Assembly: GCF_055900595.2 (NCBI RefSeq)
Contig: NZ_CM148325.1
DNA: 64,000 nucleotides
Direction: 5' to 3' (one strand)
In this document: positions 1 to 64,000 of the stretch, piece by piece
How the letters are laid out: each line of letters begins with the position of its first letter
How positions within the stretch are numbered: position 1 is the first letter of the stretch
Program-made: the position numbers and the translations under genes
Notes under the pieces: model-generated
What the model saw: only the letters and a program-made list of their open reading frames with translations
Told to the model about the DNA's origin: nothing
Database searches by the model: none

Positions 1-882
1 GAGGATTTTTTGAAGAGAAATAATATTCCCCCCATTCATCATAAAATGGGTGGCAAATGTATGCCTCAATACATGAACCGCTTGACCGTCCGGCAAATTA
101 GGCTTAGCCACCTTCAGTTTCAGCCTAAACCATTTATAACTCACCCGAAATAAACGCCCCTCCTTGCGATGTTTTACAAGCCTAACAACATCATCAGAAA
201 CAGGAACAACCCGACGCTTATTATTTTTTGTGAAATTAAATACAACCTTATTACCGATAATATGTTCCCCCATTAGCTGATATGCTTCATTCCAGCGACA
301 GCCTGTAGACAACAAAAGGACAGCCATTCGGTAATAATCTCCCGAACCCTTGCAGATAGAAAGAAACGCACCAATCTCTTCATGATTAAGATAAGCCATC
401 TCTGGGGTTTTTTCCTTGAGGCGAGGAAGCGACAATACAGGGTTACTACCGTGATATTCACCAATCTCTGCCATAGCCTTTAACGCAGCGCTAAACGCAA
501 AAAGATCATGGTTGATTGTAGATGCCTTAACCCCTTGATCGAGACGGCGCGATCTATATTCAGCAACCATGCGTTCATCAATCTCGTACATCATAGGGTC
601 ACCCATATCAAGACAAATACACTGGAGGTTATTCAGTCTACGATTCGCGTAATCCTTGTGACGACCTATCAGTAACCACCACGTCGCAATGAAATCGCTT
701 AAATATCGCTTGTCCAGAAGATTACCGAAAACATCAACAGAAGGGCGATCAGCAAGAACTTCGCGTTCAAATGCTACAGCCAGATTTTTTTTCTCAAACT
801 TCCGACGAATGCGCCTTCCCTTACTTCCGTCGGGTCGAATGTCCACAAAATAGCGACCATCTTCGAGCTTCTTAATTGACAT
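1..882 (-). CDS. int: Tyrosine integrase, P2 Int family (partial; C-terminus beyond window edge)
   Basis: Minus-strand translation from ATG at 880-882 gives MSIKKLEDGRYFVDIRPDGSKGRRIRRKFEKK... and near the edge ...VLRHTFATHFMMNGGNIISLQKIL, which matches the recalled P2 Int sequence. Absent from the ORF track because it has no stop within the window. Confidence 0.85.
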   Translation of the reverse strand, partial: MSIKKLEDGRYFVDIRPDGSKGRRIRRKFEKKNLAVAFEREVLADRPSVDVFGNLLDKRYLSDFIATWWLLIGRHKDYANRRLNNLQCICLDMGDPMMYEIDERMVAEYRSRRLDQGVKASTINHDLFAFSAALKAMAEIGEYHGSNPVLSLPRLKEKTPEMAYLNHEEIGAFLSICKGSGDYYRMAVLLLSTGCRWNEAYQLMGEHIIGNKVVFNFTKNNKRRVVPVSDDVVRLVKHRKEGRLFRVSYKWFRLKLKVAKPNLPDGQAVHVLRHTFATHFMMNGGNIISLQKIL

Positions 883-951
883 AAGAAGACCCTCCAACAG
901 TCCATTCTCCATCTTGAAAACAGATAGAGAAAACGTATTCCTTATAAAGAG

Positions 952-1251
952 TTAACCAGTCTGTTTCCCTGATTGGGGTGACGTTGTTTCGACGTGCCCA
1001 CAGTGTGCGAGAGCCGGGGCTATTTGCCCGTGTTCTGGGTCGATGCGGTCATACATAAACCAATTCTGATACTTATGAAAACGGGGGTGACCAAATATCT
1101 TAATTGCAGATTCCAATGTCATCTTAGATTTGTCACGCTCATAGCCGTGATAGGTTGTGTAATTAAGCCCTACTAAATCAACAAATTGCTGTTTTGTTAG
1201 CCTTTCCGAATCTCGCATGATCGCTAACTTTTCACCTTGAGTATTTGACAT
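952..1251 (-). CDS. C: Immunity repressor, P2 C-like
   Basis: 99 aa, MSNTQGEKLAIMRDSERLTKQQFVDLVG...QIAPALAHCGHVETTSPQSGKQTG; resembles recalled P2 C repressor; sits between int and the early operon as in P2. Confidence 0.8.
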   Translation of the reverse strand: MSNTQGEKLAIMRDSERLTKQQFVDLVGLNYTTYHGYERDKSKMTLESAIKIFGHPRFHKYQNWFMYDRIDPEHGQIAPALAHCGHVETTSPQSGKQTG

Positions 1252-1345
1252 ATTTACGAGTACTCCATATAGTTACGCAAAAACAACATTCCTAGCCTAA
1301 AACGGCAAAACACCGTCAAAGGCCGATTAGGCTAAGCAAGCCTCA
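1252..1345. promoter_or_regulatory. Divergent immunity/early promoter-operator region
   Basis: Intergenic between C (minus) and the early operon (plus); inverted repeat TAGCCTAA ... TTAGGCTA about 22 bp apart, at roughly 1303-1337. Confidence 0.45.
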
Positions 1346-1501
1346 ATGAATGGCAACCTTGGAGTGTATCAAAAAATGGCAAAACAACGAGATTTTGAAC
1401 AAATCACGACACATCAGCATTGCCGTCTCTATCCATTAGACGGCTACATCACGATGAACGTGTGCAAAATGAGTTCAACGCAGGCTGGACGCATACGTGA
1501 T

Positions 1502-1993
1502 ATGAGTCTGAGCGACTTACAACAACAGGAGTTTGTTAGCCCAGAGGAGTTTGCATACATCACGGGGCGCACCTACAAAGCAGCCAAAAACATCATGGAC
1601 CGAAACGAAAGCCTGCTTATTAAGGAATACGCCACGCCAGACGCAACACGACCTAAGCGATTTATCAGACTCCAGCACTACTGGGCCGCAATTATCAACA
1701 ACAAAGCATCGCTGACACCACGCGAGCATCTATTTATCAATGAGATTCGAAACAACAAAACGCTTTACCGCGAGATGATGAAAATCAATCTCAAGATTCG
1801 CGAAGGGCGAGAAGTCTCGAAAAAAAACCAAGATACTCCCATCAATCGCAATCAGCGGCATAACACCAAAAGGAGTTTTCCCATGTGCGACCTGAGCAAA
1901 GCAGAGCTAATTGCAATCATATTGTTTGCCATAGATTTTGGTTTTCTTTTGAGCGGCGCAATTCTCCTTCCTGCAATTAACAGGAAAAATTAA
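1502..1993 (+). CDS. Cox/Apl-like excisionase-regulator with an unusual AT-rich hydrophobic C-terminal extension (start uncertain; ORF track starts at 1346)
   Basis: Segment MSLSDLQQQEFVSPEEFAYITGRTYKAAKNIMDRNE resembles P2 Cox (QEFAKLIGKSTGAVRRMIDKG). The ORF continues in frame through an A8 run (about 1823-1830) into an AT-rich tail encoding a TM-like segment, AELIAIILFAIDFGFLLSGAILLPAI. Confidence 0.4.
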   Translation: MSLSDLQQQEFVSPEEFAYITGRTYKAAKNIMDRNESLLIKEYATPDATRPKRFIRLQHYWAAIINNKASLTPREHLFINEIRNNKTLYREMMKINLKIREGREVSKKNQDTPINRNQRHNTKRSFPMCDLSKAELIAIILFAIDFGFLLSGAILLPAINRKN

Positions 1994-2023
1994 TCACCAC
2001 TGCAAATAACAAGAGCCAACAAC

Positions 2024-2239
2024 ATGACCCCAAGACAAGTATTAATCTCCAAAAATGATGACATATTGCACTTTCAAGTAAAATACATAATAGCCACAAC
2101 AAAGGTAGGAACATCAATCTATATACACTATCAGAATTTCTATCTGGAGAGAGTCTTCGAAACGGAAGGAGAAGCCCAGAAGTTTTTGATACACATAAAA
2201 GATTGCATAGAAGGAAAAATAAGACCAGGGGATCAATAA
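2024..2239 (+). CDS. Hypothetical protein in an AT-rich insert (71 aa)
   Basis: ORF in a stretch of markedly lower GC (by eye) than the flanking phage DNA; no recognised family. Confidence 0.35.
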   Translation: MTPRQVLISKNDDILHFQVKYIIATTKVGTSIYIHYQNFYLERVFETEGEAQKFLIHIKDCIEGKIRPGDQ

Positions 2240-2547
2240 TGCGAAAACATTATTCACAACCATATATCCGTAACAGTGCGCCACGCAGCAATAACCGCTG
2301 GAGCCTGCGCGAAACACACGCAACACCAGGCGGTCACGTTGTAAAACAAACTGGGGAACACACCTGGCTGATTGAGCAGGCTGGACTCGTGATCCACAGA
2401 TGCAACCGCAATCCGTTTACCGGAAACCGCATCTTTGCACTGAGCAGCGGCGACAACCAGTTCGGGCAGGATTTCACGCTACACGAAGCCCTGCGAACTG
2501 CCGACCGCTTAATCGCGGGGCGCAGCTTTCAGCACCCGGATTACTAA
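2239..2547 (+). CDS. Hypothetical early-operon protein (about 102 aa)
   Basis: ORF track 2203..2547 uses a TTG start; an in-frame ATG at 2239 is a more likely start. No recognised family. Confidence 0.4.
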   Translation: MRKHYSQPYIRNSAPRSNNRWSLRETHATPGGHVVKQTGEHTWLIEQAGLVIHRCNRNPFTGNRIFALSSGDNQFGQDFTLHEALRTADRLIAGRSFQHPDY

Positions 2548-2590
2548 AGAAAAGTCGGCTTAATAAGCCCTGAGCCAGTCTTAATAAGAC

Positions 2591-2848
2591 ATGAGAGGCG
2601 ATAAGATGAAAAGAGCCTACAAAGAAATCGCTAACGACATACTTCAGAATTATCACCTAACCCTTGCAAACGAGGGTGTCGCCTATGATGAGCAATCGTT
2701 CCGCGCAATGCAGGGTGGGATTCTTGGGCTGTATATCGCCGCCACAGCCAGCGGCGACCTCGAAGCGCTGGCAGAATTAAAGGTTATCTATCCGAAAGAA
2801 CTTGGCGAAGACCTGATTAAACCCTATCTCATTGAGGAGCTGGCATGA
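2591..2848 (+). CDS. Hypothetical early-operon protein (85 aa; alternative start at 2606)
   Basis: ORF track; GAGAGG Shine-Dalgarno before the ATG at 2606. Confidence 0.45.
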   Translation: MRGDKMKRAYKEIANDILQNYHLTLANEGVAYDEQSFRAMQGGILGLYIAATASGDLEALAELKVIYPKELGEDLIKPYLIEELA

Positions 2849-2970
2849 ATATTCTTATCTCGTGGTTAATTCTCATCCTCGCCATTATTTGCGCGGTGGG
2901 AATCATGCGAATTATTAACGGCATTAAAACCATCGAATCATTATTTACTGGCGACAAGCGCCATAAATAA
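2845..2970 (+). CDS. Small single-pass membrane peptide (41 aa)
   Basis: ATGA start/stop overlap with the upstream ORF; GAGGAG Shine-Dalgarno 5 nt upstream; MNILISWLILILAIICAVGIMRII... is strongly hydrophobic. Below the ORF track size cutoff. Confidence 0.45.
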   Translation: MNILISWLILILAIICAVGIMRIINGIKTIESLFTGDKRHK

Positions 2971-3050
2971 ATAACCGGAAATTACCAGAAAGCAAGAAAA
3001 CATCCGCAACGGCGGAGGGATTCCCTTACGCCTGAAATAAGGAGCAGCGA

Positions 3051-3266
3051 ATGAGTAAACCACTAACCAGCATTGAGCGAAAAATTGTTTTTATGAATGT
3101 GGCAGGCGTGCAGTTCGAAGTGGATAAGCAGGTCATCGTCTCCGAAACGAGATGCCCGGCAGCAGGTGAGCAATGCACCTACCTGACACTGGCAGACGGC
3201 ACGCAAATAACCGCCGTCACCGACACCATTCGCGAGCTTGTGATTATCAGAGGGGTTAAACGATGA
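3051..3266 (+). CDS. Hypothetical protein (71 aa)
   Basis: ORF track; AGGAG Shine-Dalgarno upstream (aaggagcagcgaATG). Confidence 0.5.
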   Translation: MSKPLTSIERKIVFMNVAGVQFEVDKQVIVSETRCPAAGEQCTYLTLADGTQITAVTDTIRELVIIRGVKR

Positions 3267-3475
3267 CCAGCAAATACACCACCAACGCACGCAAGCCAGG
3301 CAAGGAGGCACGTCATCACATTGCCGTTCTGCGCAATCTCATCATGTGCGAAATCGACGACTTTGTGGCGGGACTGGGCCAGCCGGGCGAGCCAGCAACA
3401 CCGGGCGAAATACACAAAGAACTACGCCGCCGCATAGAAAGCGCGGTGGATTACGTCATGAACCCGAACGACTGA
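3263..3475 (+). CDS. Hypothetical protein (70 aa)
   Basis: ORF track; ATGA overlap with the upstream ORF. Confidence 0.45.
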   Translation: MTSKYTTNARKPGKEARHHIAVLRNLIMCEIDDFVAGLGQPGEPATPGEIHKELRRRIESAVDYVMNPND

Positions 3476-3515
3476 CCAGAACGCGAGCGCGCGCCGGATG
3501 ACGCACGCATAACGC

Positions 3516-4001
3516 TTAGCGGGAAGCGCCAACCGTAAGGCTGGCAATGATTTTTTCGGAGAGTGAGAGAGATTCGCGATGATTAAGACCAAGAGCAGCA
3601 CAAGCTTTATTGCGCGCCGGGTTGTCCATGCATTCAAGCACCGGAGAGTCCTGCTTCTCAATTTCCACCAGTCGCGCCAGCAACACCTCCGTGCTGAGAC
3701 CGTCGCTTTCAGTAATCAGGACGTTATAGCGATGAGCCTGTTCTTTTGCAGCCTGAGCGCGTCGCCCAAATTTCCAGGCGATATTGCAGCCACTAAGCAC
3801 AGCCACGATACCACCCAGCAACCAACTGAAATTGCTGTCTGCAAACACAGTAGCCCCAGACGTAAGGATGACAGCATTAATCACCGTATCCATACGGCGG
3901 TTAAACACCTCCGAAATATGTTCAAGCCAGTAACTGTTCCAGAGACGAAACATGACCTCGTGTCGCCGTTCGGCATGATTTTCAGTTGGTTGTCTGTTCA
4001 T
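3516..4001 (-). CDS. Two-transmembrane protein (161 aa), opposite strand to the early operon; candidate superinfection-exclusion or abortive-infection effector
   Basis: ATG at 3999-4001 with GAGGAGGG Shine-Dalgarno upstream; two hydrophobic segments (VINAVILTSGATVFA and FSWLLGGIVAVLSGCNIAW) followed by a charged, helix-prone C-terminus. No confident family match. Confidence 0.55.
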   Translation of the reverse strand: MNRQPTENHAERRHEVMFRLWNSYWLEHISEVFNRRMDTVINAVILTSGATVFADSNFSWLLGGIVAVLSGCNIAWKFGRRAQAAKEQAHRYNVLITESDGLSTEVLLARLVEIEKQDSPVLECMDNPARNKACAALGLNHRESLSLSEKIIASLTVGASR

Positions 4002-4244
4002 TGCGGTTTAACCCTCCTCATCATCTCGCCCCTGCCCTTTTTCAGGCGCGGGAGCCGGTTGCCGTGGCACATGAAATTTATCGCTATCAGACATTTATTT
4101 TTTCCCGTGTGTTGTTGAACAAACTGCCCGCACAGTTTTGACGGAACGGCGGGCGCTTCAAGCGTAACACACCCTTCTTTTCCGGTTGAAGGCGAAAAAA
4201 ACCGGACAGCTACCCGACACAAACCAGACCAGCGGAGAACTGCC

Positions 4245-4799
4245 ATGTACGCACTTAAACCTATGGGGATACCAGGCAAAGCCCCGGCGCATGTGAAAGC
4301 CTGGACACAGCAGGAAGATGATTTGCTGATCACCCTGTACCCGCAGCACACAGCACGAGATATCGCCGGACGTCTGGGGCGCAGCTACGAAGGAGTTCGC
4401 GGCCGCATTTCTCGTCTGCGTGAACAGGGCAGGATTGGCATCAAGCAGCAAAGACTAAGCGATGAGATGATCGCCACGCTCATCAGGAACCGCCACACCA
4501 GGTCCCTCAAGGAACTGGCACACATGGCGAAAGTTTCGACACGCACGGTAACCAACCGATTGAGGGCGCTGGGCTACAGCCTGATCAAATGCGGAGAACT
4601 GCATAAAAACGCCGTCTACAGCGACTGCATCGTTGAGATTATCAACCAGTTACGCGACGAGCAGGGCCTGACGTTCAGGGAAATCGCGCAGCGCCTTAGC
4701 CACGAACTACAGCCGAACCCCACCCCGGCACTTGCTCGCCATCTCTACTGGCGCCGCACAGCAGCCGACGCCGTACTCCGCGAACTGTTACCAGATTGA
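4245..4799 (+). CDS. DNA-binding protein with repeated helix-turn-helix-like segments (184 aa), early/replication operon
   Basis: ORF track; three HTH-like segments (TARDIAGRLGRSYEGVRGRISRLR, SLKELAHMAKVSTRTVTNRLRALG, TFREIAQRLSHE). Confidence 0.5.
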   Translation: MYALKPMGIPGKAPAHVKAWTQQEDDLLITLYPQHTARDIAGRLGRSYEGVRGRISRLREQGRIGIKQQRLSDEMIATLIRNRHTRSLKELAHMAKVSTRTVTNRLRALGYSLIKCGELHKNAVYSDCIVEIINQLRDEQGLTFREIAQRLSHELQPNPTPALARHLYWRRTAADAVLRELLPD

Positions 4800-5119
4800 G
4801 CAATCACCATGTACACACAAAAAAACCGCTTGCAACAACAAACCGGAACAGGGTACGCTTCCCCCGCACCTCATAAAACGGGTGTCGGGTTTCGCAGCCT
4901 GCTGACTAGCAAAGCGCACAACCGCGCCAGCGGTTTTTTTGTGCGTACTGTATTGCCACGTCTTTTTCGCACACGAATTATGGCGGGGCGTACGGGGCCG
5001 ACTTCGGTCGGGCCGGGTTCTTTGCTAGCCGGTACTGCGAACCTCGTACGTCTCGCCACCCACAGTTTCGCAGCTCTGGATGGTGAGTTTTTAAAACTTA
5101 CTAGCAAAGAGGCCACACC
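4800..5119 (+). promoter_or_regulatory. Structured intergenic region with repeats and hairpins
   Basis: CTAGCAAAG occurs three times: direct at about 4905 and 5100, inverted (CTTTGCTAG) at about 5022. Also a CCGAC-TTCG-GTCGG hairpin with a UUCG-type loop at about 5008-5021 and a terminator-like CCGCGCCAGCGG plus T7 at about 4922-4940. Confidence 0.4.
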
Positions 5120-5338
5120 ATGGCAAACCGCAAACAGCGCCGCGCTACTGCGGAGCATCACCACGTCCGCGCCCAAATCGACAAACGCCTTTTCCGCGCA
5201 TCACGCGTTGCACGCATCATGCACATCAACATGCTGCATGAACGCAGAGGGGCACTACCGAACACCTATATCGCCTCCGTTTTCAGCTATCTGGCGGACG
5301 ATCTCGCCGAGCTGCAACACCTCATTAACCAGCACTGA
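5120..5338 (+). CDS. Hypothetical protein (72 aa)
   Basis: ORF track; AAAGAGG Shine-Dalgarno 8 nt upstream of the ATG. Confidence 0.5.
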   Translation: MANRKQRRATAEHHHVRAQIDKRLFRASRVARIMHINMLHERRGALPNTYIASVFSYLADDLAELQHLINQH

Positions 5339-5410
5339 TAAACATCCCGAAGCCATCCTGCGCCCGTTCGCGGGAGGCTTCCACACATCTGTAGTCGGGA
5401 GGATTGCGCC

Positions 5411-5779
5411 ATGATTCTGGCTGACGATTTTCTGGAGTACCTGAACAACACCGAGCGCGACCTGTACGCGCGCGTTCTCACCCGTTACGAGAAATACAAA
5501 CTTTCACTGCCAGAGCATCAACTCCGCGAAGGCGATATCGACATTGAAGGGCGCTACATCGTCAGGCGCCGCATAGCGGGCTACGGCATCTGGCGTGTCA
5601 CCGGACTTGAGCATTCATTGCTGACCATCTGCCAGAGTCCGTCCGGCGTGATAACGGAGATCGTCGCCGATAGTCTGCGACTCACCCATCACAGCGCCAC
5701 CCCGGAAGAAACGCTGGCAGAAACCCAGCGTCTGTGTCGCGTCATTGCCAACGCCGCCCTCCGCGCAGACAGGAGGTAA
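5411..5779 (+). CDS. Hypothetical protein (122 aa), immediately upstream of A
   Basis: ORF track; GGGAGG Shine-Dalgarno upstream. Confidence 0.5.
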   Translation: MILADDFLEYLNNTERDLYARVLTRYEKYKLSLPEHQLREGDIDIEGRYIVRRRIAGYGIWRVTGLEHSLLTICQSPSGVITEIVADSLRLTHHSATPEETLAETQRLCRVIANAALRADRR

Positions 5780-5782
5780 GCG

Positions 5783-8272
5783 ATGGAGTTCGTCAGAGAC
5801 TGGCAAAAACCGCGCCCCGCTATCGGGCGCGAAGGCTTACCCGTACCTGAAACCGCACTGGATACCATCCTGAAGTGTTACCGCGCAGACGAAGAGCGCG
5901 CACTGCACGCTGAAGAGCAGGGTCATCCGCTTGCGGGCACAACCATCGGTAACGCGATCGACAAGTGGGAAGGCGCACAGGAGCGCCAGGAAGAGGCCAT
6001 CACGCTCACACAGGAAGCGAGAAGACACCCGCCCACCCTTATTGAGGAAACCCTCAAAGAGCTGGACACCCTGCCCAAGTGGTTGAGGCTGCCGCTGATT
6101 AAGCACCTGAACTTTTTAAGGCGCAAACAGGAGGACGAACAACAGAAAGGCAAGCGCGGCAAGGACACCCGCAAATATGAGCGCTTCCTGAAAAACGGCA
6201 TCCCCGCACGTCTTCGCCGTATTCGTGAGATTAACGCTCGCTTTGCACCGTTAAGTTTTCAGGCCGCTGCCATGCGCGAGAGTCTGGAAGAACTGATCAC
6301 ACTGCCGAACCTGAGCCGTGAACGCATCCAGAAAATAGCCGTACTGCTTGCCAGCGCCGTTAAAATGCATCTTGCCGACGCAATGGACAAGGCCCGCGAA
6401 ATAACAGGGAACGACAAAGACGACAACCTGAACAACTGGCTGATTGCCTACCAGTATATTGGTCGCCGTGTCCTGAAGCTGGGGATCACCCCACCATACT
6501 GGAGCGCCCTTGAACTCCGCCCCGACCGCAGAAGCCCCCCGGACGTGACACTGGTTCCGGGCGCTGTTTTGCGCCTGAACGACGCCGAATGGTGGAATAA
6601 AAAACTTCGCCAGATGCACGACGTCTGGCGTGAGGAACTTTTACGTGCAGCGGGCCTTGTATCCCGCCAGACCTCCGTTTATGTGAGCCGTGAAGCGCTG
6701 GCAGACTTCCGCGAAAAACAGGCCCGTACCCGCGATTTTCTCAAAGCGCACGACGTGGAGAACGAAGACGGCGAACGCATCAGTCTGGAAGATATCTACT
6801 ACGCCAGTACATCCAACCCGCATAACCGCCGCAACGAGATGATGGCGTGCGTTAAGGGAATGGAGCTTATCGCACAGGAACGCGGCGACGTGGCCTTCTT
6901 CGTCACGGTCACAGCCCCGTCTCGTTTTCACAGCGTCACCGACGCAGGCACGCTGAACCCGAAATACAAAGGCGCAACCGTAAAGGACGCCAGCGACTAT
7001 CTGGTTTATAACTTCTTCGCCTCCGCCCGCAAACTCATCAAAAAAGAGAAGCGGGGCTGGTACGGCATTCGCACCGTGGAGCCTCACCACGACGGCACGC
7101 CCCACTGGCACATGCTGGTATTCACAAGCCCTGAGAACGAAGAGCGCATCACGGAAATCATGTGCAATGCCGCCATTCGCGAAGACCGGGCAGAGCTGGG
7201 CGACGACATCACCCCGCGCTTCAAGTGCGAGAAGATAGATCCCGAAAAAGGCACGCCAACCAGCTACATCGCCACCTACATAGGCAAAGGCATTGACGCC
7301 GCTGCATTCGGCGACACGGATCCAAAAACAGGTAAACCGCCCGTTGACCACGAAAGCGGAAAACCTATGGCGGACACCGTGGAAAACGCCGTCGCCTGGG
7401 CGCGCCTGCATCGCATTCGCCAGTTCCAGTTCTTTGGCCTCCCTTCCCGTCAGGTGTGGCGTGAGTTCCGCCGCCTTGCCGGACAAATGGCACGCAACCC
7501 GAAGGGGCCGCAGGCACTGACCAACCCCAAAGCCGACGCCCTCCTTGTTGCAGCCGATACGGGGTGTTTTGCCAGCTACATCATGCATCAGGGCGGTGTG
7601 CTCATTCCCCGTAGTGAATATCTGGCCCGCACAGCCTACGTCACCGCAGAAGAGCCGAACAATTACAGCGAATTCCCCGAGCGCATTTACGGTATCCGCA
7701 TGCCGGAACTGGGGGAGGACTTCACGTTATGCACCCACCCGGAAGAGTGGAAAATCGTCAGAAAGGAACCGGAACCAGACAACCGCACGGGCGAGGGTTT
7801 TGACCTTCAGGGCGGCCCCGCCGCCCCTTGGACTCGTGGCAATAACTGTCACCCTGACGAAAAAACAACCAACAACAGCACACAAACAGAACAGTCAGAG
7901 TGGGCAAAACTGCCCCCCTTACCCCCATCGTCGGACGGTTTTGTGAGCTGGTTTAAGTCGCTTAAGAGGCCGGACAGGAAAAAACTACAAAGATTGCTCA
8001 AAAAACGCACCGAAGAGAGTCGCCAGAACGCCAGCGGCGGCACCGACACACCCACCGACACCATTAACCTGGGCGTTGTGCTGCCGGAACTGCCGGAAAT
8101 CGTGCAAGTCCGCCGCGATCTGGAAGCGCTGGGCGCGGACTTCCCCGAAGCAATGGCCCATTCCGTCTTTATGGGTGCCCGCGTTCGTCTGGGTGACGGT
8201 CGCACCGTTCACCGCGACGAGCAGACCGGGCGCATCACCGTCACCAGTCTGCAACCGGAGGCGAAACCATGA
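5783..8272 (+). CDS. A: Replication initiation endonuclease, P2 gpA family
   Basis: 829-aa ORF at the position of P2 gene A (between the early genes and the portal); large rolling-circle-type replication protein. Confidence 0.75.
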   Translation: MEFVRDWQKPRPAIGREGLPVPETALDTILKCYRADEERALHAEEQGHPLAGTTIGNAIDKWEGAQERQEEAITLTQEARRHPPTLIEETLKELDTLPKWLRLPLIKHLNFLRRKQEDEQQKGKRGKDTRKYERFLKNGIPARLRRIREINARFAPLSFQAAAMRESLEELITLPNLSRERIQKIAVLLASAVKMHLADAMDKAREITGNDKDDNLNNWLIAYQYIGRRVLKLGITPPYWSALELRPDRRSPPDVTLVPGAVLRLNDAEWWNKKLRQMHDVWREELLRAAGLVSRQTSVYVSREALADFREKQARTRDFLKAHDVENEDGERISLEDIYYASTSNPHNRRNEMMACVKGMELIAQERGDVAFFVTVTAPSRFHSVTDAGTLNPKYKGATVKDASDYLVYNFFASARKLIKKEKRGWYGIRTVEPHHDGTPHWHMLVFTSPENEERITEIMCNAAIREDRAELGDDITPRFKCEKIDPEKGTPTSYIATYIGKGIDAAAFGDTDPKTGKPPVDHESGKPMADTVENAVAWARLHRIRQFQFFGLPSRQVWREFRRLAGQMARNPKGPQALTNPKADALLVAADTGCFASYIMHQGGVLIPRSEYLARTAYVTAEEPNNYSEFPERIYGIRMPELGEDFTLCTHPEEWKIVRKEPEPDNRTGEGFDLQGGPAAPWTRGNNCHPDEKTTNNSTQTEQSEWAKLPPLPPSSDGFVSWFKSLKRPDRKKLQRLLKKRTEESRQNASGGTDTPTDTINLGVVLPELPEIVQVRRDLEALGADFPEAMAHSVFMGARVRLGDGRTVHRDEQTGRITVTSLQPEAKP

Positions 8273-8679
8273 ACCGTTATCATTGTGTACTGCCGCGCCA
8301 CTACTTCGGTCAGATTATGCGCTCGCGTATTCCGGCGGTCACGCTGCGAAACCTGAGCACGGTACCGCAGCCGGGCGATGAGCTGGAAATCGCCGTAGCA
8401 GGCCCTGACCGTTCAGCCAGCTGCGTGACCGCCGACGTGCTGAACGCCGTGCCCGTAGGTGGTGACTGGCTGGTTGCCATCCGCTTCCGCCAAGACCCGT
8501 TCGCACCTGAACCGCTCACCCCCGCAGGCCGCATCATGCAGAACTGGCGGGATGAACGCGCGAAGGCGAACTGCGAAAAACTGATTAACAGGATTGCCAC
8601 GACAAACCGACATGCCGCGCTGGCGCGCCGGATATACCCCGCAAAATCAACACAACCAACAGGAGTAAAAGGCCCATGA
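8269..8679 (+). CDS. Hypothetical protein (136 aa), translationally coupled to A
   Basis: ATGA overlap with the A stop; no recognised family. Confidence 0.5.
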   Translation: MNRYHCVLPRHYFGQIMRSRIPAVTLRNLSTVPQPGDELEIAVAGPDRSASCVTADVLNAVPVGGDWLVAIRFRQDPFAPEPLTPAGRIMQNWRDERAKANCEKLINRIATTNRHAALARRIYPAKSTQPTGVKGP

Positions 8680-8804
8680 AAAGAATCGCCGGAACTGACT
8701 ACCAGGAGCTGCTTAAAGCGGTGGAAAACTACCGTTCAGCGCTGGTGTGGTGTGAGATTAAGCCCTGTGACCCGGGAGCAGTTAAGGATTGCAACCGGCG
8801 CGTG
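8676..8804 (+). CDS. Small hypothetical protein (about 42 aa), translationally coupled
   Basis: ATGA overlap with the upstream ORF stop; AGGAG Shine-Dalgarno. Below ORF track cutoff; low confidence. Confidence 0.3.
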
Positions 8805-8937
8805 AGGACATTCAGCGCGTAATTGGCTACCGCTATGTAGCAGCCATTATTGACCTTGTGAATGAACTGGAGGAAGCAAAAGAGCGCATCGCAGAACTGG
8901 AAACCCAGAATAACCCCAACCAGCAGGAGCAGAAGCC

Positions 8938-9519
8938 ATGAAAAAAAGAGACCTTAAAAAACACCTCCGTAGTCAGATTGAATATTTTGAAGATAAGGCT
9001 GCAAAAACAGGGCTTTCCGGTAAAGAGAACATGAACTTCAGGGCACACCTCCTGACGTGGAGAATACTTAATATCACGAGAGATGGACTTGAGCCGCTAG
9101 CCTACCTGATGGAAGATGGCGAGACCCTCATACAGGATCCCAATGTGGAAATGGAGAAGAAAGAGATGGACCTGCCGATAATCGGGCTGTTTGAGATCCC
9201 TGAACTAATAGGACGTTATGAACACGAAAACCGCCAGCTTGCCGCCTTTTTATCCGTGACAATCGAACGACTGGAAACCGTGAAACACGATATTCCGTTC
9301 GGTTTTGATGAGCGCACCGAGGGTGATTTGCTCAGCTTTCAGATTGCCCTGAACGTGCTCACCGCAGAGCCTTCTGCGTGGCTACGCCCGGAACGGCACC
9401 ACAACACGTTCGCATTTACCGTAATTCCCTACGATGCCGCACAGGAAGAGGATAACTTCGAGACCAGGCTTGTTCCCCTGTATCAGATTGCGGATTTCTA
9501 TACGTTGATTCGCTGGTAA
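8938..9519 (+). CDS. Uncharacterised cargo protein (193 aa)
   Basis: ORF track; AGGAG Shine-Dalgarno; acidic, no TM, no motif I can assign; followed by an intrinsic terminator. Confidence 0.55.
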   Translation: MKKRDLKKHLRSQIEYFEDKAAKTGLSGKENMNFRAHLLTWRILNITRDGLEPLAYLMEDGETLIQDPNVEMEKKEMDLPIIGLFEIPELIGRYEHENRQLAAFLSVTIERLETVKHDIPFGFDERTEGDLLSFQIALNVLTAEPSAWLRPERHHNTFAFTVIPYDAAQEEDNFETRLVPLYQIADFYTLIRW

Positions 9520-9532
9520 TCCCCCACAGTAA

Positions 9533-9558
9533 AACAGCCCGACCGGGCTGTTTTTTTA
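9533..9558 (+). terminator. Intrinsic terminator
   Basis: ACAGCCCGACCGGGCTG hairpin followed by T7. Confidence 0.6.
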
Positions 9559-9614
9559 TCTGATATTTTTGATAACGTTGACCGGCTCATTAGCAAAAAA
9601 GCAAAGAGGAAAAC

Positions 9615-10001
9615 ATGAAAGCCCGTATCGGGATCATCCCGGAAAAAGCCCTGCGCCAGCACCTGATTGATATTGCCAGAGGGAAGCGAAAACCACAGCC
9701 CGACGAGCCAAAGGTATGGTTTTCATCCATCAATGCGGCAGGCCAGACGCTGAGCAATGAAAATATCGCCCTTCTGCGTCTTATGAATGAGGAGAAGCCG
9801 CAGACCATGACCGCACTTGCGGAGTTATCCGGCAGAAAACTGAGCAACCTGTCTGTAACCCTGAAAATGCTGAGCAGCTACGGTTTTGTCAGTCTGGAAA
9901 AGAAAGGGAATACTGTACACCCGAAAGCACTTTTTACCGATTTTGAAATCATCGTTGATCCGTCCGTGGGTTCAGTACATCGCGCCACCGCCCGGCCCTG
10001 A
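9615..10001 (+). CDS. Small winged-HTH-like DNA-binding protein (128 aa)
   Basis: ORF track; AAGAGGA Shine-Dalgarno; central segment MTALAELSGRKLSNLSVTLKMLSSYGFVSL resembles a wHTH recognition region. Confidence 0.5.
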   Translation: MKARIGIIPEKALRQHLIDIARGKRKPQPDEPKVWFSSINAAGQTLSNENIALLRLMNEEKPQTMTALAELSGRKLSNLSVTLKMLSSYGFVSLEKKGNTVHPKALFTDFEIIVDPSVGSVHRATARP

Positions 10002-10013
10002 AGTGCGCAATAA

Positions 10014-10040
10014 ACAGCCCCGTTCGGGGCTGTTATTTAT
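10014..10040. terminator. Bidirectional intrinsic terminator
   Basis: CAGCCCCGTTCGGGGCTG hairpin flanked by T-rich sequence on both strands, between convergent genes. Confidence 0.55.
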
Positions 10041-10411
10041 TCCAGAATCAGCTGTTCAGGTGTGCAGCCGTACAGTCTGGCAAGGCGCTCAATATTTGCC
10101 CTGCGCGGGCGTTCTGTTCTTTCGAATTCGGACACGGTAGCCTGCCTGATACCCAGCGCATCCGCCACCTGCTTTTGCGTCATTCCGCGATAGATTCGCC
10201 ACGCCGCCTGCATGGTGCAGCCACGTTCCGAGAGGATGTTGACCACCTCGTTGGGATACAGCGTATCAGGCGATGCACTCGGTTCGTTCTGGACGTCCTC
10301 GTAGAGTTCGTCAAGGTCGCTGTCTCCTGCCAGTTTTTCAAACAACGCCACTGGCAGAATGACGGATACCCTGTTACCCGCACCGTCAGTAATAAACTGA
10401 ATCTGACTCAT
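10037..10411 (-). CDS. HigA-like antitoxin, XRE-family HTH (124 aa)
   Basis: C-terminal HTH (MTQKQVADALGIRQATVSEFERTERPRRANIERLARLYGCTPEQL); immediately downstream of a RelE/ParE-like gene. Confidence 0.65.
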   Translation of the reverse strand: MSQIQFITDGAGNRVSVILPVALFEKLAGDSDLDELYEDVQNEPSASPDTLYPNEVVNILSERGCTMQAAWRIYRGMTQKQVADALGIRQATVSEFERTERPRRANIERLARLYGCTPEQLILE

Positions 10412-10459
10412 TTGCCCCTCCTGCTAAACATCGGTTTATTTTTTAATTTGCTGCCGGTG

Positions 10460-10484
10460 ATAAAAAACGGCGGGTCGCCCCGCC
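10460..10484 (-). terminator. Intrinsic terminator-like hairpin between toxin and antitoxin genes
   Basis: On the minus-strand transcript: GGCGGG-GCGA-CCCGCC followed by GUUUUUUAU, starting directly after the toxin stop codon. Confidence 0.45.
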
Positions 10485-10757
10485 TTAGTATGTTGTCGAG
10501 GTTCTCCGCTGAATACGGAGGATCCTGATAACCACTATCTGCCCTCCCTCAATCGTGAACCTGACACGGTAATGATTTACCCTGAGTCTGTACTCCCCGC
10601 CCGAGTCAGTGAGCTTTTTAATATCCAGATTCTGGAACTTCGGATAGCCATAAAGCGCGTTAACTTTCTCGCGTAAGGATTTCTGATCCCTCGCTGGCAA
10701 AACCCGTAAATCTTTGATTGCCCGAGGGGTCCACATGATTTCAGTCGTCATAAACAC
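10485..10757 (-). CDS. RelE/ParE-superfamily toxin, HigB-like position (90 aa; start uncertain)
   Basis: MWTPRAIKDLRVLPARDQKSLREKVNAL...YRLRVNHYRVRFTIEGGQIVVIRILRIQRR fits the RelE/ParE pattern; toxin-first gene order is HigBA-like. Confidence 0.65.
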   Translation of the reverse strand: MFMTTEIMWTPRAIKDLRVLPARDQKSLREKVNALYGYPKFQNLDIKKLTDSGGEYRLRVNHYRVRFTIEGGQIVVIRILRIQRRTSTTY

Positions 10758-10860
10758 ACCGGAAGCAAATTATTAAAGAGCCGTGCCCGCTGGCACACCT
10801 TAAATATAGGTTTTAACCCCTATATTGTCAAACAAAATCCCTATATCATGAAGTAAAAAA
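10758..10860. promoter_or_regulatory. Putative operator/promoter of the HigBA-like module
   Basis: ATATAGG-N8-CCTATAT palindrome plus a second CCCTATAT direct repeat, directly upstream of the toxin gene. Confidence 0.4.
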
Positions 10861-10879
10861 GCACCTCCCGCGACCTCCC

Positions 10880-11130
10880 TTTCCGGTGCACGAAAGTGCA
10901 CAAATTTGCACAATTTTTTTGAACGACTTTTTGCCCTTCCGGCCCGTGTGGCGTCTGGATCCGTCGGGGATCCGTGCGTGCACGAAAAAAGGCCTTTTTC
11001 TGCGCGCAGGTGACGGGGGAACAGCCCGCGTTTCAGGGGGTAAATAGCATTCCCTGAACGATGTTGCAGTGACACAACAGAATGGCTGTATTTCTCACGC
11101 TGAGCGTGAAAAAGACGTAAGGGCTTTTGA
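10880..11130. other. Palindrome-dense non-coding stretch (candidate structured RNA or protein-binding array)
   Basis: Consecutive perfect palindromes/hairpins: GTGCAC-GAAA-GTGCAC (10886-10901), GGATCC-GTCGG-GGATCC (10957-10973), CGTGCACG, AAAAAGGCCTTTTT (10986-10999), CTGCGCGCAG (10999-11008), CACGC-TGA-GCGTG (about 11096-11108). Confidence 0.4.
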
Positions 11131-11340
11131 TTTGATGGGGTGAAAGATAAGGCCGTCAAAATCGCACTGAGGCAGCGAGAATATGTCGTCAGAGTTGCGG
11201 GGTTGCGTAAGCATCCGCCCGGCGATGATGGCTACAGGGCTGGAGATGTTGTGAAATTATCTGAAGGAATAACCAGCTTGCAGGAGAACCCGGGCAAAGT
11301 CAGAATAGCGGCAGGCATCAACTCAAAAGAGGATAATGTC

Positions 11341-11844
11341 ATGAGCCACTTTAATGATTTATGCCAGATCAATCGTGAAGCTGAAGAAAAACGCGCTGAG
11401 GCAGCTCAAATTTTGCGGGATGAAGCGGCAAGGCTGATTGATTTCTATGAAGAATGGCTGGGGCTTCCATCCATGTACTGGGAAGACGATGATGGCGACC
11501 TGCACCGCTACGTGGAGACAGGCTTGCCATGTAAGACAGCGGCGGATTTTAGTCCTCTTTCAGTCCACAATATCGCATCTGCACCAGACAATATTTTCCG
11601 CATGGCCGTACGAACCTGGGTTAAGTCATCTGACAGCAGCTACCCGGTAAGCGTGGTTATTGCACTTGAATTATATTCAGTAGATGCGGAACGGGTGTCT
11701 CTGAGAGTCCGGGTGGAAGACGATATTTCTGTTCGCGTATTTATCAATAAACCCAGCGAAGAAGCCTGGGGCGATGTTGTTATGCACATGAAAAAGCACA
11801 TCGCTAATCACCTGAAAAAGCGAGCGCCATCAGCACTTCGTTAA
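11341..11844 (+). CDS. Uncharacterised cargo protein (167 aa from ATG 11341; ORF track gives a 234-aa version from GTG 11140)
   Basis: Strong AAGAGGA Shine-Dalgarno before ATG 11341; sits in the position P2 uses for old, next to the portal gene; followed by the palindrome GGGGCATAAATTTTTTATGCCCC. Confidence 0.5.
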   Translation: MSHFNDLCQINREAEEKRAEAAQILRDEAARLIDFYEEWLGLPSMYWEDDDGDLHRYVETGLPCKTAADFSPLSVHNIASAPDNIFRMAVRTWVKSSDSSYPVSVVIALELYSVDAERVSLRVRVEDDISVRVFINKPSEEAWGDVVMHMKKHIANHLKKRAPSALR

Positions 11845-11910
11845 GCAGAGCTGGAGAGTCGGGGCATAAATTTTTTATGCCCCGGCGAAGCAGCAGACAA
11901 GCGAAGCGCG

Positions 11911-12966
11911 TCAGGATATGGGCCGGGTGTCTAACAGTGCGTAAGGGTTAAAACGGATCACCTCTTCGCCCAGCCAGTCGTTGACGTGTTTCATTGCTTC
12001 CATGACGGGCATCAGTTCGTTAATGGCAAACACACGGGCTGCCTTCTCCACATCCCCGAATGACCCCTTCTCACCCGGCATGGCCCCCATCAGCTGAGGT
12101 GGCACGCGGTGCACAGCCAGCACGTCATCACGCGATGCGGCCTTGACGTTCATGAACTCATCCTTTGCGGTGATTTGCTGAAACGGCAAAATCTGTACGC
12201 CATCCTTACCACCTCCCGCCGCGTGGATGAGCAGATTTTTAAACGCCCCGCCACCACGCGCGCTTTGCAGTGTTTCCCGCAGTTTTTCCATGCTTTCACG
12301 GTCAACCTGCGCCGCACCGATGTAGACAATACAGCCCGCGTGTGAGCCGTTATCGTAGTAGAGCTTGCGGAAGATATCGGCGGAATGTGACAGGCTGGCA
12401 GACAGCAGGCCGCCCAGGTAATCCGGCATCCCGTAAATCTCCTGGTTGATATCAGGATTCATCAGGTGGCATATCGTCCCCTCACGAAAGCGGTACTCTT
12501 CCTGTCCTTCCTGTATATACCACCATGATTTCATATCGCTGCCACGTCGCATGTATTTCGCCAGCGCCCGGCGCAGGGCCAGCGGTTCGCCAAGCATGTT
12601 GCGCCGCAGCTCAAGACAGGCATTACCGAACACAAACCAGTCCATCGCCACCCCGGCGAACTCCTGGCGGGACAGCAGAGGATGTGGAATATAGCAGCCC
12701 AGCAGCACATTACGTTTGAAGCTGAGCGCCGACTGGTGCCAGGACGTCTGGCGGGCAGCCCGTGCCAGTCCGTACCAGTCAACGGGCGTTTCAAACCACC
12801 GCCCGTTGTCGGCGCAGTACATGCTGTCCAGCAGGTCGGCCCCTGACAGCCGGTAAGGTCCTTCAAACGTGAAGGCACTCAGTGTCGGGTCGCTTCGCAG
12901 GGAATCCGCAAGGCTGCCCTGCGCTGCGCGGGCGTTCGTACGTCGTTGTTTATTTTTTCTGCTCAT
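11911..12966 (-). CDS. Q: Portal protein, P2 gpQ family
   Basis: 351-aa ORF divergent from the capsid operon and adjacent to the terminase large subunit, as in P2. Confidence 0.8.
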   Translation of the reverse strand: MSRKNKQRRTNARAAQGSLADSLRSDPTLSAFTFEGPYRLSGADLLDSMYCADNGRWFETPVDWYGLARAARQTSWHQSALSFKRNVLLGCYIPHPLLSRQEFAGVAMDWFVFGNACLELRRNMLGEPLALRRALAKYMRRGSDMKSWWYIQEGQEEYRFREGTICHLMNPDINQEIYGMPDYLGGLLSASLSHSADIFRKLYYDNGSHAGCIVYIGAAQVDRESMEKLRETLQSARGGGAFKNLLIHAAGGGKDGVQILPFQQITAKDEFMNVKAASRDDVLAVHRVPPQLMGAMPGEKGSFGDVEKAARVFAINELMPVMEAMKHVNDWLGEEVIRFNPYALLDTRPIS

Positions 12967-14717
12967 CAGAACTCCGTAACACTGAAGGGGGCGGCATCAT
13001 GTTCACCGCCGACAGGTTCGTTGATAACGGCCAGCATGGTGGCCCATGCAAGATCGCCATGGCTTACGCCTCTTGCGCGATCTGTTTCGTAGGTGATAAA
13101 TCCGGCCTGCGTTTTTGTTTTGCGTACCGCGTTAAAGGCGCTCACCAGTTCGCGCTCGCTGCGGTCGTACTCCCACCGCCCGGCGCGCATGAGCTGCAGC
13201 ATCTTCAGAACCAGCGTGCGCTTTGATGACAGGGTGAAGGTGTAGGGAATGGCTGCCGGAAAAAAGCGCTTCACAATCTGATACACCGCATCCCCGTGAC
13301 CGCCGGTTACGTCAATACCGATATGCTCAACGTTATAGCGAAAGGTGAACTCTTCAATCACCTTCGCCTGCGCCTCAAACTCCAGCCCCTGCACCCGCCG
13401 CGTCTCCACGGTGCGAAAACGCCCGCCCGGTACGGCTGGCGGCACCACCACGACAACCGCCCCGCTGTCACCGTTCCCGCTACTGCCGTTGGCGTCGTAC
13501 CCAATCCACACAGGGCGGTTCCCCATCGGACGCGGTGCAAACGGCTTCCAGTCCGGCCACTCGTCGTATCCGTCAACACCGCAGCCAATCAGGATATTCA
13601 GGTTAAATGCCGATTCCCCTTCGCGAGCAAATTCACACATGTAGAGATTGCGGAACTCGTCTTCAGTGTTATTGCGCCGGATTTTGTCAATGTTGGTTAA
13701 CGTCCATCCCTGACTGACCACATCTTCCAGCGTCACAATTTGCCGCCAGATATAGTCAGGACAGATAAGGCCGTTATGAAGCGCATTCCAGCTCACATCA
13801 AAATGCTGACGTTTATGAGTACGAAGCCCTTCATTCCAGTGATCGCCGTTCCAGTATGCATACGCCTCATGTGTTTCACTTGATGGCGTGGAAAAATAGG
13901 TACACCGCAAACCATCCAGCGTTGCCATAGCAGCAGCCACCTTGCGCAGCTCTGCGAAACGCCCCGTCCAGAAAAACTCATCAAAATACAGATTCCCTGT
14001 GTACGCTTGCGCGGTGGCCGCAGAAGTGCCGAGAAAATGCAGCTCTGCACCGTTGGAGAGGATGACTTTATCGCCCCCTTTCAGTTCCACATCAACTTCA
14101 GATGCAGCCTTCTGAATAATGCTTTTAAACTGGAGCGCCTGACGACGAGACGCAGACAAAAAAATCTGGTTACGCTGGTAAGGTTGTGCCACATCGTCAC
14201 GCAGCGCCATCAGCAGCGCTTCCTGCGCAAAATACCAGGTCGCCCCAATCTGGCGGGATTTCAGGATCATCCTGTCAGTAATTCCGGCACGCTCACAGGC
14301 ACCGATAGCATCAAGCCATTTGCGCTGGTGTCCGGCCAGCCTGTCGGTAATTTTTTCCCGCAGCGCCGCGATCTGTTCCGGCGTGAAATGATTTTTGTGT
14401 TTTTTCGCCCGGCCTTTCTTTCCTGTTGCCGTCTCATCCGGCAGACCGTCATGCAGCTTTTTAAGCTGACGGGTCAGCAAATCAATTTCCTTAAAGTCCC
14501 CGCCTGTTTTATTCTGTTTTTCCGTGAGCTGAATGAGTCGCGCATCCATGGACTGCGTGACACGCTGAACCGGGGGCGTCTCATCCCACTGGTCGCGTTT
14601 TTTCCACGAATGGATCGTGTTCTGGTTGATACCCATAAGGCGGGAAATTTCCGCAACAGGGTAACCCTGCCAGTACAGCTGGCGTGCCCGCTGGCGAACA
14701 AATGTATCCTGAATCAT
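12966..14717 (-). CDS. P: Terminase large (ATPase) subunit, P2 gpP family
   Basis: 583 aa with an N-terminal HTH (YWQGYPVAEISRLMGINQNTIHSW); position matches P2 P. Confidence 0.85.
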   Translation of the reverse strand: MIQDTFVRQRARQLYWQGYPVAEISRLMGINQNTIHSWKKRDQWDETPPVQRVTQSMDARLIQLTEKQNKTGGDFKEIDLLTRQLKKLHDGLPDETATGKKGRAKKHKNHFTPEQIAALREKITDRLAGHQRKWLDAIGACERAGITDRMILKSRQIGATWYFAQEALLMALRDDVAQPYQRNQIFLSASRRQALQFKSIIQKAASEVDVELKGGDKVILSNGAELHFLGTSAATAQAYTGNLYFDEFFWTGRFAELRKVAAAMATLDGLRCTYFSTPSSETHEAYAYWNGDHWNEGLRTHKRQHFDVSWNALHNGLICPDYIWRQIVTLEDVVSQGWTLTNIDKIRRNNTEDEFRNLYMCEFAREGESAFNLNILIGCGVDGYDEWPDWKPFAPRPMGNRPVWIGYDANGSSGNGDSGAVVVVVPPAVPGGRFRTVETRRVQGLEFEAQAKVIEEFTFRYNVEHIGIDVTGGHGDAVYQIVKRFFPAAIPYTFTLSSKRTLVLKMLQLMRAGRWEYDRSERELVSAFNAVRKTKTQAGFITYETDRARGVSHGDLAWATMLAVINEPVGGEHDAAPFSVTEF

Positions 14718-14871
14718 TTCTCCCCCTCATGTGATTCAGGCAGTTTACTCACCCCTTACAGGCCTCCTGCCATGCCCGGTGTTGTCGGCATTCGCTTACA
14801 ACAAACGCACTTTGTCTGTCCCTGCCCCGTTTTGCCATCATGAGACAAACGATCATCACGAGGGCCCGACA

Positions 14872-15708
14872 ATGCCTGAACAGAAAAAAACATCCCGTAA
14901 AACATTCCGCGTGGCCGTTTCCGGTCCCACCGCAGACGGTCGCGAAATCAGTGCCGCAGATTTGCGCGCGGCGGCCAGTAACTTCAACCCTGAGATTTAC
15001 GGCGCACGCGTGAACGTGGAGCACTGGCTTTCACCGGTTCCGTCCAGTGAATTTTCCGCCATGGGTGATGTGACGGCACTGAGCACAGAAGAAATCACCG
15101 AAGGTCCGCTGGTCGGTCGTACTGCGCTGTATGCGGAAATCGAACCCACCGACCGCATGAAAAATCTGGTCTCCCGGGGTAAGAAAATTTACTCCAGTAT
15201 TGAGCTGGCACGAAATTTCACCCCTACGGGCACCCCGTATCTTATTGGCCTTGCCATGACAGACACCCCGGCAAGCATCGGCACGGAGCGTCTTCAGTTC
15301 GCCCTGCAGCAGCGCCGTTCGGTCATGACCTTCAATAATCAGCAGACGGAAGCACCGATGTTCTCTGACGCCATTGAGGCTGAAGTGATCGAACTGACGG
15401 AGCGCCGCAGCGAGGAAGGTGCGCAGTGGTTTAACCGCGTGATGAACATGATTGGGCGAGGACGCAGGGCTGACGACACCCGGTTCTCCCGCATTCATGA
15501 CGCCGTTGAGGGGATAGCCTCATCGCATGCCGACCTTCTCGACCGCTTCAGTGCACTGGAATCGCGCCATCAGGCAGACAGACAGAAAGTCGCCACCCTG
15601 TCCACTGAGCTGGCAGAGCTGAAAAACAGACTGCGCGGACTGGACGCTGATCAGCAAAGTCGTTTTACGGCAACCGGCGGGCAGTCCAGACAACTGGCTG
15701 ACTACTGA
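14872..15708 (+). CDS. O: Capsid scaffolding protein, P2 gpO family
   Basis: From ATG 14872 (MPEQKKTSRKTFRVAVSGPTADGREISAADL...); matches recalled gpO N-terminus; the ORF track version starts earlier at a GTG. Confidence 0.8.
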   Translation: MPEQKKTSRKTFRVAVSGPTADGREISAADLRAAASNFNPEIYGARVNVEHWLSPVPSSEFSAMGDVTALSTEEITEGPLVGRTALYAEIEPTDRMKNLVSRGKKIYSSIELARNFTPTGTPYLIGLAMTDTPASIGTERLQFALQQRRSVMTFNNQQTEAPMFSDAIEAEVIELTERRSEEGAQWFNRVMNMIGRGRRADDTRFSRIHDAVEGIASSHADLLDRFSALESRHQADRQKVATLSTELAELKNRLRGLDADQQSRFTATGGQSRQLADY

Positions 15709-15736
15709 CAGAAATAACCACAAGAGGTGATAACCG

Positions 15737-16876
15737 ATGAATCTGATCATGAGCGATGCCGCGCGGGCCGAGCTTTTTGCTTACCAGGCACAACAGGCAG
15801 AGATGAATAACATCACGATATCTGCGCTCTCCTCCCGCTTTTCGGTACAACCGGCAGTGCAGCAGAGATTTGAAAACGCATCAAAGGAAAGCCATGATTT
15901 TCTTCAGAAAGTCAACAGCATTGGTGTGACAGAGCAGAAAGGTGAAAAGGTACTCCTGGACACCACCGGGCCGGTTGCGCGCACGAACAGCAGTTATGAC
16001 GGCACAAATCGTCGTAACCCGCTGAATGTGGTGGACATGAAAGCGCGACGCTATGAGTGCGAGCAGGTGAACTACGACACCTTCATCTCCTACCCTCAGC
16101 TTGACATGTGGGCCGGACACCCTGACTTCCAGCTGCGTGTGAGTCGCCAGATTGCCAGACAGGTGGCACTTGATCGCATCATGACAGGTTTTAACGGTAC
16201 GCACCATGCGGAAGTCTCGGATATAAAAAAACACCCGCGACTTGAGGACGTCAATAAGGGGTGGCTGCAGGATATCAGGGACCAGGCCCCGCAACGCGTC
16301 ATGAAAGACGTGATGCTGACTGCGCGCAATATGGACAATTCGGTGGCATACACCGGCAGATACGCCAATCCCGATGCACTGATCCAGGATGCACGCTCAT
16401 CCCTGCTTGACGAATGGCACAAGGACGCAGACGACCTCGTTGTCATCATGGGGCGAAACCTCTTTAACTCCCTGCGCCTGCCGGTCCTGAACAGTATCAG
16501 CATGCAGAATCCGAATGCCGAACTGCTTGCCGGACAGCTCATTGTGTCAACGCGGACCATTGGCGGCCTTGATGTGTACCTTGCGCCATTTTTCCCGGCT
16601 CAGTCAATACTCATCACCTCATTCAGCAACCTGTCGGTTTACTGGCAGAAGGGGTCCATGCGTCGTCTCATGAAGGATGAGCCCGAATACAACCGTATCG
16701 CCATCTATCAGTCCGTTAACGACTGCTATGTGGTTGAGGACCATGGTAAGTGCGCACTGATTGAGAATATCAGCTTTGCCGAATATGACCATGACGCGCC
16801 GGACTGGTACCGGGACGCCACAAAAGCACTGTCAGCGCAGGCTGAAGACAGGGATGCAGGGGAAGAGGAGGATTAA
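15737..16876 (+). CDS. N: Major capsid protein, P2 gpN family
   Basis: 379 aa; several segments match the recalled P2 N sequence (for example KYECDQ...DFQLR...MAGFNG and the C-terminal DYVVED). Confidence 0.85.
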   Translation: MNLIMSDAARAELFAYQAQQAEMNNITISALSSRFSVQPAVQQRFENASKESHDFLQKVNSIGVTEQKGEKVLLDTTGPVARTNSSYDGTNRRNPLNVVDMKARRYECEQVNYDTFISYPQLDMWAGHPDFQLRVSRQIARQVALDRIMTGFNGTHHAEVSDIKKHPRLEDVNKGWLQDIRDQAPQRVMKDVMLTARNMDNSVAYTGRYANPDALIQDARSSLLDEWHKDADDLVVIMGRNLFNSLRLPVLNSISMQNPNAELLAGQLIVSTRTIGGLDVYLAPFFPAQSILITSFSNLSVYWQKGSMRRLMKDEPEYNRIAIYQSVNDCYVVEDHGKCALIENISFAEYDHDAPDWYRDATKALSAQAEDRDAGEEED

Positions 16877-16878
16877 CC

Positions 16879-17661
16879 ATGCTGACACCGGCACAGGCTC
16901 ATTTCCAGCGCGTGATGGCTTTACGGGCAGGAACGGCAGCAGAAAACGAGGATATCGTGGCCCGCACGGCTCATGAGCAGGTCCTTCACCGTCTGCGCCT
17001 GGCACAGCAACGCATAAAGGGCGTCCAGGCAAAAGCGGCAAAGGCCGCGCTCAAGCGTGAAATGCTGCCGGGTTTTGCAGGCTGGATAGACGGCACGCTG
17101 GAAGCCGACGGCGGACAGCAGGATGAGGTGATAGCCACACTCATGGTGTGGGCCGTGGACTGTGGCGACCTGGCGCTTGCACTGCGCATCGGGGATTATG
17201 TGGTTCGCCACAACCTCACGATGCCTGACAACTTCGGGCGTACGGCAGCCACGGTACTGACCGAGGAAATCTGCAACCCTGTTCTGACACAGGCCGGAAC
17301 GGATGCACACGCCGATTTGTCCGGCTACATCGAACCGCTGGACACCCTCTGGCAAATTGTCGCGAACCGGGACATGCCCGATGAGGTCCGCGCCAAGCTG
17401 TGCAAGGCATGCGCCTTTGCCCGTCGTGGCCTGACCGATGCCGACAGCATGGCGGTGAGTCTGAAGCTGTTCCGTGAGGCAATGCACCTTAACCCGAATG
17501 CGGGGGTAAAACGTGAGATTGCCACGCTTTCACGGGCCCTGAAAAAGGCCGGACAGGATGAAGCCGCTGCCGCACAGGAGCCTGCGGCACAGAAAGATAC
17601 AACCAGAGAACAGACCACGACGCCGAAGGCGAAAGCGAAAGCGAAGGCGAAACGTGGTTAA
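16879..17661 (+). CDS. M: Terminase small (endonuclease) subunit, P2 gpM family
   Basis: 260 aa at the M position; lysine/alanine-rich C-terminal tail. Confidence 0.75.
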   Translation: MLTPAQAHFQRVMALRAGTAAENEDIVARTAHEQVLHRLRLAQQRIKGVQAKAAKAALKREMLPGFAGWIDGTLEADGGQQDEVIATLMVWAVDCGDLALALRIGDYVVRHNLTMPDNFGRTAATVLTEEICNPVLTQAGTDAHADLSGYIEPLDTLWQIVANRDMPDEVRAKLCKACAFARRGLTDADSMAVSLKLFREAMHLNPNAGVKREIATLSRALKKAGQDEAAAAQEPAAQKDTTREQTTTPKAKAKAKAKRG

Positions 17662-17763
17662 CGGCTGACCCCGTCAGAAGGCGGCGTGCCGGGCGTTCCG
17701 GTTACGGTTTTCCGTTCCCCTTACACCCGGCACCCACCGCTTTTTTTTCTGAAGGAGCGATTT

Positions 17764-18258
17764 ATGAGCATGGTCGCAAGACCGGAAGCCGCCCCTGCGC
17801 GGGACGACATCACCGACACCGACGACGGCGACGCCACCATCACCGCCGGGGCATTCTGGCCGGAGATTGTGCTGCGGGAGCTGCGCCTTGCAGTACGCCT
17901 GCCGGGCCGCATCACCTCCACACGTCTGGCGCACGTTGCCACGGGAGCCGTGGCTCACGTCACGCGGGAGCTGGAAGAGTGGCAGCAGGCGCAAATCGCC
18001 GCAGGATTCAGCACGCTGACAGACGTACCTGCCGCCACCATCAACGGTGAGAGCGTCAACGCCTGGCATTACCGGCACGCCGTCTACAGCGCCACCCGTG
18101 CCCTGATTCTGGAGCGCTGGCGGGATGTGGACACCACCGACAAGGGGGACCGCAGGGCTGACGCACTGGATGAGCAGGTGGAGGACCTGTGGCGCGACGT
18201 GCGCTGGGCGATTTCCGATATTCTCGGCTTTCCCCGTCTTTTTGTGGAGCTTGTGTGA
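17764..18258 (+). CDS. L: Head completion/stabilisation protein, P2 gpL family
   Basis: ATG 17764 with GGAG upstream; position after M. Confidence 0.7.
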   Translation: MSMVARPEAAPARDDITDTDDGDATITAGAFWPEIVLRELRLAVRLPGRITSTRLAHVATGAVAHVTRELEEWQQAQIAAGFSTLTDVPAATINGESVNAWHYRHAVYSATRALILERWRDVDTTDKGDRRADALDEQVEDLWRDVRWAISDILGFPRLFVELV

Positions 18259-18455
18259 TGAAAGTGAGGGCACTTCAGGGGGACACCGTGGATTTACTCT
18301 GTTTCCGGCACTACGGCACCACGCAGGGGGTGACCGCACAGGTACTTGATGCCAATCCCGGGCTCTGCCGCCAGGTAATTCTGGAAGCGGGACAGGAGGT
18401 GGAGATGCCGGAGCCGGAAAGGAAACAGCAACGCGAAAAGGTAAAGCTATGGTGA
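18258..18455 (+). CDS. X: Tail protein X, LysM-like (65 aa)
   Basis: ATG overlapping the L stop; small protein at the P2 X position. Confidence 0.65.
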   Translation: MKVRALQGDTVDLLCFRHYGTTQGVTAQVLDANPGLCRQVILEAGQEVEMPEPERKQQREKVKLW

Positions 18456-18739
18456 CGGGATTTTTTCAGCGCGTCAGTGACTGGATCACCTTCTGGGCGT
18501 CAGTGACGGCAACAACCATTGGTGTTATGACCATCAGCGAAAAAATTGCGCTGGCCGGGCTGCTTCTGGGGTCACTTTCCGCCATCCATGCCTGGCGCCA
18601 CCGCAGGCGTACGGAGCAGGCAATGAAGCGCCGCAATGACCTTATCGCCCGCATCCTGGCACGTTCAGAAAACCGCGAGCTTCACGACGGTGAGAGACGG
18701 GCACTGGACAGCGTGAGACAGGACGGAGAAGAGCGGTGA
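18449..18739 (+). CDS. Holin-like membrane protein (96 aa)
   Basis: Two hydrophobic segments; immediately upstream of the endolysin. Confidence 0.6.
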   Translation: MVTGFFQRVSDWITFWASVTATTIGVMTISEKIALAGLLLGSLSAIHAWRHRRRTEQAMKRRNDLIARILARSENRELHDGERRALDSVRQDGEER

Positions 18740-19281
18740 AGCTGCCGGTAAAACGTTATGCGGTGGCGGCCATTGTGGCGCTGGGCGTCTCCATGGCACC
18801 CGGTGAACTGAGAACCTCACGGGAAGCACAGATAAAAATCGCCACCCGGGAAGAGTGCCGGGCGACACCGTACCGTGATATTGCAGGAGTAATGACCGTG
18901 GGATGTGGTTCAACAGGGGGCGTGGAGAACCGGGTTTACGGAGAAAAGGAGGTGGCCCGCCGCTGGGTGAATGACCTGCGGCACGCGGAAAACTGTATCA
19001 ACCAGAACTTCAGCGGTGCCGCCATGCCCCAGTCCGCCTTTGAGGCGATGACCGACGCGGCGTTCAACGTCGGCTGTACCGGCCTGATGTGGTACCGGGA
19101 CAGGAGCGGCAACCGGCAGCGCACCACCATCTGGAAGCACGCACAGGCGCACCGCTGGGTGGCGATGTGCGGGAGACTGACCGATTTTGTCAACAGTGGC
19201 GGACGCCGCTCACAGGGGCTGGTTAACCGCCGGGAGGAGTTCAGACAGTGGTGTCTTCGCGACACGGGAGGCAGCACATGA
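18736..19281 (+). CDS. Endolysin with an N-terminal signal-anchor (SAR-type lysozyme)
   Basis: N-terminal TM (YAVAAIVALGVSMAPG) followed by a lysozyme-like motif (ECRATPYRDIAGVMTVGCGSTGG). Confidence 0.75.
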   Translation: MKLPVKRYAVAAIVALGVSMAPGELRTSREAQIKIATREECRATPYRDIAGVMTVGCGSTGGVENRVYGEKEVARRWVNDLRHAENCINQNFSGAAMPQSAFEAMTDAAFNVGCTGLMWYRDRSGNRQRTTIWKHAQAHRWVAMCGRLTDFVNSGGRRSQGLVNRREEFRQWCLRDTGGST

Positions 19282-19685
19282 GACCGGTTTACGCCGTGAT
19301 TGTTGCCCTCATGGTGACCGCCCTGACGGCAGTGGCCATGTGGCAGTCATACCGGCTGGGGCGTGCCGGTGAGGCACGTGACGCCGCAGAGCAGCAGCTG
19401 GGCGAATACAGCCGTGCGCTGCGTGAATCCTCCGCCGTTATCAGCGATGCCTCCGCCGTACTGCATGAGGTGATGACGCAGCGACAGCAAAGGGCACAGG
19501 AAGGAGAAGCCAGACGTGAACAGCTTCGCGAAATTACTGCGACGGATGAGTGCGCCCGCGCTCTTCCTGACCACCGTTTTACTGACCGGCTGCGCGAACA
19601 CACGGAACGCGCCACTGCCCGCGCCCTCCTTCCGGTTCATTCCGGCGGGACTGACGACGGGAACACGGCCCCCGCCCTTCCCTGA
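19278..19685 (+). CDS. i-spanin (Rz / LysB-like)
   Basis: ATG overlapping the endolysin stop; N-terminal TM plus a coiled-coil-like periplasmic region. Confidence 0.65.
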   Translation: MRPVYAVIVALMVTALTAVAMWQSYRLGRAGEARDAAEQQLGEYSRALRESSAVISDASAVLHEVMTQRQQRAQEGEARREQLREITATDECARALPDHRFTDRLREHTERATARALLPVHSGGTDDGNTAPALP

Positions 19686-19830
19686 ACACCCCACCTGGGG
19701 AAATATCGGGATATGGAGCGACAGCCTCCTGGATGCACTGGAAACCTGCAACGCAGACAAACAGGCCATTGAGGCGCTGGAGCGCCGGAGACTCAACCGA
19801 CAGAACGGAGGGGGACATGCTGAAAAGTAA
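19516..19830 (+). CDS. o-spanin lipoprotein (Rz1 / LysC-like), overlapping the i-spanin gene in another frame
   Basis: Lipobox LLTGC in the N-terminal region; proline-rich; overlaps the 3' end of the i-spanin gene. Confidence 0.6.
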   Translation: MNSFAKLLRRMSAPALFLTTVLLTGCANTRNAPLPAPSFRFIPAGLTTGTRPPPFPEHPTWGNIGIWSDSLLDALETCNADKQAIEALERRRLNRQNGGGHAEK

Positions 19831-20281
19831 ATCCCTGAGCACACACATGAGTACAGCGTGCCGGTGGTGCAGGGCCAACCCGGAAAAGTTCACCGTGTTC
19901 ATTGAACGTGGCGGGATAGAGACCACCGGCGAGACGCCGACGTTCGTGTACAACTACCGGCTCGTGATGTTCGTCATGGACTACACGGGCGACCTGGACG
20001 ACCTGACGCTGCCGCTGATTGTCTGGCTGGCAGAGAACCAGCCGCAGTTGCTGCTTAATCCTGAGCGCAACGGCGATATTCAGTTCACGGCGGCCATTAA
20101 CGACGACGACAGTGCGGACGTGCTTTTTGAGGTGCCGCTGCGCGAGCGCGTGCGCGTCACCCGCAGGGATGACGGCACCCTCACAACGGAACATCTGCCG
20201 GAGCCGAAATCGCGCATCCCGCAGGACGGCGACTGGTCGCACATTCTGGAGGATGTGACGTGGGAGGTGACCGGTGACTGA
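19817..20281 (+). CDS. R: Tail completion protein, P2 gpR family
   Basis: ATG 19817 with GGAGGGGG Shine-Dalgarno; position after the lysis cassette. Confidence 0.7.
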   Translation: MLKSKSLSTHMSTACRWCRANPEKFTVFIERGGIETTGETPTFVYNYRLVMFVMDYTGDLDDLTLPLIVWLAENQPQLLLNPERNGDIQFTAAINDDDSADVLFEVPLRERVRVTRRDDGTLTTEHLPEPKSRIPQDGDWSHILEDVTWEVTGD

Positions 20282-20915
20282 CAGGGCTTTCACTGAACTG
20301 GACCGCACAATGCGGACCATCAGTAGCGGACTTTCCCCGCAGGCACTGAGCCGGATTGCCGGGCAGCTTGCCAGAGAGCTTCGCCGCAGCCAGCAACAGC
20401 GCATGCGTGCACAGAAAGCGCCGGACGGTACACAGTGGGAGCCGCGCAGACGGCGCATCAGCCGCCTGCAGCAGCGTATCCGCTTCATCCGGAACAACGA
20501 AACCCGCACGCTGAAAAACTGGCATCACGACGTGAGCAGACACGGACGCACCATCACCGGCTGGGATGAGGATAAGGGAGGCCTGCGCACCTTCTACCGG
20601 GAGGATATCACCCGTTATATTGAAATCAGCACCCGCCGCATCAGCCGCAACGCCACAAAGACCGTACCGATGTTTGCGAAGCTGCGCACGGCACGCTACC
20701 TGAAAGCCAGAGGCGATGCGGGCGGTCTGACCGTCGGTTATGACGGCGTGGCGGCACGCATTGCCCGCGTTCACCAGTTCGGGGAGCGCGACCGGGTGGC
20801 CGCAGGGGTGTATACGGATTATCCGGCCCGTGAACTTCTTGGAATAACACCGGCAGATGAACGGCTGATTGCCGACAGGTTACTGAACCGCATTGCGGGA
20901 GAAATATCATCATGA
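20274..20915 (+). CDS. S: Virion morphogenesis / tail completion protein, P2 gpS family
   Basis: 213 aa at the position between R and V. Confidence 0.7.
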   Translation: MTDRAFTELDRTMRTISSGLSPQALSRIAGQLARELRRSQQQRMRAQKAPDGTQWEPRRRRISRLQQRIRFIRNNETRTLKNWHHDVSRHGRTITGWDEDKGGLRTFYREDITRYIEISTRRISRNATKTVPMFAKLRTARYLKARGDAGGLTVGYDGVAARIARVHQFGERDRVAAGVYTDYPARELLGITPADERLIADRLLNRIAGEISS

Positions 20916-21493
20916 ACGCGGAGCTTATGCGCCTTATCAGCAACATTATCAGAACCGGCGTGATTTTCGACGTGAACCCGCAGACCTGGGAGGTCCGGGT
21001 GCGCAGTGGCGGACTGGAGACAGGCTGGCTTCGCTGGAGCACCGCGCGGGCGGGCGCGTTCAGTGTCTGGGTGCCGCCAGCCACCGGTGAACAGGTGGCG
21101 TTCGTCTGTATCGGTGGTAATCCCGAAACCGCGATAATCATCGGCAGCCTCTGGAGCGATGATATCCCGGCACCGGGCAGCACACTGAAGGAAATCATCA
21201 TGACAGCACCGGACGGTGCGGTATTCCGCTACGATGCAGACGCCGGTGCACTGGAGGTTAAGGGGATTAAAACAGCCAGCATTCAGGCCGACACGCGCAT
21301 CACCCTGGACACGCCGGAGGTGGTGTGTACCCGCAAACTTATCACCGCCACCCTGGAGGTGCAGAACGGCGGCGAGATGCGCGGCAGCATATCCCACAGC
21401 GGCGGCAGCCTGACATCCAACGGTATCACCGTTCATACGCACACCCACGGTGGCGTCAGGACGGGCCCGGGCACCACGGGAGGCCCGCAATGA
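20912..21493 (+). CDS. V: Baseplate central spike, P2 gpV family
   Basis: 193 aa with a glycine-rich C-terminus (HTHTHGGVRTGPGTTGGP). Confidence 0.8.
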   Translation: MNAELMRLISNIIRTGVIFDVNPQTWEVRVRSGGLETGWLRWSTARAGAFSVWVPPATGEQVAFVCIGGNPETAIIIGSLWSDDIPAPGSTLKEIIMTAPDGAVFRYDADAGALEVKGIKTASIQADTRITLDTPEVVCTRKLITATLEVQNGGEMRGSISHSGGSLTSNGITVHTHTHGGVRTGPGTTGGPQ

Positions 21494-21840
21494 CCGCTGT
21501 TTACAGGGGGATGAACCCGCAGGGAACCGGCACGCTGAGCGACAGCGAACACCTGAAAAACAGCGTGCGGGATATCCTGACCACACCGCCAGGCAGCCGG
21601 GTGATGCGCCGCGAATACGGCAGCCTGTTACCGGACCTCATCGACGAGCCCATGAACGACACCACGCGTTTACAGTGCATGAGCGCCACGGTGACTGCGC
21701 TGGCGCGCCATGAACCCCGTATAGCACTGCAGAACGTCGATGTGAACTGGCGGGCTGGCGGACGCGCCGTGGTGACGTTATCCGGCATCATCACCGAAAC
21801 CATGCAGAACATCACATTCAGTATCACCATAAGGGAGTAA
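21490..21840 (+). CDS. W: Baseplate protein, P2 gpW family
   Basis: ATG 21490 overlapping the V stop; about 116 aa. Confidence 0.75.
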   Translation: MTAVYRGMNPQGTGTLSDSEHLKNSVRDILTTPPGSRVMRREYGSLLPDLIDEPMNDTTRLQCMSATVTALARHEPRIALQNVDVNWRAGGRAVVTLSGIITETMQNITFSITIRE

Positions 21841-21843
21841 ATC

Positions 21844-22740
21844 ATGCCTTCCGTTGACCTGTCACAGTTACCGGAACCGGCCATCATCGCGCAGCCGGAT
21901 TTTGAGTCCATCCTGGCAGACATTAAAACCATGATGGTGAGCTCCTTCCCGGAAGAATACCGCGCCGCCGTCACCCGTGCCCTTACTCTGGAATCCGAGC
22001 CATTGAACATCATTTCCCAGGCCATGGCCTTTCGTGAAATGCTGCTTCGCCAGCGCATCAATGAAGCCGCCCGCGCCTGCATGCTCAGCCACAGCCGGGG
22101 CAGTGACCTGGACAATCTGGCTGCCAACAACAACACCCGCCGCCTGGTCATTCATCCGGCCACTGATACCACGGAAGCAGTGATGGAAAGCGACACATCG
22201 CTGCGTCTGCGTGCCCAGTCAGCCTGGGACGGCCTGAGTGTGGCCGGACCGTCCGGCGCGTATGAGTATTTTGCCCGGAGCGCAAGCGGTCTTGTCCGTG
22301 ATGCGCGCGCCATCAGCCCGTCACCGGCCACAGTCACCGTCTCCATCCTGTCAGCAGACGGTGACGGCACCGCCGGTGAGGCGTTACTGAACACGGTGCG
22401 CACCGCCCTGAATGCCGAGAACGTGCGCCCGGTTGCCGACCGCCTGACTGTGCAGAGTGCTACCATCGTGAACTGGGAAATGGAAGCGAAGCTGTATTTT
22501 TATCCAGGGCCGGAGTCTGAACCCATGCTTGCGGCCGCTGACGCCGCTTTCCGTGCATGGCTGGCAGACCAGGGCCGTATCGGTCAGGATGTGGCCCTGT
22601 CAGCCATCACTGCAGCGCTGCATGTTCACGGTGTCCAGCGCGTTGAGGTCATAAAACCCACGCAGAACATCACCATCAGTGACACTCAGGCAGCCAGATG
22701 TACCACATTCAGCATCAGCGAAGGAGGACGCAATGAGTGA
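21844..22740 (+). CDS. J: Baseplate wedge protein, P2 gpJ family
   Basis: 298 aa following W. Confidence 0.8.
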   Translation: MPSVDLSQLPEPAIIAQPDFESILADIKTMMVSSFPEEYRAAVTRALTLESEPLNIISQAMAFREMLLRQRINEAARACMLSHSRGSDLDNLAANNNTRRLVIHPATDTTEAVMESDTSLRLRAQSAWDGLSVAGPSGAYEYFARSASGLVRDARAISPSPATVTVSILSADGDGTAGEALLNTVRTALNAENVRPVADRLTVQSATIVNWEMEAKLYFYPGPESEPMLAAADAAFRAWLADQGRIGQDVALSAITAALHVHGVQRVEVIKPTQNITISDTQAARCTTFSISEGGRNE

Positions 22741-23461
22741 CAGGAAAAAAACAGACAGCGCACAGCACAGTACATCACTGCTTCCACCGTCCGCAGGGCC
22801 ATTCATGCGCGCCACAGAGGCGACAGGAGTACGCATCAGTACCATACCGGTGGACGCCGACACCCTGTGGTCGCCGGACCGCTGCCCTGCTCACCTCCTG
22901 CCCTACCTTGCATGGGCATGTTCCGTTGACCGCTGGGACCGCAACTGGCCGGAAGAGACCAGACGACAGGTGATTGGCCAGTCCTGGAAGGTACACCGCC
23001 AGAAAGGAACGGTCAGCGCACTGAGGGAAACAGCCGCAGCATTCGGTTATGAGATGACCATCAGTGAATGGTGGGAGCATGGAGGGCAGCCGGGCACCTT
23101 TACTGTGACCATCGGGGCAGACACTCAGGGCATCGGCCCTGAAACATGGCTGGAGATGGAGGATCTGCTCAATGATGCACGTCCGGTTTCACGTCATATG
23201 ACGGGGCTTTATGCCGCCCTGCGTTCTGGCGTGACGGTTTACTGCGCTGCGGGAGCAGGCTGTGATGAGCTTGTAACCATTCACCAGAAAGCTCGCGCCT
23301 CCCTGGCGGGCCAGGTGACCATCATCGCAGCAGGAGACACACACACAACCGACAGTGTGACCGTACTGCCGGGGGTTCCGTCAGGTATGTACGGGGAGAT
23401 CTGTATCCGTACCGGCGCAGGTATATTCGTGAGTGAGATTGTGGAGGTTATCACCTTATGA
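22733..23461 (+). CDS. I: Baseplate protein, P2 gpI family
   Basis: ATG 22733 with AAGGAGG Shine-Dalgarno; overlaps the J stop. Confidence 0.75.
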   Translation: MSDRKKTDSAQHSTSLLPPSAGPFMRATEATGVRISTIPVDADTLWSPDRCPAHLLPYLAWACSVDRWDRNWPEETRRQVIGQSWKVHRQKGTVSALRETAAAFGYEMTISEWWEHGGQPGTFTVTIGADTQGIGPETWLEMEDLLNDARPVSRHMTGLYAALRSGVTVYCAAGAGCDELVTIHQKARASLAGQVTIIAAGDTHTTDSVTVLPGVPSGMYGEICIRTGAGIFVSEIVEVITL

Positions 23462-24573
23462 ACACCGATTTTTATTCCGTTCTGACGGATGCCGGGCTGA
23501 AAAAACTGGCGGCAGCCGCAGCATCAGGGAATCAGATGAAAATCACCCATATGGCTGTAGGCGACGGAAACGGAAAAGCCGTAACACCCGGCAGGGCCGA
23601 CACCAGGCTTGTCAGGGAAAAATACCGTGCGCCACTGAACAGTCTGGAAGAAGACACAGAGAGACCGGGGCATGTTATCGCAGAAATGGTGATACCTGAA
23701 AAACAGGGAGGGTGGTGGATCAGAGAATTCGGATTATTCGACGAAGACGGCGGAATGATTGTTACAGGCAAATTTCCTGACACATGGAAGCCTGCACCTG
23801 GTCAGGGTGGAGCACGACTGATATCAGTGAAAGTGGTTGTGGCAGTATCACATACAGAAAACATTGTGCTGAAAGTGGATCCTTCTGTTGTCATGGCAAC
23901 CCGGGAATGGGTGAACACAAAAGCAGAGCAGTTAAAGAAAGAGCTCAGACAACCTGATGCAACCACCAAAACAAAAGGCATTGTTCAGCTTAGCAGTGAC
24001 ATCAACAGCACCTCTGAAACGCAGGCTGCCACCCCCGGAGCGGTAAAAGCCGTGAATGATCGTGTGGACGGAAAACAGGACGCGGATCCCACGCTCACAT
24101 CTCTGTCCGGGAAAAATGCACAGCAACTGAGGCAGCTTCTGGGGCTGGGCACGCTTGCCACCCTGAACAGGGGCACCGGTTCAGGGAATGTGCCGGACAT
24201 GAGTCACTTTGCGAGTAAAAAAGCAGACTACGGTTACCAGTGTTTTCCTGGCGGCATAATGATCCAGTGGCTGCGGATCCCCTCAGACCACACAGAAAGA
24301 GCTGTCAGTCAGGAAGCCCGGGTGGCACTAAGCGGCGTGCGACTGTTTTCAGTGGAGGGTAACTGGAACGGTAATAACATGATTAAGACCCTGGCAAACT
24401 ACCAGTGGCCGAGAGTTTTCGGGGCAATTTATGCGACCGTTGCAACCAGGAATCACGGATCTGCATGGCGAGTATATCCGGTGTCCGCGAACAAGGATGT
24501 GCGTGTCGTATCCATTGCCTGGGCGGGAGAAGGTACAGATGACACTTATGTGGTTGGGGTGGGAAGAGTATGA
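23458..24573 (+). CDS. H: Tail fibre protein, gpH-like (371 aa)
   Basis: N-terminus typical of P2-family tail fibres (MNTDFYSVLTDAGLKKLAAA...); host-range-variable C-terminus. Confidence 0.8.
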   Translation: MNTDFYSVLTDAGLKKLAAAAASGNQMKITHMAVGDGNGKAVTPGRADTRLVREKYRAPLNSLEEDTERPGHVIAEMVIPEKQGGWWIREFGLFDEDGGMIVTGKFPDTWKPAPGQGGARLISVKVVVAVSHTENIVLKVDPSVVMATREWVNTKAEQLKKELRQPDATTKTKGIVQLSSDINSTSETQAATPGAVKAVNDRVDGKQDADPTLTSLSGKNAQQLRQLLGLGTLATLNRGTGSGNVPDMSHFASKKADYGYQCFPGGIMIQWLRIPSDHTERAVSQEARVALSGVRLFSVEGNWNGNNMIKTLANYQWPRVFGAIYATVATRNHGSAWRVYPVSANKDVRVVSIAWAGEGTDDTYVVGVGRV

Positions 24574-25016
24574 AAATGATGTGGTCGCCGTCTGTGGGCG
24601 GTTTTTTTGGTGAAGACAGCAGCCATATACCGGAAGATGCGGTGGAGGTTGATGAATCGATGTGGAGCAGGATGATGGAGGGACAACTTGAGGGAAAAAT
24701 TATCGTTAACGGCCCTGACGACCTGCCTGTTCTGGAAGAGCGTCCGGGACCGGGGCCAGAAGAATACCGGCATCAGGCTCGCCTTGAGCTTGCTGACCTT
24801 CGCCGACAGGGGCTGGAACACATAGAGTCGATGCGCTGGCGTGACAAAGCGGTCATGAACAGGCTGGGAGAAGAGGAGAAGCAGGAGTATAACGCCTGGC
24901 TTGACTGGCTCGACGCGCTTGACAGTACGGACATATCAGGGGCACCGGATGTGGTGTGGCCGGTGATGCCCGTCACGGTGGTTCCTGAACATCCTCAGAA
25001 AAAATTGCCGGAGTGA
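24570..25016 (+). CDS. G: Tail fibre assembly chaperone, gpG-like
   Basis: 148 aa; overlaps the H stop. Confidence 0.75.
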   Translation: MKMMWSPSVGGFFGEDSSHIPEDAVEVDESMWSRMMEGQLEGKIIVNGPDDLPVLEERPGPGPEEYRHQARLELADLRRQGLEHIESMRWRDKAVMNRLGEEEKQEYNAWLDWLDALDSTDISGAPDVVWPVMPVTVVPEHPQKKLPE

Positions 25017-25023
25017 ACAGCCT

Positions 25024-25049
25024 CCGGCCTGAGACTGCACTCAGGCCGG
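25024..25049. terminator. Strong hairpin between convergent G and U genes
   Basis: CCGGCCTGAG-ACTGCA-CTCAGGCCGG, a perfect 10-bp stem; no clear T-tract on either side. Confidence 0.45.
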
Positions 25050-25057
25050 AAATTCTG

Positions 25058-25504
25058 TTATCTGCCAGCATTGCGGATGATACCCGAAAGCATATCAGAC
25101 ACCGACGGCATCATTCGCTCCCGCAAATCCTCATCACAGCGTTCCATACTGACAGTGAACTCAATTTTTTTGGCCTTACCGTGGCGGTCAAGTTCGCTTC
25201 GCGTTGTGCGGACAGCCGTTATCACATACATGCCGTATATCTGCCCCACACCGTCAATCAGCGGCCATGGGCGGCCAGTGTAAGCCTGCGTCGTTAAAAG
25301 GCTGAGGGAAACCTCACCGCCGGTAATTTCGGGATAAAGCACACCGGACAACGTGATCTGGTCGTCACCCGCCCCGATATACTGCCAGCTGGCCGAACGA
25401 TTGATGCGTTCATTTTTAACGTGGCGCCAGGTTTTATTATGTTGCAGTTGTTGATGAGGCAGCGTGCGCAACTCAAAAACAAACATGCCGTAAATCATCA
25501 TCAT
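25058..25504 (-). CDS. U: Tail protein, P2 gpU family
   Basis: 148 aa, MMMIYGMFVFELRTLP...WQYIGAGDDQITLSGVLYPEITGG matches recalled gpU (MMM... start, LSGVLYPEITGG). Confidence 0.8.
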   Translation of the reverse strand: MMMIYGMFVFELRTLPHQQLQHNKTWRHVKNERINRSASWQYIGAGDDQITLSGVLYPEITGGEVSLSLLTTQAYTGRPWPLIDGVGQIYGMYVITAVRTTRSELDRHGKAKKIEFTVSMERCDEDLRERMMPSVSDMLSGIIRNAGR

Positions 25505-25515
25505 GCGAGGTACTC

Positions 25516-28500
25516 CTAATCTCTGTCACGGAAACTACCGACTGTCTGGCGGATACGGCGTTCCATTTCCGCACGGACGGCATCACCCACCATTTTTGCC
25601 AGTTCGCGCGGGTTTTGCGTGTGAACATCATGCAGGTGAATATGCAGTTCGCCAGTTAATCCCCATGGTGCCGGATCACTCTGACGCGGTCGGGGCGATG
25701 CGGGGGATATGGGCTGGCGCACAGCCTCAACCACCGGACGGGATGTTGCCGTTACGACGGGTGTCATTACCGGCGCAATATTGCCGGACACTACCGGTTT
25801 AATTACCGGGGAGAGCGTCGGTATAACATCGCCAGCCATAACCGGTTTGATCGCTGGCGAAATAACCGGAGCAACAGACTCAGCCATGACGGAACTGACA
25901 GGCTGAGGCGCTCTCACTATGCCAGCATCGATAACCAGCATGAGCTCGCGTACTGCCTCAAGGACAGGACGGGATATTGCCGCCATCACTGGTGTCATTA
26001 GCGGGGAGAACGTCGGCATGACATCGTGAGTCATAACCGGTTTGATCACCGGCGAAACCACCGGCGTAATATTACCGGACAGTACCGGACGGACGACCGG
26101 AGGAATAACCGGCACATTATTCACGGACACCACCGGCTTCACGACCGGCGACACGTTCGCCGTGGTGGATATCAGCGGCGAAACACTGACAGGCGGTGGC
26201 GCTGGCAGCGGTGGCAACGAAGGCACACTGACCGACGGCACCTGCGGCAGTCTGACAGGTGGCTCACTGACACTACCCGGTAACAGGGAAGCTGCGCGGT
26301 TAAAGCGTTCCTCCTTCCACTCACCACGAACGGCCAGCGCTTCCGGCAGGTTTTTAAAGATAATATCGCCGGGACCAGTGCGTTTTTTCGCCTGTTTCGC
26401 CTCATCCAGCAGGCCACCGGTGTTATCGACGATTTTATTCAGGCGACGCATGGTGCCGGTATTCTCCCCCGTCAGCGGAGCAGTTGCTGCAGGTGCAGGT
26501 ACTGGCGGCTTTTTGTCTTTGTCATTTTGCGGCGGATTAATGACATTAACATCCGCCAGGAGCATGGCGGCTTTCTCGTTCAGCAGCTCCTTCTGCTTCA
26601 GCTCTTCCGCCTTTTTCCGGGCGCGCTCAACCGCCGACGGAATCAGCCCGAGTTTTTCCAGCACCCGGGTTAATGAGTCAATCAGCAGCGTAACCGGACC
26701 GGTCACCAGATTGCTGATAAACTCCCCGACCTTCTGCCCGAACGTCCGCCCGGCTTCCGTGCACTTGTCCAGCTCATCCTTTGTTGTGCTTACCGGCGCG
26801 AACAAATCCACGAACCACTGCCACACACGCCCGATTGTCTGCCCGACATACTCAAACAATGGTCCCAGTGGTGCCACAGCCTCGCGCAGTGGCGTAAGCC
26901 CCTGCCACAGGCCGGACAAGAACCCGCCCACGACAGCCTTCAGCTGGTCCCAGTGCCGCCAGATAAGCACTGCCGCACCGACCAGTGTCGCCACCACAAG
27001 GCCCACCGGACTTAACAGAAAACCCAGCGCCCCGCCAAGTGCGCCCACCGCACCACTCACCATCCCCCACAGTGCGGGCAGACCTGACAGTCTGAGCGCC
27101 AGTATTCCGATACCGCGCCCCAGTGAAATCAGTGCGCCGCCAGGTGAAGTGAACGCAGCCAGCAGACCACCACGCAGCGCGCCAAGTCCCGCCTGCACAC
27201 CACGAAGCCGCCCCGCAACTACGCCCAGCAGTGCAGCAAACCGTCCGGCACCGGAGGTGATACCGACAAACAGCACGCGCCAGCCACCGATACCGCCCAG
27301 CGGACCACCGAGTACGCCGCGCAGCTGCGTCAGTAACGGCAGCGCACGACCGAGGCCGGATGTGCCGGTCAGCAGGGCAAACCCAAGACGCAGTTTTGCC
27401 AGCGGCCCCATCAACACACCAGTGGCAAGTGACAGCGCCCCCATGGCCGCAACCGCAGCCAGCAGTGCACCACCGGCAATCAGCAGTTGTTTTGTCAGTT
27501 CAGGGTGCGCCTGGGCCAGCGCGGTGACTTTCGCAATAACCCGGGTGAACGACTGCGTGACAGAACGCAGCGGCCCGTCAACGAGGTCAGCGACACGGAT
27601 ACGCAGCCCTTCCCATGCGCTGTTCAGTGATTTCAGGTCGCCGTCCAGGTTGTCCGCCATGATTCTGGCGTTTTCTTCCAGTTCGCCGTTCGCTGCCTGA
27701 ATCTCACGCGTCAGGCGCGGCAGGTTTTTTTCGCCTGCCTGTTCAACCAGGCTCATCAGGGAGACATACGCCTCCTGCCCGGCAATATCTGAAAAGAACG
27801 AGACTTTTGCCGCGTTACCGTATTTACGGGTGGCCTGATACAGCTCATACAGGATATCTTCCATCGGGCGCATGTTCCCGTAAGCATCCTGCGTTTCCAC
27901 GCCCAGCTGTTTCAGCGCCTTTGCTGCCGCTTTAGGCGGGTTCACAAGGCGGGACAGACTGGAGCGCAGCGCCGTACCAGCATCACTGCCACGTATCCCC
28001 ATCGACCCAAGCAACCCGGTCATGGCTGCGGTCTGTTCAAGAGACAGACCGAGTGAGGCGGCGACCGGTCCCGTATATTTCATCGTCTCACCAAGCCCGC
28101 GCAGGTCGGTATTGGTGCGGGTGAACGTTGCGGCCAGCGTGTCACCCACGCGGTTCATCTGGTCGGCAGACAACCCGAACTGCGTAAGGATATTTGAGCT
28201 GATATCGGCCGTCTGACCGAGGTCCATGCCGCTGGCCGTTGCCAGATTCAGCACGCCGGGAAGAGCCGCCTGTATCGCCTGCGGCGTGAACCCCGCCATG
28301 GCAAGGAACGCCTGACCGCTGGCAGCATCACCTGCGGTAAACTGCGTTTCGGAGCCGAGTTTAAGCGCCTGTTCGCGCAGCGCCTTAAACTGCGGACTGT
28401 TTTTGTCAATACGGGTCAGCGCCTGGACGCGCGACATCTCCTTACCAAAACTGACCGCCGGTTGCAGGAAACGCCCGGCCGCATAGCCACCTGCCGCTGC

Positions 28501-29058
28501 CGTGCCGACTGCCGTAAATCCACCCGCTTTCAGTTTTCCCGCCATCTCCTGAGCGCGGAAATATTGCTGGCGTGCCTGCGTGACGCGTGCCAGAGTCTGC
28601 CGTTCACGTTCCAGCTGTTCGTTGTATTGCTGTGTTCGCCGTATGGCCTGTTGAATGGTGTTGTCACTGCCGGAAAGCGCAATACCGTGACGCCGCAGCT
28701 CACCACCCAGTTCGCGCATTCGCTGAACTTCACGCGCACGGACCTCATTGAGACGCTCAAGTTTGAGGCTCAAATCGTTCATCAGCTTTTTCTGTTTGTC
28801 AGACAGCACGGTTCCGGCGCGCTGAATTTGCTGAAGTGCGCTTAACTGGCGTTGTGCCCGGGCAATGCCGTTTCCGGCCTTGTTTGCAGCCTCGCGGGCG
28901 CGATCAAATGAACGGGCGTGGCGTTCCAGGTTTTTGATCGCACCCTGCGTTCTCTGTATGGAGTCGCCAAGCTGGCCCATCATGCGACGGGCGTTTTCGG
29001 TGGGACGGGTCAGCCTGTCAACAGCGCTGAAGGCGACCCGTATATCAAGCGTTTTCAT
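25516..29058 (-). CDS. T: Tail tape measure protein, gpT-like (about 1180 aa from ATG 29056-29058; ORF track starts at GTG 29094)
   Basis: Very long helical protein with glycine-rich TM-like middle; an unusual Pro/Val-rich internally duplicated region near the C-terminus (DNA about 25700-26300). Confidence 0.85.
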   Translation of the reverse strand: MKTLDIRVAFSAVDRLTRPTENARRMMGQLGDSIQRTQGAIKNLERHARSFDRAREAANKAGNGIARAQRQLSALQQIQRAGTVLSDKQKKLMNDLSLKLERLNEVRAREVQRMRELGGELRRHGIALSGSDNTIQQAIRRTQQYNEQLERERQTLARVTQARQQYFRAQEMAGKLKAGGFTAVGTAAAGGYAAGRFLQPAVSFGKEMSRVQALTRIDKNSPQFKALREQALKLGSETQFTAGDAASGQAFLAMAGFTPQAIQAALPGVLNLATASGMDLGQTADISSNILTQFGLSADQMNRVGDTLAATFTRTNTDLRGLGETMKYTGPVAASLGLSLEQTAAMTGLLGSMGIRGSDAGTALRSSLSRLVNPPKAAAKALKQLGVETQDAYGNMRPMEDILYELYQATRKYGNAAKVSFFSDIAGQEAYVSLMSLVEQAGEKNLPRLTREIQAANGELEENARIMADNLDGDLKSLNSAWEGLRIRVADLVDGPLRSVTQSFTRVIAKVTALAQAHPELTKQLLIAGGALLAAVAAMGALSLATGVLMGPLAKLRLGFALLTGTSGLGRALPLLTQLRGVLGGPLGGIGGWRVLFVGITSGAGRFAALLGVVAGRLRGVQAGLGALRGGLLAAFTSPGGALISLGRGIGILALRLSGLPALWGMVSGAVGALGGALGFLLSPVGLVVATLVGAAVLIWRHWDQLKAVVGGFLSGLWQGLTPLREAVAPLGPLFEYVGQTIGRVWQWFVDLFAPVSTTKDELDKCTEAGRTFGQKVGEFISNLVTGPVTLLIDSLTRVLEKLGLIPSAVERARKKAEELKQKELLNEKAAMLLADVNVINPPQNDKDKKPPVPAPAATAPLTGENTGTMRRLNKIVDNTGGLLDEAKQAKKRTGPGDIIFKNLPEALAVRGEWKEERFNRAASLLPGSVSEPPVRLPQVPSVSVPSLPPLPAPPPVSVSPLISTTANVSPVVKPVVSVNNVPVIPPVVRPVLSGNITPVVSPVIKPVMTHDVMPTFSPLMTPVMAAISRPVLEAVRELMLVIDAGIVRAPQPVSSVMAESVAPVISPAIKPVMAGDVIPTLSPVIKPVVSGNIAPVMTPVVTATSRPVVEAVRQPISPASPRPRQSDPAPWGLTGELHIHLHDVHTQNPRELAKMVGDAVRAEMERRIRQTVGSFRDRD

Positions 29059-29571
29059 GCTCTGCGTTCCCGCTGCGAAGGGCCGCCCGCTCACGCCAGG
29101 CGACCACCTCGCCGGGATCCATCAGGAAGATTTCAGCGGGAGACCAGTTGAAAATAACGGCGATATCCGCCACAAAGTCTTCAATATGCTCAAAGGGCAC
29201 GACGGTTATCAGCCTGCCGTCGCCGCCACGCTCTTCCCGCCAGAGTCCTGACCGGCCAAAAAATTAACCGCCACCCCGCACAGCTGAATAAAATCAGCGG
29301 ACCCCATGCGCTTAAGCAGAACCTCGTCCAGTCGCGGCGAAGTGACGCGCGGGAGTAACTCAAACATCGCGTCCGTTTTCATGTTCAGCACGTCAAGCAG
29401 TGACAGCCCGCGCAGTGAACCGGCCTGCTGTACAGCAGGCGTGATTTCCACATACGTGATTTTTTTGTTACCGAGCACAAGGGGCGTTTTCAGCGTCACG
29501 CCGCGCTCACTGGTCACGTCCGCCGCATCAGCACCGTCAGTAACAGGGGCAACAACCGGATTTTCTTTCAT
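29045..29571 (-). CDS. E: Tail assembly chaperone gpE, with predicted -1 frameshift extension E+E'
   Basis: E ORF 29209..29571. Slippery T TTT TTG on the minus strand at 29257-29263 inside codons N-F-L; the -1 frame stays open to a TGA at 29045-29047, overlapping the start of T, as in P2 E/E'. Confidence 0.7.
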
Positions 29572-29621
29572 GAATAAAACCTCAAATCAGGGGGCGACGC
29601 CACGCGCCGCCGTGGAAAACA

Positions 29622-30140
29622 TTAACCACCAAGACCAATCGCCGAGCGCACGCGGTCCGGGAAGACGCTTTTGCCGTCCTTGCGTTCGATGTGGTTCAGT
29701 AAATCAATCTCCAGCACCGGACGGTCGTTAATGCTGAGTTTGTAGTAGGTACTTTTGACCGCATAGGTGTGAGACGTGACCTCACCCTGTTTGGCCTCCC
29801 CGGTATCAATTTCCGTCACGCGACCGCGAAGCTCAATCTCGTACAGGTCACTCTGTTCTTCATCGTTGTAGTACTCACCGACAAAGCGCAGCAGCGTACC
29901 GTCAATCGTTCCGCCGTACTTGAGGAACAGTTCGCGGGTCGGCCCGCCCATGGTGAAACTCGCATCCAGCGCGCCGTCATCCAGGCCAAGGTCGATATTT
30001 ACTGCACCGGCCATACCACCACCGCGATAGGCTTCCGTTTTACGGGTCAGTTTGGGGGCCGTGAAGCCGGTCACTCTGCCAATCTGGTTCACCCCGTCAG
30101 TAAACAGCGTGAACACCCTGAGATTTTTTGGTACGGCCAT
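29622..30140 (-). CDS. FII: Major tail tube protein, P2 gpFII family
   Basis: 172 aa between sheath and E. Confidence 0.8.
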   Translation of the reverse strand: MAVPKNLRVFTLFTDGVNQIGRVTGFTAPKLTRKTEAYRGGGMAGAVNIDLGLDDGALDASFTMGGPTRELFLKYGGTIDGTLLRFVGEYYNDEEQSDLYEIELRGRVTEIDTGEAKQGEVTSHTYAVKSTYYKLSINDRPVLEIDLLNHIERKDGKSVFPDRVRSAIGLGG

Positions 30141-31423
30141 TAAGCACCTCCAAGCGTCGCAAATGCAGGACCAAAGAATTCATCAGTAAACGTCTGGTAA
30201 AGTTCCATATCCTCAAGCGGCGGAACGGGCGTGTACTTGTAGCGGATACGCACGCGTCCCTGACGAAGTTCCGTGGTGCTGTTATCCACCACGTCATACC
30301 AGCACTCCGCACCAACGAGACGTCCTGACGTAACCAGCGCATCCAGTTTTGCGCGAATTGCGCTTAACACGTCTTTCACATTAGCAGGGGTCAGCGGGGC
30401 ATCAATCGTTTCAAACTGCGCTTCCGCAACAGAATCAGCCAGCACCTGAGCGGTTCGCGTGTACACCTCAAAGATATACGCCTTCGTTTCCGGCGTACGG
30501 TTGCCCCAGAAGCGGAAACCGTTACGGCGAATGATGGTGGTGATTTCCTTGTTGTTGAGATTGTTGGCATCGCTGTCTTCGGACTGAAGGGACCAGAACA
30601 CCGGGCTGGAAATACCCAGCACATTTCTTACCGGCACGTTGGACAGCGATTTATGCCAGCCCTGTTCGTGGTCAATACGTGCACGTAAACCGCAGGCGTA
30701 CGCCGCAGCCGGGAAGACCTCATTAGCGCCGGATTTCGGGTTATGGGCGATGAAGTCAGGCCAGAGCAGCATAAGTTCGCGCTCGTTAAATCTGGCGCGG
30801 TAGCTGATTGCATCAGCGGGCTTCTTGCAGTTGTGACAGCCCGCGTAGACAAATGCGCGAAGTTTTTCTGCAATTACACACAGGGATTTTGTGACAGCTT
30901 CAGTATCCAGTCCGGGCGCTGCGATGATGCGCGGACGGTAACCGATGGCATCATCCTGTTCAGCTATCAGAAGTGCATACATACCGGTATAATTACCGTC
31001 GTCATCCGTGCCACCAATGACATACTGGTCCTGCGTTTTGTGTGGGTATACAGGATGTGCATCTTCAGACTCATCAATACCAAAAAATGCCCTGTCTTCA
31101 GGATCCAGATGACCGAATGATGTAACTCCTGTATCCGGGGCGCCCTGAGAACTGGCATCAGGAACGCGCACCACAATCACCTTCGTGCTCACCTGGTCGG
31201 CGACAGCCTTAAGTGAACGGTACAGCGTGCCCTTTGTGCCGGTCTTACCCAGCACATCACTGACGCGGGTCAGCAGTATGGGTTTGTTCAGCGGGAACAG
31301 AGTTTCATCCGCGTCATCTGCCGTAGCCACAATACCAATAACACTGGAATCCACATCATTAATGGCGGTGGTAAGGCCGGTACTTTCCCTTACGCGCGCA
31401 CCATGAAAGCGTGTTTCACTCAT
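30140..31423 (-). CDS. FI: Tail sheath protein, P2 gpFI family
   Basis: From ATG 31421-31423 (MSETRFHGARV...); multiple segments match recalled P2 FI (FPLNKP, GTKGTL, QEQGWHKTLSNV, GFRFWGNRT, YTRTAQV, YTPVPPLE). Confidence 0.85.
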   Translation of the reverse strand: MSETRFHGARVRESTGLTTAINDVDSSVIGIVATADDADETLFPLNKPILLTRVSDVLGKTGTKGTLYRSLKAVADQVSTKVIVVRVPDASSQGAPDTGVTSFGHLDPEDRAFFGIDESEDAHPVYPHKTQDQYVIGGTDDDGNYTGMYALLIAEQDDAIGYRPRIIAAPGLDTEAVTKSLCVIAEKLRAFVYAGCHNCKKPADAISYRARFNERELMLLWPDFIAHNPKSGANEVFPAAAYACGLRARIDHEQGWHKSLSNVPVRNVLGISSPVFWSLQSEDSDANNLNNKEITTIIRRNGFRFWGNRTPETKAYIFEVYTRTAQVLADSVAEAQFETIDAPLTPANVKDVLSAIRAKLDALVTSGRLVGAECWYDVVDNSTTELRQGRVRIRYKYTPVPPLEDMELYQTFTDEFFGPAFATLGGA

Positions 31424-31583
31424 ATGTTTCACCCTTGTCTGGCTGGTTGATTTTGCGTAATCATTACCCACGATGCCGCCGGTATCATCTCCTGCCCGTT
31501 CTCACCGTTCGCTTACAACAAACAGCCGTTCACCACGGTCGCACGCCGTGAAAACATGACGGGACACACCACGAGGGCAGACC

Positions 31584-32675
31584 ATGACCGACCTGTTAAT
31601 CAACGTTCCGTCACCGGATATCGAAATCACCATCAACAACAACAGACTCCGTAACGTCACGGAGCGGCTCATGACGCTGTCACTGACCGACAACCGGGGC
31701 TTTGAGGCGGACCGCGTCACCCTGACCATTGACGACGCGGACGGGCAGCTTCAGCTGGCACAGCGCGGCGCACGCCTGAACGTGATGATTGGCTGGCGCG
31801 GGGAGGCGCTGGTTAACAAGGGTGTCTACATCGTTGATGAAGTGACGTGGGAAGGCCCGCCGGACAAACTGACCATCACCGCCAGCAGCGCCGATTTTCG
31901 CGAAGAGTTCAACGTGAAGCGTGAAGTCTCCTGGCACGACGTGACGGTAAAACAGGTTGTGTCAGCCATCGCGCACCGCTACGGCCTGAAAGCACAGATA
32001 AGCGATATCCTCATGGATATCGAAATTGACCACGCAGACCAGACCGAAGAGAGCGATATATCCTTCCTGACCCGCATGGCTGAAATGCTGGGTGCGATTG
32101 CCACCGTAAAAAACGGCAGCCTGTTATTCATTCTGCCGGGTGGCGGAACCGGGCCGGACGGAAGAGCCCTGCCTTCGTTCGCCATTACCCGCAGCAGCGG
32201 CGACAGTCACCGCTTTCGCATTGCTGACCGTGATGCGTATACGGGGGTCCGGGCGCACTGGCTCGATCTGAAGTTCGGGCAAAAGAAAAAAGTGAACGTG
32301 AAGCGACGCAGGGAAGCCGGGAAACAGAAACAGGAGAAGAGCAGCAGCCGGGAAGGTGATTACATGGAGGGCGCGGAAGGGAACGTCTACGTTCTGCGCA
32401 GGACTTACCAGAATGAAGAAACCGCACGACGTGCAGCAGCTGCAAAGTGGCAGGAACTACAGCGGGGCGCGGCATCATTCTCCATCACGCTGGCGCGCGG
32501 TCGTGCCGACCTGTACCCTGAAATGCACGGCAGGGTAACAGGTTTTAAAAGCGAGGTGGACAATCAGGACTGGATTATTGCCAGGGTGGAGCACAGCATA
32601 GATGAAAGCGGCTTCACCACACAACTGGAGCTGGAAGCGAAAATCCCCGAATGGATAGCAGATTCAGGCGGATAA
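31584..32675 (+). CDS. D: Late control / tail protein, P2 gpD family
   Basis: 363 aa at the D position, upstream of ogr. Confidence 0.8.
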   Translation: MTDLLINVPSPDIEITINNNRLRNVTERLMTLSLTDNRGFEADRVTLTIDDADGQLQLAQRGARLNVMIGWRGEALVNKGVYIVDEVTWEGPPDKLTITASSADFREEFNVKREVSWHDVTVKQVVSAIAHRYGLKAQISDILMDIEIDHADQTEESDISFLTRMAEMLGAIATVKNGSLLFILPGGGTGPDGRALPSFAITRSSGDSHRFRIADRDAYTGVRAHWLDLKFGQKKKVNVKRRREAGKQKQEKSSSREGDYMEGAEGNVYVLRRTYQNEETARRAAAAKWQELQRGAASFSITLARGRADLYPEMHGRVTGFKSEVDNQDWIIARVEHSIDESGFTTQLELEAKIPEWIADSGG

Positions 32676-32718
32676 AATTAAAATGAGCCATCTCCACTCA
32701 GCCAGATAAGGAGAAGCC

Positions 32719-32970
32719 ATGTTCCGTTGTCCCCTGTGCGGTGCATCCGCACGTATCCGCACCAGTCGCAATGAAAATGATTCAGGCACAGTTCGCCTGA
32801 AGTACTACCAGTGCAATAACCTCGAATGCGGGATCGGCTTTACCACACTGGAGGGTTTTAACAAATTCACATCAAAACGCGCCCCGTCGCCGCAGGGTAC
32901 AGAGCGGATACCGTGGGAAGATTTTCCGGGATCTCACAGGGGGAATGCTCAGATGAATCTTGATATTTAA
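32719..32970 (+). CDS. ogr: Late-gene transcriptional activator, Ogr/Delta zinc-finger family
   Basis: MFRCPLCGASARIRTSR...YYQCNNLECGIGFTTLE, a C2C2 zinc finger matching recalled P2 Ogr (MFHCPLC...HQCQNVNC). Confidence 0.85.
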   Translation: MFRCPLCGASARIRTSRNENDSGTVRLKYYQCNNLECGIGFTTLEGFNKFTSKRAPSPQGTERIPWEDFPGSHRGNAQMNLDI

Positions 32971-32974
32971 GAAC

Positions 32975-33990
32975 AATAATCAGGTTGAGAGGACATCATA
33001 AGGCAAGTAGATTAACGGCAGATACTTTCCCGCAACCACGGGCAAGTATTTAATTATCCATGATGAAATATGACCTAAATTGTTTTTTGCCCGCCGGAAA
33101 GCGGGCATTTTTTTATTCTTTTGTGGTTATGGGGTCATCAGGAACCACGTGCAGATTATATTTTTGTTTTTTTGGCGTTCCTCCGGCAGCAACGAGTTCA
33201 TCAATAAGACACTGACACGCCTGAACATCCCGGGCATGTCTTAGTTTCACCTTTATTGATTTAACCTTATCCTCACCGGAGGAGAAATGCAGTTCAATCT
33301 CAATATCGTTTCTTCGGAACAATCTCATACGCCCCCCTGAACATATCAGAAATGCTAGTATCGAAAAATGAGAAAACAGTTAGACAGGAGAAACATATTA
33401 ACACAAATCATTTATACCTATAGATGAAATTATAATTTCATTCATGAATATGATAGATAACTATATTGTGAACAAAATGAAAAATGGCTAAATTAAAAAT
33501 GGGCATGGAGGAATGCCTCGTAATCAGTAATACATGATCCATACTTCCTTGTTTTGCCCGCCGGAAAGCGGGCATTTTTTTGGCGGTTACCATCGCCTCA
33601 CCTTCCTGGTTCACACAAAGCAACCCTGATTTTCCATGAAAACTTCAGGGTTGAGCCAAAAGCACAAAGACAGTAGATTAACCAAGGGTACCCGCCACCT
33701 GCCAACAGGAACGGTATCCAGTACGTATTAATGACTGACAATTCACATTGCTGTTTTGCCCGCCAGAAGGTGGGCATTTTTTTGGCAGTTATCATGGACG
33801 CACCTTCATGACACATATTAAGCAGACCTGATTTTTCCATGAAAAATTCATGGTTGAGACAAAAGCACAAAAACAGTAGATTAACCACGGGTGCCTGCCA
33901 CCTGACAACAGGAAGGGGTGTCCATTATCCATGATATACAAACGAAAAGTCTTGTCTTTTGCCCGCCGTTGCGCGGGCTTTTTTTTTGCC
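32975..33990. repeat. Array of diverged att-like repeat units, each ending in a GC hairpin plus T-tract
   Basis: Hairpin GCCCGCC-loop-GCGGGC plus T-run at 33089-33115, 33556-33582, 33768-33792 and 33961-33987. Units share GGTTGAG...AGTAGATTAACC...CCACGGG...TTATCCATGAT; the first unit directly follows ogr. Confidence 0.6.
33113..33328 (-). CDS. Hypothetical small protein (71 aa)
   Basis: ORF track; G-rich Shine-Dalgarno-like sequence upstream; AT-rich promoter-like region with palindrome ATGAAATTATAATTTCAT upstream on the minus strand. Confidence 0.35.
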   Translation of the reverse strand: MRLFRRNDIEIELHFSSGEDKVKSIKVKLRHARDVQACQCLIDELVAAGGTPKKQKYNLHVVPDDPITTKE

Positions 33991-34016
33991 ACCCTCACCA
34001 GTGAGGGTACCATCAT

Positions 34017-34238
34017 TCAGAGGCGCGTAAGCCACCCGGCGTTAACATCCTGCCCGTCAACCCTGACCGCAGAGTCTGAACGGCAGGCACCGGAAGCAGT
34101 ACCAAAAACACCTCTGACAAGTTCCGCCACCTTCCCGATATCATCAGGCGCCACATTCCTCACCTCGACAGCGATCCGTGGCGTACCATCATCGTTAACA
34201 AGCGTGGCTTTAAGGCTGGTACGACGGGCAAATAACAT
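34017..34238 (-). CDS. Hypothetical small protein (73 aa from ATG 34236-34238; ORF track gives 95 aa)
   Basis: GGGAGGGGG Shine-Dalgarno 6 nt before the ATG; MLFARRTSLKATLVNDDGTPRIAVEVRNVAPDDIGKVAELVRGVFG...; no recognised family. Confidence 0.4.
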   Translation of the reverse strand: MLFARRTSLKATLVNDDGTPRIAVEVRNVAPDDIGKVAELVRGVFGTASGACRSDSAVRVDGQDVNAGWLTRL

Positions 34239-34395
34239 CAACACCCCCTCCCTTCGGTTCGTTGCACTGGCAGCACGATACCACCAGGAAAAAGAAAAGC
34301 CCACAACGTCAGGATTGCGGGCTTTTTTTCTTCAAAAATGGACACTACGTGGACACTGATTAAATAATCCTTTCTTAATCAGACTGTTAAAATGC

Positions 34396-34426
34396 TTGAC
34401 CTTCCCCTTGCTGGAAGGTTTAACCT
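34396..34426 (+). promoter_or_regulatory. copA promoter with CueR operator
   Basis: TTGACC -35, then the dyad CCTTCC-N7-GGAAGG (34400-34418) inside a long spacer, typical of a MerR-family (CueR) promoter. Confidence 0.7.
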
Positions 34427-34465
34427 TTAACACAGTCAGTCAACACTGTCTTAAAGGAGTACGTT

Positions 34466-36970
34466 ATGTCACAAACTATCGACCTGACCCTGGACGGCCT
34501 GTCCTGCGGTCACTGCGTTAAACGCGTGAAAGAAAGTCTCGAACAGCGCCCGGATGTTGAGCAGGCGGATGTGTCTATCACTGAAGCGCACGTTACCGGT
34601 ACTGCCAGTGCAGAACAGCTGATCGAAACCATCAAACAAGCGGGTTATGACGCATCTGTAAGCCACCCAAAGGCTAAACCGCTGGCGGAGTCATCAATCC
34701 CGTCGGAAGCACTGACAGCGGTTTCTGAGGCGCTTCCGGCAGCAAACGCCGATGACGATGACAGTCAGCAGTTGCTGCTGAGCGGCATGAGCTGCGCCAG
34801 CTGTGTTACCCGCGTACAAAATGCGCTGCAAAGCGTACCGGGCGTCACTCAGGCACGGGTAAACCTGGCGGAGCGTACTGCGCTGGTGATGGGCAGTGCC
34901 TCCCCACAAGATTTAGTGCAGGCAGTGGAAAAAGCGGGCTACGGCGCGGAAGCGATTGAAGATGACGCTAAACGCCGCGAGCGCCAGCAGGAAACCGCCG
35001 TCGCTACCATGAAGCGCTTCCGCTGGCAGGCAATTGTCGCTCTGGCGGTAGGTATCCCGGTGATGGTCTGGGGGATGATCGGCGATAACATGATGGTCAC
35101 CGCCGACAACCGCAGTCTGTGGTTAGTTATCGGCCTGATAACGCTGGCGGTAATGGTTTTCGCCGGCGGGCATTTTTACCGTAGCGCATGGAAAAGCCTG
35201 CTGAACGGTGCGGCGACAATGGATACGCTGGTGGCGCTGGGTACTGGCGTGGCGTGGCTCTATTCAATGAGCGTCAACCTGTGGCCGCAGTGGTTCCCGA
35301 TGGAAGCGCGACATCTTTATTACGAAGCCAGTGCGATGATTATCGGTCTGATTAATCTCGGTCATATGCTGGAAGCGCGCGCACGTCAGCGTTCTTCAAA
35401 GGCGCTGGAGAAATTACTCGATTTAACCCCGCCGACGGCGCGCCTGGTCACTGACGAAGGTGAAAAAAGCGTGCCGCTGGCAGATGTTCAGCCTGGTATG
35501 TTACTACGCCTGACGACCGGCGATCGCGTACCGGTAGATGGTGAAATTACCCAGGGCGAAGCGTGGCTGGATGAAGCAATGCTGACGGGCGAACCTATTC
35601 CGCAGCAAAAAGGCGAAGGCGATAGCGTTCATGCAGGTACCGTGGTGCAGGACGGTAGCGTGCTGTTTCGTGCCAGTGCGGTTGGCAGCCATACTACGCT
35701 GTCACGGATCATTCGTATGGTGCGCCAGGCCCAGAGCAGTAAACCGGAAATCGGCCAGTTGGCGGATAAAATCTCTGCCGTATTTGTGCCGGTAGTGGTG
35801 GTGATTGCGCTGGTCAGTGCGGCAATCTGGTACTTCTTTGGTCCGGCACCGCAAATTGTTTATACCCTGGTGATTGCCACTACGGTACTGATTATCGCCT
35901 GCCCGTGTGCGCTGGGGCTGGCAACGCCAATGTCGATTATTTCCGGCGTCGGGCGTGCGGCTGAATTTGGCGTGCTGGTGCGGGACGCCGACGCGCTGCA
36001 GCGCGCCAGTACGCTCGACACCGTAGTGTTCGATAAAACCGGGACGCTGACCGAAGGGAAGCCGCAGGTTGTCGCAGTAAAAACATTTGCTGATGTTGAT
36101 GAAGCGCAAGCATTGCGTCTGGCGGCGGCACTGGAACAAGGTTCCAGCCATCCGCTGGCACGGGCGATCCTCGATAAAGCAGGCGATATGCAGCTGCCGC
36201 AGGTCAACAGCTTCCGTACATTGCGTGGGCTGGGCGTGAGCGGTGAAGCAGAAGGTCATGCGTTATTGCTGGGTAATCAGGCGTTGTTAAATGACCAGCA
36301 AGTCGATACTAAAGCGATTGAAGCAGATATTTCAGCCCAGGCATCGCAAGGGGCAACGCCTGTGCTGCTGGCGGTTGACGGGAAAGCGGTGGCCTTGCTG
36401 GCGGTGCGCGATCCGTTGCGTAACGATAGTGTGGCGGCACTGCAACGTCTGCATAAAGCGGGATATCGTCTGGTGATGCTAACCGGGGATAACCCGACCA
36501 CCGCCAATGCGATCGCCAAAGAAGCAGGGATTGATGAGGTGATAGCCGGCGTGCTGCCAGACGGTAAAGCCGAAGCGATCAAACGTCTGCAAAGTGAAGG
36601 ACGTCAGGTGGCAATGGTGGGCGACGGCATTAACGACGCGCCAGCGCTGGCTCAGGCGGATGTCGGTATTGCTATGGGTGGCGGCAGCGATGTTGCCATT
36701 GAAACCGCGGCGATTACCCTGATGCGCCATAGCCTGATGGGTGTTGCGGATGCGCTCGCAATTTCCCGCGCAACGCTGCGCAACATGAAGCAGAACCTGC
36801 TCGGTGCGTTTATCTACAACAGCATTGGTATTCCGGTCGCCGCCGGTATTTTGTGGCCGTTCACGGGAACACTGCTTAACCCGGTGGTTGCCGGAGCGGC
36901 AATGGCGCTCTCGTCGATTACCGTAGTGAGTAACGCCAACCGGTTGCTGCGGTTTAAACCGAAGGAATAA
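34466..36970 (+). CDS. copA: Cu(I)-translocating P-type ATPase
   Basis: 834 aa; two N-terminal GLSCGHC / GMSCASC metal-binding motifs, CPC in the TM domain, DKTGTLT phosphorylation motif. Confidence 0.95.
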
Positions 36971-37165
36971 GTATGTCATTGCGGATGCGCTGCTTTAGGG
37001 TGGCGCATCTGGCATCGACGCATGCCTGCCGGATGCGGCGATGTTTTGGCCTTACGCGACCTTTTTGCACGTTTTCCCCGGCGTGCCAAATATTTAATCC
37101 GTCCCAACTCCATTTGCGCCATCCCTCACCGCGCGCTAGCATGATATTTCACAAAGGGAGGTCGT

Positions 37166-37960
37166 ATGGATCTGTTGTACCGGGTAAAAACGCTTTGGGC
37201 CGCGCTGTGCGGTAATCATTACACCTGGCCTGCTATCGATATCTCTCTTCCCGACCATCGCCATTTTCATCTAATCGGCAGTATTCATATGGGTAGCCAC
37301 GATATGGCTCCCCTGCCCACCCGTTTGCTCAAAAAGCTCAAAAACGCCGATGCGCTGATCGTCGAGGCGGATGTTTCTACCAGCGATACGCCTTTTGCCA
37401 ATTTGCCTGCCTGCGAGGCGCTGGAAGAGCGCATTAGCGAGGAGCAACTCCAAAACCTGCAGCACATTAGCCAGGAGATGGGCATTTCTCCGTCGCTCTT
37501 TTCTACCCAACCGCTGTGGCAAATCGCGATGGTTCTTCAGGCAACGCAAGCGCAAAAACTGGGGCTGCGGGCAGAATATGGTATCGATTACCAGCTATTG
37601 CAGGTGGCGAAGCAACAACATAAACCCGTGATTGAACTGGAAGGGGCAGAAAACCAGATTGCCATGTTGCTCCAGCTCCCTGACAAAGGACTGGCGCTGC
37701 TGGACGATACGCTGACCCACTGGCACACCAACGCTCGTTTGCTGCAACAAATGATGAGTTGGTGGCTGAATGCACCACCGCAAAATAATGAAATAACGCT
37801 GCCCAATACGTTCAGTCAGTCGCTGTACGATGTGTTGATGCATCAGCGAAATCTCGCCTGGCGGGACAAATTACGCGCTATGCCGCCGGGGCGCTATGTG
37901 GTCGCGGTCGGTGCACTACACCTGTATGGAGAAGGGAATTTGCCACAAATGTTGCGCTAA
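37166..37960 (+). CDS. ybaP: TraB-family protein YbaP
   Basis: 264 aa; conserved position next to copA and ybaK. Confidence 0.8.
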   Translation: MDLLYRVKTLWAALCGNHYTWPAIDISLPDHRHFHLIGSIHMGSHDMAPLPTRLLKKLKNADALIVEADVSTSDTPFANLPACEALEERISEEQLQNLQHISQEMGISPSLFSTQPLWQIAMVLQATQAQKLGLRAEYGIDYQLLQVAKQQHKPVIELEGAENQIAMLLQLPDKGLALLDDTLTHWHTNARLLQQMMSWWLNAPPQNNEITLPNTFSQSLYDVLMHQRNLAWRDKLRAMPPGRYVVAVGALHLYGEGNLPQMLR

Positions 37961-38163
37961 AAAAATGGCCAATATCGCTATTGGCCCGTCAAAGAGGAAT
38001 TTCATTTTTTTATTATTATGCCGTCACTTTAAGCGACGGTGTAACTCGATTGTCGCTCAATCTCACCATCCTGCCAATACTCTTAGGCAAGATGACTCTT
38101 TTTTTTGGACCGCCATCAGGCGTATGCTTGCTTCGTTTTTTTGTTTAAGGCAGGAAAATTACC

Positions 38164-38643
38164 ATGACACCCGCAGTTAAATTACTCGAAAAAAACAAGA
38201 TTTCGTTTCAAATCCATACCTACGAGCACGATCCAGCTGAAACCAATTTTGGCGATGAAGTCGTCAAAAAATTAGGTTTGAATCCGGATCAGGTCTACAA
38301 AACGCTGCTGGTCGCAGTGAACGGTGATATGAAACATCTGGCAGTGGCCGTTACGCCGGTCGCCGGTCAACTGGATCTTAAAAAAGTAGCAAAGGCGTTG
38401 GGTGCCAAGAAAGTTGAGATGGCCGATCCGATGGTCGCGCAGCGTTCGACGGGATATCTGGTTGGGGGGATTAGCCCACTGGGGCAGAAAAAACGCCTGC
38501 CGACGATTATCGACGCCCCCGCGCAAGAGTTTGCCACTATTTTTGTTTCTGGCGGCAAGCGCGGGCTGGACATCGAACTGGCGGCAAGCGACCTGGCGAA
38601 GATCCTCGATGCCAAATTTGCTGATATCGCTCGTCGCGATTAA
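38164..38643 (+). CDS. ybaK: Cys-tRNA(Pro)/Cys-tRNA(Cys) deacylase
   Basis: 159 aa; conserved neighbourhood. Confidence 0.85.
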
Positions 38644-38679
38644 GCATTGTGCCGGATGCGAACATCCGGCACTTTCGGA

Positions 38680-40332
38680 TTACTGCCAGCTCACCTCACC
38701 TTTCGGTTCATAGACACTCACATCCAGCGGCGAGTTTTTCTGGATATACGCTTTCAGCACTTCAGCATCAATAAAGCCGGTATTCACATAGCCCGGTTTG
38801 TTATCCAGACGCGGATAGCCATCACCGCCAGTGGCATTGAAGTTTAATGTCGCCATACGGTAAGTTTTCGCCGGATCGACCGGTTCGCCTTTGATTTTCA
38901 GGTCGTTCAGTTTGCCGTCTTTCGCCACAAAGCTAACGTTGGCAAATTGCGGATAGGCACCAGAATCAGGCTTCATTTGTGCGACGGCGGTCAGGTAATC
39001 AATCACCTCTTTACCGGTCATGTCGGCATACACCACCACATTGCCGAATGGCTGCACTTTCAGCACATTTTTATAGCTGATATCACCTGTTTCGATAGAA
39101 TCACGAATTCCGCCTCCGCTCATCACCGCAAAGTCGGCACCAGTGCGATCCATTTGTGCTGCCAGAATCAACCGCCCCATATTGGTCTGTACAAAACGCA
39201 CTTTGCTGCGGTCGCCTTCCAGACGACCATTGGTTTCGCCTATTTTCACTTCCAGCTGCGCTTTGCCTTTGTTCTGGAACGGTGATAACAGCGAAATCAT
39301 TTGCTGGTTTTCGGCGATTTCAGGGGTGTAAAGCACACGCTCGCTTTTCCCGTCTTCCCAGGTCACTTTCTTCTTCAGGTTTACCGGAATCAACTGGTAG
39401 TTGACCATTTTCATTTCGCCGTTGCGAAACTCAAAGTCGGCCCGACCAACGTACTTGCCCCACTCATGCGCTTGTACAATCCAGATGCCATTTTGTTGAT
39501 CCGGTTTGCATGGCGTACCAGGAACGTAATCGACCTGTTTTTTATTTTCTGCCGCCATACAGACTGGATCTTGCGAGTGACCTCCGACGATCATCGCCAG
39601 CGATCCGGCAGGCAGCGCGCGTGCCATCTCCACATCGCCCGCTGCATTAGAGCCGTGCTCACCATTGTCGTAATGCCCCATATGGGTTGCCGCGATAATA
39701 ATGTCTGGCTTTTCTGTCTGTTGCAGCTCCTGAATCACCAGCTTCGCTTTATCAGCGGGCTTACGAAATTCGATATCAGTGAAGTATTCCGGGTTACCAA
39801 TTTTGGCTGTGTCATCGGTTGTCAGCCCAATAACGGCAATTTTCAGATCCTGACGCTTAAACAGCGCCCATGGTTTAAACAGGCGCTCACCAGTGCTTTT
39901 TTGGTAGATATTGGCGGAAAGCAACGGGAACTTAGCCCACTTTTCCTGCTGGCGTAATACGGTGAGCGGGTTATCAAATTCATGATTACCGATCGCCATT
40001 GCATCATAGCCCACCAGATTCATACCTCGAAAATCAGGTTCGGCATCCTGTAAGTCGGACTCGGGCACGCCAGTATTAATGTCGCCACCGGAAAGTAGCA
40101 GCACGCTACCACCTTCAGCCGCAACCTCTTTGCGAATACCGTCCACCAGCGTTTTTTGCGCCGCCAGACCATATTCGCCATATTCATTACGCCAGAAATG
40201 ACCATGATGATCATTGGTATGCAGAACTGTAATTTTGTAGGTTTTATCCTGCTCATAAGCCAGAGCAGTTTCACTCGCCAGTGTAAATGTGGTTAACAGT
40301 GCTAACGCCACGCCCCGCTGCAATAATTTCAT
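38680..40332 (-). CDS. ushA: Periplasmic UDP-sugar hydrolase / 5'-nucleotidase
   Basis: 550 aa with signal peptide and metallophosphatase motifs (GNHEFD). Confidence 0.9.
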   Translation of the reverse strand: MKLLQRGVALALLTTFTLASETALAYEQDKTYKITVLHTNDHHGHFWRNEYGEYGLAAQKTLVDGIRKEVAAEGGSVLLLSGGDINTGVPESDLQDAEPDFRGMNLVGYDAMAIGNHEFDNPLTVLRQQEKWAKFPLLSANIYQKSTGERLFKPWALFKRQDLKIAVIGLTTDDTAKIGNPEYFTDIEFRKPADKAKLVIQELQQTEKPDIIIAATHMGHYDNGEHGSNAAGDVEMARALPAGSLAMIVGGHSQDPVCMAAENKKQVDYVPGTPCKPDQQNGIWIVQAHEWGKYVGRADFEFRNGEMKMVNYQLIPVNLKKKVTWEDGKSERVLYTPEIAENQQMISLLSPFQNKGKAQLEVKIGETNGRLEGDRSKVRFVQTNMGRLILAAQMDRTGADFAVMSGGGIRDSIETGDISYKNVLKVQPFGNVVVYADMTGKEVIDYLTAVAQMKPDSGAYPQFANVSFVAKDGKLNDLKIKGEPVDPAKTYRMATLNFNATGGDGYPRLDNKPGYVNTGFIDAEVLKAYIQKNSPLDVSVYEPKGEVSWQ

Positions 40333-40549
40333 ACTTCTCTCCCTGATCAGATTTCAACGTGTTGAAAAATAGTATGACGCGACATCATAGACAAGTCTGC
40401 GTCCGGTGAAGATAAATCTGCATCCAGATTAGAAATTCTGTATTCAGCGTTGAGACTTCCTTCAGGCGGCGCATACAGGTATGTTAGTCGGGTAATAATC
40501 ACAAATAAGATCATTCTTTACATCGCAACCCTGAAAAAGTGACTTTCCT

Positions 40550-41770
40550 ATGGCAATGAGTGAACAAACCCAGCCAGTGGCTGGCGCTGCTGCGTCAACG
40601 ACCAAGGCCCGAACATCGTTTGGTATTTTAGGTGCTATCAGCCTCTCACATCTGCTGAACGACATGATCCAATCGCTGATTCTGGCGATTTATCCCCTGC
40701 TTCAGTCAGAATTTTCTCTGACATTTATGCAAATTGGCATGATAACCCTCACCTTCCAGCTCGCCTCTTCACTATTGCAACCGGTGGTCGGCTACTGGAC
40801 GGATAAATATCCGATGCCGTGGTCGTTGCCGATTGGCATGTGCTTTACCTTAAGCGGTCTGGTGCTGCTGGCGCTGGCGGGCAGTTTTGGCGCAGTTCTG
40901 CTGGCGGCGGCGTTGGTCGGCACTGGTTCGTCGGTCTTTCACCCGGAATCCTCACGCGTGGCCCGAATGGCGTCTGGTGGCCGTCATGGTCTGGCGCAAT
41001 CTATCTTCCAGGTCGGCGGAAACTTTGGCAGTTCACTTGGTCCCTTGCTGGCGGCGGTAATTATCGCGCCTTATGGCAAAGGTAACGTGGCGTGGTTTGT
41101 ACTGGCTGCTCTGTTAGCTATCGTGGTGCTGGCGCAAATCAGCCGTTGGTACTCTGCACAGCACCGAATGAATAAGGGCAAACCCAAAGCAACGATTATC
41201 AATCCACTGCCGCGCAACAAAGTGGTACTGGCGGTCAGCATTCTGTTAATCCTGATTTTCTCGAAATATTTCTATATGGCGAGCATCAGCAGCTATTACA
41301 CCTTTTATCTGATGCAAAAATTCGGATTATCTATCCAGAATGCCCAGCTTCATCTATTTGCATTCCTGTTTGCCGTTGCGGCAGGTACGGTGATCGGCGG
41401 GCCTGTAGGGGATAAAATTGGACGGAAATATGTGATTTGGGGCTCTATCCTCGGCGTTGCGCCGTTTACGCTGATTTTACCCTACGCCAGCCTGCACTGG
41501 ACGGGGGTTTTAACGGTGATTATTGGATTTATCCTCGCTTCGGCGTTCTCTGCCATTCTGGTCTACGCTCAGGAGCTACTTCCAGGACGTATCGGTATGG
41601 TTTCTGGACTCTTTTTCGGTTTTGCTTTCGGCATGGGGGGTCTGGGAGCGGCAGTTCTGGGGCTTATCGCCGACCACACCAGCATCGAGTTAGTCTATAA
41701 AATCTGTGCTTTCCTGCCACTATTGGGGATGTTGACCATATTCCTACCTGATAACCGGCATAAAGACTGA
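40550..41770 (+). CDS. fsr: Fosmidomycin resistance MFS transporter
   Basis: 406 aa, multi-TM MFS; conserved neighbourhood. Confidence 0.85.
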   Translation: MAMSEQTQPVAGAAASTTKARTSFGILGAISLSHLLNDMIQSLILAIYPLLQSEFSLTFMQIGMITLTFQLASSLLQPVVGYWTDKYPMPWSLPIGMCFTLSGLVLLALAGSFGAVLLAAALVGTGSSVFHPESSRVARMASGGRHGLAQSIFQVGGNFGSSLGPLLAAVIIAPYGKGNVAWFVLAALLAIVVLAQISRWYSAQHRMNKGKPKATIINPLPRNKVVLAVSILLILIFSKYFYMASISSYYTFYLMQKFGLSIQNAQLHLFAFLFAVAAGTVIGGPVGDKIGRKYVIWGSILGVAPFTLILPYASLHWTGVLTVIIGFILASAFSAILVYAQELLPGRIGMVSGLFFGFAFGMGGLGAAVLGLIADHTSIELVYKICAFLPLLGMLTIFLPDNRHKD

Positions 41771-42007
41771 TTTCATTGCAGCCAAAGGCAAACTTTGGCT
41801 GCATCGTTTTACAGTCGCCATAAGCCTTTCCTCTGTTAAACCGCCTTCTGTTTTCCGATCCGTGCTTTTTTTGCCGCTAATTCCATTTTTCTGCAAAATT
41901 CAACAATTATTCATAAACATCATCAATGAAATTGTCATAAACTATTACCTGTAATTTTGGTTTTCCCGGCCAAAAATGGACAATAACCACCAGGAAAAGG
42001 AGACGGA

Positions 42008-43684
42008 ATGCATCACGCCACCCCGCTTATCACCACCATTGTTGGCGGCCTTGTGCTCGCCTTTATCCTCGGCATGCTGGCCAATAAACTACGCATTTCT
42101 CCTCTGGTGGGATACCTGTTAGCAGGTGTGCTGGCGGGACCATTCACTCCTGGCTTTGTTGCCGATACCAAGCTCGCGCCGGAACTGGCGGAGCTGGGCG
42201 TTATTCTGCTGATGTTCGGCGTCGGTTTGCACTTTTCGCTGAAGGATTTGATGGCGGTAAAGGCCATCGCCATTCCCGGCGCGATCGCCCAGATAGCCGT
42301 GGCGACGCTGCTGGGTATGGCGCTCTCCGCCGTGCTGGGCTGGTCGTTAATGACCGGTATCGTGTTCGGTTTATGTCTTTCCACCGCCAGTACCGTGGTG
42401 TTACTGCGCGCACTTGAAGAACGGCAATTAATAGACAGCCAGCGTGGGCAAATCGCCATCGGTTGGTTGATTGTGGAAGACCTGGTCATGGTTCTGACGC
42501 TGGTATTGCTGCCCGCAGTAGCAGGAATGATGGAACAGGGCGATGTGGGCTTTGCCACTCTTGCAGTCGATATGGGGATCACCATCGGCAAGGTGATCGC
42601 ATTTATCGCCATTATGATGCTGGTAGGTCGCCGTCTGGTGCCGTGGATTATGGCACGCAGCGCAGCAACCGGTTCCCGCGAGCTGTTTACCCTGTCGGTG
42701 CTGGCGCTGGCGTTAGGGATTGCCTTTGGTGCGGTGGAGCTGTTTGATGTCTCCTTTGCACTCGGTGCGTTCTTTGCCGGGATGGTACTGAACGAGTCTG
42801 AACTGAGTCACCGTGCTGCCCACGATACGCTGCCATTACGCGACGCGTTTGCGGTGCTGTTTTTTGTCTCCGTCGGAATGCTGTTTGATCCGTTAATTCT
42901 GATTCAGCAACCACTGGCGGTGCTAGCGACGCTGGCGATTATTCTGTTTGGTAAGTCATTAGCCGCGTTTTTCCTGGTGCGACTGTTTGGTCACTCTCAA
43001 CGTACGGCATTAACTATCGCCGCCAGCCTGGCGCAAATTGGTGAGTTCGCTTTTATCCTGGCGGGGCTGGGGATGGCGCTGGATCTGTTGCCGCAGGCCG
43101 GACAAAACCTGGTGCTGGCAGGGGCAATCCTGTCGATTATGCTTAACCCGGTGCTGTTCGCGCTGCTGGAGAAATATCTGGCGAAGACCGAAACGCTGGA
43201 AGAGCAGACGCTGGAAGAAGCTATCGAAGAGGAGAAGCAGATTCCGGTGGATATCTGCAACCATGCGCTGCTGGTAGGTTATGGTCGTGTGGGCAGCCTG
43301 CTGGGGGAGAAGTTGCTCGCATCTGATATTCCTTTAGTGGTGATTGAGACGTCACGTACTCGCGTCGATGAACTGCGCGAGCGCGGGGTCCGGGCGGTAT
43401 TAGGCAACGCGGCGAATGAAGAAATTATGCAACTAGCGCATCTGGAATGCGCAAAATGGCTGATCCTGACGATTCCCAATGGTTACGAAGCAGGCGAGAT
43501 TGTGGCGTCTGCTCGCGCGAAAAACCCGGATATTGAGATTATCGCCCGCGCCCATTATGACGACGAGGTAGCATATATTACCGAGCGCGGGGCGAATCAG
43601 GTGGTAATGGGCGAGCGTGAAATCGCCCGTACTATGCTGGAACTGCTGGAAACGCCACCGGCGGGTGAAGTGGTGACGGGGTAA
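42008..43684 (+). CDS. ybaL: CPA2-family K+/H+ antiporter with C-terminal TrkA-N domain
   Basis: 558 aa, multi-TM plus a Rossmann-like C-terminus (LLVGYGRVGS). Confidence 0.85.
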   Translation: MHHATPLITTIVGGLVLAFILGMLANKLRISPLVGYLLAGVLAGPFTPGFVADTKLAPELAELGVILLMFGVGLHFSLKDLMAVKAIAIPGAIAQIAVATLLGMALSAVLGWSLMTGIVFGLCLSTASTVVLLRALEERQLIDSQRGQIAIGWLIVEDLVMVLTLVLLPAVAGMMEQGDVGFATLAVDMGITIGKVIAFIAIMMLVGRRLVPWIMARSAATGSRELFTLSVLALALGIAFGAVELFDVSFALGAFFAGMVLNESELSHRAAHDTLPLRDAFAVLFFVSVGMLFDPLILIQQPLAVLATLAIILFGKSLAAFFLVRLFGHSQRTALTIAASLAQIGEFAFILAGLGMALDLLPQAGQNLVLAGAILSIMLNPVLFALLEKYLAKTETLEEQTLEEAIEEEKQIPVDICNHALLVGYGRVGSLLGEKLLASDIPLVVIETSRTRVDELRERGVRAVLGNAANEEIMQLAHLECAKWLILTIPNGYEAGEIVASARAKNPDIEIIARAHYDDEVAYITERGANQVVMGEREIARTMLELLETPPAGEVVTG

Positions 43685-43694
43685 GACATTGATT

Positions 43695-43885
43695 CCATTG
43701 CCGGATGCGATGCTGGCGCATCTTATCCGGCCTACAGGTGCCACCTTCCAAAGGTCGGATAAGGCGTTTATGTCGCATCCGACTGTCATTGCCGGATGCG
43801 ATGTTGACACATCTTATCCAGCCTACAGGTGCCATCTTTCGTAGGTCGGATAAGGCGTTTATGCCGCATCCGACTGTCATCAGTC
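43695..43885. repeat. REP / BIME elements
   Basis: Two copies of GCCGGATGCG...CTTATCCGGCCTACAGGTGCC-type REP sequence. Confidence 0.75.
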
Positions 43886-43892
43886 CGATAAC

Positions 43893-45197
43893 TTAACGAT
43901 CCCAGTAAGACTCTTCCAGACTGTCTTCACGCTCCGGTAAGCCGCGCGTTAAACGAGGTGAATGCTGGTTCAGTACCTGATAGCTCACACGGTTAGCATA
44001 TTTACACACCTGCGCTAATGACGAATACGTTAACCAGGTGAATTTATGTTTGCTGGAGTTTGGTACGTTGCTACGGTGGTAGCTGTTGGCGGTAATGTCA
44101 TGCAGCAATGCTGCCAGTGCGCCATCCCCGGCACCGTTGGTGTTCATGATCTTTTCCGGCCCGCCCATGTACGGCGCAATGTGAGAATAGACGCGCAGCG
44201 GGTTCTGGCAATCTTTATGGCGCATGGCGCGGCTAAACTCATACTGGTTAAATTCCGCTATAGCGCCCGGCAGCAGCGGATGCTGGGTTTTACGTTTCGC
44301 TTCGTCTTCAGTAAAGCCCGCCATATACAAGCCGATTGGCCCGGCGGTGCACAGCACCAGATCAACCCAGTCCAGCGCCTTGTCAGATGCCAACAACGGA
44401 TCGCTTTCTCCGGTCAACGCTTCGGCCTCATCTTCGTTCATCGCAAGGATAGAGACGTGATCTTTGAGGAATTGCTGCCACCACTGCGGATTCTCGGCAA
44501 TGACAAACTTGGTGCCCAGCGTCAGCACCACCGGTACGTTATATTTCTTCGCGTACTCAATGGCTTTCATGGTTGCTTCCGGCATGGGTTCACCCGGCTT
44601 ACAACGCACCAGATAAGAAGTGAGAACCAGTGCCGAGGCTCCGGCAATCACATCTTCCGGAATACTTTCAGCCCGCAGCTGGTTCATGTGGCCAGGGCTG
44701 ATAGCAAAGGTACGTTCCCCGGACTCGCCAATCAGGGTAAAGCAGCGACCAATCGGGCCGTCCACGCCTTGCAGATAGTTAAGATCGGTACGGCTGGAGG
44801 TGTTACACAGGTAACGATAGGCATAGCTGCCAATTTCAATATTGCTGCACATGACGCCCAGCAGCACCGAACGGTCGTCCGCGAGCACCGAGTAGTTGTG
44901 CATGGTGTTACCAATGGTGCCACCCGCAAACTGGTGAGTAATCAGGTTTTTCTGTTTCAGCTCCTGATAAAGTGCTTCGGCAACATCATCCTCAATCACC
45001 AGTGAATGCCCGGCGCTTAATCCATAACGCTCAATGAACTCATCATCCACTTTCGCTTCAATATCGACCAGCGTTTGATCGATACCCACTACCCAGGCAG
45101 CGCTGGTTTCGTTTTCTGGCTGGAATTGCTGAAGCAGCGGATCGCGTGCGTTTACGGGAAAATAATGTTTGGATTTACGTTTGCCGGGAAATTTCAT
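43893..45197 (-). CDS. gsk: Inosine-guanosine kinase
   Basis: 434 aa; conserved neighbourhood. Confidence 0.9.
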   Translation of the reverse strand: MKFPGKRKSKHYFPVNARDPLLQQFQPENETSAAWVVGIDQTLVDIEAKVDDEFIERYGLSAGHSLVIEDDVAEALYQELKQKNLITHQFAGGTIGNTMHNYSVLADDRSVLLGVMCSNIEIGSYAYRYLCNTSSRTDLNYLQGVDGPIGRCFTLIGESGERTFAISPGHMNQLRAESIPEDVIAGASALVLTSYLVRCKPGEPMPEATMKAIEYAKKYNVPVVLTLGTKFVIAENPQWWQQFLKDHVSILAMNEDEAEALTGESDPLLASDKALDWVDLVLCTAGPIGLYMAGFTEDEAKRKTQHPLLPGAIAEFNQYEFSRAMRHKDCQNPLRVYSHIAPYMGGPEKIMNTNGAGDGALAALLHDITANSYHRSNVPNSSKHKFTWLTYSSLAQVCKYANRVSYQVLNQHSPRLTRGLPEREDSLEESYWDR

Positions 45198-45348
45198 GGT
45201 TGTTTTTACGGGTGGTTAACTGAGCGGCGAATGTTAACACAATCAGACGGGAGCGCGCGAGACGCAGCCAGTTTCAATATCAGCAGGCGGGATCGCATTT
45301 TCATGGCAGTGGTTCCTTACAATGACGTAATTTGAAAGGAGTTTTTGC

Positions 45349-46308
45349 ATGAAGCCGGAAAACAAATTACCCGTTCTGGACCTTATTTCTGCTGAAATGA
45401 AGACCGTTGTGAATACTCTTCAGCCGGATTTACCGCCCTGGCCCGCAACGGGAACGATTGCTGAGCAACGACAGTATTACACACTTGAGCGCCGATTCTG
45501 GAATGCGGGCGCTCCAGAAATGGCAACCAGCGCTTACATGGTTCCCACACCTTATGGTCAGGTCGAGACTCGCCTCTACTCACCCAAAAGTCACAGCCCG
45601 GCGACACTATTTTATCTGCATGGTGGTGGTTTTATTCTCGGCAATCTTGATACCCACGATCGGATTATGCGACTGCTGGCAAATTACACCCAATGTACAG
45701 TGATTGGTATTGCTTACACTCTTTCGCCGGAAGCACGTTTTCCGCAGGCAATAGAGGAAATTGTGGCTGCCTGTTGCCACTTCCACCAGCAGGCAGAGGA
45801 TTATCAAATCAATATGTCACGCATTGGTTTTGCTGGTGATTCTGCAGGCGCAATGCTGGCGCTCGCCGGTGCGTTGTGGTTACGTGATAAACAGATAGAT
45901 TGCGGTGAAGTTGCGGGCGTTTTGCTGTGGTATGGGCTTTACGGATTACGGGATTCCGTGACTCGTCGTCTGTTGGGCGGTGTTTGGGATGGCTTAACGC
46001 AAGAGGATTTACAGATGTATGAAGAGGCGTATTTAAGCAACGACGCTGACCGCGAGTCGCCGTATTACTGCCTGTTTAATAATGATCTCACTCGTGAGGT
46101 TCCGCCCTGTTTTATTGCCGGAGCGGAGTTCGATCCGCTGCTGGATGACAGCCGTCTGCTTTACCAGACGTTAGCGGCGCATCAGCAGCCCTGTGAGTTC
46201 AAACTCTACCCAGGCACGCTGCACGCCTTTTTGCATTATTCACGGATGATGAAAGCCGCCGACGAGGCTCTTCGCGACGGCGCTCAGTTCTTTACCGCTC
46301 AGCTTTAG
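45349..46308 (+). CDS. aes: Acetyl esterase
   Basis: 319 aa; HGGGF and GDSAG esterase motifs. Confidence 0.9.
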
Positions 46309-47267
46309 CGATACGCGGCAACAAGATTAGCCATCATTTCGATATGTTCCGGTGTGGCATTAAGCGCCGGAATATATTCGTATTTTTTCCCGCCCGCACC
46401 GAGGAAGACCTCACGGTTTTGCTCGGCAATCTCTTCCAGCGTCTCCAGACAATCTGCAGCAAAGCCCGGGCACATCACCTGAATATGACCTACGCCTTTT
46501 TCTCCGAGCATTTTCAGCGTTTCATCGGTATAAGGCATTAGCCAGGGTTCCCGACCAAAACGCGACTGAAAGGTCATCATCACTTTTTCCGGAGCCATTC
46601 CCAGTGCGGAAGCCAGTTCACGTGTAGTTGTGCGACAACGTTGCGGGTAATCATCGCCTTCATCGGCATAACGCTGGGGAATGCCATGATAAGAGAGCAG
46701 CAGCAGATCCGGTTCGCCATGTTTGGCAAAAGAAGCACGTACGCTGTTCGCCAGTGCATTAATGTAATCGTGGTTATCGGCGTAATCACGAATAAACGAT
46801 ATCCCCGGAATGCTACGTTTGCGCGCCAGAATGCGTGCCAGTTCATCCCATACCGCACCGACCGTTGAACAGGAGTATTGCGGATAAAGCGGAAGCACCA
46901 CAATATGATCTACATGCTCTGCCAGGAGTTCATCTACGGCGCTTTCCAGTGATGGCGAGCCGTAGCTCATTCCCAGCGCTACGGGCGTCTCCGGTAAACG
47001 TTGTGCCAGCGCCTGCTGTTGCTGGCGGCTGTAAACCATCAGTGGCGAGCCGCCCTCCATCCAGACAGAGGCATACAACTTCGCCACACGCGGCGAGCGC
47101 AGCGGCAAAATCACGCCGTGCAGCAACGGCCACCACAACAGCCGTGAGGTATCAACCACGCGTCTGTCGCTTAAAAATTGTTTCAGGTAGCGTTTTACCG
47201 CTTCAGGAGTGGGGGCATCGGGTGTACCCAGGTTTGCCAGCAGAATACCGGTTTTAGTTTGACGCAT
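46305..47267 (-). CDS. hemH: Ferrochelatase
   Basis: 320 aa; conserved neighbourhood with adk. Confidence 0.9.
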
Positions 47268-47398
47268 TACCGCCTCTTATCGATTCAACTTGTTGATAAT
47301 TGTAGCGGAAAAGTGAAGAAGAAGAACTAATTGCTGTGAGAGGTTTTGCCTGAGGAGGATGAGCAGACCTGCCCGAAAGCAGATCTGCTGCGGCTTAA

Positions 47399-48115
<717 letters not shown>

Positions 48116-48223
48116 TCAAGAAAGGCACCTGAGGCTGAAACGGTTAATGGCGAGATAATTTGCGGAAAGGACAGATGATGAAAAGAAAAATGCCGGATGA
48201 CACGAGGGTCATCCGGCATTACA

Positions 48224-50098
48224 TCAGGAAACCAGCAGCTGGTTCATACGACGAATAAACAGGTTCGGATCTTCCAGCGTACCGCGCTCTGCCAGCAGCG
48301 CCTGATCCAACAGTAATTCTACCCACTCGCTGAACTTCGCTTCATCTTCAGTATCTGCCGCACGTTTCACCAGTACGTGATCCGGGTTCAGTTCGAAGAT
48401 GTATTTCACTTCTGGTACTTTCTGGCCCGCCGCAGCGAACAGTTTCGCCATCTGGGTGCTCATTTCGTCCGCGTCGGTCGAAACGATCGCTGGCGTATCG
48501 GTCAGACGGTGGGTCAGACGGACATCTTTCACGCGCTCGCCGAGCAGGGCTTTCACACGGTCGATGAACGGAGTCAGTGCTTTCTCCGCTTCTTTCGCGT
48601 TCTCATCAACTTCGTCAGCCAGTTTTTCCAGCGACTCGTCAACTTTAGACACAGACTGGAACGGTTTACCGTCGAACTCAGTCAGATAGTTCATCATCCA
48701 CTCATCGATGCGGTCGGAAAGCAGCAGAACTTCGATGCCTTTCTTACGCAGCAGTTCCAGGTGCGGGCTGCTCTTCGCTGCCGCATAGCTGTCTGCGGTG
48801 ATGTAGTAGATTTTCTCCTGCCCTTCTTTCATGCGGGAAACGTAGTCTTCCAGAGACACGGTCTGCGCAGAAGAGTCGGTATGGGTAGAAGCAAAACGCA
48901 GCAGTTTGGCGATCGCTTCCTGGTTAGCGAAATCTTCCGCCGGACCTTCTTTCAGTACCAGGCCAAACTGTTGCCAGAAGGTCTGGTATTTTTCCGCGTC
49001 GTCTTTCGCCAGTTTTTCCAGCATTTGCAGCACACGCTTGGTCAGCGCATTGCGCAGGTTGCGGGTTACGGTGCTGTCCTGGAGGATTTCACGGGAAACG
49101 TTCAGCGGCAGATCGCTGGAGTCAATCAGACCACGCACGAAGCGCAGATAGTTCGGCATGAACTGTTCTGCGTCGTCCATGATGAACACACGCTGGACGT
49201 ACAGTTTCAGGCCGTGCTTATGATCGCGGTTCCACATATCCCACGGTGCCTGCGACGGAATATACAGCAGGCTGGTGTACTCCTGCTTACCTTCGACACG
49301 GTTGTGGCTCCAGGTCAGCGGATCGTTAAAGTCGTGAGCGATGTGTTTGTAGAACTCTTTGTACTCTTCATCGGTGATTTCCGACTTGTTACGAGTCCAC
49401 AGCGCCTGCGCTTTGTTGATTTTCTCCCAGGAGATAACGGTTTCGCCGTCTTTCTCTTCGCGTTTTTCGATCTCTACCGGCAGCGCGATATGGTCGGAGT
49501 ATTTGCTGATGATGGAACGCACGCGCCAGTCATCGAGGAACTCGTCTTCGCCTTCACGCAGATGCAGGGTGATTTCAGTACCACGATCTTCTTTGGTGAT
49601 GTCGGCAACGGTATATTCACCTTCGCCAGCCGATTCCCAGAAGACGCCGTTTTCTGGTTTTTCGCCTGCCGCGCGAGTACGCACGGTCACTTTGTCGGCC
49701 ACGATAAACGCAGAGTAGAAACCAACACCAAACTGACCGATCAGTTGGCTGTCTTTCGCCTGGTCAGAACCCAGGGATTCGAGGAATGATTTGGTGCCGG
49801 ATTTAGCGATAGTCCCCAGATGGTCAATCACTTCGTCGCGGGTCATCCCCACGCCGTTATCGGAGATGGTAAGCGTGCGCTTGTCTTTATCGAAAGAGAC
49901 ACGAACGCGCAGTTCGCCATCACCTTCGTACAGGTCCGGGTTGGAGAGCGCGCGGAAACGCAGCTTGTCCGCCGCATCGGAGGCGTTAGAGATAAGCTCA
50001 CGCAGGAAGATTTCTTTATTGGAATAGAGAGAATGGATCATCAGGTGCAGAAGTTGTTTCACTTCTGACTGAAAACCACGAGTTTCTTGTCCTTTCAT
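48224..50098 (-). CDS. htpG: Chaperone HtpG (Hsp90)
   Basis: 624 aa; N-terminal GHKL ATPase motifs. Confidence 0.95.
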
Positions 50099-50207
50099 GT
50101 AGGTCTACCTCAATAATGCCATTTTAAGGTTAAAAACAGGATGAGGGAGAGATGGGGACAAGGGAGAATAATTTCAAGCGAGAGCAGGTGATCCTGCTCT
50201 CGTTTGC

Positions 50208-50812
50208 TTAAAAACGAATCTTATGACGCCCGGCAAGGGAGTGTGACAGCGTGGTGCCATCGACCATTTCCAGCTCGCCGCCAACCGGTACGCCATGAGC
50301 GATTCGGCTGGCTTCCACGTCATATTGCGCGCAAAGCTCGGCAATGTAGTTAGCGGTAGCTTCACCTTCAACCGTGGGGTTGGTGGCTAGGATCACTTCA
50401 GTGATTTTTTCCTCTGCCAGACGCTGTTCCAGACGATCAAGGCCGATATCATCCGGACCGATGCCGTCCAGCGGTGACAGATGTCCCATCAACACAAAAT
50501 AACGACCTGAAAACTGCCCCGTCTGCTCAATGGCATAAATGTCCGCCGGACTCTCCACCACGCAGATTTGACCGTTTTCCTGACGACGCGGATTCGAACA
50601 GATGTTACAGACTTCCTGTTCGGTGAAAGTGCGGCAATCGGCGCAGTGGCCGATTTCCGACATCGCCCGGGTGAGCGCCTGCGCCAGACGCATCCCGCCG
50701 CTACGATCGCGCTGAAGCAGCGTGAACGCCATACGCTGCGCCGACTTCGGGCCAACGCCCGGCAGACAGCGCAGTGCTTCCATAAGCTGTGTTAACAGCG
50801 GGCTGGTTTGCA

Positions 50813-50813
<1 letters not shown>
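50208..50813 (-). CDS. recR: Recombination protein RecR
   Basis: 201 aa; C4 zinc finger ([16 protein letters not shown]) and Toprim region. Confidence 0.95.
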
Positions 50814-51157
<344 letters not shown>

Positions 51158-51194
51158 TCACGTTAAGGATGACGAACGTAAGCTGTGCTTACGA

Positions 51195-53126
51195 TCAAAT
51201 GGGGCGGATACTTTCTTCATCCAGCTCCGCATCGAAGAATCGACGCAGGGTCTGAATATTATTATCCGCAATAATGGACTCGCGCGCCTGCGCAAGTTTT
51301 TCTTCGTATATCGCCTGACGCCATTCCAGCGGCGTGCGCACCGCGGGATTATCATCTTCAACGATAGTCAGTTCAACCGTTGAACCTTTTAACGTGCTCA
51401 ACGCTTCAGCCAGTTTTTGCTGTGCACCGCGGTTGTTTAAATGCCGCTGAGAGGAGCGCAAATGCAGACATACTGCGTTGTCGCTCTCCTCTTTCCAAGC
51501 ATTTAACGCCACCTGTTCGACCAGTTTTGGTAGCGAAAGTTGGCTCACCTGTGCCGCCCAAGGATCGCGGTCAATGGCTTCTGCCGCCAGCTTTGCCGCC
51601 AGTTCCGGCGTTTTTTCATGTTCCAGCGCTTTTTTCAGCGCCTTCGGCGTGGCGACCACCTCTTTTTGCTGCATCACTGGAGTGGTAGCCTTCCAGCGAT
51701 ACGCTTCTTTTTTGGCTGGTGCTTTTTCCAGCGCCGATGGCCCCGGACGCGCCTGAACGCGATCGGTGACCGAAGCCAGTCTTTCCAGCGCAGCGTTATT
51801 CACCGGCCGCGCGCGGGTAGCGGCTGCCGGTTCACTCTTTTTTGCTTTGGTTGCTCCCTGTGCGCGCTGCAGTTGTTGGCGCGCTGCCAGCACCTGGCTG
51901 GTGGTTTCTGAGAGCGGTACAGTCGGTGCCTGCTGCGGTGCTGATTGCGGTTGCGGCGGCACCTGGGTTGGCGTCATTACTGCCGTTGGCGCGACGGGCG
52001 CAAAAGACTGGCGTGGCACTTCTGGCTCAGGCAGCGGCATACGCGGATGAAACGCCAGTGCGCGCAACAGTGTCATCTCAACGCCCATGCGGCGGTCCGG
52101 CGCATACGGTAATTCTTTGCGACCAATCAACAGCGTTTGATAGTAAAGCTGAATATCCGTCGGCGGTATGGTGCGCGCCAGTTCACGCATCCGCAGCTCG
52201 ATGGCGGCCATGTCGTTGCCCAGCGCAGCAGGGGAAAGTTGCACCATTGCAATGCGGTGCAACAGGCCGAGCATTTCTACCAGCAACGCTTCCCACTCAA
52301 TACCACGAGCGGCGGCTTCATTAATCAGCGACATTACACGCTCGCCGTTGGCTTCAACCATCGCTTCAACCAGCGACAGCGCCTGATCGTCGTCAAGCGT
52401 ACCCAGCATCGCACTGACCGCCTGGGTTGAAACCTGGCCGTCACCGCTGGCAATTGCCTGGTCGGTTAAACTTAGGGCATCTCGCAAGCTGCCTTCAGCG
52501 GCGCGCGCCAGCAGTTGCAGCGCCCGCGGCTCGTGAGCGATATGTTCTTCGTTGAGGATGTGCTCAAGCTGATGGCGAATTTGCTCGACATCCAGCGCCT
52601 TGAGATGAAATTGCAGGCAGCGTGACAAAATCGTCACCGGCAATTTCTGCGGATCGGTCGTCGCCAGCAGAAACTTGACGTGCTCCGGCGGTTCTTCAAG
52701 GGTTTTTAACAGTGCGTTAAAGCTGTGGCGCGACAGCATATGCACTTCGTCGATCAGATAAACTTTAAAACGACCACGCGCTGGCGCGTACTGGACGTTA
52801 TCCAGCAGGTCGCGGGTATCTTCGACTTTGGTGCGCGAGGCGGCGTCGATTTCAATCAGATCGACAAAGCGCCCCTGCTCAATTTCACGACAGTTATCGC
52901 ACACGCCGCACGGCGTCGCGGTAATGCCGGTTTCGCAGTTTAGCCCCTTCGCCAGCAGTCGGGCGATAGAGGTTTTTCCGACGCCACGGGTGCCGGAAAA
53001 AAGATAAGCATGATGAATACGCCCTAACGACAAGCCGTTCGCCAGTGCGGTCAGCACATGTTCCTGGCCGACGACGTCAGCAAAGGTTTGTGGGCGCCAT
53101 TTTCGGGCTAAGACCTGATAACTCAT
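51195..53126 (-). CDS. dnaX: DNA polymerase III tau/gamma subunits
   Basis: 643 aa; AAA+ motifs (GTRGVGKTS). Confidence 0.95.
   Translation of the reverse strand: MSYQVLARKWRPQTFADVVGQEHVLTALANGLSLGRIHHAYLFSGTRGVGKTSIARLLAKGLNCETGITATPCGVCDNCREIEQGRFVDLIEIDAASRTKVEDTRDLLDNVQYAPARGRFKVYLIDEVHMLSRHSFNALLKTLEEPPEHVKFLLATTDPQKLPVTILSRCLQFHLKALDVEQIRHQLEHILNEEHIAHEPRALQLLARAAEGSLRDALSLTDQAIASGDGQVSTQAVSAMLGTLDDDQALSLVEAMVEANGERVMSLINEAAARGIEWEALLVEMLGLLHRIAMVQLSPAALGNDMAAIELRMRELARTIPPTDIQLYYQTLLIGRKELPYAPDRRMGVEMTLLRALAFHPRMPLPEPEVPRQSFAPVAPTAVMTPTQVPPQPQSAPQQAPTVPLSETTSQVLAARQQLQRAQGATKAKKSEPAAATRARPVNNAALERLASVTDRVQARPGPSALEKAPAKKEAYRWKATTPVMQQKEVVATPKALKKALEHEKTPELAAKLAAEAIDRDPWAAQVSQLSLPKLVEQVALNAWKEESDNAVCLHLRSSQRHLNNRGAQQKLAEALSTLKGSTVELTIVEDDNPAVRTPLEWRQAIYEEKLAQARESIIADNNIQTLRRFFDAELDEESIRPI
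51837..51843 (-). other. dnaX: dnaX programmed -1 frameshift slippery site (A AAA AAG)
   Basis: Minus-strand mRNA reads GCA AAA AAG AGU GAA, followed by a GC-rich stem-loop, as in the known dnaX gamma-subunit recoding site. Confidence 0.8.
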
Positions 53127-53254
53127 TGGCAGGCTCTGAAACGCTGGAAGGTGGATTCACGAAGGGGTAATGCTAACACAGCCCCGTCAGAACGGCGAGG
53201 CTGAATGCACATCTTGTGCTGTCCGTAGCGTGGGCAGCACAAGACTGGCAATAA

Positions 53255-53806
53255 TTAATGGCCCGGGAACGGGACAAGGCTGTAGCTGGTAATGCCCTGT
53301 TTTTCCAGACGCTGTTCGCCGCCGAGATCGAACAGGTTGATAATGAACGCAGCATCAGCCACTTCACCACCCAGACGACGGATCAGTTTAACGGTCGCTT
53401 CGATAGTGCCGCCGGTTGCCAGCAGATCGTCCACCACCAGAACTTTGTCGCCCGGTTTGATGGCATCAACGTGGATTTCCAGCTGATCGGTGCCGTATTC
53501 CAGGTCGTAAGTTTCACTGATGGTTTCACGCGGCAGTTTGCCCGGTTTACGGACCGGTACAAAGCCAACGCCCAGACCCAGAGCTACCGGAGCGCCAAAC
53601 AAGAAGCCACGCGCTTCGGTGCCGACAACTTTGGTAATGCCCGCATTTTTGTAACGCTCAACCAGTAAATCGATGCTGAGAGCGTAAGCTTTCGGGTCTT
53701 CCAGTAAGCTGGTGACATCGCGGAAAAGAATGCCGGGTTTTGGGTAGTCCTGAATGCTTTTGATGCTATTTTTGAGATACTCAAGCTGCTGTGCAGTCGC
53801 GGTCAT
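53255..53806 (-). CDS. apt: Adenine phosphoribosyltransferase
   Basis: 183 aa from [16 protein letters not shown]; PRPP-binding motif [13 protein letters not shown]. Confidence 0.95.
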
Positions 53807-53958
53807 AAGTGTATGCCTGCTTGTTACGGTGGTACTCACGGCGCGTTTTAAACGAGTCAAAAGTAACAGTTGTTTAACCTTTGACCGCCTGCGCCTGTGC
53901 TCGAAAACGCCAGAATGTACTGGCTGTGGGCGATAATTGCAACAGCGATTGTTGTGCT

Positions 53959-54336
53959 TCAGTGCTTTTCTTGCTTTTCATCAATCACCGGAATTCGCCA
54001 CATATAAAAAAGCAAACAGGCGAGAATTACCAGCAACATGATGCGCCCCCATGGCATCTGGACGAACCACAGAGAAATGGCAAACGTGAGTAAAATAAGC
54101 AAAATCGCCCGCGGTTTGACGCCGCGCGGCATCGCATGATGTTTCTGCCAGAAACGTAGATAGCTGCCAAACCATGAGCGGTAGAGCAACCAGGCGTGAA
54201 AGCGCGGGGAAGAACGGGCAAAGCACCAGGCCGCCAGCAGGATAAACGGCGTCGTCGGTAATACCGGTAATACCACGCCCAGCGTACCCAGCACTACCGC
54301 CAGCCAGCCAATGATGATTAAAATGATTCGTTGCAT
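53959..54336 (-). CDS. ybaN: Inner membrane protein YbaN (DUF454)
   Basis: 125 aa, multi-TM; conserved neighbourhood. Confidence 0.85.
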
Positions 54337-54405
54337 ATTGAGTGTTGTCAGCTTACAGAGTGGCTACTTTAGCATAACAATTATCATTTTCATTGAGGTC
54401 TTATC

Positions 54406-54933
54406 GTGAAAACCGCCCTGCTGCTGGAAAAACTGGAAGGACAGCTCGCCACGCTGCGTCAGCGTTGTGCCCCGGTAGCGCAATTTGCCACGCTAAGTGC
54501 CCGTTTTGACAGGCACCTTTTTCAGACCCGTGCGACAACACTACAGGCTTGTCTCGATGAGGCGGGCGATAATCTGGCTGCGCTTCGTCATGCGGTTGAG
54601 CAGCAACAGATGCCGCAAGTGGCCTGGCTGGCGGAACATCTGGCTGCACAACTGGAAGCCATCGCGCGTGAAGCCTCCGCCTGGTCATTGCGCGAGTGGG
54701 ACAGTGCGCCACCGAAAATTGCCCGCTGGCAGCGTAAACGTATTCAGCATCAGGATTTTGAGCGGCGACTTCGTGAGATGGTTGCCGAACGTAAAGCCCG
54801 CCTGGCGCGGGTGACCGATCTCGTGGAACAGCAAACGCTGCATCGTGAAGTAGAAGCCTATGAAGCACGCCTGGCACGCTGCCGTCATGCGCTGGAAAAA
54901 ATCGAAAACAGGATAGCGCGTTTAACTCGCTAG
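54406..54933 (+). CDS. priC: Primosomal replication protein N''
   Basis: 175 aa; conserved neighbourhood. Confidence 0.85.
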
Positions 54934-54946
54934 CAATGGAGAGAGT

Positions 54947-55108
54947 ATGTCACTGGAAAATGCCCCTGACGATGTCAAACTGGCCGTCGATTTGATTGTG
55001 CTGCTGGAAGAAAATCAGATCCCAGCCCGCACCGTACTGCGCGCGCTGGATATTGTAAAACGCGATTATGAAAAGAAATTAACGCGCGATGATGAGGCGG
55101 AAAAGTGA
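54947..55108 (+). CDS. ybaM: Small protein YbaM (DUF2496), 53 aa
   Basis: [53 protein letters not shown]; GGAGAGAG upstream. Below the ORF track size cutoff. Confidence 0.75.
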
Positions 55109-55159
55109 GAAATAAATGGGGCCGCTAAATGTCCCCTAAGATTGCGGGTAAACGCAAAA

Positions 55160-55262
55160 CTGCCTGATGCGCTACGCTTATCAGGCCTACACCGCTCCTG
55201 CAATATATTGAATTCTTGCGGTTTCGTAGGCCGGATAAGGCGGTCACGCCGCATCCGGCATG
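55160..55262. repeat. REP elements
   Basis: GCCTGATGCGCTACGCTTATCAGGCCTAC and GTAGGCCGGATAAGGCG...GCCGCATCCGGCA. Confidence 0.7.
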
Positions 55263-55319
55263 AACAACGCGCACTTTGTCAGTAATCTCGGGGCAACTAA
55301 ATGTCGCCCCCTTTGGTTA

Positions 55320-58300
55320 TTACCCTACCGCTGGTGTCGGATCGTCGCCTTTGTAGTCGCGTTTTACTTCCGTCACCTCATCGCCCTTCTCGTTGTGCAG
55401 ATGCACTTCAAGCTGGTTAAAGGCAATGTTGATGTCGTTTTCACGGCACAGCTGATCGATAGTACGGTTCAGCTCATCGACAGTACGGCTACGGTCACGC
55501 AGTTCACGCACATACAGACGCAGCTCATGATCCAACGTGCTGGCACCAAACGCCGTAAAGAAGACTTCCGGCATTGGTTCGTGCATCACCCTTGGGTGCT
55601 CAGTCGCCGCCTTCAGTAACACTTTACGCACTTTTTCCAGATCGGAGCCATAGGCCACACCGAGACGGATCACCAGACGCGTAGTAGTGTCAGTCAACGA
55701 CCAGTTGATCAGACGCTCGGTAACAAACGCTTTGTTCGGGATGATCACTTCTTTGCGATCGAAATCGGTAATCGTTGTCGCACGAATACGAATCTTACTT
55801 ACCGTCCCCGAGAAGCTACCAATGGTTACCGTATCGCCAATGCGTACCGGACGTTCGAACAGAATGATCAAACCGGAGACAAAGTTACCGAAGATCTCTT
55901 GTAAACCAAAACCAAGACCTACGGATAATGCTGCCGCCAGCCACTGGAGTTTATCCCACGAGACGCCCAGCGATCCGAACACCGTCATCGCACCAACGGC
56001 AATAATGATGTAGTTAAGGATGGTAGTAATGGCATACGACGCGCCCTGGCGCATATTCAGGCGCGAGAGCACCAACACTTCCAGCAAACCAGGCAGGTTG
56101 CGAATCAACGCCCAGGCTACCATTGAGGCGATAATCGCAAACAACAGACTGCCCATGGTGACGTTTTTCACCACCGCAGCGCCAGCTTCAGTGCCGTTGT
56201 AATGCCAGAGCGTGATGCTGTCGAGATAGCTGAACACGGTGATCAAATCTGACCAAATTGCCCAGAACATGACACCGAACAGCGCAAACATCAGCAACAT
56301 AGTAATACGCAGCGTCTGTTGGTTAACCTGCTCCAGTGCAATGGTTGGTTCTTCCGGCGGTTCGGCACCTTCTGCGCCCTCTTTCACCAGATTCTGTCGA
56401 CGCGCTAGCGCACGACGCCAGGCGATACGCCGCGCCGCTACGCTTAAGCCGCGCAATACCGTCTGGTACAGCAGGTTCCAGATAATCACCAGATACACGG
56501 TTTCAATCCAACGTCCGGAGAGGCGCAGTGTGGTGTAGAAATAACCCGTGGCGGTCAGCACCATCAACGCAATCGGGATTATCGACAGTATGGTAATGGT
56601 GACAAGTCGCATGGTGTGCGACTCTTTATCACGCCAGCTTTCGCGGCACATTGGCCATACCAGGAAGGCAATCAGCAGCAGGTTGAAGAAAATCATCGCC
56701 TGCCCCAGCACATCATCCATCAGATGCAGCGGGGAAAGTTCTGCCACCACAGACCAGAAATGGATAGGCAGCAACGCGAGACTGATGCGGACAATTTGCC
56801 GACGCCAGTGGCTGGTCTGCTGTTCCGGCATGCCGAAGTGACGCACGGCAACACCGTTTTTCTCCAGTACCTTCCAGCACAGGCCAAACACCAGCCAGAA
56901 AATCGCCAGTTTTTTACTGAACGACCATAGCAGTTCGCTGATGTTGAGCTGCATGGTCAACAGAATCAGGCCAACCGCGAGAATAATCAGGCACACCGGC
57001 AGCGCACGGATCAGGTCGATAAGGATCGCTTTTGGTGTGTTGAGCTGGCTGTCGTTACGCAGGGAACCCACAGCGGAAGCCAGTTTTTGTTGATACGCTT
57101 TCAGCCAGCCCAGACGCCAGTGGATCAGCCCGGCAATTAATAGCAGTGGCAAACCAGCGAGGAAAGCGATAAAGACGGCAGGCCAGGCTTTTTCCCAGTT
57201 TACCGTGATCTTCATCGACTTAAATTCATCTTTCAGCGTTTGTGGGAACGCTTTGATCCAGTCCCAGTCCATTGGACGGTTACTGTTCACCCAAAAGATT
57301 TGCTGAGTCAGGATCGATTTCAGGTTTTTCGACACGCTCATTAACTGCTGCTGGTTGATTTGCAGGTTAATGGCCATCATCAGCTGGTTACCCAACTGTT
57401 TGTTAAGCTGATCCAGCAATTCGCGACGCATATCAACTACTTGCAATAACGCATCGTGAACTTCGCTGTTGACTTCGTTGGTGTGACCTTCTTCCAGTTT
57501 GTTGACGAACGCATCGCTCTGGAAGAGTGCATCACGCTGCTGGTTAACTTCAAACTGTTCGAGACGCAAATCCGCGATGCGGTTGGTCATGTTTTCCAGT
57601 TCATCCGCCGAGGGCAGCGTTTGTTGTTGCTGGTAAAGGATACGAGACAACAGCAGACTGCCCTTCAGGACGGCAATCTGCTCCTTAATATTTCGTTCCG
57701 ATTGCAGCGCCCGCTCAAGCCAGTTTTTGACTTTAATGTTTTGCTGCATTAGCTGATTACCGTTTTCAGTCGCGGTAATCAGACGCTGACTCAACTGCTG
57801 GTTAATTTCCAGTTCCTGTTTCACCAGAGGATTAGCCTGAATACGTGCAGCTTCATCCGGGGAGACGGCTTCCTGCGCCGTTTTTTCGGTTAAGGTCAGG
57901 CGCTTACTGTTTACCGCTTCTTGCAACAGTTGCAACTGGTGTTCCAGACGAGCACTGTTCGCCGTCACGTAATCACGCTGCTTTTGCAAGGTATCCTGTA
58001 AGACGGTGTTCCCTTCCAGGCTTTTTCGCTGCTGGTCAATCTCAGCATTCAGCAAAACCTGCTGGGCCTGCATCAACACTTTCTGGCTGGGACGTAAGGC
58101 AGTATCGCCAACATCAGTGCCATCCAGGCGGCTGCGAATTTGTTGCAGCTGCTGCGAAGCGTTATACATCGCATTTTGCACGCGTTCGGGCTGCGTCTGT
58201 AACGAAACCAGCTGGCTGTTATAAGACGCCAGATCGTTTTGTGCGTTTTGCAAATCGTCCAGCGCCTGGGCAACGCGAGTTTCCAGCTGGCGCAACGAAA

Positions 58301-58682
58301 GCGTGCTCAGAATTTTGCGCGTTTCTTCGTCGTTATCGACATCGCTAAGTGCTGTTAACGCCGCGGTCGCCTGACGCATTTTTTCCGGCGCTTCAGCGAC
58401 TTTTTGCCGTAGCTGAACTGTCTCTTCTTTTATGCGATCGATTTTATCGAGGGTGGCTAATGTATCTGTCAGATCCTGCTGCACCAGTTTGTCCTGAGCA
58501 GAAAGATCTTTTTGTTTATTCAGTGAGTCAAGTTGTGCCTGCAGGTCCGCTTTTGTTGGCAGATCACCATTCGATGGCGCCCGCGCAAACGCCGTGTTCT
58601 GGCATAACAAGACAAAAACAAAAGCAATAAATGCTGAAAAAACAAAATGCCGTGATCGTTTGTAATACTGGAACATAGTCAT
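55320..58682 (-). CDS. mscK: Mechanosensitive K+-regulated channel MscK (KefA)
   Basis: 1120 aa; long coiled-coil periplasmic region, multi-TM, C-terminal MscS-like domain. Confidence 0.95.
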   Translation of the reverse strand: MTMFQYYKRSRHFVFSAFIAFVFVLLCQNTAFARAPSNGDLPTKADLQAQLDSLNKQKDLSAQDKLVQQDLTDTLATLDKIDRIKEETVQLRQKVAEAPEKMRQATAALTALSDVDNDEETRKILSTLSLRQLETRVAQALDDLQNAQNDLASYNSQLVSLQTQPERVQNAMYNASQQLQQIRSRLDGTDVGDTALRPSQKVLMQAQQVLLNAEIDQQRKSLEGNTVLQDTLQKQRDYVTANSARLEHQLQLLQEAVNSKRLTLTEKTAQEAVSPDEAARIQANPLVKQELEINQQLSQRLITATENGNQLMQQNIKVKNWLERALQSERNIKEQIAVLKGSLLLSRILYQQQQTLPSADELENMTNRIADLRLEQFEVNQQRDALFQSDAFVNKLEEGHTNEVNSEVHDALLQVVDMRRELLDQLNKQLGNQLMMAINLQINQQQLMSVSKNLKSILTQQIFWVNSNRPMDWDWIKAFPQTLKDEFKSMKITVNWEKAWPAVFIAFLAGLPLLLIAGLIHWRLGWLKAYQQKLASAVGSLRNDSQLNTPKAILIDLIRALPVCLIILAVGLILLTMQLNISELLWSFSKKLAIFWLVFGLCWKVLEKNGVAVRHFGMPEQQTSHWRRQIVRISLALLPIHFWSVVAELSPLHLMDDVLGQAMIFFNLLLIAFLVWPMCRESWRDKESHTMRLVTITILSIIPIALMVLTATGYFYTTLRLSGRWIETVYLVIIWNLLYQTVLRGLSVAARRIAWRRALARRQNLVKEGAEGAEPPEEPTIALEQVNQQTLRITMLLMFALFGVMFWAIWSDLITVFSYLDSITLWHYNGTEAGAAVVKNVTMGSLLFAIIASMVAWALIRNLPGLLEVLVLSRLNMRQGASYAITTILNYIIIAVGAMTVFGSLGVSWDKLQWLAAALSVGLGFGLQEIFGNFVSGLIILFERPVRIGDTVTIGSFSGTVSKIRIRATTITDFDRKEVIIPNKAFVTERLINWSLTDTTTRLVIRLGVAYGSDLEKVRKVLLKAATEHPRVMHEPMPEVFFTAFGASTLDHELRLYVRELRDRSRTVDELNRTIDQLCRENDINIAFNQLEVHLHNEKGDEVTEVKRDYKGDDPTPAVG

Positions 58683-58809
58683 GATGAATGAAGGTTTCTG
58701 AACCTGAAGAACGACCTGAAAAAGTCAAACCGCAAGAATATCACGACGCAGTGAACCAGAATAGCAACGACGAAAATGTCCAGGAAAAATCCTGGAGTCA
58801 GATTCAGGG

Positions 58810-59457
58810 TTATTCGTTAGTGGCAGGATTACGAAGCGTGGGGCACAGGAGATACATCTCCAGTAAGATGGCGACGTAATCGCGGGCTTCTTTTTTAAGA
58901 TCAAAAGATTGCGGGGCAAAGAGCCAGTTTTCCATCAGGCCGGAAATATAGCCGCGCATAATAATTGCTGCGCGACGCGTCATTAAATCCGCAGGCAACA
59001 TTTTCGCTTCAATACAATGTTTTAACGTTTGTTCTATACGGTCATAACTTTCCAGACAGAGATTACGTTGTGCCTGTTGCACAACAGCCATTTCTCCGAC
59101 AAATTCGCATTTGTGGAATATAATCTCCATCAATAATCGACGCCGTTCTTCTGTCACCGTGGATTCAAGAACATGAATTAATATCTCTCTTAATACTGAG
59201 AGTGGATCGCCAGGGAATTTTGCCTGATACTCAAGCTCTAGTTCACCAATATTGGATTCTGACAGTTCCCAGATCTCACTGAACAAATCCGACTTGTCTT
59301 TAAAATGCCAGTAGATTGCACCGCGCGTAACGCCAGCTGCTTTTGCAATCTCACCCAGCGAGGTGGATGATACCCCCTGCTGTGAGAAAAGACGTAGAGC
59401 CACATCGAGGATGTGTTGGCGCGTTTCCTGCGCTTCTTGTTTGGTTTTTCGTGCCAT
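58810..59457 (-). CDS. acrR: TetR-family repressor AcrR
   Basis: 215 aa with N-terminal TetR HTH; divergent from acrA. Confidence 0.95.
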
Positions 59458-59485
59458 ATGTTCGTGAATTTACAGGCGTTAGATT

Positions 59486-59509
59486 TACATACATTTATGA
59501 ATGTATGTA
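59486..59509. promoter_or_regulatory. AcrR operator in the acrR-acrAB divergent promoter region
   Basis: Perfect 24-bp palindrome TACATACATTTATGAATGTATGTA. Confidence 0.8.
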
Positions 59510-59598
59510 CCATAGCACGACGATAATATAAACGCAGCAATGGGTTTATTAACTTTTGACCATTGACCAATTTGAAATCGGACACTCGAGGTTTACAT

Positions 59599-60792
59599 AT
59601 GAACAAAAACAGAGGGTTTACGCCTCTGGCGGTCGTTCTGATGCTCTCAGGCAGCTTAGCCCTAACAGGATGTGACGACAAACAGGCCCAACAAGGTGGC
59701 CAGCAGATGCCCGCCGTTGGCGTAGTTACAGTCAAAACTGAACCTCTGCAGATCACAACCGAGCTTCCGGGTCGCACCAGTGCCTACCGGATCGCAGAAG
59801 TTCGTCCTCAAGTTAGCGGGATTATCCTGAAGCGTAATTTCAAAGAAGGTAGCGACATCGAAGCAGGTGTCTCTCTCTATCAGATTGATCCTGCGACCTA
59901 TCAGGCGACATACGACAGTGCGAAAGGCGATTTAGCGAAAGCCCAGGCTGCAGCCAATATCGCGCAATTGACGGTGAATCGTTATCAGAAACTGCTGGGT
60001 ACGCAGTACATCAGTAAGCAAGAGTACGATCAGGCTCTGGCTGATGCGCAACAGGCGAATGCCGCGGTAACTGCGGCGAAAGCTGCCGTTGAAACTGCGC
60101 GTATCAATCTGGCTTACACCAAAGTCACCTCTCCAATTAGCGGCCGCATTGGTAAGTCAAACGTGACGGAAGGTGCCCTGGTGCAAAACGGTCAGGCGAC
60201 TGCGCTGGCAACCGTGCAGCAACTTGATCCGATCTACGTTGATGTGACTCAGTCCAGCAACGATTTCCTGCGCCTGAAACAGGAACTGGCAAATGGCACG
60301 CTGAAACAAGAGAACGGCAAAGCCAAAGTGTCGCTGATCACCAGTGACGGCATTAAGTTCCCACAGGACGGTACGCTGGAGTTCTCTGACGTTACTGTCG
60401 ATCAGACCACCGGGTCTATCACCCTACGCGCTATCTTCCCGAACCCGGATCACACTCTGCTGCCGGGTATGTTCGTGCGCGCACGTCTGGAAGAAGGGCT
60501 TAATCCAAACGCCATTTTAGTCCCGCAACAGGGTGTAACCCGTACGCCGCGTGGCGATGCTACCGTACTGGTGGTTGGCGCGGATGACAAAGTGGAAACC
60601 CGTCCGATCGTTGCAAGCCAGGCTATTGGCGATAAGTGGCTGGTGACAGAAGGTCTGAAAGCAGGCGATCGCGTAGTAATAAGTGGGCTGCAGAAAGTGC
60701 GTCCTGGTGTCCAGGTAAAAGCACAAGAAGTTACCGCTGATAATAACCAGCAAGCCGCAAGCGGTACTCAGCCTGAACAGTCCAAGTCTTAA
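59599..60792 (+). CDS. acrA: Multidrug efflux periplasmic adaptor AcrA
   Basis: From MNKNRGFTPLAVVLMLSGSLALTGC (lipobox); the ORF track version has a 12-aa upstream extension. Confidence 0.95.
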   Translation: MNKNRGFTPLAVVLMLSGSLALTGCDDKQAQQGGQQMPAVGVVTVKTEPLQITTELPGRTSAYRIAEVRPQVSGIILKRNFKEGSDIEAGVSLYQIDPATYQATYDSAKGDLAKAQAAANIAQLTVNRYQKLLGTQYISKQEYDQALADAQQANAAVTAAKAAVETARINLAYTKVTSPISGRIGKSNVTEGALVQNGQATALATVQQLDPIYVDVTQSSNDFLRLKQELANGTLKQENGKAKVSLITSDGIKFPQDGTLEFSDVTVDQTTGSITLRAIFPNPDHTLLPGMFVRARLEEGLNPNAILVPQQGVTRTPRGDATVLVVGADDKVETRPIVASQAIGDKWLVTEGLKAGDRVVISGLQKVRPGVQVKAQEVTADNNQQAASGTQPEQSKS

Positions 60793-60811
60793 CTTAAACA
60801 GGAGCCGTTAA

Positions 60812-63964
<3,153 letters not shown>

Positions 63965-64000
63965 TACAACGTGTAATCACTAAGGCCGCGCAAGCGGCCT

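Follow-up and report, generated by a model that had tools for sequence, protein, structure and literature searches.

A terminator-shaped hairpin between the genes for toxin and antitoxin of a predicted RelE/XRE module in a P2/P88-like prophage

A hairpin with the shape of an intrinsic terminator is present between the genes for toxin and antitoxin of a predicted type II module in the 64,000-nucleotide stretch of DNA analyzed here (the window), which confirms the observation on which the original prediction was founded. Along the minus strand, the gene for a RelE-fold toxin (10751-10485) is followed directly by the stem-loop and GUUUUUUAU (10484-10460), then by a 48-nt untranslated gap and the antitoxin gene (10411-10037), as listed in Table 1. 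The hairpin is more than a product of chance. On balance, the sequence comparisons favor a toxin-antitoxin module of type II that is complete and falls within the BoxA-regulated RelE / long-XRE-antitoxin family, to which Citrobacter koseri CKO_00699 belongs, with the hairpin as a conserved intercistronic attenuator or 3'-end element that would set the ratio of toxin to antitoxin transcript, probably tied to Nus/BoxA control and by analogy with the hicA-specific terminator of HicA(T)B. The module is accessory cargo of a P2/P88-like prophage, located in its variable, cos-adjacent hotspot.

Table 1. Positions of the features of the module and its flanks in the window.
Feature	Position	Strand	Description
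Putative autoregulated promoter and operator	10803..10856	-	11/12 sigma-70 match
Leader stem-loop TGTGCC-AGCG-GGCACG	10782..10797	-	Terminator scan; at or next to predicted mRNA 5' end
rrn-type BoxA GCTCTTTAATA	10771..10781	-	19 nt upstream of toxin ATG
RelE-family toxin gene (predicted), 88 aa + stop	10485..10751	-	ATG 10751, TAA 10487-10485; weak Shine-Dalgarno GGTG
GC stem-loop GGCGGG-GCGA-CCCGCC	10469..10484	-	6 GC pairs, 4-nt GNRA loop; begins at first base after toxin stop
U-run G-UUUUUU-A-U (G-TTTTTT-A-T)	10460..10468	-	6 T in 8 nt 3' of stem
Untranslated spacer	10412..10459	-	Sequence; ends in strong Shine-Dalgarno AGGAGG (10422-10417)
Antitoxin and putative repressor gene, 124 aa	10037..10411	-	Predicted N-terminal toxin-binding segment; XRE/Cro-type HTH, residues 72-121
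Bidirectional terminator (AACAGCCCCGAACGGGGCTGTT with T-rich tails)	10013..10034	.	Terminator scan; ends module and convergent gene 9615-10001

Results and Discussion

Toxin, antitoxin and related loci

The 88-aa protein is a predicted RelE-family toxin by sequence profile and by predicted fold. It matches Pfam ParE_toxin (4e-9) and the PHROG RelE-like toxin family (1e-14), and comparison of the family profile with the PDB gave matches that were all RelE, among them RelE3 (1.8e-8) and E. coli RelE (1.5e-5). The AlphaFold2 model (pLDDT 87, pTM 0.72) displays the two N-terminal helices and antiparallel sheet of the RelE/ParE fold. Its top Foldseek matches in the PDB are likewise all RelE (RelE3 3bpq, aRelE 1wmi, and the RelE proteins of T. 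thermophilus and M. tuberculosis; TM 0.70-0.77), while HigB structures rank 38th or lower, with E values of about 1e-2 (8e-3 or weaker) against 5e-6 for RelE. A HigB-type toxin was rejected because the profile matches are all RelE and HigB structures lie far down this ranking. The original description of the pair as HigBA-like therefore holds for the gene order and the HTH antitoxin, but not for the toxin itself. In the profile alignment, the C-terminal R-R-x4-Y stretch of the family is aligned to the C-terminal R-E-R-x3-Y87 stretch of E. coli RelE, placing the invariant R83 and Y88 and the nearly invariant R82 onto the catalytic region of the latter (R81, Y87); R82A was the inactivating mutation chosen for CKO_00699 (PMC5725501). 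The score for NCBIfam TIGR02385 RelE_StbE was 22.7 bits, below the cut-off of 27.9, indicating a divergent RelE-like clade outside that curated subfamily. In PADLOC the toxin was without a match and the antitoxin displayed generic HTH matches only. An alternative toxin start, GTG at 10757, occurs in the list of open reading frames; RefSeq uses the ATG form in identical E. coli loci.

The antitoxin matches Pfam HTH_3 (9e-11) and PHROG 7241 (1e-29), with a weak RelB-like match at residues 5-28, and has no sequence match to any HigA structure. When toxin and antitoxin were modeled as a fusion by AlphaFold2 (pTM 0.70), the N-terminal strands and helix of the antitoxin were predicted with a pLDDT of 72-80. 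The Foldseek matches of this model were confined to RelE and to generic Cro/C1 domains, and no solved antitoxin of such architecture was found. Pairing of the 88-aa and 124-aa proteins is plausible from sequence and model. The two genes are neighbors in 30 of 33 family loci that were examined at full length, and the toxin precedes the antitoxin here, the reverse order being found in a single relative, L010. The original reading of a type II pair in which the toxin gene comes first and the antitoxin is an HTH protein is supported. The start of the antitoxin gene is overlapped by a 7-codon open reading frame, MFSRRGK, that lacks both a Shine-Dalgarno sequence and conservation; it was treated as a chance occurrence.

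The family comparison covers 30 related loci, of which 22 bear the hairpin. A scan of genome contigs returned mostly generic XRE domains and three true relatives only. At the DNA level the module had no match in the phage collection, which was therefore searched in protein mode; Rfam had no match in 9500-11900. Spacers between toxin and antitoxin genes measure 35-186 nt, and the genes never overlap in this clade; the E. coli lysogen LH50-c has the same spacer as the window, letter for letter. Downstream of the antitoxin gene, relatives possess GCCCCG...CGGGGC terminators with T-runs equivalent to the one that ends the module in the window.

The intercistronic hairpin and its U-run

In the terminator scan, the hairpin immediately after the toxin stop has GC pairs at 6/6 positions, a loop of 4 nt and the tail GTTTTTTATC, the terminator shape that the original prediction had placed there. 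The stem agrees with the rule for intrinsic terminators (GC-rich, at least 5 bp, loop of 3-8 nt) and has an isolated folding energy of -12.6 kcal/mol. Terminator-like sites within 2.5 kb numbered 10, compared with 3.1 +/- 1.4 in shuffled sequences, and the 121-nt region had a folding z of -2.2. A covariance model of the hairpin gave a single strong match in the window (28.9 bits, E = 3e-5), followed by a next best of 17.8 bits. Across 211 kb of related loci it matched toxin 3' ends only, on the sense strand, with scores of 29-37 bits compared with 13-19 bits for the antisense strand.

The position of the hairpin is also retained in the family. In 21 of the 22 hairpin-bearing loci (30 examined) it begins 0-7 nt after the toxin stop, and 18 nt after it in the remaining one, although the toxins of these loci are only 36-70% identical to that of the window. 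The conserved hairpins have folding energies of -11 kcal/mol or stronger, and their loops are mostly GNRA. Compensatory changes were found at stem positions 1 and 3, where G:C is replaced by A:U or U:A and C:G by U:A or A:U; the hairpins were compared manually and with the covariance model, since MAFFT had aligned their 3' arms out of register, and most stems are identical. It is hardly credible that the hairpin is a palindrome of no RNA role, whether incidental or acting in the DNA as, for instance, the boundary of a cassette or a protein-binding site: it does lie at a gene boundary in a recombination-prone hotspot, but it keeps its distance from the stop codon while its flanks diverge, its GNRA loops are strand-specific, its stem carries compensatory substitutions and it is absent from the set of operator motifs.

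The U-run behaves differently from the stem. At this locus, GUUUUUUAU makes the hairpin a canonical predicted intrinsic terminator, while in 19 of the 22 hairpin-bearing loci the U-tract falls short of the rule: at least five T in the next 8 nt are found in only three, the window among them. Its six T are the joint highest number in the family, most relatives having 0-4. The conserved feature is therefore the hairpin and not the U-run, and the window is the most terminator-like member of the family and not a typical one; its U-run could be a lineage-specific addition. Canonical U-rich terminators are found 3' of the antitoxin gene in the same loci.

Two further properties of the hairpin were considered and set aside. 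Rut-like C-richness 3' of it amounted to a weak bias only: within the 25 nt that follow, C exceeds G by 133:81, which is mild and short-range. The idea that the hairpin, which reads GGCGAGGCGGGGAAA in L077, is related to the cos end of P2 was dropped, because the window had no match to that end within three mismatches and the motif also occurs on plasmids.

Promoter, operator and leader

A predicted sigma-70 promoter, TTGACA-17-TATATT, is located at 10831-10803 (-35 at 10831-10826, -10 at 10808-10803; 11/12 match). It is interspersed with repeats. Two ATATAGGG boxes on the minus strand, at 10846-10839 and 10825-10818, are the sole two exact copies in 64 kb and constitute a 21-nt direct repeat, while a perfect 8-nt inverted repeat, AATATAGG/CCTATATT (10826-10819 / 10810-10803), spans the spacer between -35 and -10. 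The same architecture is found in most relatives, and in L010, where the gene order is reversed, the same operator lies directly 5' of the HTH gene. The upstream 'CCCTATAT' motifs, proposed originally as a possible operator, are thus real repeats and represent a conserved predicted operator. In L010, moreover, the HTH gene is followed by a real terminator and the toxin gene is preceded by a TATAAT box, so that each gene has separate signals.

With the transcription start placed from the position of the -10, the predicted mRNA begins with the leader stem-loop, which occupies a BoxB-like position immediately 5' of BoxA. Relatives also have a hairpin between the -10 and BoxA, with different stems (TCCC/GGGA, UUCCGA/UCGGGA, AUCGC/GCGAU). 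Neither the leader stem-loop nor the rrn-type BoxA had been noticed in the earlier description of this DNA. GCTCTTTAATA agrees at every position with GYTCTTTAANA, the BoxA consensus of gamma-proteobacteria (Baniulyte et al. 2017, PMC5725501), is the only match on either strand of the window, and lies within the 50 nt before a start codon; the BoxA of rrn operons reads ugcucuuuaacaauuua (PMC2724277). Among the 30 loci, BoxA is perfect in 16 and within one mismatch in 20. A boxC is not conserved. The presence of BoxA is associated with that of the hairpin (18/0 against 3/7, Fisher p = 1e-4, a statistic that ignores shared ancestry). Since the two are gained and lost together, they probably form one regulatory unit and are probably linked in function.

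The function of BoxA has been demonstrated experimentally for C. koseri CKO_00699, tested in E. coli, where a C4A mutation in BoxA or deletion of nusB increased expression, and where BoxA/NusB lowered a transcriptional fusion positioned 3' of the toxin gene (Baniulyte 2017, PMC5725501). The lowered fusion is compatible with translational repression followed by Rho termination and carries no information on the hairpin. Translation can be repressed by a BoxA that lies close to a start codon, suhB being an example (PMC5725501).

Comparison with known systems

CKO_00699 shares the protein family, promoter and operator, leader and downstream HTH gene with the window; its published description concerns BoxA and NusB-dependent repression of the toxin and mentions no intergenic hairpin or terminator (PMC5725501). 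In the related locus L092, whose toxin is 59% identical to that of the window and retains R82, BoxA is GCTCTTTAACA, as in CKO_00699, and lies 23 nt before the start codon. The window differs from such a C. koseri-type locus in its BoxA variant (...AATA, at 19 nt) and in its U-run, which is absent in the C. koseri type (CGTTTCCC).

HicA(T)B provides a close anatomical counterpart of the intergenic element. Like the window, it is a toxin-first type II system with a GC-rich hairpin between its genes and a canonical terminator at the operon end, and its intergenic hairpin terminator results in approximately 10-fold more toxin than antitoxin mRNA (Lin 2025, PMC11878559). The view that a terminator within a type II pair is unusual is fair, but has this precedent (PMC11878559). 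There, the hairpin is located a short way 5' of the ribosome-binding site for the antitoxin and is conserved in one HicAB subfamily, while the other has overlapping genes and no hairpin (PMC11878559). The differences are nevertheless considerable: HicA and HicB are unrelated to RelE and XRE proteins, the gap is 24 bp compared with 73 bp in the window, HicAB has a second promoter and no BoxA, and its tail is UUU, against the more canonical U6 here.

Regarding the proteins, HigBA and HigB2-HigA2 resemble the window in having a RelE-superfamily toxin first and an XRE-type HTH antitoxin, and V. cholerae HigA2 combines an N-terminal toxin-binding segment with a C-terminal HTH, as the antitoxin here is predicted to do. 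HigBA differs in that the window toxin matches RelE and not HigB, and the window antitoxin matches no HigA structure. The likeness to RelBE consists of the RelE fold, the aligned C-terminal basic and tyrosine residues and, in the N-terminal part of the antitoxin, the weak RelB-like signal. In RelBE the gene for a ribbon-helix-helix antitoxin comes first and overlaps or adjoins that of the toxin, whereas the window has the reverse order, an HTH antitoxin and separated genes. The leader resembles those of rrn operons and lambda nut sites, in that a stem-loop is followed by a BoxA similar to UGCUCUUUAACAAUUU; boxB ahead of boxA is the order in rrn (PMC2724277). In comparison with these and with the BoxA before suhB and CRISPR arrays, that of the window stands ahead of a toxin gene, with an intercistronic hairpin downstream as its partner.

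Proposed mechanism and alternatives

In the mechanism that we consider somewhat more probable than not, an mRNA would start from a single strong sigma-70 promoter, on which the HTH antitoxin acts as repressor by way of the ATATAGGG operators, and its leader would contain the 5' stem-loop and then the rrn-type BoxA. The toxin frame that follows would be poorly initiated, and BoxA would recruit the Nus factor complex and repress toxin expression, as shown in the C. koseri family member. Directly after the toxin stop, at the GNRA-capped all-GC stem-loop with its U6 at this locus, part of the RNA polymerases would terminate, leaving a short toxin-only transcript between two protective stem-loops. 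The remaining polymerases would cross 48 untranslated bases into the antitoxin gene with its strong ribosome-binding site. Such partial termination with read-through would fix the ratio of toxin to antitoxin transcript. From the sequence we infer both termination at the hairpin and dependence of the antitoxin on read-through. The termination reading is weakened by a stem of only 6 bp, and the missing U-run in most hairpin-bearing relatives implies that the conserved function may differ from intrinsic termination; 3'-end protection, a Rho-associated end or translational insulation may be that function.

In a possible, though unlikely, alternative, the hairpin is mainly an element of RNA stability or processing. 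Polymerase would read through, or be stopped by Rho further downstream, exonucleases would trim the RNA back to the GNRA-capped stem so that the toxin segment outlives the antitoxin segment, and the U-run of the window would merely add some termination. Rho-dependent 3' ends are often trimmed back to stem-loops without a U-run, and the scarcity of U-runs after the family hairpins, when true terminators in the same loci have them, agrees with such an origin, as do the placement of the toxin cistron between 5' and 3' stem-loops and the mild excess of C over G after the hairpin, resembling Rho-dependent ends. That excess is, however, weak and short-range, U6 in the window satisfies the canonical terminator rule, and the HicA(T)B hairpin did terminate with only UUU (PMC11878559).

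It is rather improbable that the hairpin operates as a Nus-dependent switch, by which Nus-loaded polymerase would pass the hairpin and spacer with toxin translation held down, while unloaded polymerase would stop and the toxin would be translated, the balance of toxin to antitoxin reporting the availability of Nus factors. The joint gain and loss of BoxA and hairpin, the leader in rrn order and the long, untranslated intergenic gap all point in this direction. N-independent Nus complexes, however, suppress Rho-dependent termination much better than intrinsic termination. The control of the toxin by BoxA/NusB in C. koseri is also in its favor, but there BoxA reduced, and did not increase, the transcription that reached the reporter 3' of the toxin gene (PMC5725501).

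A further explanation, which appears very unlikely, regards the hairpin as an efficient terminator and derives the antitoxin from its own unrecognized promoter in the toxin frame or spacer, with expression uncoupled in the manner of mqsRA or rnlAB. An internal promoter for the antitoxin is common among toxin-first systems, and the reversed genes of L010 clearly have separate signals; HicAB has its P2 (PMC11878559). A sigma-70 consensus scan, which is blind to weak or non-sigma-70 promoters, gave no candidate of at least 8/12 in the toxin frame or spacer of the window, the best being 7/12. Matches of 9/12-10/12 were found there in five of 24 toxin-first relatives, at positions that are not conserved, and the operator is present at the upstream promoter only. 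The separate antitoxin promoter suggested originally thus found no counterpart in the window and none that recurs in relatives.

Conclusions

Regulation of type II toxin-antitoxin systems is usually explained at the protein level, by conditional cooperativity and antitoxin proteolysis. The layout of the present family differs, with three RNA-level elements around the toxin cistron (the 5' stem-loop, BoxA and the stop-adjacent GNRA hairpin), of which BoxA and the hairpin are inherited together. If the attenuator reading is right, this would be a second independent toxin-antitoxin family, after HicA(T)B, with a ratio-setting internal terminator-like element, which suggests a general strategy of toxin-first systems. 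One question raised in the discussion of PMC5725501 is why Nus complexes favor termination in some contexts and prevent it in others, and the 0.9-kb cassette makes it directly testable.

The location in a cos-adjacent defense hotspot of P2-like prophages makes the module a candidate for defense against phages by abortive infection, and its trigger would be unusual. It is conceivable, although doubtful, that BoxA and the stop-adjacent hairpin together act as a sensor of the host transcription-translation machinery. With Nus factors at hand and translation coupled, little toxin would be translated and polymerase would enter the antitoxin gene. If Nus factors were lost to sequestration or shut-off, as when a lambdoid phage makes its N protein or the host is taken over, or if ribosomes no longer trailed polymerase to the toxin stop, polymerase would stop at the hairpin. 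Toxin-only mRNA would then accumulate, and the RelE toxin would abort the infection. If this is true, the prophage would guard the Nus machinery.

Organization of the module

As originally predicted from the sequence, a terminator-shaped hairpin separates the toxin gene from the XRE-HTH antitoxin gene on the minus strand. It consists of six GC pairs closed by a GNRA loop, with a folding energy of -12.6 kcal/mol. The predicted upstream repeats ('CCCTATAT', reading ATATAGGG on the coding strand) also exist; exact copies occur in the 64 kb searched only at 10846-10839 and 10825-10818, forming a 21-nt direct repeat, and a perfect 8-nt inverted repeat fills the -35/-10 spacer. A 7-codon ORF (10408-10431, minus; ATG TTT AGC AGG AGG GGC AAA TGA), the stop of which overlaps the antitoxin ATG (ATGA), lacks a Shine-Dalgarno sequence and is unconserved, so that it probably arose by chance.

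Elements of the toxin-antitoxin module in the window
Element	Coordinates	Strand	Description
Sigma-70 promoter, near-consensus	10831-10803	minus	TTGACA-17-TATATT, 11/12
Small leader stem-loop	10797-10782	minus	TGTGCC-AGCG-GGCACG
BoxA	10781-10771	minus	GCTCTTTAATA, rrn-type, consensus match
Toxin ORF	ATG 10751 to TAA 10487-10485	minus	88 codons
Intercistronic hairpin	10484-10469	minus	GGCGGG-GCGA-CCCGCC
U-run after hairpin	10468-10460	minus	G-T6-A-T
Spacer		minus	48 untranslated bases after U-run, 3' end AGGAGG
Antitoxin ORF	10411-10037	minus	124 codons
Bidirectional terminator	10034-10013		3' of antitoxin ORF

Toxin and antitoxin proteins

The 88-aa protein has matches in Pfam (ParE_toxin, 4e-9) and in PHROG ('RelE-like toxin', 1e-14). 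A profile constructed from 28 family members and searched against solved structures matched M. jannaschii RelE3 (1.8e-8), P. horikoshii aRelE and E. coli RelE (1.5e-5); in its alignment, the invariant C-terminal R-R-x4-Y of the family falls on R-E-R-x3-Y87 at the C terminus of E. coli RelE. The AlphaFold2 model (pLDDT 87) was nearest to RelE structures, with ParE, YoeB, YafQ and HigB ranked lower. Since the protein narrowly missed the curated NCBIfam RelE_StbE threshold, it belongs to a divergent RelE clade.

In the 124-aa protein, an XRE/Cro-type HTH (residues 72-121) follows a conserved N-terminal extension of ~60 residues with a faint RelB-like signal. A fused toxin-linker-antitoxin model, built from a paired alignment, reached a pTM of 0.70 although its 25-residue linker was disordered, and the antitoxin N-terminus formed strands and a helix (pLDDT 72-80), which is suggestive, not proof, of toxin-antitoxin binding. 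Among the full-length family loci examined, drawn from P2-like prophages, plasmids, chromosomal islands and one Pasteurella phage, the two genes were adjacent in 30/33; an adjacent toxin gene was absent from L080 and L098, and the toxin query used missed the one next to the HTH gene in L088. This last locus, on a Shewanella baltica plasmid (928-1914), is a family member with a toxin-HTH gap of 306 nt.

Conservation of the hairpin

Of 30 non-redundant loci, whose toxins share 36-70% identity with that of the window, 22 carried a stem-loop folding at -11 kcal/mol or lower. It began 0-7 nt past the toxin stop in 21 of the 22 (mostly 5-6 nt) and at 18 nt in the other, while the stop-to-stem sequence and the remaining spacer were unconserved. 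The usual stem is GGCGGG(G)/(C)CCCGCC with GAAA, GUAA, GCAA, GCGA or GAGA loops, and in divergent members pairing is kept by double changes (AGUGGGGA/UCCCCACU, GGUGGGG/CCCCACC, UGAGGGGGA/UCCCCCUCA, CUGGCGG/CCGCCAG). Matches to a covariance model of the hairpin were confined to these toxin-stop sites (211 kb), scoring 10-20 bits higher on the sense than on the antisense strand. The sole other match in the window is weak (19639-19681, minus; 17.8 bits, E ~0.04).

At least five T in the 8 nt past the stem occurred only in the window, L091 and L099, with tails such as CAACCCAG, GCCCTTCT and CCGTCAAC typical elsewhere; in these loci, terminators 3' of the antitoxin gene, unlike most of the intercistronic hairpins, bear clear T-runs. 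The hairpin is thus a family trait, whereas the U-run mostly is not. A pure stability or processing element, one reading of such tails, is an unlikely explanation of the hairpin.

Gene overlap was absent from the window's clade, where spacers measure 35-186 nt. L087 (1218-1899), from a more distant enterobacterial clade, shows the classical overlapping arrangement. In Morganella/Proteus-type loci (L002-L008, L011, L095), the 170-186 nt spacer contains an ORF of 16-19 codons behind a strong AGGAG Shine-Dalgarno (MPKIISSGLRSRRRIS, MSKTVSSRSLNRRRIR, MITNANSPFASRQISNSFR; e.g. L007 about 2895-2950), followed by an A5/T6 hairpin. The ORF is retained while its peptide is unconserved, suggesting a regulatory upstream ORF; the window has no counterpart.

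Association with BoxA

In the window, the toxin leader comprises a stem-loop and then an rrn-type BoxA (10771-10797, minus), which the original prediction lacked. GCTCTTTAATA fits GYTCTTTAANA, lies 19 nt before the ATG and is the sole match in 64 kb. Relatives share (T/C)G(C/T)TCTTTAACAATTT between the leader stem-loop and toxin start, which corresponds in sequence to rrn BoxA (the rrn 'cac-boxA-spacer' oligonucleotide is CACugcucuuuaacaauuua; PMC2724277). Baniulyte et al. sought GYTCTTTAANA within 50 nt of start codons in gamma-proteobacteria and found BoxA before ParE-like toxins of two genera; with C. koseri CKO_00699 in E. coli, expression of a toxin-lacZ transcriptional fusion rose on mutating boxA (C4A) or deleting nusB, and a hairpin or terminator between such genes is unmentioned (PMC5725501). 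L092 agrees with their CKO_00699 entry (GCTCTTTAACA, 23 nt, R82 present).

With BoxA scored present at up to one mismatch and lineages counted, BoxA was accompanied by the hairpin in 18 lineages and lacked it in 0; without BoxA, the hairpin was present in 3 and absent in 7 (Fisher p = 1e-4, shared ancestry ignored). Lineages with neither element include close-clade members (L096, L097) as well as members of distant clades (Rahnella, Pantoea, Ewingella, reversed L010), implying more than one loss. Such co-inheritance suggests that BoxA and hairpin form a single control unit. The CKO_00699 experiment, the sole one, indicates repression upstream of the hairpin, and a BoxA effect on the hairpin itself may run in either direction; that the hairpin is a Nus-dependent read-through switch is doubtful, somewhat more so than a stability role.

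Expression of the antitoxin

A strong operator-bearing promoter 5' of the toxin gene is conserved in most loci. The separate antitoxin promoter proposed originally was unsupported: candidates in the window's toxin ORF and spacer did not exceed 7/12, and the 9/12-10/12 matches in 5/24 toxin-first relatives (L005, L077, L079, L085, L086) were unconserved in position. Although separate expression of the two genes is possible, as L010 illustrates, a hairpin acting as a full stop, with the antitoxin made from a hidden promoter, is therefore very improbable.

In L010 (2050-3250, Xenorhabdus-type), the sole locus with reversed order, the operator/promoter and HTH gene come first; a true terminator follows, and the toxin has a TATAAT box of its own. 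The ATATAGGG operator and promoter lie immediately 5' of the HTH gene, which links the operator to the HTH protein, and the layout shows that each gene can form an expression unit by itself. The 3' end of the upstream gene is directly duplicated on the two sides of the cassette (...CCTGAAAGA(A/T)GCGATGAT(C/T)CAGGC...TATTTT(G/A)...TAA), as if the cassette had been inserted as a unit.

Genomic neighbourhood

The module is flanked by a P2-type replication endonuclease gene (5783-8272) and by portal and terminase genes from 11911, and similarity to P88-like phages restarts at 10887, placing it in the cos-adjacent hotspot of P2-like phages, a variable region reported to act as a reservoir for anti-phage systems (PMC9122126). 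Copies at least 99% identical occurred in only 9/5,426 complete E. coli genomes. Convergent with the module lies a region (8938-10001, plus) with a 128-aa winged-helix gene of the HVO_A0114 family, with weak CasR/CARF-associated and ArsR-like matches. Its 5' partner is an unannotated 193-aa ORF with zero matches in a family search, replaced by a DUF6516 gene in E. coli LH50-c (L001 6900-7657); the arrangement resembles another two-gene cassette of this hotspot, one in which the partner gene has been exchanged.

Within 10877-10992, GTGCAC(G/A)AA repeats cluster at 10886, 10896 and 10978; GGATCCGT is directly repeated at 10957 and 10968, and imperfect inverted repeats are also present. The cluster coincides with the restart of P88-like homology and may be part of the cos/packaging region or the hotspot boundary. 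Between module and portal gene, residues 67-233 of an ORF (11140-11844, plus) match PHROG 5091 (function unknown); in the identical locus of E. coli, the RefSeq annotation is a shorter hypothetical protein (197 aa), and the true start therefore probably lies inside this ORF.

Proposed mechanism and implications

The hairpin is real and conserved, and an incidental palindrome is scarcely credible. On balance, we lean towards a conserved RNA element between the two cistrons, restricting the share of transcription from the toxin promoter that reaches the antitoxin gene. The hairpin would cap a toxin-only RNA, the 5' end of which would bear a stem-loop, and in the window it would act as a canonical intrinsic attenuator owing to the U6 run. 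Read-through transcripts would supply the antitoxin, with compensation by a much stronger ribosome-binding site (AGGAGG versus the toxin's GGTG) and by Nus/BoxA repression of the toxin.

The terminator-shaped element between toxin and antitoxin, originally called unusual, is present, but a feature of this kind has already been shown to function in another family. IncI2-plasmid hicA(T)B is also toxin-first; its intergenic GC hairpin, followed by only UUU (U6 in the window), was termed a noncanonical intrinsic terminator by Lin et al. 2025 (PMC11878559). There, the hairpin makes hicA mRNA ~10-fold more abundant than hicB mRNA, and lowers HicB translation, and plasmid competition depends on it; the hairpin is missing from a sister subfamily whose genes overlap (PMC11878559). 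The gapped (L088) and overlapping (L087) arrangements mirror the T and O subfamilies of HicAB.

The literature thus anticipates the finding only in part, through BoxA (2017) and the HicAB internal terminator (2025). More speculatively, and with little likelihood, this prophage toxin-antitoxin system might monitor Nus factors or transcription-translation coupling.

Follow-up and report, generated by a model that had tools for sequence, protein, structure and literature searches.

A palindrome-rich, previously unannotated block in a P88-like prophage is very probably its cos region

The cos sites of P2, 186 and P4 have 19-nt 5′ cohesive ends and a common 55-bp core (PMC3931495, PMC9122126 and PMC9594776, each citing Ziermann and Calendar 1990). 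P2 and P4 share this 55-bp core (PMC9594776), and cos is all that P4 has in common with P2. For P2 cosmids, longer flanks raised transduction about 10^4-fold, which of the sequences matter being left unsaid (PMC9594776). In P2-like phages, the region between gpA and the portal gene is a hotspot for defence genes that adjoins the cos packaging site (PMC9122126).

Here we describe a block of non-coding DNA in a window of 64 kb (the whole stretch of DNA analysed, 64,000 nucleotides) that contains a P88-like prophage (Xuanwuvirus, Peduoviridae). A reading made from the sequence alone had singled out positions 10880-11130 as dense in palindromes and had placed them, in a P2-like prophage, between a toxin-antitoxin module and a gene for a 167-aa protein. 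A PHROG scan agrees with this context. To the left lie the P2-type replication nickase gpA (5783-8272, plus strand), an HTH antitoxin (10037-10411, minus strand) and a RelE-like toxin (10485-10757, minus strand). To the right, the gene for the 167-aa protein (11341-11844, plus strand) matches phrog_5091, with no NCBIfam or PADLOC match and no function assigned by match. Next come the portal gene (gpQ homologue, 11911..12966, minus strand; phrog_68, E 1.5e-146), which serves as the landmark for the position of cos, and the gene for the terminase large subunit TerL (gpP homologue, 12966..14717, minus strand; phrog_5751, E 2.9e-153), 45% identical to TerL of 186. The terminase small subunit TerS (gpM homologue, 16879..17661, plus strand; phrog_74, E 7.6e-78) is 36% identical to its counterpart in 186.

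All six dyads named by the sequence-only reading are present where it had placed them, as read on the plus strand: GTGCAC-GAAA-GTGCAC (10886-10901), GGATCC-GTCGG-GGATCC (10957-10973), CGTGCACG (10977-10984), AAAAAGGCCTTTTT (10986-10999), CTGCGCGCAG (11000-11009) and TCACGCT-G-AGCGTGA (11095-11109), the last of which had been given in the shorter form CACGC-TGA-GCGTG. Counting perfect inverted repeats with arms of at least 5 nt and loops of at most 8 nt, we find 10 dyads with 57 arm bases in 10880-11130, compared to 2.4 ± 1.6 dyads and 12.8 ± 8.8 arm bases in dinucleotide-preserving shuffles of the same interval; the observed values are reached by none of 2000 shuffles. Around 0.2% of all 251-bp intervals in the 64 kb equal 10880-11130, and each of them overlaps the same locus. 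The palindrome density is therefore as unusual as had been suspected, and this is the densest place in the window.

The palindromes themselves are poorly kept among relatives. We scored the dyads of 10880-11130 as pairs on an alignment of 43 diverged relatives, each at most 93% identical, and found that pairing is kept only by the self-complementary cores TGCA and GCGC. The long dyads are clade-specific, with a paired share of 59% for GGATCC-N5-GGATCC, 54% for AAAAAGG/CCTTTTT and 52% for TGTTG/CAACA. The dyad GTGCAC-GAAA-GTGCAC corresponds to two of three direct repeats with a 10-bp spacing, and its palindromic form is not conserved because the first of these repeats (box 1) reads ATGCAC, CTGCAC or CCGCAC elsewhere. 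Thus the earlier emphasis on palindromes holds for their density, but what is conserved is a set of four direct, phased GCAC boxes together with an invariant G-rich 19-mer. Most of the palindrome excess follows as a by-product from the self-complementary cores of the boxes (TGCA, GCGC), along with spacer dyads that are clade-specific; the high density, though real, is largely incidental to a protein-recognition site.

The block as a whole is conserved. In BLAST searches against phage records, homology begins exactly at 10887 and ends at about 11192 with 88-93% identity, and the carriers are P88 and other Xuanwuvirus/Peduoviridae phages of E. coli and Citrobacter. An Enterobacter phage has the left half of the block at 75% identity. 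Among complete E. coli genomes, the block is found in 1102 records from 1101 of 5426 genomes (around 20%), where it is about 90% conserved. The left flank accompanies it in only 9 of the 1102 records, so that the cargo beside the block varies while the block stays. For partial matches in E. coli, the homology starts at box 1 in all cases among the matches listed. In P88, 145 bp separate the block from the stop codon of the portal gene. In none of the P88/Xuanwuvirus records (NC_026014, NC_049391 and others) is the block labelled as cos; they have no feature or short hypothetical ORFs there. The P88 paper does not mention cos.

The conserved block, read on the plus strand, consists of several parts. 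Its left edge is formed by three phased TGCAC boxes 10 bp apart (10887-10891, 10897-10901 and 10907-10911; span 10887..10911), whose GCAC is invariant across the 43 diverged relatives, and we propose that these boxes are the distal recognition array of the terminase small subunit. The spacer between box 3 and box 4 (10914..10978) sets the two boxes exactly 72 bp apart from start to start, and this distance is 72 in the window, P88, phiT5282H, P2, P4 and 186. It contains a nearly invariant T7 run (10914-10920) and a near-invariant motif TGCCCTTCCGGCCC (10932-10945). In their spacers, P4, 186 and the P88-type clades outside E. coli share, in close variants, the motif CTGGCGCGGTCTGAG; the dyad GGATCC-GTCGG-GGATCC is specific to the E. 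coli clade. Judged by eye, the spacer has no clean match to the IHF consensus.

Box 4 (TGCAC, 10979-10983) and the A-tract that follows it (together 10979..10990) are invariant in the 43 relatives and start 30 bp before the 19-mer. Box 4 would be the proximal recognition box. Its counterpart in P2, P4 and 186 is TGCATTAAAA at -29, within the published 55-bp cos core (PMC3931495, PMC9594776). Next is a variable segment of 12-14 nt followed by an invariant GCGCA that abuts the 19-mer (10991..11008), and the dyads AAAAAGGCCTTTTT and CTGCGCGCAG are formed here. The sequence and length of the variable segment depend on the clade, and the distance from box 4 to the 19-mer accordingly ranges from 29 to 31 nt. 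The 19-mer itself, GGTGACGGGGGAACAGCCC (11009..11027), is the putative cohesive-end segment, based on its position relative to the four boxes. In sum, the invariant columns of the alignment are the GCAC of boxes 1-3, the T-run, the TGCAC of box 4 with its A-tract, and GCGCA with the 19-mer and the next CG.

To the right of the 19-mer, the flank GCGTTTCAGGGGGTAAAT (11028..11046) ends the part that is shared with a satellite-like island described below, and a comparable CGCGC…GGGGG pattern is found in other clades and in P2/186. The remainder (11047..11192) is an extension of the E. coli P88 clade, 88-97% conserved in E. coli relatives and absent from the satellite and the Enterobacter-type clades. 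It holds TGT-N12-ACA (11062-11079) and the dyad TCACGCT-G-AGCGTGA (11095-11109), and within it begins a 42-codon frame annotated as gp22 (hypothetical) in P88. This frame is probably not a gene, since it is without third-position bias (15, 11 and 8 variable sites at codon positions 1, 2 and 3) and is truncated in around 10 of 66 loci. A 234-aa ORF from a GTG at 11140 (11140-11844) is the 42-codon frame fused to the 167-aa cargo gene, and the latter has its own Shine-Dalgarno sequence and an ATG at 11341.

To compare the block with described cos sites, box positions were measured with GGTGACGGGGGAACAGCCC (11009-11027) as origin and set against the cohesive ends of P2, P4 and 186; these ends are annotated in the P2 and 186 records, and the P4 end was taken as the start of its linear record. 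The TGCAC boxes start at -122, -112, -102 and -30 in the window and at -123, -113, -103 and -31 in P88 and phiT5282H. The corresponding boxes read TGCAT in P2, at -123, -111, -101 and -29, and in P4 and 186, at -124, -111, -101 and -29. Positions in the window thus agree with those in P2, P4 and 186 to within 1-2 bp. A four-box pattern with such spacings has a single match on both strands of the 64-kb window, at 10887, with 1e-5 expected by chance.

Compared at the place that the boxes define, 13 of the 19 bases of the 19-mer agree with the P2 cos sequence GGCGAGGCGGGGAAAGCAC and 6 differ. This identity alone is not significant: 126 19-mers in the 64-kb window match P2 cos at 12 or more positions, two of them at 14. 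It is significant only because the boxes fix the position independently. A search with the P2 19-mer at up to three mismatches found no match; it missed the homologue, which has six mismatches and was found only through the box architecture. Likewise, nothing convincing came of aligning the block directly, as a simple pair, to the cos junction of P2. MAFFT puts the P88-type 19-mer 2 nt out of register with that of P2. Both this shift and an uncertainty of about 2 nt in the nick positions follow from the varying distance between box 4 and the 19-mer. A joint alignment of P2, P4, 186 and loci from the box-anchored scan described below is colinear from box 1 to about +37.

The likeness to P2, 186 and P4 extends beyond the boxes. 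The block is placed between gpA with its cargo and the 3′ end of the portal gene, as is cos in P2-like phages (PMC9122126; P2 and 186 records). Three boxes at about -123, -111 and -101 are followed by one at -29 or -30, boxes 3 and 4 being 72 bp apart; the cut position is occupied by a G-rich 19-mer between GCGC-rich flanks; and the site is shared with a satellite. Among the differences, the boxes are TGCAT in the P2 group but TGCAC in the P88 type, and 6 of 19 positions of the 19-mer are changed. A hairpin CCGCCC…GGGCGG stands beside the cut site of P2, whereas the P88 type has the variable segment and GCGCA instead. The window also has a cargo gene between cos and the portal gene. With TerS at 36% and TerL at 45% identity to their counterparts in 186, cross-packaging with P2 is doubtful.

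Scanning IMG/VR with the 19-mer recovered at least 120 loci. In nearly all assessable loci (around 100 of the at least 120, namely those whose DNA includes the portal gene), the portal stop is found at about +280 to +333 from the 19-mer or, where a cargo gene is inserted, at about +905 to +956. Both this placing of the portal stop and the identity of the 19-mer hold even where portal and gpA are just 65-70% and around 30% identical, respectively, to those of the window. One hit (L040) was discarded as a chance match of the 19-mer in coding DNA without boxes.

Boxes 2 and 3 alone served as the anchor of another scan, which is therefore unbiased for the 19-mer. Most of the 52 newly fetched loci have the identical 19-mer; variants at the same position are AGTGACGGGGGAACAGCCC, GGTGCCGGGGGAACAGCCC, GGTGACGGGGGAAAGGCCC and GGCGCCGGGGGGACAGCGC. 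Two IMG/VR loci (L166 and L179) have the 19-mer GGCGAGGCGGGGGAGCAAG, of which the first 12 nt, GGCGAGGCGGGG, equal P2 cos. These loci have P88-type TGCAC boxes and a TerL that is 66% identical to that of the window compared to 46% to that of 186. With a TerL of the P88 lineage and a P2-like first 12 nt, they link the P88 and P2 types. This combination indicates that box type and cut-site type do not always change together.

One further locus (L122) has the boxes, the spacer and the 19-mer, with portal and terminase absent. Its annotated copy (L130; NZ_CP033635.1, 1332184-1344457) is an island of around 12 kb beside a tRNA-Arg gene and yfdC. The island encodes an integrase, an HTH regulator, an Icd-like protein, a toprim primase and a second integrase, followed by the cos block; further genes are for an Ogr/Delta-like zinc-finger protein, a 236-aa protein without assigned function, a capsid-like protein and MazEF. 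The capsid-like protein (423 aa) is a divergent P2-family major capsid protein whose match to TIGR01551 (E 3e-39) falls short of the curated cutoff. The island lacks genes for portal, terminase and tail, and tblastn of it found no P4 psu, sid, delta or alpha and only a P4-type integrase.

The homology of the island to the window covers only box 1 to about +37 (-122..+37), where it is identical to the P88 type, and then diverges. This delimits the functional core to about 10886-11046. Of 5426 E. coli genomes, 55 contain at least 80% of a 3.9-kb island query that reaches from the capsid-like gene to the cos block; the NZ_CP033635 genome (strain ECCNB12-2) also carries a P88-like prophage. Judged by its gene content, the island looks like a satellite of P88-type phages with its own capsid homologue. 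Like P4, which has only cos in common with P2, it shares only the cos block with the P88 type.

We also considered the ends of database records. None of the phage-collection records starts at the 19-mer, and literature searches for the 19-mer and for P88 cos returned nothing. The linear record of P88_4B11 (NC_049391.1, Xuanwuvirus; L001/L006) is the only linear P88-type record cut inside the block, and it starts at -77 (window 10931|10932), between …GAACGAATTTT and TGCCCTTCC…. This position was rejected as a true end: the motif there is absent from L052, L105, L166, L179, P2, P4 and 186, all of which keep the 19-mer region. We consider the start of this record to be probably arbitrary. Contig ends in IMG/VR were set aside as markers of physical ends, because the loci are arbitrary slices of contigs.

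Based on these comparisons, 10886-11046, with a clade-specific extension to about 11192, is very probably the cos region of this P88-type prophage of the P2 family. The assignment, made from sequence comparison, would make the block a previously unannotated cos of a well-known kind, with the same architecture as P2 cos and no new kind of biology. Two of the possibilities raised at the outset, a packaging signal and an array of protein-binding sites, both fit the evidence; a multi-hairpin RNA is not supported.

After replication, the phage terminase would recognise the cos block on phage DNA. TerS, the gpM homologue, is presumed to be the reader of the TGCAC boxes and would bind all four of them, the three phased by 10 bp at -122, -112 and -102 and the one at -30. 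That it is only 36% identical to TerS of 186 fits the changed box sequence. Probable bending or wrapping of the fixed 72-bp spacer, rich in A/T tracts (T7 run, A-tract), could let the distal triplet act jointly with the proximal box and place TerL, the gpP homologue, on the invariant GCGCA-GGTGACGGGGGAACAGCCC. TerL is the presumed nuclease: staggered nicks at the 19-mer would leave 19-nt 5′ cohesive ends, and the DNA would be packaged through the portal. We infer that terminase recognises the block and cuts at the 19-mer from homology with P2, given TerS and TerL at 36% and 45% identity to those of 186; the nick positions, the 19-nt overhang, the direction of packaging and the subunit that binds the boxes are likewise put forward as expectations.

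The proposal that TerS reads four boxes across a bent spacer comes from an analogy with the R sites in lambda cosB. In lambda, three R sites of 16 bp are bound by gpNu1, IHF bends the DNA and the overhang is 12 nt; the repeats are on the end that is packaged first (in part PMC4669245). As a working analogy only, the cosQ-cosN-cosB arrangement and the P88-type block are alike in that several short repeats, serving the small subunit, stand to one side of a nicking site and that the DNA between probably has to bend. They differ in that there is no sequence relationship between the two and no clear IHF consensus in the P88-type block. A need for more than the 55-bp core would also fit the roughly 10^4-fold gain that longer flanks gave in the cosmid data (PMC9594776).

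Other explanations of the block account for less of the data. A structured multi-hairpin non-coding RNA would explain why the region folds better than shuffled sequence (z -2.8 for the plus strand, -3.0 for the minus strand), but equal z-scores on both strands are what is expected for DNA dyads. Rfam has no match in the block even at E ≤ 10, the plus strand has no promoter-like site there, and the only terminator-like site (10896-10911, plus strand) is the stem of boxes 2 and 3 followed by the T-run. The relatives show no covariation either: the long dyads are 52-59% paired over the 43 relatives with only the invariant self-complementary cores persisting, pairs changed on both sides are below the shuffled mean (496 of 500 shuffles are at least as high), and the supposed stems are filled by one-nucleotide indels and clade-specific replacements. 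We regard such an RNA as very improbable. Nor does the region have a conserved reading frame, in line with the lack of coding signal noted before. The minus-strand ORF 10800-11159 had been thought spurious, and so it appears, since the frame that stays open over the core changes from one relative to another; the longest one across the 19-mer gives GLFPRHL, RAVPPSP or VGCSPVT depending on the locus. Partition is another function to weigh, as 10-bp phased repeats could form a parC-like centromere for the ParM/ParR genes of P88, and in both P88 and P88_4B11 the genes for ParM and a partition protein stand 1-2 kb upstream of it. In ParMRC systems, however, parC is normally directly upstream of parM, and the boxes are kept in the window, where the scanned ORFs between gpA and the block (8269-10757) have no partition-family match, as well as in the satellite, whose annotation lists no partition genes. 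Since the same boxes are found in P2, P4 and 186, the chance that the block is a parC is close to nil.

The position of the block between divergent cargo genes would suit an operator or promoter array for the toxin-antitoxin pair or the 167-aa gene. The sequence TGT-N12-ACA at 11062-11079 (TGTTGCAGTGACACAACA) also fits the activator-site consensus of Ogr/Delta/B-dependent late promoters (P2/P4/186), which lies about 55 bp upstream of the start site. The site is kept in the E. coli clade, as TGTCG…CGACA in P88 (both arms changed, the dyad kept) and as TGTCG…CAACA in most relatives. Yet TGT-N12-ACA occurs 13 times in the 64-kb window compared to around 16 expected, and no good -10 element follows 11062-11079, so that it may be an Ogr-type activator site or a chance match. 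If the site is real, the cargo gene to its right would be under late control. Against regulation of the cargo by the block itself, the block is kept beside unrelated cargo in around 1100 genomes and in a satellite, and the toxin-antitoxin promoter (TTGACA-17-TATATT, 10831..10803, minus strand) lies outside it with its CCTATAT repeats; an operator array is highly unlikely. These CCTATAT/ATATAGG repeats occur at 10804-10810 (inverted), 10819-10825 and 10840-10846; two of the copies flank and overlap the -35 and -10 elements of the promoter, and the third is just upstream of the -35. They are probably the antitoxin operator and part of the cargo, outside the conserved block. A role primarily in recombination, with the block serving cargo exchange at the hotspot, is compatible with cos function, and the cargo differs immediately left of box 1, with another variable slot on the side of the portal gene. 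According to a speculation by Rousset et al., recombination at the hotspot is seeded by cohesive ends (PMC9122126). There is no recombinase gene adjacent to the block in the window and no attC- or att-type repeat structure, and selection for an essential cos amid dispensable DNA would account equally well for the sharp boundaries. We consider a primary role in recombination unlikely.

With the block read as cos, the surrounding cargo falls into two slots. On the gpA side, three cargo ORFs without assigned function lie at 8269-10001, between gpA and the toxin-antitoxin pair: a 136-aa ORF with a match to phrog_14984, a 193-aa ORF with no match in any library, and a 128-aa ORF with a match to phrog_11214 and weaker ones to winged-helix families (ArsR or CasR-like), these being weak matches. 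The location of the three ORFs within the defence hotspot makes them a candidate undescribed anti-phage system; PADLOC and NCBIfam gave no function for the cargo genes near the block. Between cos and the portal gene, an insertion of around 580 bp (11263-11846) carries the gene for the 167-aa protein, and an insertion of similar size is found there in many relatives. The portal stop at about +905 to +956 instead of +280 to +333 in many relatives points to a second cargo slot on the portal side of cos.

The unannotated cos can now be placed for a very common group of E. coli prophages, present in around 20% of complete genomes. Placing it allows the two cargo slots of the gpA-portal defence hotspot to be delimited correctly and spurious 'hypothetical protein' calls over cos to be removed, and it makes possible the design of P88-type cosmids or transducing particles. 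By-products worth a short follow-up are the family-wide four-box layout, the intermediates and the satellite-like island with a capsid homologue. Tentatively, and with a little less than even confidence, we suggest that the four phased TGCAY boxes could be the small-terminase code of the whole P2 family. The change from TGCAT to TGCAC together with the changed 19-mer would then define a separate packaging-specificity group with its own undescribed family of satellites (the tRNA-Arg island with its Ogr/Delta-like activator and divergent P2-type capsid, in 55 of 5426 E. coli genomes), which would parasitise P88-type helpers via cos. Since the fixed four-box layout is common to P2, P4, 186 and the P88 type, the rules of terminase recognition in the P2 family and the specificity between helpers and satellites become directly testable.

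Follow-up and report, generated by a model that had tools for sequence, protein, structure and literature searches.

A small phrog_5091 gene on the portal side of the probable cos region in a P88-type Escherichia coli prophage: optional moron cargo with a possible role in phage exclusion

Between the replication gene and the portal gene of a P2-family prophage lies an open reading frame that an earlier note on this DNA described as an orphan, placed where phage P2 carries old, and proposed as a candidate for a replaced defence gene. The locus raises the question of what this gene encodes, where it starts, whether it is a fixed part of the prophage or optional cargo, and whether it might act against other phages. 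The window analysed here, 64,000 nucleotides in full, is a piece of E. coli chromosome in which a P88-type prophage of the P2 family (Xuanwuvirus, Peduoviridae) resides. The 1.3 kb around the gene recurs at 100% identity in several E. coli chromosomes from poultry and humans, and the flanks of that 1.3 kb are 88-90% identical to phage P88 and its relatives. The local gene order was built from the list of open reading frames, the RefSeq annotation of the identical stretch and family scans:

5783-8272, plus strand: replication gene gpA
8269-10001, plus strand: small cargo genes
10037-10411, minus strand: HTH gene
10485-10757, minus strand: RelE-family toxin gene, then a 580-bp gap
11140-11844, plus strand: the open reading frame under study, in its long form
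11911-12966, minus strand: portal gene (gpQ homologue), TIGR01540 portal_PBSX with E 3.3e-62, annotated in RefSeq as phage portal protein
12966-14717, minus strand: large terminase gene

The portal gene is convergent with the gene under study. As the list of open reading frames bears out, the frame is open for 234 aa, from GTG 11140 to the TAA stop at 11842-11844. The earlier note had preferred a start at ATG 11341 on account of the Shine-Dalgarno sequence ahead of it. That sequence is present, and the following features describe the region:

11341-11844, plus strand: cassette protein gene, 167 aa plus stop, a member of phrog_5091
11327-11333, plus strand: Shine-Dalgarno sequence AAGAGGA, 8 nt before ATG 11341, read from the sequence
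11140-11340, plus strand: upstream extension, non-coding, with no codon-position bias, with a stop in the relative L022, common to P88

The preference for ATG 11341 was right, and four kinds of data (the family profile, homologue starts, upstream stops and codon-position data) agree on it. Positions 1-163 of the phrog_5091 profile (164 positions in all) align to residues 67-233 of the 234-aa ORF, and six of seven close homologues are 167-169 aa long with the N-terminus MSHF. AAGAGGA is kept in E. coli and Salmonella relatives, and more distant ones show GGAGG or GAGGTGA in the corresponding position. The frame is closed by stops one to three codons ahead of the ATG in Edwardsiella and in relatives of 31-38% identity, and in L022, an E. 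coli relative of 98% identity, a stop interrupts the frame within the upstream extension. When this relative is compared with the window, the coding part shows 16 synonymous and 4 non-synonymous changes (dN/dS 0.065), and the 27 differences in 11140-11340 are spread 9/9/9 over the codon positions; against Salmonella, dN/dS in the coding part is 0.14. The ratio of 0.065 points to purifying selection and therefore to more than a chance ORF. Judged from these comparisons, the true start is ATG 11341, giving 167 aa, and the cassette gene is real and under constraint.

A longer product, whether the 234 aa from GTG 11140 or the 197 aa from PGAP's GTG 11251, is very improbable: the frame is open from 11140 in the present strain, GTG 11251 has GGAG 5 nt ahead of it and the RefSeq models measure 197 or 236 aa, but both GTG codons lie within backbone DNA, shared with P88, where the frame of the upstream stretch closes after 42 codons, and the stop in L022, the unbiased upstream differences and the start of family profiles and homologues at the ATG all count against it. 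Because the upstream part is P88-shared DNA in which the frame closes, the RefSeq models of 197 and 236 aa are too long. PGAP starts for the gene are inconsistent: of the records L001, L022 and L023, two give 197 aa and the third 236 aa, and the AFDB also holds both of these versions of the protein.

We then asked how the gene is set into the prophage. In the alignment with P88, homology runs from 10887 to about 11264, is lost after ...ATTATCTGA (11264), and comes back at GAGCTGGAGAGTC (11848), just before a hairpin and the end of the portal gene. From this break and return it follows that the gene is an insertion of about 580 bp and that the hairpin belongs to the backbone. The elements of the insertion and its borders are as follows:

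11265-11847, no strand: cassette of about 580 bp, inserted relative to P88 and most related E. coli prophages
11278-11306, plus strand: sigma-70-like promoter candidate, TTGCAG-17 nt-CAGAAT, weak with 7/12 matches, its -10 element ending 34 nt before the start
11270-11296 (left copy) and 11842-11866 (right copy), no strand: imperfect direct repeat of about 25 bp flanking the cassette, from local alignment
11858-11886, no strand: hairpin, full stem, a backbone element between the convergent cassette and portal genes

The Salmonella homologue shares the cassette from about 11275 on, including the TTGCAG-17-CAGAAT element. With a GC content of 48.5%, the cassette stands apart from the portal gene (57.8%) and from the flanking late genes in general (54.5-57.8%). 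Two marks of a moron, patchy presence in close relatives and deviating base composition, are thus found here.

A strict promoter scan upstream of the gene returned no plus-strand promoter and missed TTGCAG-17-CAGAAT. Elements of the form TTGCnn-17-CAnAAT, ending 30-37 nt before the start, are found in Salmonella, in Edwardsiella, in the Klebsiella-type loci L017 and L019 and in the ST131 allele at locus L028. The DNA of the ST131 allele is otherwise unalignable with the cassette, yet its promoter-like element shares both form and spacing. Since this form and spacing recur in such divergent alleles, we take TTGCAG-17-CAGAAT as the probable promoter of the cassette.

The flanking repeat has a local alignment score of 10, compared with a shuffle mean of 5.7 (sd 1.15), and 10 of 2,000 shuffles scored as high; it may be the scar of a cassette exchange at the junction. 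Both copies begin with TAA and lead into GGGCA, a motif that resembles the hairpin's left arm.

The palindrome reported after the gene is present as GGGGCATAAATTTTTTATGCCCC at 11861-11883, within the longer stem. Its folding energy is -28.9 kcal/mol on the plus strand and -22.2 on the minus strand, with z scores of -6.2 and -5.1 against shuffles. The same hairpin occurs in P88, where the gene is absent, and upstream of the second allele described below (allele B) in the ST131-type locus. A U-tract is absent on both strands, and the hairpin is therefore not a canonical intrinsic terminator; canonical terminators are carried by the relatives at L017, L006 and L028. As a backbone feature that P88 has too and that lacks a U-tract, the hairpin was rejected as the cassette gene's own terminator. 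An Rfam search gave just a sub-threshold match to 'gyrA RNA' (RF01740), which falls on the hairpin at 11852-11905 and scores 22 bits where the gathering score is 45; the GC-rich stem almost certainly matches by chance.

The position of the cassette relative to cos bears on the proposed relation to old. In P2, old is on the right arm, about 195 bp before cosR, and the distance from cosL to Q is only 168 bp, with the terminator tQ inside. The corresponding landmark in the window is this block:

10887-11264, no strand: conserved backbone block, probably cos-bearing, shared at 88-90% identity by about 1,150 E. coli genomes and by P88-like phages

The block separates the variable cargo, which ends at a boundary at 10887, from the cassette. 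The linear phage record P88_4B11 is cut exactly between the equivalents of 10931 and 10932. BLAST of the P2 cos region against the backbone block found no significant similarity, and the position of cos is therefore read from the end of this one linear record, which would probably place it near 10931/10932. An inverted repeat, GTGCACAAATTTGCAC (10896-10932), followed by seven T, adjoins the record end. The block also contains a TGT-N12-ACA dyad at 11062-11079 that is conserved in P88; sites for the Ogr/Delta activator at P2 late promoters have this consensus, although by a rough estimate such a dyad is expected by chance in about 15% of stretches of some 600 bp.

If this placement of cos is right, the RelE and HTH genes and their neighbours lie on the old-equivalent side, and the cassette in the cosL-Q interval. 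P2-like phages pick up foreign genes in that interval (PMC5694545, citing Dodd and Egan 1996 and Nakayama et al. 1999). The gene thus shares the gpA-gpQ interval with old, as had been proposed, but probably lies on the opposite side of cos, and the further idea that it replaced old is not borne out. Comparison with P2 puts old before cosR and the cassette on the portal side of the probable cos block, where it is an insertion into a junction that is usually empty.

The cargo on the other side of the block is variable. At 8938-10001 on the plus strand it consists of a 193-aa ORF, for which Pfam and NCBIfam gave no match, and then a 128-aa winged-helix protein. Strain LH50-c, identical in its right flank, has a 124-aa DUF6516 protein in place of the 193-aa ORF, and cargo left of cos therefore varies even among carriers of an identical cassette. 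The RelE-family gene lies upstream of the HTH gene, and both stand behind a near-consensus promoter, TTGACA-17-TATATT (10831-10803, minus strand), which sits within a short repeat-rich stretch. This pair (10037-10831, minus strand) is a HigBA-like toxin-antitoxin module on the old-equivalent side of cos. Other carriers of the same allele have three unrelated hypothetical genes (L022) or small ORFs (L023) where the window has the RelE/HTH pair, and a carrier in the locus table of Rousset et al. has AAA_15 and methyltransferase genes. The cassette gene is therefore without a fixed partner. A role as type II toxin-antitoxin partner of the RelE/HTH pair was rejected because the neighbours vary among carriers.

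Contrary to the earlier description, the protein is no orphan. It matches phrog_5091 over its full length (E 3.5e-52, 177 bits), the family has 31 representatives at 50% identity when its profile is run against 1.8 billion proteins, and a divergent allele is common in E. coli. This is an uncharacterised family, seen in the present data almost only in prophages. The backbone is found in 1,150 of 5,426 complete E. coli genomes, 28 of which (2.4%) have the window's allele; the empty, P88-like junction is found in about 62% of the backbone-bearing genomes and in P88 itself. The divergent allele, which we call allele B (WP_000236495, 174 aa), belongs to ST131-type P88-like prophages and lies 60 bp from the cassette site:

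6527-7051 of locus L028, in E. coli JJ2434 (NZ_CP013835): allele B, equivalent to the window between 11913 and the portal stop

Allele B is present in 397 of the 5,426 genomes, or about 35% of those with the backbone, and is 14 times commoner than the window's allele; the two together account for about 425 genomes. It is inserted between the backbone hairpin and the portal gene, beyond the hairpin as seen from the cassette site, and brings along a canonical bidirectional terminator of its own. The protein is 22% identical to that of the window, with an hhalign probability of 99.6% (E 6.5e-24), and matches phrog_5091 with E 1.4e-67. The genomes with the exact allele of the window are mostly from chicken or poultry products and those with allele B mostly human isolates, including ST131, a split that may simply reflect clonal sampling.

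A tblastn search of 50,697 phage records found allele B in four sequenced P2-like phages; phage vB_EcoM-705R2 carries it. The window's allele had no match in these records or in 72,556 plasmids, and with both alleles as queries the family is essentially missing from plasmids. The portal-adjacent slot also holds relatives in Salmonella, Edwardsiella, Klebsiella-type loci and one further assembly. Distant members, picked up with the family profile, are found at other sites typical of morons: in a lambdoid Klebsiella prophage between the genes for antiterminator Q and holin, in a P2-like prophage of Pectobacterium 12 bp past ogr, inside the tail module and overlapping a tail gene in Chromobacterium, and at the prophage edge in Yokenella.

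The protein itself is soluble, mildly acidic and of 19 kDa, with a pI of 5.4 that equals the family median (5.4). Two statements of the earlier note, that it has no transmembrane segment and no assignable motif, were confirmed. There is no hydrophobic segment, the maximum Kyte-Doolittle value over 19 residues being 1.15, and searches of Pfam, NCBIfam, PADLOC and PDB sequences were empty. For the protein and 33 aligned family members, Pfam gave nothing below E 0.03, and no domain was found in the protein at E up to 10; NCBIfam had no match for the protein; the best PDB sequence match, with the single protein or the family profile, was at the level of noise (E 0.24). The 5,027 defence-protein models of PADLOC-DB 2.0.0 gave no match at E up to 1 for the protein and seven family members.

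The structure prediction that had been recommended gave a helix-sheet-helix model but no informative structural relative. In the AlphaFold2 model, made from an eight-sequence alignment (pLDDT 83.5, pTM 0.78), a helix at residues 2-39 is followed by an antiparallel sheet and a second helix at 139-161. Foldseek against AFDB50 returned no characterised protein: the matches were all of about 160 aa, came from Enterobacterales and pseudomonads, and gave no functional clue. Across the 33 members, L40, W47, Y57 and G61 are invariant, and the near-invariant positions are mostly hydrophobic, together with T92 and K151; the same alignment contains no conserved polar catalytic residues or catalytic constellation, and no toxic or effector domain is visible in the protein. 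Several known proteins were considered as relatives. With hhalign, the family profile reached a probability of 0.1% against P2 Tin and likewise 0.1% against P2 Old, and 0.2-0.3% against E. coli Syd (SUKH) and E. coli YbjN. A relative of Tin was rejected on this value, and an OLD-family nuclease on this value together with the absence of a Pfam domain and the difference in length (167 aa vs 586 aa). A SUKH/Syd-like immunity protein and a type III chaperone or YbjN-like protein were rejected for want of sequence-profile or strong fold similarity.

The interval in which the gene lies has a published history. The gpA-gpQ interval is a P2 defence hotspot (Rousset et al. 2022, PMC9122126), over a third of the systems cloned from it were protective (PMC9122126), and 15-32% of the unknown proteins of P2 hotspots are predicted to be antiviral (bioRxiv 10.64898/2026.02.27.708500). 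The present locus has the location by which Rousset et al. define the hotspot, between gpA (5783-8272) and the portal gene (11911-12966), and is variable over the 1,150 genomes. Both alleles are given as 'hypothetical' in the raw locus table of that study (file 6, PMC9122126). WP_024211219 appears there in the arrangement described here, with the same neighbours as in other carriers (PMC9122126), and we infer that it is the window's protein. The allele-B arrangement is absent from the main text of PMC9122126, searches of the supplement found neither allele beyond the raw locus table, and a literature search on the protein accessions found no paper citing them.

Taken from sequence and distribution, the cassette is optional moron cargo at a recognised P2-family hotspot and not a conserved structural or packaging gene. 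We envisage it as a self-contained moron of about 580 bp, set between the probable cos block and the hairpin behind the portal gene, which would supply a weak promoter candidate, a good Shine-Dalgarno sequence and one gene read from ATG 11341. The gene would be expressed in the lysogen from the cassette's own promoter-like element. The lack of catalytic residues, of a membrane segment and of a partner gene suggests that the protein may act by stoichiometric binding to another protein, and its target could be a component of a rival phage, bound and disabled on the model of P2 Tin. The promoter-like element, the orientation relative to the late operon, the pattern of presence and absence and the allelic divergence resemble the lysogenic-conversion layout of tin and old.

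Published priors for such loci are about one third, and we therefore hold exclusion of other phages by a lysogen-expressed, non-enzymatic binding protein to be the likeliest reading, but a tentative one, somewhat short of an even chance. A role in defence is a reasonable hypothesis from context, without homology to known defence proteins (PADLOC negative). Against exclusion are the negative PADLOC, Tin and Old comparisons, the lack of an effector domain and the match of the promoter candidate at only 7/12 positions. Some distant members are also seemingly co-transcribed with lytic genes (after ogr, and overlapping the Chromobacterium tail gene), which would fit a function in the lytic cycle better. 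Extended to the family as a whole, the proposal would be that phrog_5091 is a new family of single-protein anti-phage (or anti-defence) factors that act by binding only and whose alleles, at 22-31% identity, recognise different targets; we think this rather unlikely.

The main rival to phage exclusion is counter-defence or host takeover, in which a small acidic protein, during infection or after induction, would bind and inhibit a bacterial immune or housekeeping protein and so help the phage over the lysogen. Many anti-defence proteins are likewise small and acidic, lack enzymatic features and come from a single gene, and the distant members placed where lytic transcription would reach them (12 bp past ogr, in the tail-gene overlap and between antiterminator Q and holin) suit this reading. 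Alleles of 22% identity at one locus fit an arms race in either direction. However, in P88-like prophages the gene and the late operon converge, and the gene has its own promoter-like element and a hairpin or terminator, the usual lysogenic-conversion layout. The tblastn matches to both alleles among the 50,697 phage records are confined to four temperate P2-like records, with essentially none in plasmids, and, if cos is at about 10932, some 410 bp would separate the gene from the left end of the virion DNA. On balance we consider this rival unlikely.

The protein might instead be another kind of lysogenic-conversion factor with no direct link to phages, either an immunity protein against a toxin of rival bacteria or a modulator of host physiology. 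The moron architecture and the restriction to prophages suit this explanation as well, but the profile link to Syd (SUKH) or YbjN is absent, no co-varying toxin gene lies nearby, and loci of this class are known mainly for anti-phage cargo (PMC9122126), so that it too appears improbable. Very improbable is a conserved packaging or head-assembly accessory of the P2 family, kept for that reason beside cos, the portal gene and the terminase gene: members of 31-100% identity do always adjoin the portal gene in several P2-like lineages, but the gene is missing from viable P88 and most prophages of the same backbone, its direction is opposite to that of the late operon, its GC content is below that of the late genes, and further family members are found in lambdoid and other prophages well away from packaging genes. 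Homology to a conserved structural or packaging factor, which would have spoken for such a role, was not found; the match is to an uncharacterised family, and the junction is empty in P88 and in about 62% of the backbone-bearing genomes.

Were phrog_5091 indeed a binding-only anti-phage (or anti-defence) family, an unrecognised immunity determinant would be present in about 8% of complete E. coli genomes, those of the pandemic ST131 lineage among them, and also in prophages of Klebsiella, Salmonella and Edwardsiella. It is established that hotspots near cos in P2-like prophages yield new antiviral genes, and the family offers a compact, single-gene, domain-free candidate. If active, this small non-enzymatic protein would join the repertoire of defence or counter-defence, and its allelic series would be a tractable system for target specificity. 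We regard the gene as a candidate of moderate interest because the family is compact and common in E. coli. The present yield is a corrected start codon, an 'orphan' shown to be a family, and a clearer view of the side of cos on which the cassette lies.

Among known systems, P2 Tin is the model for the proposed mode of action. Tin blocks T-even phages, probably by binding one of the invader's proteins. Like the cassette protein, it is encoded in the gpA-gpQ interval of a P2-family prophage and is a non-essential, single soluble protein without a recognisable enzymatic domain. However, Tin has 252 aa and its gene lies on the right arm beside old, with which it is co-transcribed, whereas the cassette gene encodes 167 aa, stands alone on the portal side of the probable cos and is unrelated in sequence (hhalign 0.1%). 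P2 Old likewise is optional prophage cargo of the gpA-to-gpQ interval, but it is a protein of 586 aa with ATPase and nuclease domains, encoded before cosR and transcribed leftwards; it has no similarity to the cassette protein, and size, strand and side of cos are all different.

Closer in position are the morons found between cosL and the portal gene in other P2-like phages. The ctx toxin gene of phiCTX lies between cosL and the portal gene. ORF1-4 of phiRSY1 occupy the same site, between the left cohesive end and the gpQ homologue (PMC5694545). The proteins encoded by these phiRSY1 and phiCTX morons are, in contrast, unrelated to the cassette protein. The nearest counterpart is allele B (WP_000236495), which is like the window's gene in family, locus, orientation, size and promoter-like element, and unlike it in its sequence (22% identity), its place on the other side of the hairpin, its own bidirectional terminator and its frequency, with 397 genomes against 28.

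Follow-up and report, generated by a model that had tools for sequence, protein, structure and literature searches.

The window, by which we mean the whole 64-kb stretch of DNA analyzed here, carries a P88-like prophage (Xuanwuvirus, Peduoviridae) of E. coli, and the phages closest to it were the P88-like members of Xuanwuvirus. The ORFs for the portal protein and for the large and small terminase subunits are all full-length with complete domains, and the scaffold, capsid and small-terminase genes follow the large terminase gene in the P2 order (Table 1). The large terminase has 86% amino acid identity to that of P88 and 46% to P2 gpP. On the other side of the portal gene (11911-12966) the layout, read from the replication gene A (gpA, 5783-8272), is a variable accessory-gene hotspot (8269-10886) followed by a non-coding block (10887-11051), which is on the same side of the portal gene as the cos site of P2. 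An accessory hotspot on the gpA side has been described (PMC9122126).

Table 1. Features of the portal gene region and of the predicted cos region in window coordinates.
Feature	Position	Strand	Remarks
Variable accessory-gene hotspot	8269-10886	.	between replication gene A (5783-8272) and the predicted cos
HTH partner of toxin	10037-10411	-	in the hotspot
RelE/ParE-type toxin	10485-10757	-	directly before the predicted cos
Predicted cos region, P88/Xuanwuvirus type, non-coding, 165 bp	10887-11051	+	homologous to the P2/186/P4 cos region
Four TGCAC boxes	starts 10887, 10897, 10907, 10979 (span 10887-10983)	+	candidate terminase recognition elements
Predicted 19-nt cohesive end GGTGACGGGGGAACAGCCC	11009-11027	+	ungapped register against the P2, 186 and P4 ends
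P88-like conserved segment	11052-11265	+	missing from satellites; holds an inverted repeat (11088-11116)
582-bp insert	11266-11847	+	replaces 9 nt (CTGATACAG) of P88 (alignment)
Cargo gene, 167 aa, phrog_5091	11341-11844	+	AAGAGGA ribosome-binding site 7 nt upstream
Convergent intergenic spacer, 66 bp	11845-11910	.	cargo ORF stop 11842-11844, portal stop 11911-11913
Perfect palindrome	11860-11884	.	arms CGGGGCATAAA / TTTATGCCCCG, spacer 3 nt
19-mer GGCGAAGCAGCAGACAAGC singled out by the sequence-only reading	11884-11902	+	resemblance to the P2 end at chance level
Portal gene (P2 gpQ homologue), full length	11911-12966	-	Pfam Phage_portal; 44% aa identity to P2 Q
Large terminase (P2 gpP homologue), full length	12966-14717	-	Pfam Terminase_5, Terminase_6N, Terminase_6C
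Small terminase (P2 gpM homologue)	16879-17661	+	Pfam Phage_term_smal, E = 4e-37

Three observations concern the remainder of the prophage. The toxin and HTH genes at the end of the hotspot are accompanied by a TTGACA/TATATT promoter-like site and by 21-nt direct repeats (10815-10856; the whole unit spans 10037-10860), and the same pair with the same repeat/operator-like sequence is found before the cos block of the Klebsiella phage 3LV2017 (locus L015, 700-1560), where the rest of the hotspot differs. The tail-fibre ORF (23458-24573, 371 aa) matched only the first ~220 residues of fibre families that are 570-860 aa long, and the tail fibre may be short, modular or truncated, a state that touches the formation of infectious particles and not packaging. 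At the left edge of the window an integrase gene seems to run off the sequence (1-110, - strand); over 95 bp, this gene has 82% identity with the second of the integrase genes in a satellite element that is described below.

The spacer at 11845-11910 separates two convergent genes: a + strand ORF, whose last position is 11844, and the - strand portal gene, whose stop codon occupies 11911-11913. A sequence-only reading had singled it out as the place where a cos site would be expected next to the portal gene, and had seen no clear P2-type cos there. Our searches bore this out, as there was no site with three or fewer mismatches to the P2 cohesive end anywhere in the 64-kb window, and the interval was matched neither by a profile of the P2, 186 and P4 cos regions nor by an iterated version of it. 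The palindrome reported in the interval was also confirmed, with two 11-nt arms (11860-11870 and 11874-11884) that are 100% complementary and are separated by 3 nt. With the exception of its first 3 nt (11845-11847, the tail of a 582-bp insert), the interval is kept in the phages P88, P88_4B11 and 500465-2, in all of which the palindrome is present. The predicted RNA fold of the 66 nt had an energy of -30.7 kcal/mol on the + strand (z = -5.5) and of -24.0 kcal/mol on the - strand, which is the portal sense (z = -3.4), and on each strand the fold was better than those of all 200 shuffled sequences. A search of positions 10600-12000 against Rfam placed a “gyrA RNA” on the hairpin at 22 bits, below the gathering score of 45, and this sub-threshold match was taken as chance.

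The sequence-only reading had also noted a 19-mer at the edge of the palindrome, GGCGAAGCAGCAGACAAGC, as a loose likeness of the P2/186 cohesive end, and loose it proved to be: it agrees with the P2 end (GGCGAGGCGGGGAAAGCAC) at 10 of 19 positions and with the 186 end at 8 of 19. Since 1,654 of the 19-mers in the window (both strands counted) reach at least 10/19 against the P2 end, the likeness is at chance level. The expectation of a cos site at this spot came from the arrangement in P2, where cos was said to lie within about 100 bp of the portal gene. The nearness to the portal gene is correct; the figure is too small, as the P2 portal stop is at position 187 and cosL at positions 1-19, leaving a gap of ~167 bp. 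The portal CDS of 186 begins at 196.

The position of the hairpin suggests what its role may be. The palindrome starts 26 nt past the portal stop and 16 nt past the stop of the convergent cargo gene, and a strong hairpin was found 8-30 nt past the portal stop in every relative that was checked, the sequences of these hairpins being mutually unrelated. In P2 and 186 the terminators annotated a few bases past the portal stop, tQ and tW, belong to the terminase-portal operon, and the window resembles both phages in having a strong stem-loop at this conserved position, no more than 30 nt from the portal stop. The 11-bp perfect stem provides the stable, G+C-rich stem-loop of a rho-independent terminator. 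The P2 and 186 hairpins are followed by T-tracts (TTTTTT and TTTTT, respectively), whereas the window hairpin has no U-rich tract 3' of the stem on either strand, the - strand continuing with ACTCTCCAGC and the + strand with GCGAAGCAGC. The window hairpin differs further from tQ and tW in that its sequence is unrelated to theirs and in that a terminator scan made no call at 11860-11884. Based on its position, we lean slightly toward the hairpin being a terminator or a 3'-end-stabilizing structure, and it is because of the missing U-tract that we do not rate terminator activity more highly. The palindrome would then be the positional equivalent of P2 tQ and 186 tW and would now close the convergent cargo gene as well.

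We considered whether the cos site could nevertheless lie within 11845-11910, with the palindrome or the GGCGAAGC... string acting as a strongly diverged cleavage site by the portal gene. Such a site would, like that of P2, be near where the portal gene ends, and the palindrome is both strong and conserved among the P88-like phages. However, the 19-mer matches P2 at chance level only, the cos profile has no match there in its classical or its iterated form, and a satellite element that does not have this sequence shares the block at 10887-11051 instead. In addition, the hairpins that distant relatives have in this place are unrelated to one another, which suits a terminator better than a recognition site, and the corresponding hairpins of P2 and 186 are annotated as terminators. 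We regard a cos site in the interval as extremely improbable. The palindrome and the GGCGAAGC... string are unrelated to cos, and 11845-11910 is a conserved spacer that closes the terminase-portal operon.

P88 has the same hairpin and spacer by its portal gene, and ~300 bp beyond them it has a non-coding stretch that recurs in the window at ~10887-11265. The first part of this stretch (10887-11051), whose limits are the BLAST boundaries against two satellite loci, is very probably the cos region of the prophage, with GGTGACGGGGGAACAGCCC as its cohesive end; it would have been displaced from the portal gene by a cargo cassette, with the spacer and hairpin at 11845-11910 having no part in it. 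The case for this assignment rests on the context of the block, on its being shared with a satellite, and on homology to known cos regions through intermediates, each of which is considered below.

The block lies ~0.9 kb from the portal stop and is strongly conserved. It is 90-93% identical in the P88-like phages, the portal and terminase DNA of which is at most 79% identical, and it was found in 1,139 of 5,426 complete E. coli genomes (21%), with identical copies of the region in several complete E. coli genomes, LH50-c and CS5L being two examples. A conservation profile of 96 distinct IMG/VR sequences had a sharp onset at ~10888, the major-allele frequency rising from ~0.4-0.5 (through 10886) to at least 0.93 (10888 onward), and this onset coincides with the end of the variable accessory-gene hotspot. 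Positions 11000-11029 were almost invariant in these 96 sequences, and 10995-11049 are identical between the window and P88. The segment that follows the block, 11052-11265, is also conserved among P88-like phages (major-allele frequency ~0.9-1.0) and holds a short ORF with a GTG start (42 codons, annotated in P88), which in the window is continuous, in frame, with the cargo gene.

Apart from the span of the four TGCAC boxes at the left of the block, no 110-nt stretch in the window has four or more copies of this motif (Poisson P ~5e-6), and in a MAFFT alignment the four boxes are aligned with the boxes of P2, 186 and P4, which makes them likely terminase recognition elements on the strength of this comparison. 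The predicted end to their right, GGTGACGGGGGAACAGCCC, has 13 of 19 positions in common with the P2 end, a match that on its own is within chance because 24 sites in the window reach at least 13/19. This sequence was unchanged in 116 of 117 related IMG/VR loci, and the ends of two other elements bridge it to P2, namely GGTGACGGGGGGAAAGCCC in the P2-like element L007, which agrees with the P2 end at 15/19, and GGCGAGGCGGGGGAGCAAG in 3LV2017. The gapped register of the MAFFT alignment and the ungapped register differ by 2 nt, so the nick positions, which we infer from these alignments, are uncertain by ~2 nt.

For comparison with the predicted end, we looked for mapped ends and found no virion-end data for P88-like phages, no paper containing the predicted end sequence in a full-text search, and no mention of cos in the P88 paper. 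Two other sources of genome termini were set aside. The start of the P88_4B11 record (TGCCCTTCC..., corresponding to window ~10933) was rejected as a physical end, since a reference genome, and not mapped ends, had guided the choice of position 1 in that record (PMC6969025). The contig ends of the IMG/VR loci were likewise rejected as physical termini, since nearly all of these loci had been predicted as prophages within isolate genomes and not one of them stops at the block, and they were used for conservation and for the cos-to-hairpin distance only. Separately, we observed that positions 70-100 of locus L004 (Xuanwuvirus P884B11, NC_049391.1), which are the equivalent of window 11009-11035 in a virion-derived assembly, read GGTGACGGGGGGACAG|GTTTCAGG. 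Five nucleotides (CCCGC) are missing where the predicted end has its 3' edge, and there is an A-to-G change. These differences may be real variation or may be an assembly artefact at joined linear ends; if they are an artefact, the physical end would be marked indirectly.

Homology of the block to the classical cos regions was traced through intermediates and not through direct similarity to P2, 186 and P4. The classical profile, built from 245-nt cos regions of these three and searched with nhmmer, gave no significant match in the window, the best (E = 1.2) being outside the block. The same profile did match 3LV2017 upstream of its portal gene (E = 7e-9), and as this locus had been retrieved via the portal gene and not via cos, its match is independent. 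It also matched four further loci at the homologous block (E = 8e-4 to 2e-3), two of them satellite loci (L014 and L008) and two of them other P2-like elements (L007 and L013). When the profile was rebuilt with intermediates, it had one strong match in the window, at 10889-11035 (E = 4.4e-23), an E-value that is partly circular because most of the intermediates had been chosen for their likeness to the window block. The second match of the iterated profile, at 2851-2931 (E = 0.003), lies within a small hydrophobic ORF and has no cos core, and was rejected as spurious. That ORF (MNILISWLILILAIICAVGIMRI..., 2846-2970, in the early region) has a 13/19 match to the P2 end on the opposite strand.

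The MAFFT alignment showed the TGCAY boxes and the cos core to be co-linear across P2, 186, P4 and the P88-type sequences. What they share is a pair, GTGCAY-N4-TTGCAY, ~110-125 nt before the predicted nick and a proximal TGCAY box ~31 nt before it. The Klebsiella phage 3LV2017 links both types, having P88-like flanks (GTGCACAAATTTGCAC ... GCGCGCA) and a P2-like core (GGCGAGGCGGGG). The cos regions of P2, 186 and P4 are described as having a 55-bp core and 19-nt 5' cohesive ends in the accounts that cite Ziermann & Calendar 1990 (PMC9122126, PMC3931495, PMC5694545). Based on these comparisons, we propose, by homology with P2, 186 and P4, that the terminase (the gpM and gpP homologues) would recognize the block at 10887-11051, that the TGCAC boxes upstream of GGTGACGGGGGAACAGCCC would serve as recognition elements, and that staggered nicks around GGTGACGGGGGAACAGCCC would produce 5' cohesive ends of ~19 nt.

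The window agrees with P2, 186 and P4 in the order and orientation of accessory genes, TGCAY boxes, cos and portal gene, in having counterparts of the GTGCAT-N4-TTGCAT pair and of the proximal TGCAT that those genomes carry at their right ends, in a 19-mer that is G-rich and begins with GG, and in that the region is common to a satellite without packaging genes. It differs from them in having TGCAC and not TGCAT boxes and in having a GCGCGC motif before the end and not after it. Moreover, the window terminase is just 46% identical to P2 gpP, the 19-mer agrees with that of P2 at just 13/19, a direct profile search is blind to the block, and the cos is ~0.9 kb from the portal stop as compared to ~170 bp in P2, with the cleavage sites of the window being predicted ones. 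An end starting with GGTGA, as in the window, has precedents in the P2 family in 3LV2017 and in the Ralstonia phage phiRSA1, whose experimentally determined end is 5'-GGTGAGGCGGGGTCCAAC, beginning with GGTGAGGCGGGG (PMC5694545); the 3' half of the 19-mer differs from the window in both, and the end of 3LV2017 is itself a prediction.

The second line of evidence came from a satellite-like element of ~12 kb that is found beside hpt in other E. coli strains. It is represented by E. coli JML285 (L014 1-11700, NZ_AP024114.1) and OkiPb01677 (L008 1-8700), with the cos-like block at 8001-8166 and 5001-5166, respectively. Its genes are those for two integrases, an Icd-like protein, a primase of 889 aa (phrog_1139), a MazEF pair and a zinc finger of the ogr/delta-like kind. 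It also has a major capsid gene of its own, from the P2 family (phrog_70), whose product is extended by ~119 aa at the N terminus; portal, terminase and tail genes are all absent from the element. When the two satellite loci were compared to the whole 64-kb window, they shared 10887-11051 at 79-82% identity, and the other matches were 95 bp of the integrase gene and one short match of at most 39 bp per locus. The block is thus the main DNA common to the helper phage and the satellite, as P2 and P4 share a core cos signal that has been described as their only homologous region (PMC9122126). The satellite version of the block was matched at 90% identity or more in ~56 E. coli genome records. The hpt-side satellites, with their own P2-family capsid gene, a P4-alpha-like primase and an ogr/delta-like activator, could not be placed among the described satellite families.

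These comparisons bear on whether the block might be conserved for another reason, as a regulatory or promoter, replication or partition site, with the cos located elsewhere and unrecognized. An array of TGCAC boxes at 10-nt spacing would suit any DNA-binding protein, and the adjacent segment at 11052-11265 is likewise conserved without being shared by the satellites. Yet the block is homologous lengthwise, via intermediates, to the experimentally defined cos region of P2 and P4, its place between Q and the gpA-side hotspot is the canonical one, it is the main DNA in common with a satellite that has different neighboring genes, and the iterated profile provides no other candidate in the window. 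We consider a role other than packaging to be quite unlikely, and we retain the assignment of 10887-11051 as the cos region.

The sequence-only reading had left two options for the packaging site, that it had diverged or that it was elsewhere, and each of these turned out to be partly true: the predicted site is elsewhere, at 10887-11051, where it is well conserved, and it has diverged, with 13/19 positions in agreement with the P2 end and with the classical profile blind to it. The doubt that this reading implied about packaging was not upheld, given that the block and its P88 counterpart have an identical core, that the predicted end is kept in 116 of 117 loci, and that portal, TerL and TerS are full-length. 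A more severe version of that doubt is that the functional cos has been lost or the prophage is otherwise packaging-defective, the conserved block being a relic. The integrase end of the prophage is cut by the window edge and the tail-fibre ORF at 23458-24573 matches the N-terminal part of fibre families only, either of which could be read in that way. Against this, positions 10995-11049 are identical to those of P88, an inducible, plaque-forming phage (PMC5285337), the predicted end is the same in 116/117 related loci, the portal, TerL and TerS genes are full-length with complete domains, and several E. coli genomes hold identical copies of the region. A relic is, in our judgment, very unlikely. 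The cos appears to be intact and diverged from P2, and nothing here suggests a packaging defect.

The distance of the cos from the portal stop, 0.9 kb, is explained by the ~300-bp gap of P88-like phages together with the 582-bp cassette. Among 112 related loci, the distance from cos to hairpin was ~257 nt in 107 and ~830 nt, the state of the window, in three. Likewise, a query spanning the insert was covered to at least 80% in 28 of the 1,141 E. coli genomes with any match. The cassette carries one gene, the protein of which matched phrog_5091 over its full length in a search of PHROGs (E = 3e-52); for this CDS, PGAP chose an in-frame GTG start at 11251. Neither Pfam, PADLOC and NCBIfam nor a tblastn search of the phage collection gave a match to the protein, and the three databases pointed to no toxin, retron or known defence domain in the cassette.

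A gene that lies between cos and the terminator of the portal gene and is missing from close relatives is what characterizes a moron, and the cargo gene has these properties. The interval between cos and gpQ is a known insertion hotspot, holding ctx in phiCTX and ORF1-4 in phiRSY1, and in a 186-like prophage the retrons Ec67 and Ec86 are flanked by cos and a terminator (PMC5694545). The window is like these cases in having a foreign cassette between cos and the post-portal hairpin that close relatives are missing, and it differs from them in its cargo, the single phrog_5091 gene. We propose that the cassette with this gene would have entered at this known moron hotspot, between cos and the post-portal hairpin. 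The two junctions of the insert (11273-11299 and 11845-11870) are loosely alike over ~25 nt (CCAGCTTGCAGGAGAACCCGGGCAAAG and GCAGAGCTGGAGAGTCGGGGCATAAA, respectively), and MAFFT aligned the right junction of P88 with the left junction of the window. This likeness may be a remnant of the recombination event by which the cassette arrived, or chance.

Taken as a whole, the arrangement of cos, moron slot, terminator and portal gene is an ordinary one for P2-family phages. What is mildly new is the predicted P88-type cos together with a capsid-encoding satellite that shares the block. It provides a testable prediction of cos and cohesive ends for the P88-like (Xuanwuvirus) phages. These phages are common, given that ~21% of complete E. 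coli genomes have the block. A correct position for cos is of use for the genome ends in phage records, for the limits of the defence hotspot beside cos, and for spotting helper-dependent satellites.

On this last point, we tentatively speculate that the P88-type cos, with its TGCAC boxes and GGTGACGGGGGAACAGCCC, could represent a packaging-specificity group apart from that of P2, 186 and P4, which the ~12-kb hpt-side satellites would exploit. We hold this to be possible and no likelier than that. If this speculation is correct, divergence of cos would partition helpers and satellites in E. coli, and these satellites would set the capsid with their own capsid protein and not with a Sid-type external scaffold.

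Follow-up and report, generated by a model that had tools for sequence, protein, structure and literature searches.

The tail genes of this E. coli prophage raise the question of why one block of them is read against its neighbours, and how such a block could be expressed. The window is a stretch of 64,000 nucleotides from contig NZ_CM148325.1 (assembly GCF_055900595.2). The analysis points with high confidence to an intact E. coli Peduoviridae prophage in which the segment F promoter-FI-FII-E/E'-T-U was inverted once, long ago, became fixed in a clade, and would be expressed from divergent promoters that share a site.

Open reading frame calls and PHROG matches place U, T, E/E', FII, and FI on the minus strand (25058-31423), with H and G before them and D and ogr after them on the plus strand. 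H is an ORF call at 23458-24573 (+). The plus-strand baseplate and fibre operon ends with a G-like tail fibre assembly gene at 24570-25016 (phrog_188, E 3.7e-33); PGAP names the identical gene of GF60 'tail fiber assembly protein'. The first gene of the minus-strand block encodes a gpU-like tail protein (25058-25504; phrog_76, E 1.5e-67), which is 85% identical to its P88 counterpart and 48% identical to P2 U. The gpT tape measure (25516-29058, -; phrog_28, E 5e-186) has 1180 aa from the likely ATG at 29058, and its reading frame runs on to a GTG at 29094 (25516-29094). T is also intact and full-length in strains GF60 and CM2, and no tandem DNA repeats were found within it by Tandem Repeats Finder.

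The tail assembly chaperone gpE lies at 29209-29571 (-; phrog_103, E 4e-31), and its extension frame E' (29045-29200, -) is entered by a -1 frameshift from E and is called 'GpE family phage tail protein' by PGAP in GF60 and CM2. E' overlaps the start of T (ATG at 29058) by 14 nt, as in P88. A slippery heptamer, T_TTT_TTG, was read from the sequence at 29257-29263 (-), and P2 E has an annotated -1 frameshift site. By the heptamer and the E'/T overlap, the module is predicted to have the programmed -1 frameshift (E/E+E') that characterizes a P2-like tail module. The gpFII tail tube (29622-30140, -; phrog_55, E 5e-54) has the same PHROG label as P2 FII and is a PGAP 'phage major tail tube protein'. 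The gpFI tail sheath (30140-31423, -; phrog_23, E 6e-118) has 427 aa, starts at an ATG at 31423, and is 78% identical to FI of P88 and 42% identical to that of P2. On the plus strand, gpD, a tail/baseplate hub protein (31584-32675; phrog_52, E 7e-150; PGAP 'phage late control D family protein'), is followed by ogr (32719-32970; phrog_603, E 4e-14), an Ogr/Delta-type zinc-finger late activator called 'ogr/Delta-like zinc finger family protein' by PGAP in CM2 and GF60. The cysteine spacing of the ogr product, read from the sequence, is CX2CX24CX4C. The contractile tail set of the Peduoviridae is complete, comprising FI, FII, E, T, U, D, and an Ogr/Delta activator (PHROG E 4e-14 to 5e-186), and the tail proteins are 33-48% identical to their P2 counterparts (tblastn). 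In strain CM2, whose prophage is 99.5% identical, PGAP gives the same coordinates. No tRNA genes were found in the window.

P2 has the same gene set (FI, FII, E/E' with the T_TTT_TTG frameshift, T, U, D, and ogr), but its order is G, fun(Z), FI, FII, E, T, U, D, ogr on a single strand. Since all P2 genes from G to ogr are co-directional, the FI-U block of the window is inverted relative to P2. The original prediction had claimed this inversion, and the ORF strands, the PHROG identities, and the comparison with the P2 map bear it out; the canonical P2 order is absent, with the block at 25058-31423 on the minus strand and G and D on the plus strand. D is likewise cut off from the F operon, and the strands confirm that FI and D point away from each other and G and U towards each other. 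The spacer between FI and D was put at 160 bp and occupies exactly that (31424-31583). In P2, unlike in the window prophage, U and D overlap by 1 nt and a fun(Z) slot lies ahead of FI.

The same arrangement is widespread among relatives. All 80 related IMG/VR loci have the inverted FI-U orientation, as do all 47 phage records whose sheath identity is 51% or more, for which the strands and coordinates of FI and D were compared. These records span five ICTV genera (Xuanwuvirus, Novemvirus, Reipivirus, Reginaelenavirus, and Senquatrovirus) and Serratia KSP20, and the annotated maps of P88, PhiSM, phiT5282H, SEN5, ST16-OXA48phi5.4, 3LV2017, and KSP20 concur. In P88 and PhiSM (Xuanwuvirus), fibre genes (+) are followed by U-T-E'/E-FII-FI (-) and D-ogr (+), as in the window prophage, and the FI/D spacer, about 157 bp long, bears the same activator motif. 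Novemvirus phiT5282H, Reipivirus ST16-OXA48phi5.4, Reginaelenavirus 3LV2017, Senquatrovirus SEN4/SEN5, and Serratia KSP20, with hosts in Enterobacter, Klebsiella, Salmonella, and Serratia, have the same inverted block and a motif-bearing divergent FI/D spacer; their FI is 51-66% identical, and their fibre/U cargo varies. The window prophage fits this clade, as its FI and D diverge over 160 bp (about 150-160 bp in the clade) and its U converges with fibre genes.

In contrast, the canonical P2 order is present in P2, Fels-2, YenM_42.18, Firavirus, ENT90, Citexvirus BR319a, and VHML, and, by coordinates, in ST437-OXA245phi4.1, MLG42, and RE2010. Identity to inverted-clade members versus canonical-order phages is 51-78% versus 42-45.5% for FI, 60-78% versus 46-51% for D, and 56-74% versus 46-47% for terminase P. 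On identity ranking alone, sheath, D, and terminase thus appear to group with the inverted clade rather than with the canonical-order phages. Terminase P gives the relatives the same ranking as FI and D, so it is the genome as a whole, and not the tail module alone, that sets the clade apart. The close relatives are inverted and the distant ones have the P2 order, which argues for a single old, derived, and fixed flip. An ancestral arrangement of the lineage, one of the explanations offered at the outset, is the one that these surveys uphold. The original prediction was to count as refuted if most members of the clade shared the orientation, and the comparison with related prophages found that they do. 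Judged by gene order, the FI-U flip is lineage-wide and ordinary for a clade of viable P2-like phages, and the window prophage adds a member to the already known inverted-layout phages, not a new arrangement. The gene order of P2 does not hold for all Peduoviridae, and the sheath-to-U strand flip marks a large and common clade. No published description of the inverted FI-U arrangement was found in the literature searched, which leaves what it means functionally to inference.

Between the convergent G and U, the terminator scan found a perfect hairpin at 25023-25050, with arms TCCGGCCTGAG/CTCAGGCCGGA. A perfect hairpin had been predicted here and is present, but its stem has 11 base pairs and not the 10 first counted. 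The folding energies of the hairpin, -34.4 kcal/mol for the plus strand and -30.1 for the minus strand (z-scores -5.4 and -3.7), are consistent with a bidirectional terminator. A second hairpin on the minus strand (24997-25028), GCCGGAG...CTCCGGC followed by AATTTTTTCT, overlaps the first and is likely the terminator of the FI-U transcript. Downstream of ogr, the scan gave a rho-independent terminator at 33088-33107 (+), GCCCGCCGGAAAGCGGGC followed by a T-run, and this position matches that of the P2 terminator after ogr. It had also been proposed that the layout removes room for a fun/Z-type insert. The comparison does not support this, because relatives still carry cargo at the convergent fibre/U junction: a DUF262 protein and a hypothetical protein in Reipivirus ST16-OXA48phi5.4, and an invertible alternative fibre segment with a DNA invertase in P88 and PhiSM. 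The G-U gap that holds this invertible segment in P88 is just 41 bp in the window prophage.

The divergent FI/D spacer may be a bidirectional late promoter region. Ogr/Delta late promoters have a TGT-N12-ACA consensus and depend on Ogr (PMC3931495). The criteria applied were a partly symmetric TGT-N12-ACA near -55, a -10 element, and no -35 element. The spacer contains an Ogr-type site, TCT-N12-ACA, at 31500-31517 (TCTCACCGTTCGCTTACA followed by ACAAAC), which belongs to the conserved motif T(G/C)T-N12-ACAACAAA. This motif was found at the expected position in all 53 distinct, otherwise diverged FI/D spacers, and the spacer alignment shows it conserved across six lineages. Its left half-site, on the FI side, is TCT, one mismatch from TGT, in the window prophage and P88-like phages, and a perfect TGT in L004 (a metagenome locus), 3LV2017, SEN5, and KSP20. 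Measured from the centre of the site (31508.5), the FI ATG is 85.5 bp away and the D ATG 75.5 bp. Across the clade, the distance to the FI ATG is 82.5-89.5 bp, and P2 likewise has an Ogr-type site about 83 bp upstream of FI, in its F promoter.

A matching activator site, TGT-N12-ACA, lies at 14783-14800 in the prophage's own divergent P/O (terminase/scaffold) spacer. Within the window, the 16-mer TTCGCTTACAACAAAC of the Ogr-type site is common only to the FI/D and P/O spacers, whose local alignment score is 33 (shuffles 16 +/- 2.2), and the P/O spacer of each phage carries the same motif flavour as its FI/D spacer. A strict TGT-N12-ACA search of the window gave 13 matches against 15 expected, without enrichment, and missed the FI/D site because of its one mismatch; the signal comes from cross-phage conservation and the shared 16-mer, not from the strict search. 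In the spacer alignment, a conserved block GA(T/A)(T/G)AT includes the -10-like hexamer AATGAT (31460-31465, -) of a putative FI promoter with a predicted start near 31453-31454. A partly conserved block CATGAAACCAT includes the -10-like hexamer AAACAT (31552-31557, +) of a putative D-ogr promoter with a predicted start near 31564. Both predicted starts are about 55 bp from the site centre, both hexamers are weak matches, and the predicted D-side leader is short (14-21 nt). No match was found in the FI/D spacer by a sigma-70 consensus scan, as expected of activator-dependent promoters.

From these features, a scheme of expression can be hypothesized. The inversion would have carried the F promoter along with the FI-U block and put its partly symmetric Ogr-binding site directly upstream of D. 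The FI-U block would be read leftwards from its own late promoter, stopping at the G/U hairpins, and D and ogr would form a separate rightward late unit ending at the post-ogr terminator. The single site T(G/C)T-N12-ACAACAAA at 31508.5 would drive two divergent late promoters with starts about 55 bp off. P2 P/O has the same design, with 56 and 55 bp between a single site (centre 3072) and the mapped starts of the two promoters. In the window prophage, the Ogr-type site shared with FI probably drives D-ogr as a late unit of its own, and ogr probably also retains an Ogr-independent promoter, for which tandem TAAAAT -10-like hexamers at 32673-32684 are the candidates; they overlap the D stop, and their distance to the ogr ATG is the same as in P2.

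A different reading of the same spacer is that D-ogr has an independent, Ogr-independent or middle-type promoter and that the conserved motif serves FI only. The weak D-side hexamer and short leader would fit this, as would the degenerate TCT left half-site on the FI side in the window prophage and P88-like phages and the fact that P2 ogr has its own promoter. However, the spacer holds no second TGT-N12-ACA site and no other conserved block, the sigma-70 scan was empty, and the geometry mirrors both P2 P/O, where one annotated site serves both promoters, and PP'/PO' of Smp131 (PMC3931495). A separate promoter of this kind is doubtful, while still deserving consideration. Use by D of another activator site that escaped recognition would be a further alternative.

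If D-ogr is indeed driven from the shared site, it can be proposed, tentatively, that the dyad nature of the Ogr site allowed the inversion to be tolerated and fixed: once turned round beside D, the F promoter would instantly have given a second P/O-like bidirectional late promoter. Two symmetric divergent control regions (P<->O...G and FI...U<->D-ogr) would in that case govern the late genes of the clade, and a late promoter would exert direct positive feedback on ogr, an architecture that is not described in the literature searched. The more general point is modest and is put forward as a proposal: a partly symmetric activator site may render a large operon inversion viable and then split D-ogr into its own late unit.

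The opposite orientation could also have arisen by module replacement, in which a homologous tail module of another phage took the place of the F block. P2-like genomes are mosaic, the fibre module beside U was clearly exchanged among near-identical prophages, and other tail-operon rearrangements have been reported, such as that of Smp131 (PMC3931495). Against this, the similarity ranks of FI and U inside the block are congruent with those of D, terminase P, and J outside it across the clade, and the FI-side promoter geometry is the same as that of the P2 F promoter. Both observations are in line with a simpler history, a single inversion and then vertical descent, and replacement is accordingly improbable.

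A recombination event had also been suggested, and a recent one, or a recent inversion, private to the window prophage might have crippled tail gene expression; the layout is indeed unlike that of P2, Fels-2, and other textbook P2-like phages. A recent event of this kind is nevertheless very hard to sustain: every relative down to 51% sheath identity, in five genera and several host genera, has the same orientation, and phages with this layout form plaques, as the temperate phages P88 and PhiSM do (PMC5285337, PMC6456863). In addition, all genes are intact, the frameshift site included, and no inverted repeats were found flanking the FI-U block or left at its junctions. An assembly artefact, with the contig mis-joined at about 25.0 kb and 31.5 kb, has nothing but the unusual gene order in its favour and a negligible probability, because complete E. 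coli chromosomes (CM2, CS5L, Ch1, and others) align in one piece over the FI/D junction, GF60 is identical and collinear over the G/U junction, and two independent IMG/VR contigs, L004 and the isolate genome L003 (98.6% over 9.2 kb), bridge the FI/D junction.

From U to ogr, complete E. coli chromosomes, including CM2, CS5L, Ch1, and GF60, are 94-99.8% identical to the window at the DNA level, and their FI/D spacer is the same. CM2 also shares the insertion beside copA with the window prophage. The host was recognised from the copA/ybaP flank, which matches E. coli at 100% identity. The tail fibre module is swapped in most near-identical prophages, in which homology begins at about 25083; at this point, at the fibre module beside U, homology to CM2 and L003 stops. 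More distantly, protein identity to P88 is 78% for FI, 77% for D, 85% for U, and 79% for J, whereas the H/G fibre genes are unlike those of P88 and PhiSM, and T has 1180 aa against 935 aa in P88. By ICTV convention, members of a genus share about 70% or more nucleotide identity genome-wide. The 9.2-kb tail region, the part compared, matches P88 at about 75% over 45% of its length, which suggests a place for the window prophage beyond or at the margin of Xuanwuvirus. An exact 44-mer of the FI/D spacer had no match in a one-genome-per-species collection, and a plasmid collection gave P88-like matches only, at about 75% identity. About 1,090 of 5,426 complete E. coli genomes contain related sequence. 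The GF60 copy lies at a different locus and carries an IS21-family element within FI.

The window carries a prophage of the P2 family within a chromosome of Escherichia coli; the copA/ybaP flanking sequence matches E. coli strains at 100% identity. The left window edge truncates the integrase, which is adjoined by six hypothetical genes, and small ORFs without an assigned function lie between ogr and copA. Both prophage ends (window 1-3000 and 33000-34400) are low in GC (42-45%). On the plus strand, H (23458-24573) and G (24570-25016) close the series of baseplate and fibre genes. They are followed on the minus strand by U (25058-25504), the tape measure T (25516-29058), the E' frame (29045-29200), the chaperone E (29209-29571), the tube FII (29622-30140), and the sheath FI (30140-31423), collectively the F block. 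The hub gene D (31584-32675), the late activator ogr (32719-32970), and a rho-independent terminator 3' of ogr (33088-33107) are again on the plus strand. Apart from the E' frame, the genes from U to ogr were identified by PHROG matches (E-values 4e-14 to 5e-186), and the PGAP annotations of the E. coli CM2 and GF60 prophages, which are 99.5-99.8% identical, concur. The tail module is intact. E/E' has its slippery heptamer T_TTT_TTG in the correct frame (29257-29263), and, as in P88, the E' frame and the T start share 14 nt. In P2, a single strand carries G, fun(Z), FI, FII, E, T, U, D, and ogr; therefore, the original prediction that the F block is inverted relative to P2 was correct.

The original prediction left the origin of this inversion between an ancestral arrangement, a recombination event, and an assembly artefact, and named the same orientation in most clade members as evidence against an anomaly. 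This orientation was found throughout. Searching IMG/VR with the sheath protein as query gave 80 loci, all with D (and ogr where present) directly upstream of FI on the opposite strand; where the contig extends to the fibre/baseplate genes, these are convergent with U. Coordinate comparison of FI and D in those records of the phage collection with sheaths at least 51% identical placed the two genes on opposite strands, 150-250 bp apart, in 47 of 47. The 47 come from Xuanwuvirus (P88, PhiSM, P884B11, and others), Novemvirus (phiT5282H), Reipivirus (ST16-OXA48phi5.4), Reginaelenavirus (3LV2017), Senquatrovirus (SEN4/SEN5), and Serratia phage KSP20, and the annotated maps concur. Both P88 and PhiSM have contractile tails, can be induced, and form plaques (PMC5285337, PMC6456863), so the inverted layout is functional. 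The block is matched in 1,091 of 5,426 complete E. coli genomes, mostly at 60-80% identity, a P88-like level; in about 30 of them its identity is at least 94% and the FI/D junction is collinear.

An ancestral arrangement of the lineage is the origin that these data support, since the layout is shared across relatives with at least 51% sheath identity and P2 order is found outside them. P2 order is kept in the next-closest phages (sheath identity 42-45.5%), P2, Fels-2, Firavirus YenM_42.18, and ENT90; by coordinates in ST437-OXA245phi4.1, MLG42, and RE2010; and in the distant outgroups Citexvirus BR319a and VHML, outside Peduoviridae. Ranking of the relatives by terminase P is the same as by FI and D. 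Read most simply, these comparisons point to a single old inversion that arose within Peduoviridae as a derived state and was passed down through a clade of several genera. A recent recombination event is contradicted by the uniform orientation in all records and loci; no surviving inverted repeats were found at the block junctions. An assembly artefact or a strain-specific rearrangement is excluded as far as assemblies allow, because the layout recurs in IMG/VR loci, phage records, and chromosomes: three close relatives from other assemblies cross the FI/D junction (L004, L005, and L003, whose 9.2-kb alignment of 98.6% identity runs from within the U 3' end past ogr), and GF60 is also identical across the G/U junction.

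The inverted layout is thus no anomaly; the inversion was correctly observed, and its biology is ordinary. The prophage joins a known, widespread P2-like clade with a fixed inverted F block, an arrangement that many classified genomes in public databases already show, and literature searches found no paper discussing it. The nearest named phage, P88, matches part of the block at about 75% DNA identity, and the prophage therefore probably represents a distinct species or genus-level lineage. Some copies of the same prophage type are decaying: in an IMG/VR contig (L048), D is split by a roughly 1.2-kb insertion, and in GF60 (locus L090, 9149-11690) an IS21-family element (ISSso4, istA/istB) splits the sheath gene. 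The GF60 copy occupies another locus (ihfA/pheT), with a hicAB toxin-antitoxin pair at its ogr-distal end.

The 41-bp G/U gap contains a hairpin (25023-25050; free energies of the two strands, -34.4 and -30.1 kcal/mol) whose stem is perfect as predicted, with 11 pairs rather than 10. On the minus strand, a second hairpin with a T-run overlaps it. The proposal that the layout leaves no room for a fun/Z-type insert did not hold, as the fibre/U junction of relatives still carries cargo. This is an invertase and alternative fibre segment in P88 and PhiSM, and a DUF262 protein with a hypothetical protein in the Klebsiella phage ST16-OXA48phi5.4 (28611-30514). The DUF262 pair may be defence cargo in the slot corresponding to P2 fun(Z).

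The FI/D spacer (31424-31583) is exactly 160 bp; U and D of P2 overlap by 1 nt. The suggested search for late-promoter motifs in the spacer found a conserved Ogr-type motif, GTT(G/C)T-N12-ACAACAAA (31500-31517), the only spacer block conserved across all six lineages. Relative to the consensus TGT-N12-ACA (PMC3931495), the site of the window reads TCT-N12-ACA, and four lineages have a perfect TGT. The motif occurs at the same place in all 53 distinct spacers (from 86 loci). Across the clade, 82.5-89.5 bp separate its centre from the FI ATG, compared with 83 bp for the Ogr-binding site of the P2 F promoter; this constancy suggests that the F promoter moved with the block. The -10-like hexamers AATGAT (31465 to 31460, minus strand) and AAACAT (31552-31557, plus strand), both within partly conserved blocks, give predicted starts about 55 bp from the site centre, one on each side. 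Similarly, the divergent P and O promoters of P2 have one annotated activator site in common, centred 56 and 55 bp from the mapped starts. The 16-mer TTCGCTTACAACAAAC has only two copies in the 64-kb window, in the same orientation, at the FI/D site and the P/O site (14783-14800). Local alignment of the two spacers scored 33 (shuffles, 16 ± 2.2), and in each relative the P/O site is spelled as that phage's own FI/D site. The conservation, hexamer geometry, and shared 16-mer led us to propose that the inversion would have brought a dyad-like activator site beside D, and that this site would drive FI to U leftwards and D-ogr rightwards. We consider this shared-site model, with its predicted starts, marginally probable. 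The P/O spacer itself (154 bp, 14718-14871) carries a perfect TGTTGT-N12-ACAACA dyad.

Promoter-like sequence suggests that ogr has probably also retained a promoter of its own. Two TAAAAT hexamers in tandem (32673-32684) overlap the stop codon of D, stop 35 nt short of the ogr ATG, as far from it as the annotated -10 of P2, and look like an Ogr-independent promoter. The Ogr cysteine spacing is CX2CX24CX4C, whereas P2 Ogr has CX2CX22CX4C. S and V overlap (20274-20281, within 19733-20915), so no intergenic space is left for a V promoter of the P2 type, and in the clade the genes from O to G may be a single long operon.

T is 1180 aa long; its counterparts in P88 and P2 have 935 and 815 aa, respectively. 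The difference is due to an insertion of about 185 aa (25746-26301, minus strand; residues ~920-1105), Pro- and Val-rich with repeated 'SPVIKPV...RPVxEAVR' stretches, and a longer tail is predicted. PGAP marks T of GF60 and CM2 as a pseudogene; the ORF is intact and 99.5-100% identical, and the label looks like an annotation artefact. The H/G fibre module (23458-25083) is mosaic. Homology to otherwise 98-99% identical prophages (L003, E. coli CM2 and CS5L, and others) ends at about 25083, inside the U 3' end, and their H is only about 40% identical; the exact module is shared with GF60. In the record of Citrobacter phage Shae_phiSM (OR565851.1), the deposited product names are shifted, with the sheath gene named 'late control gene D protein' and gene D named 'ogr/Delta-like zinc finger family protein'.
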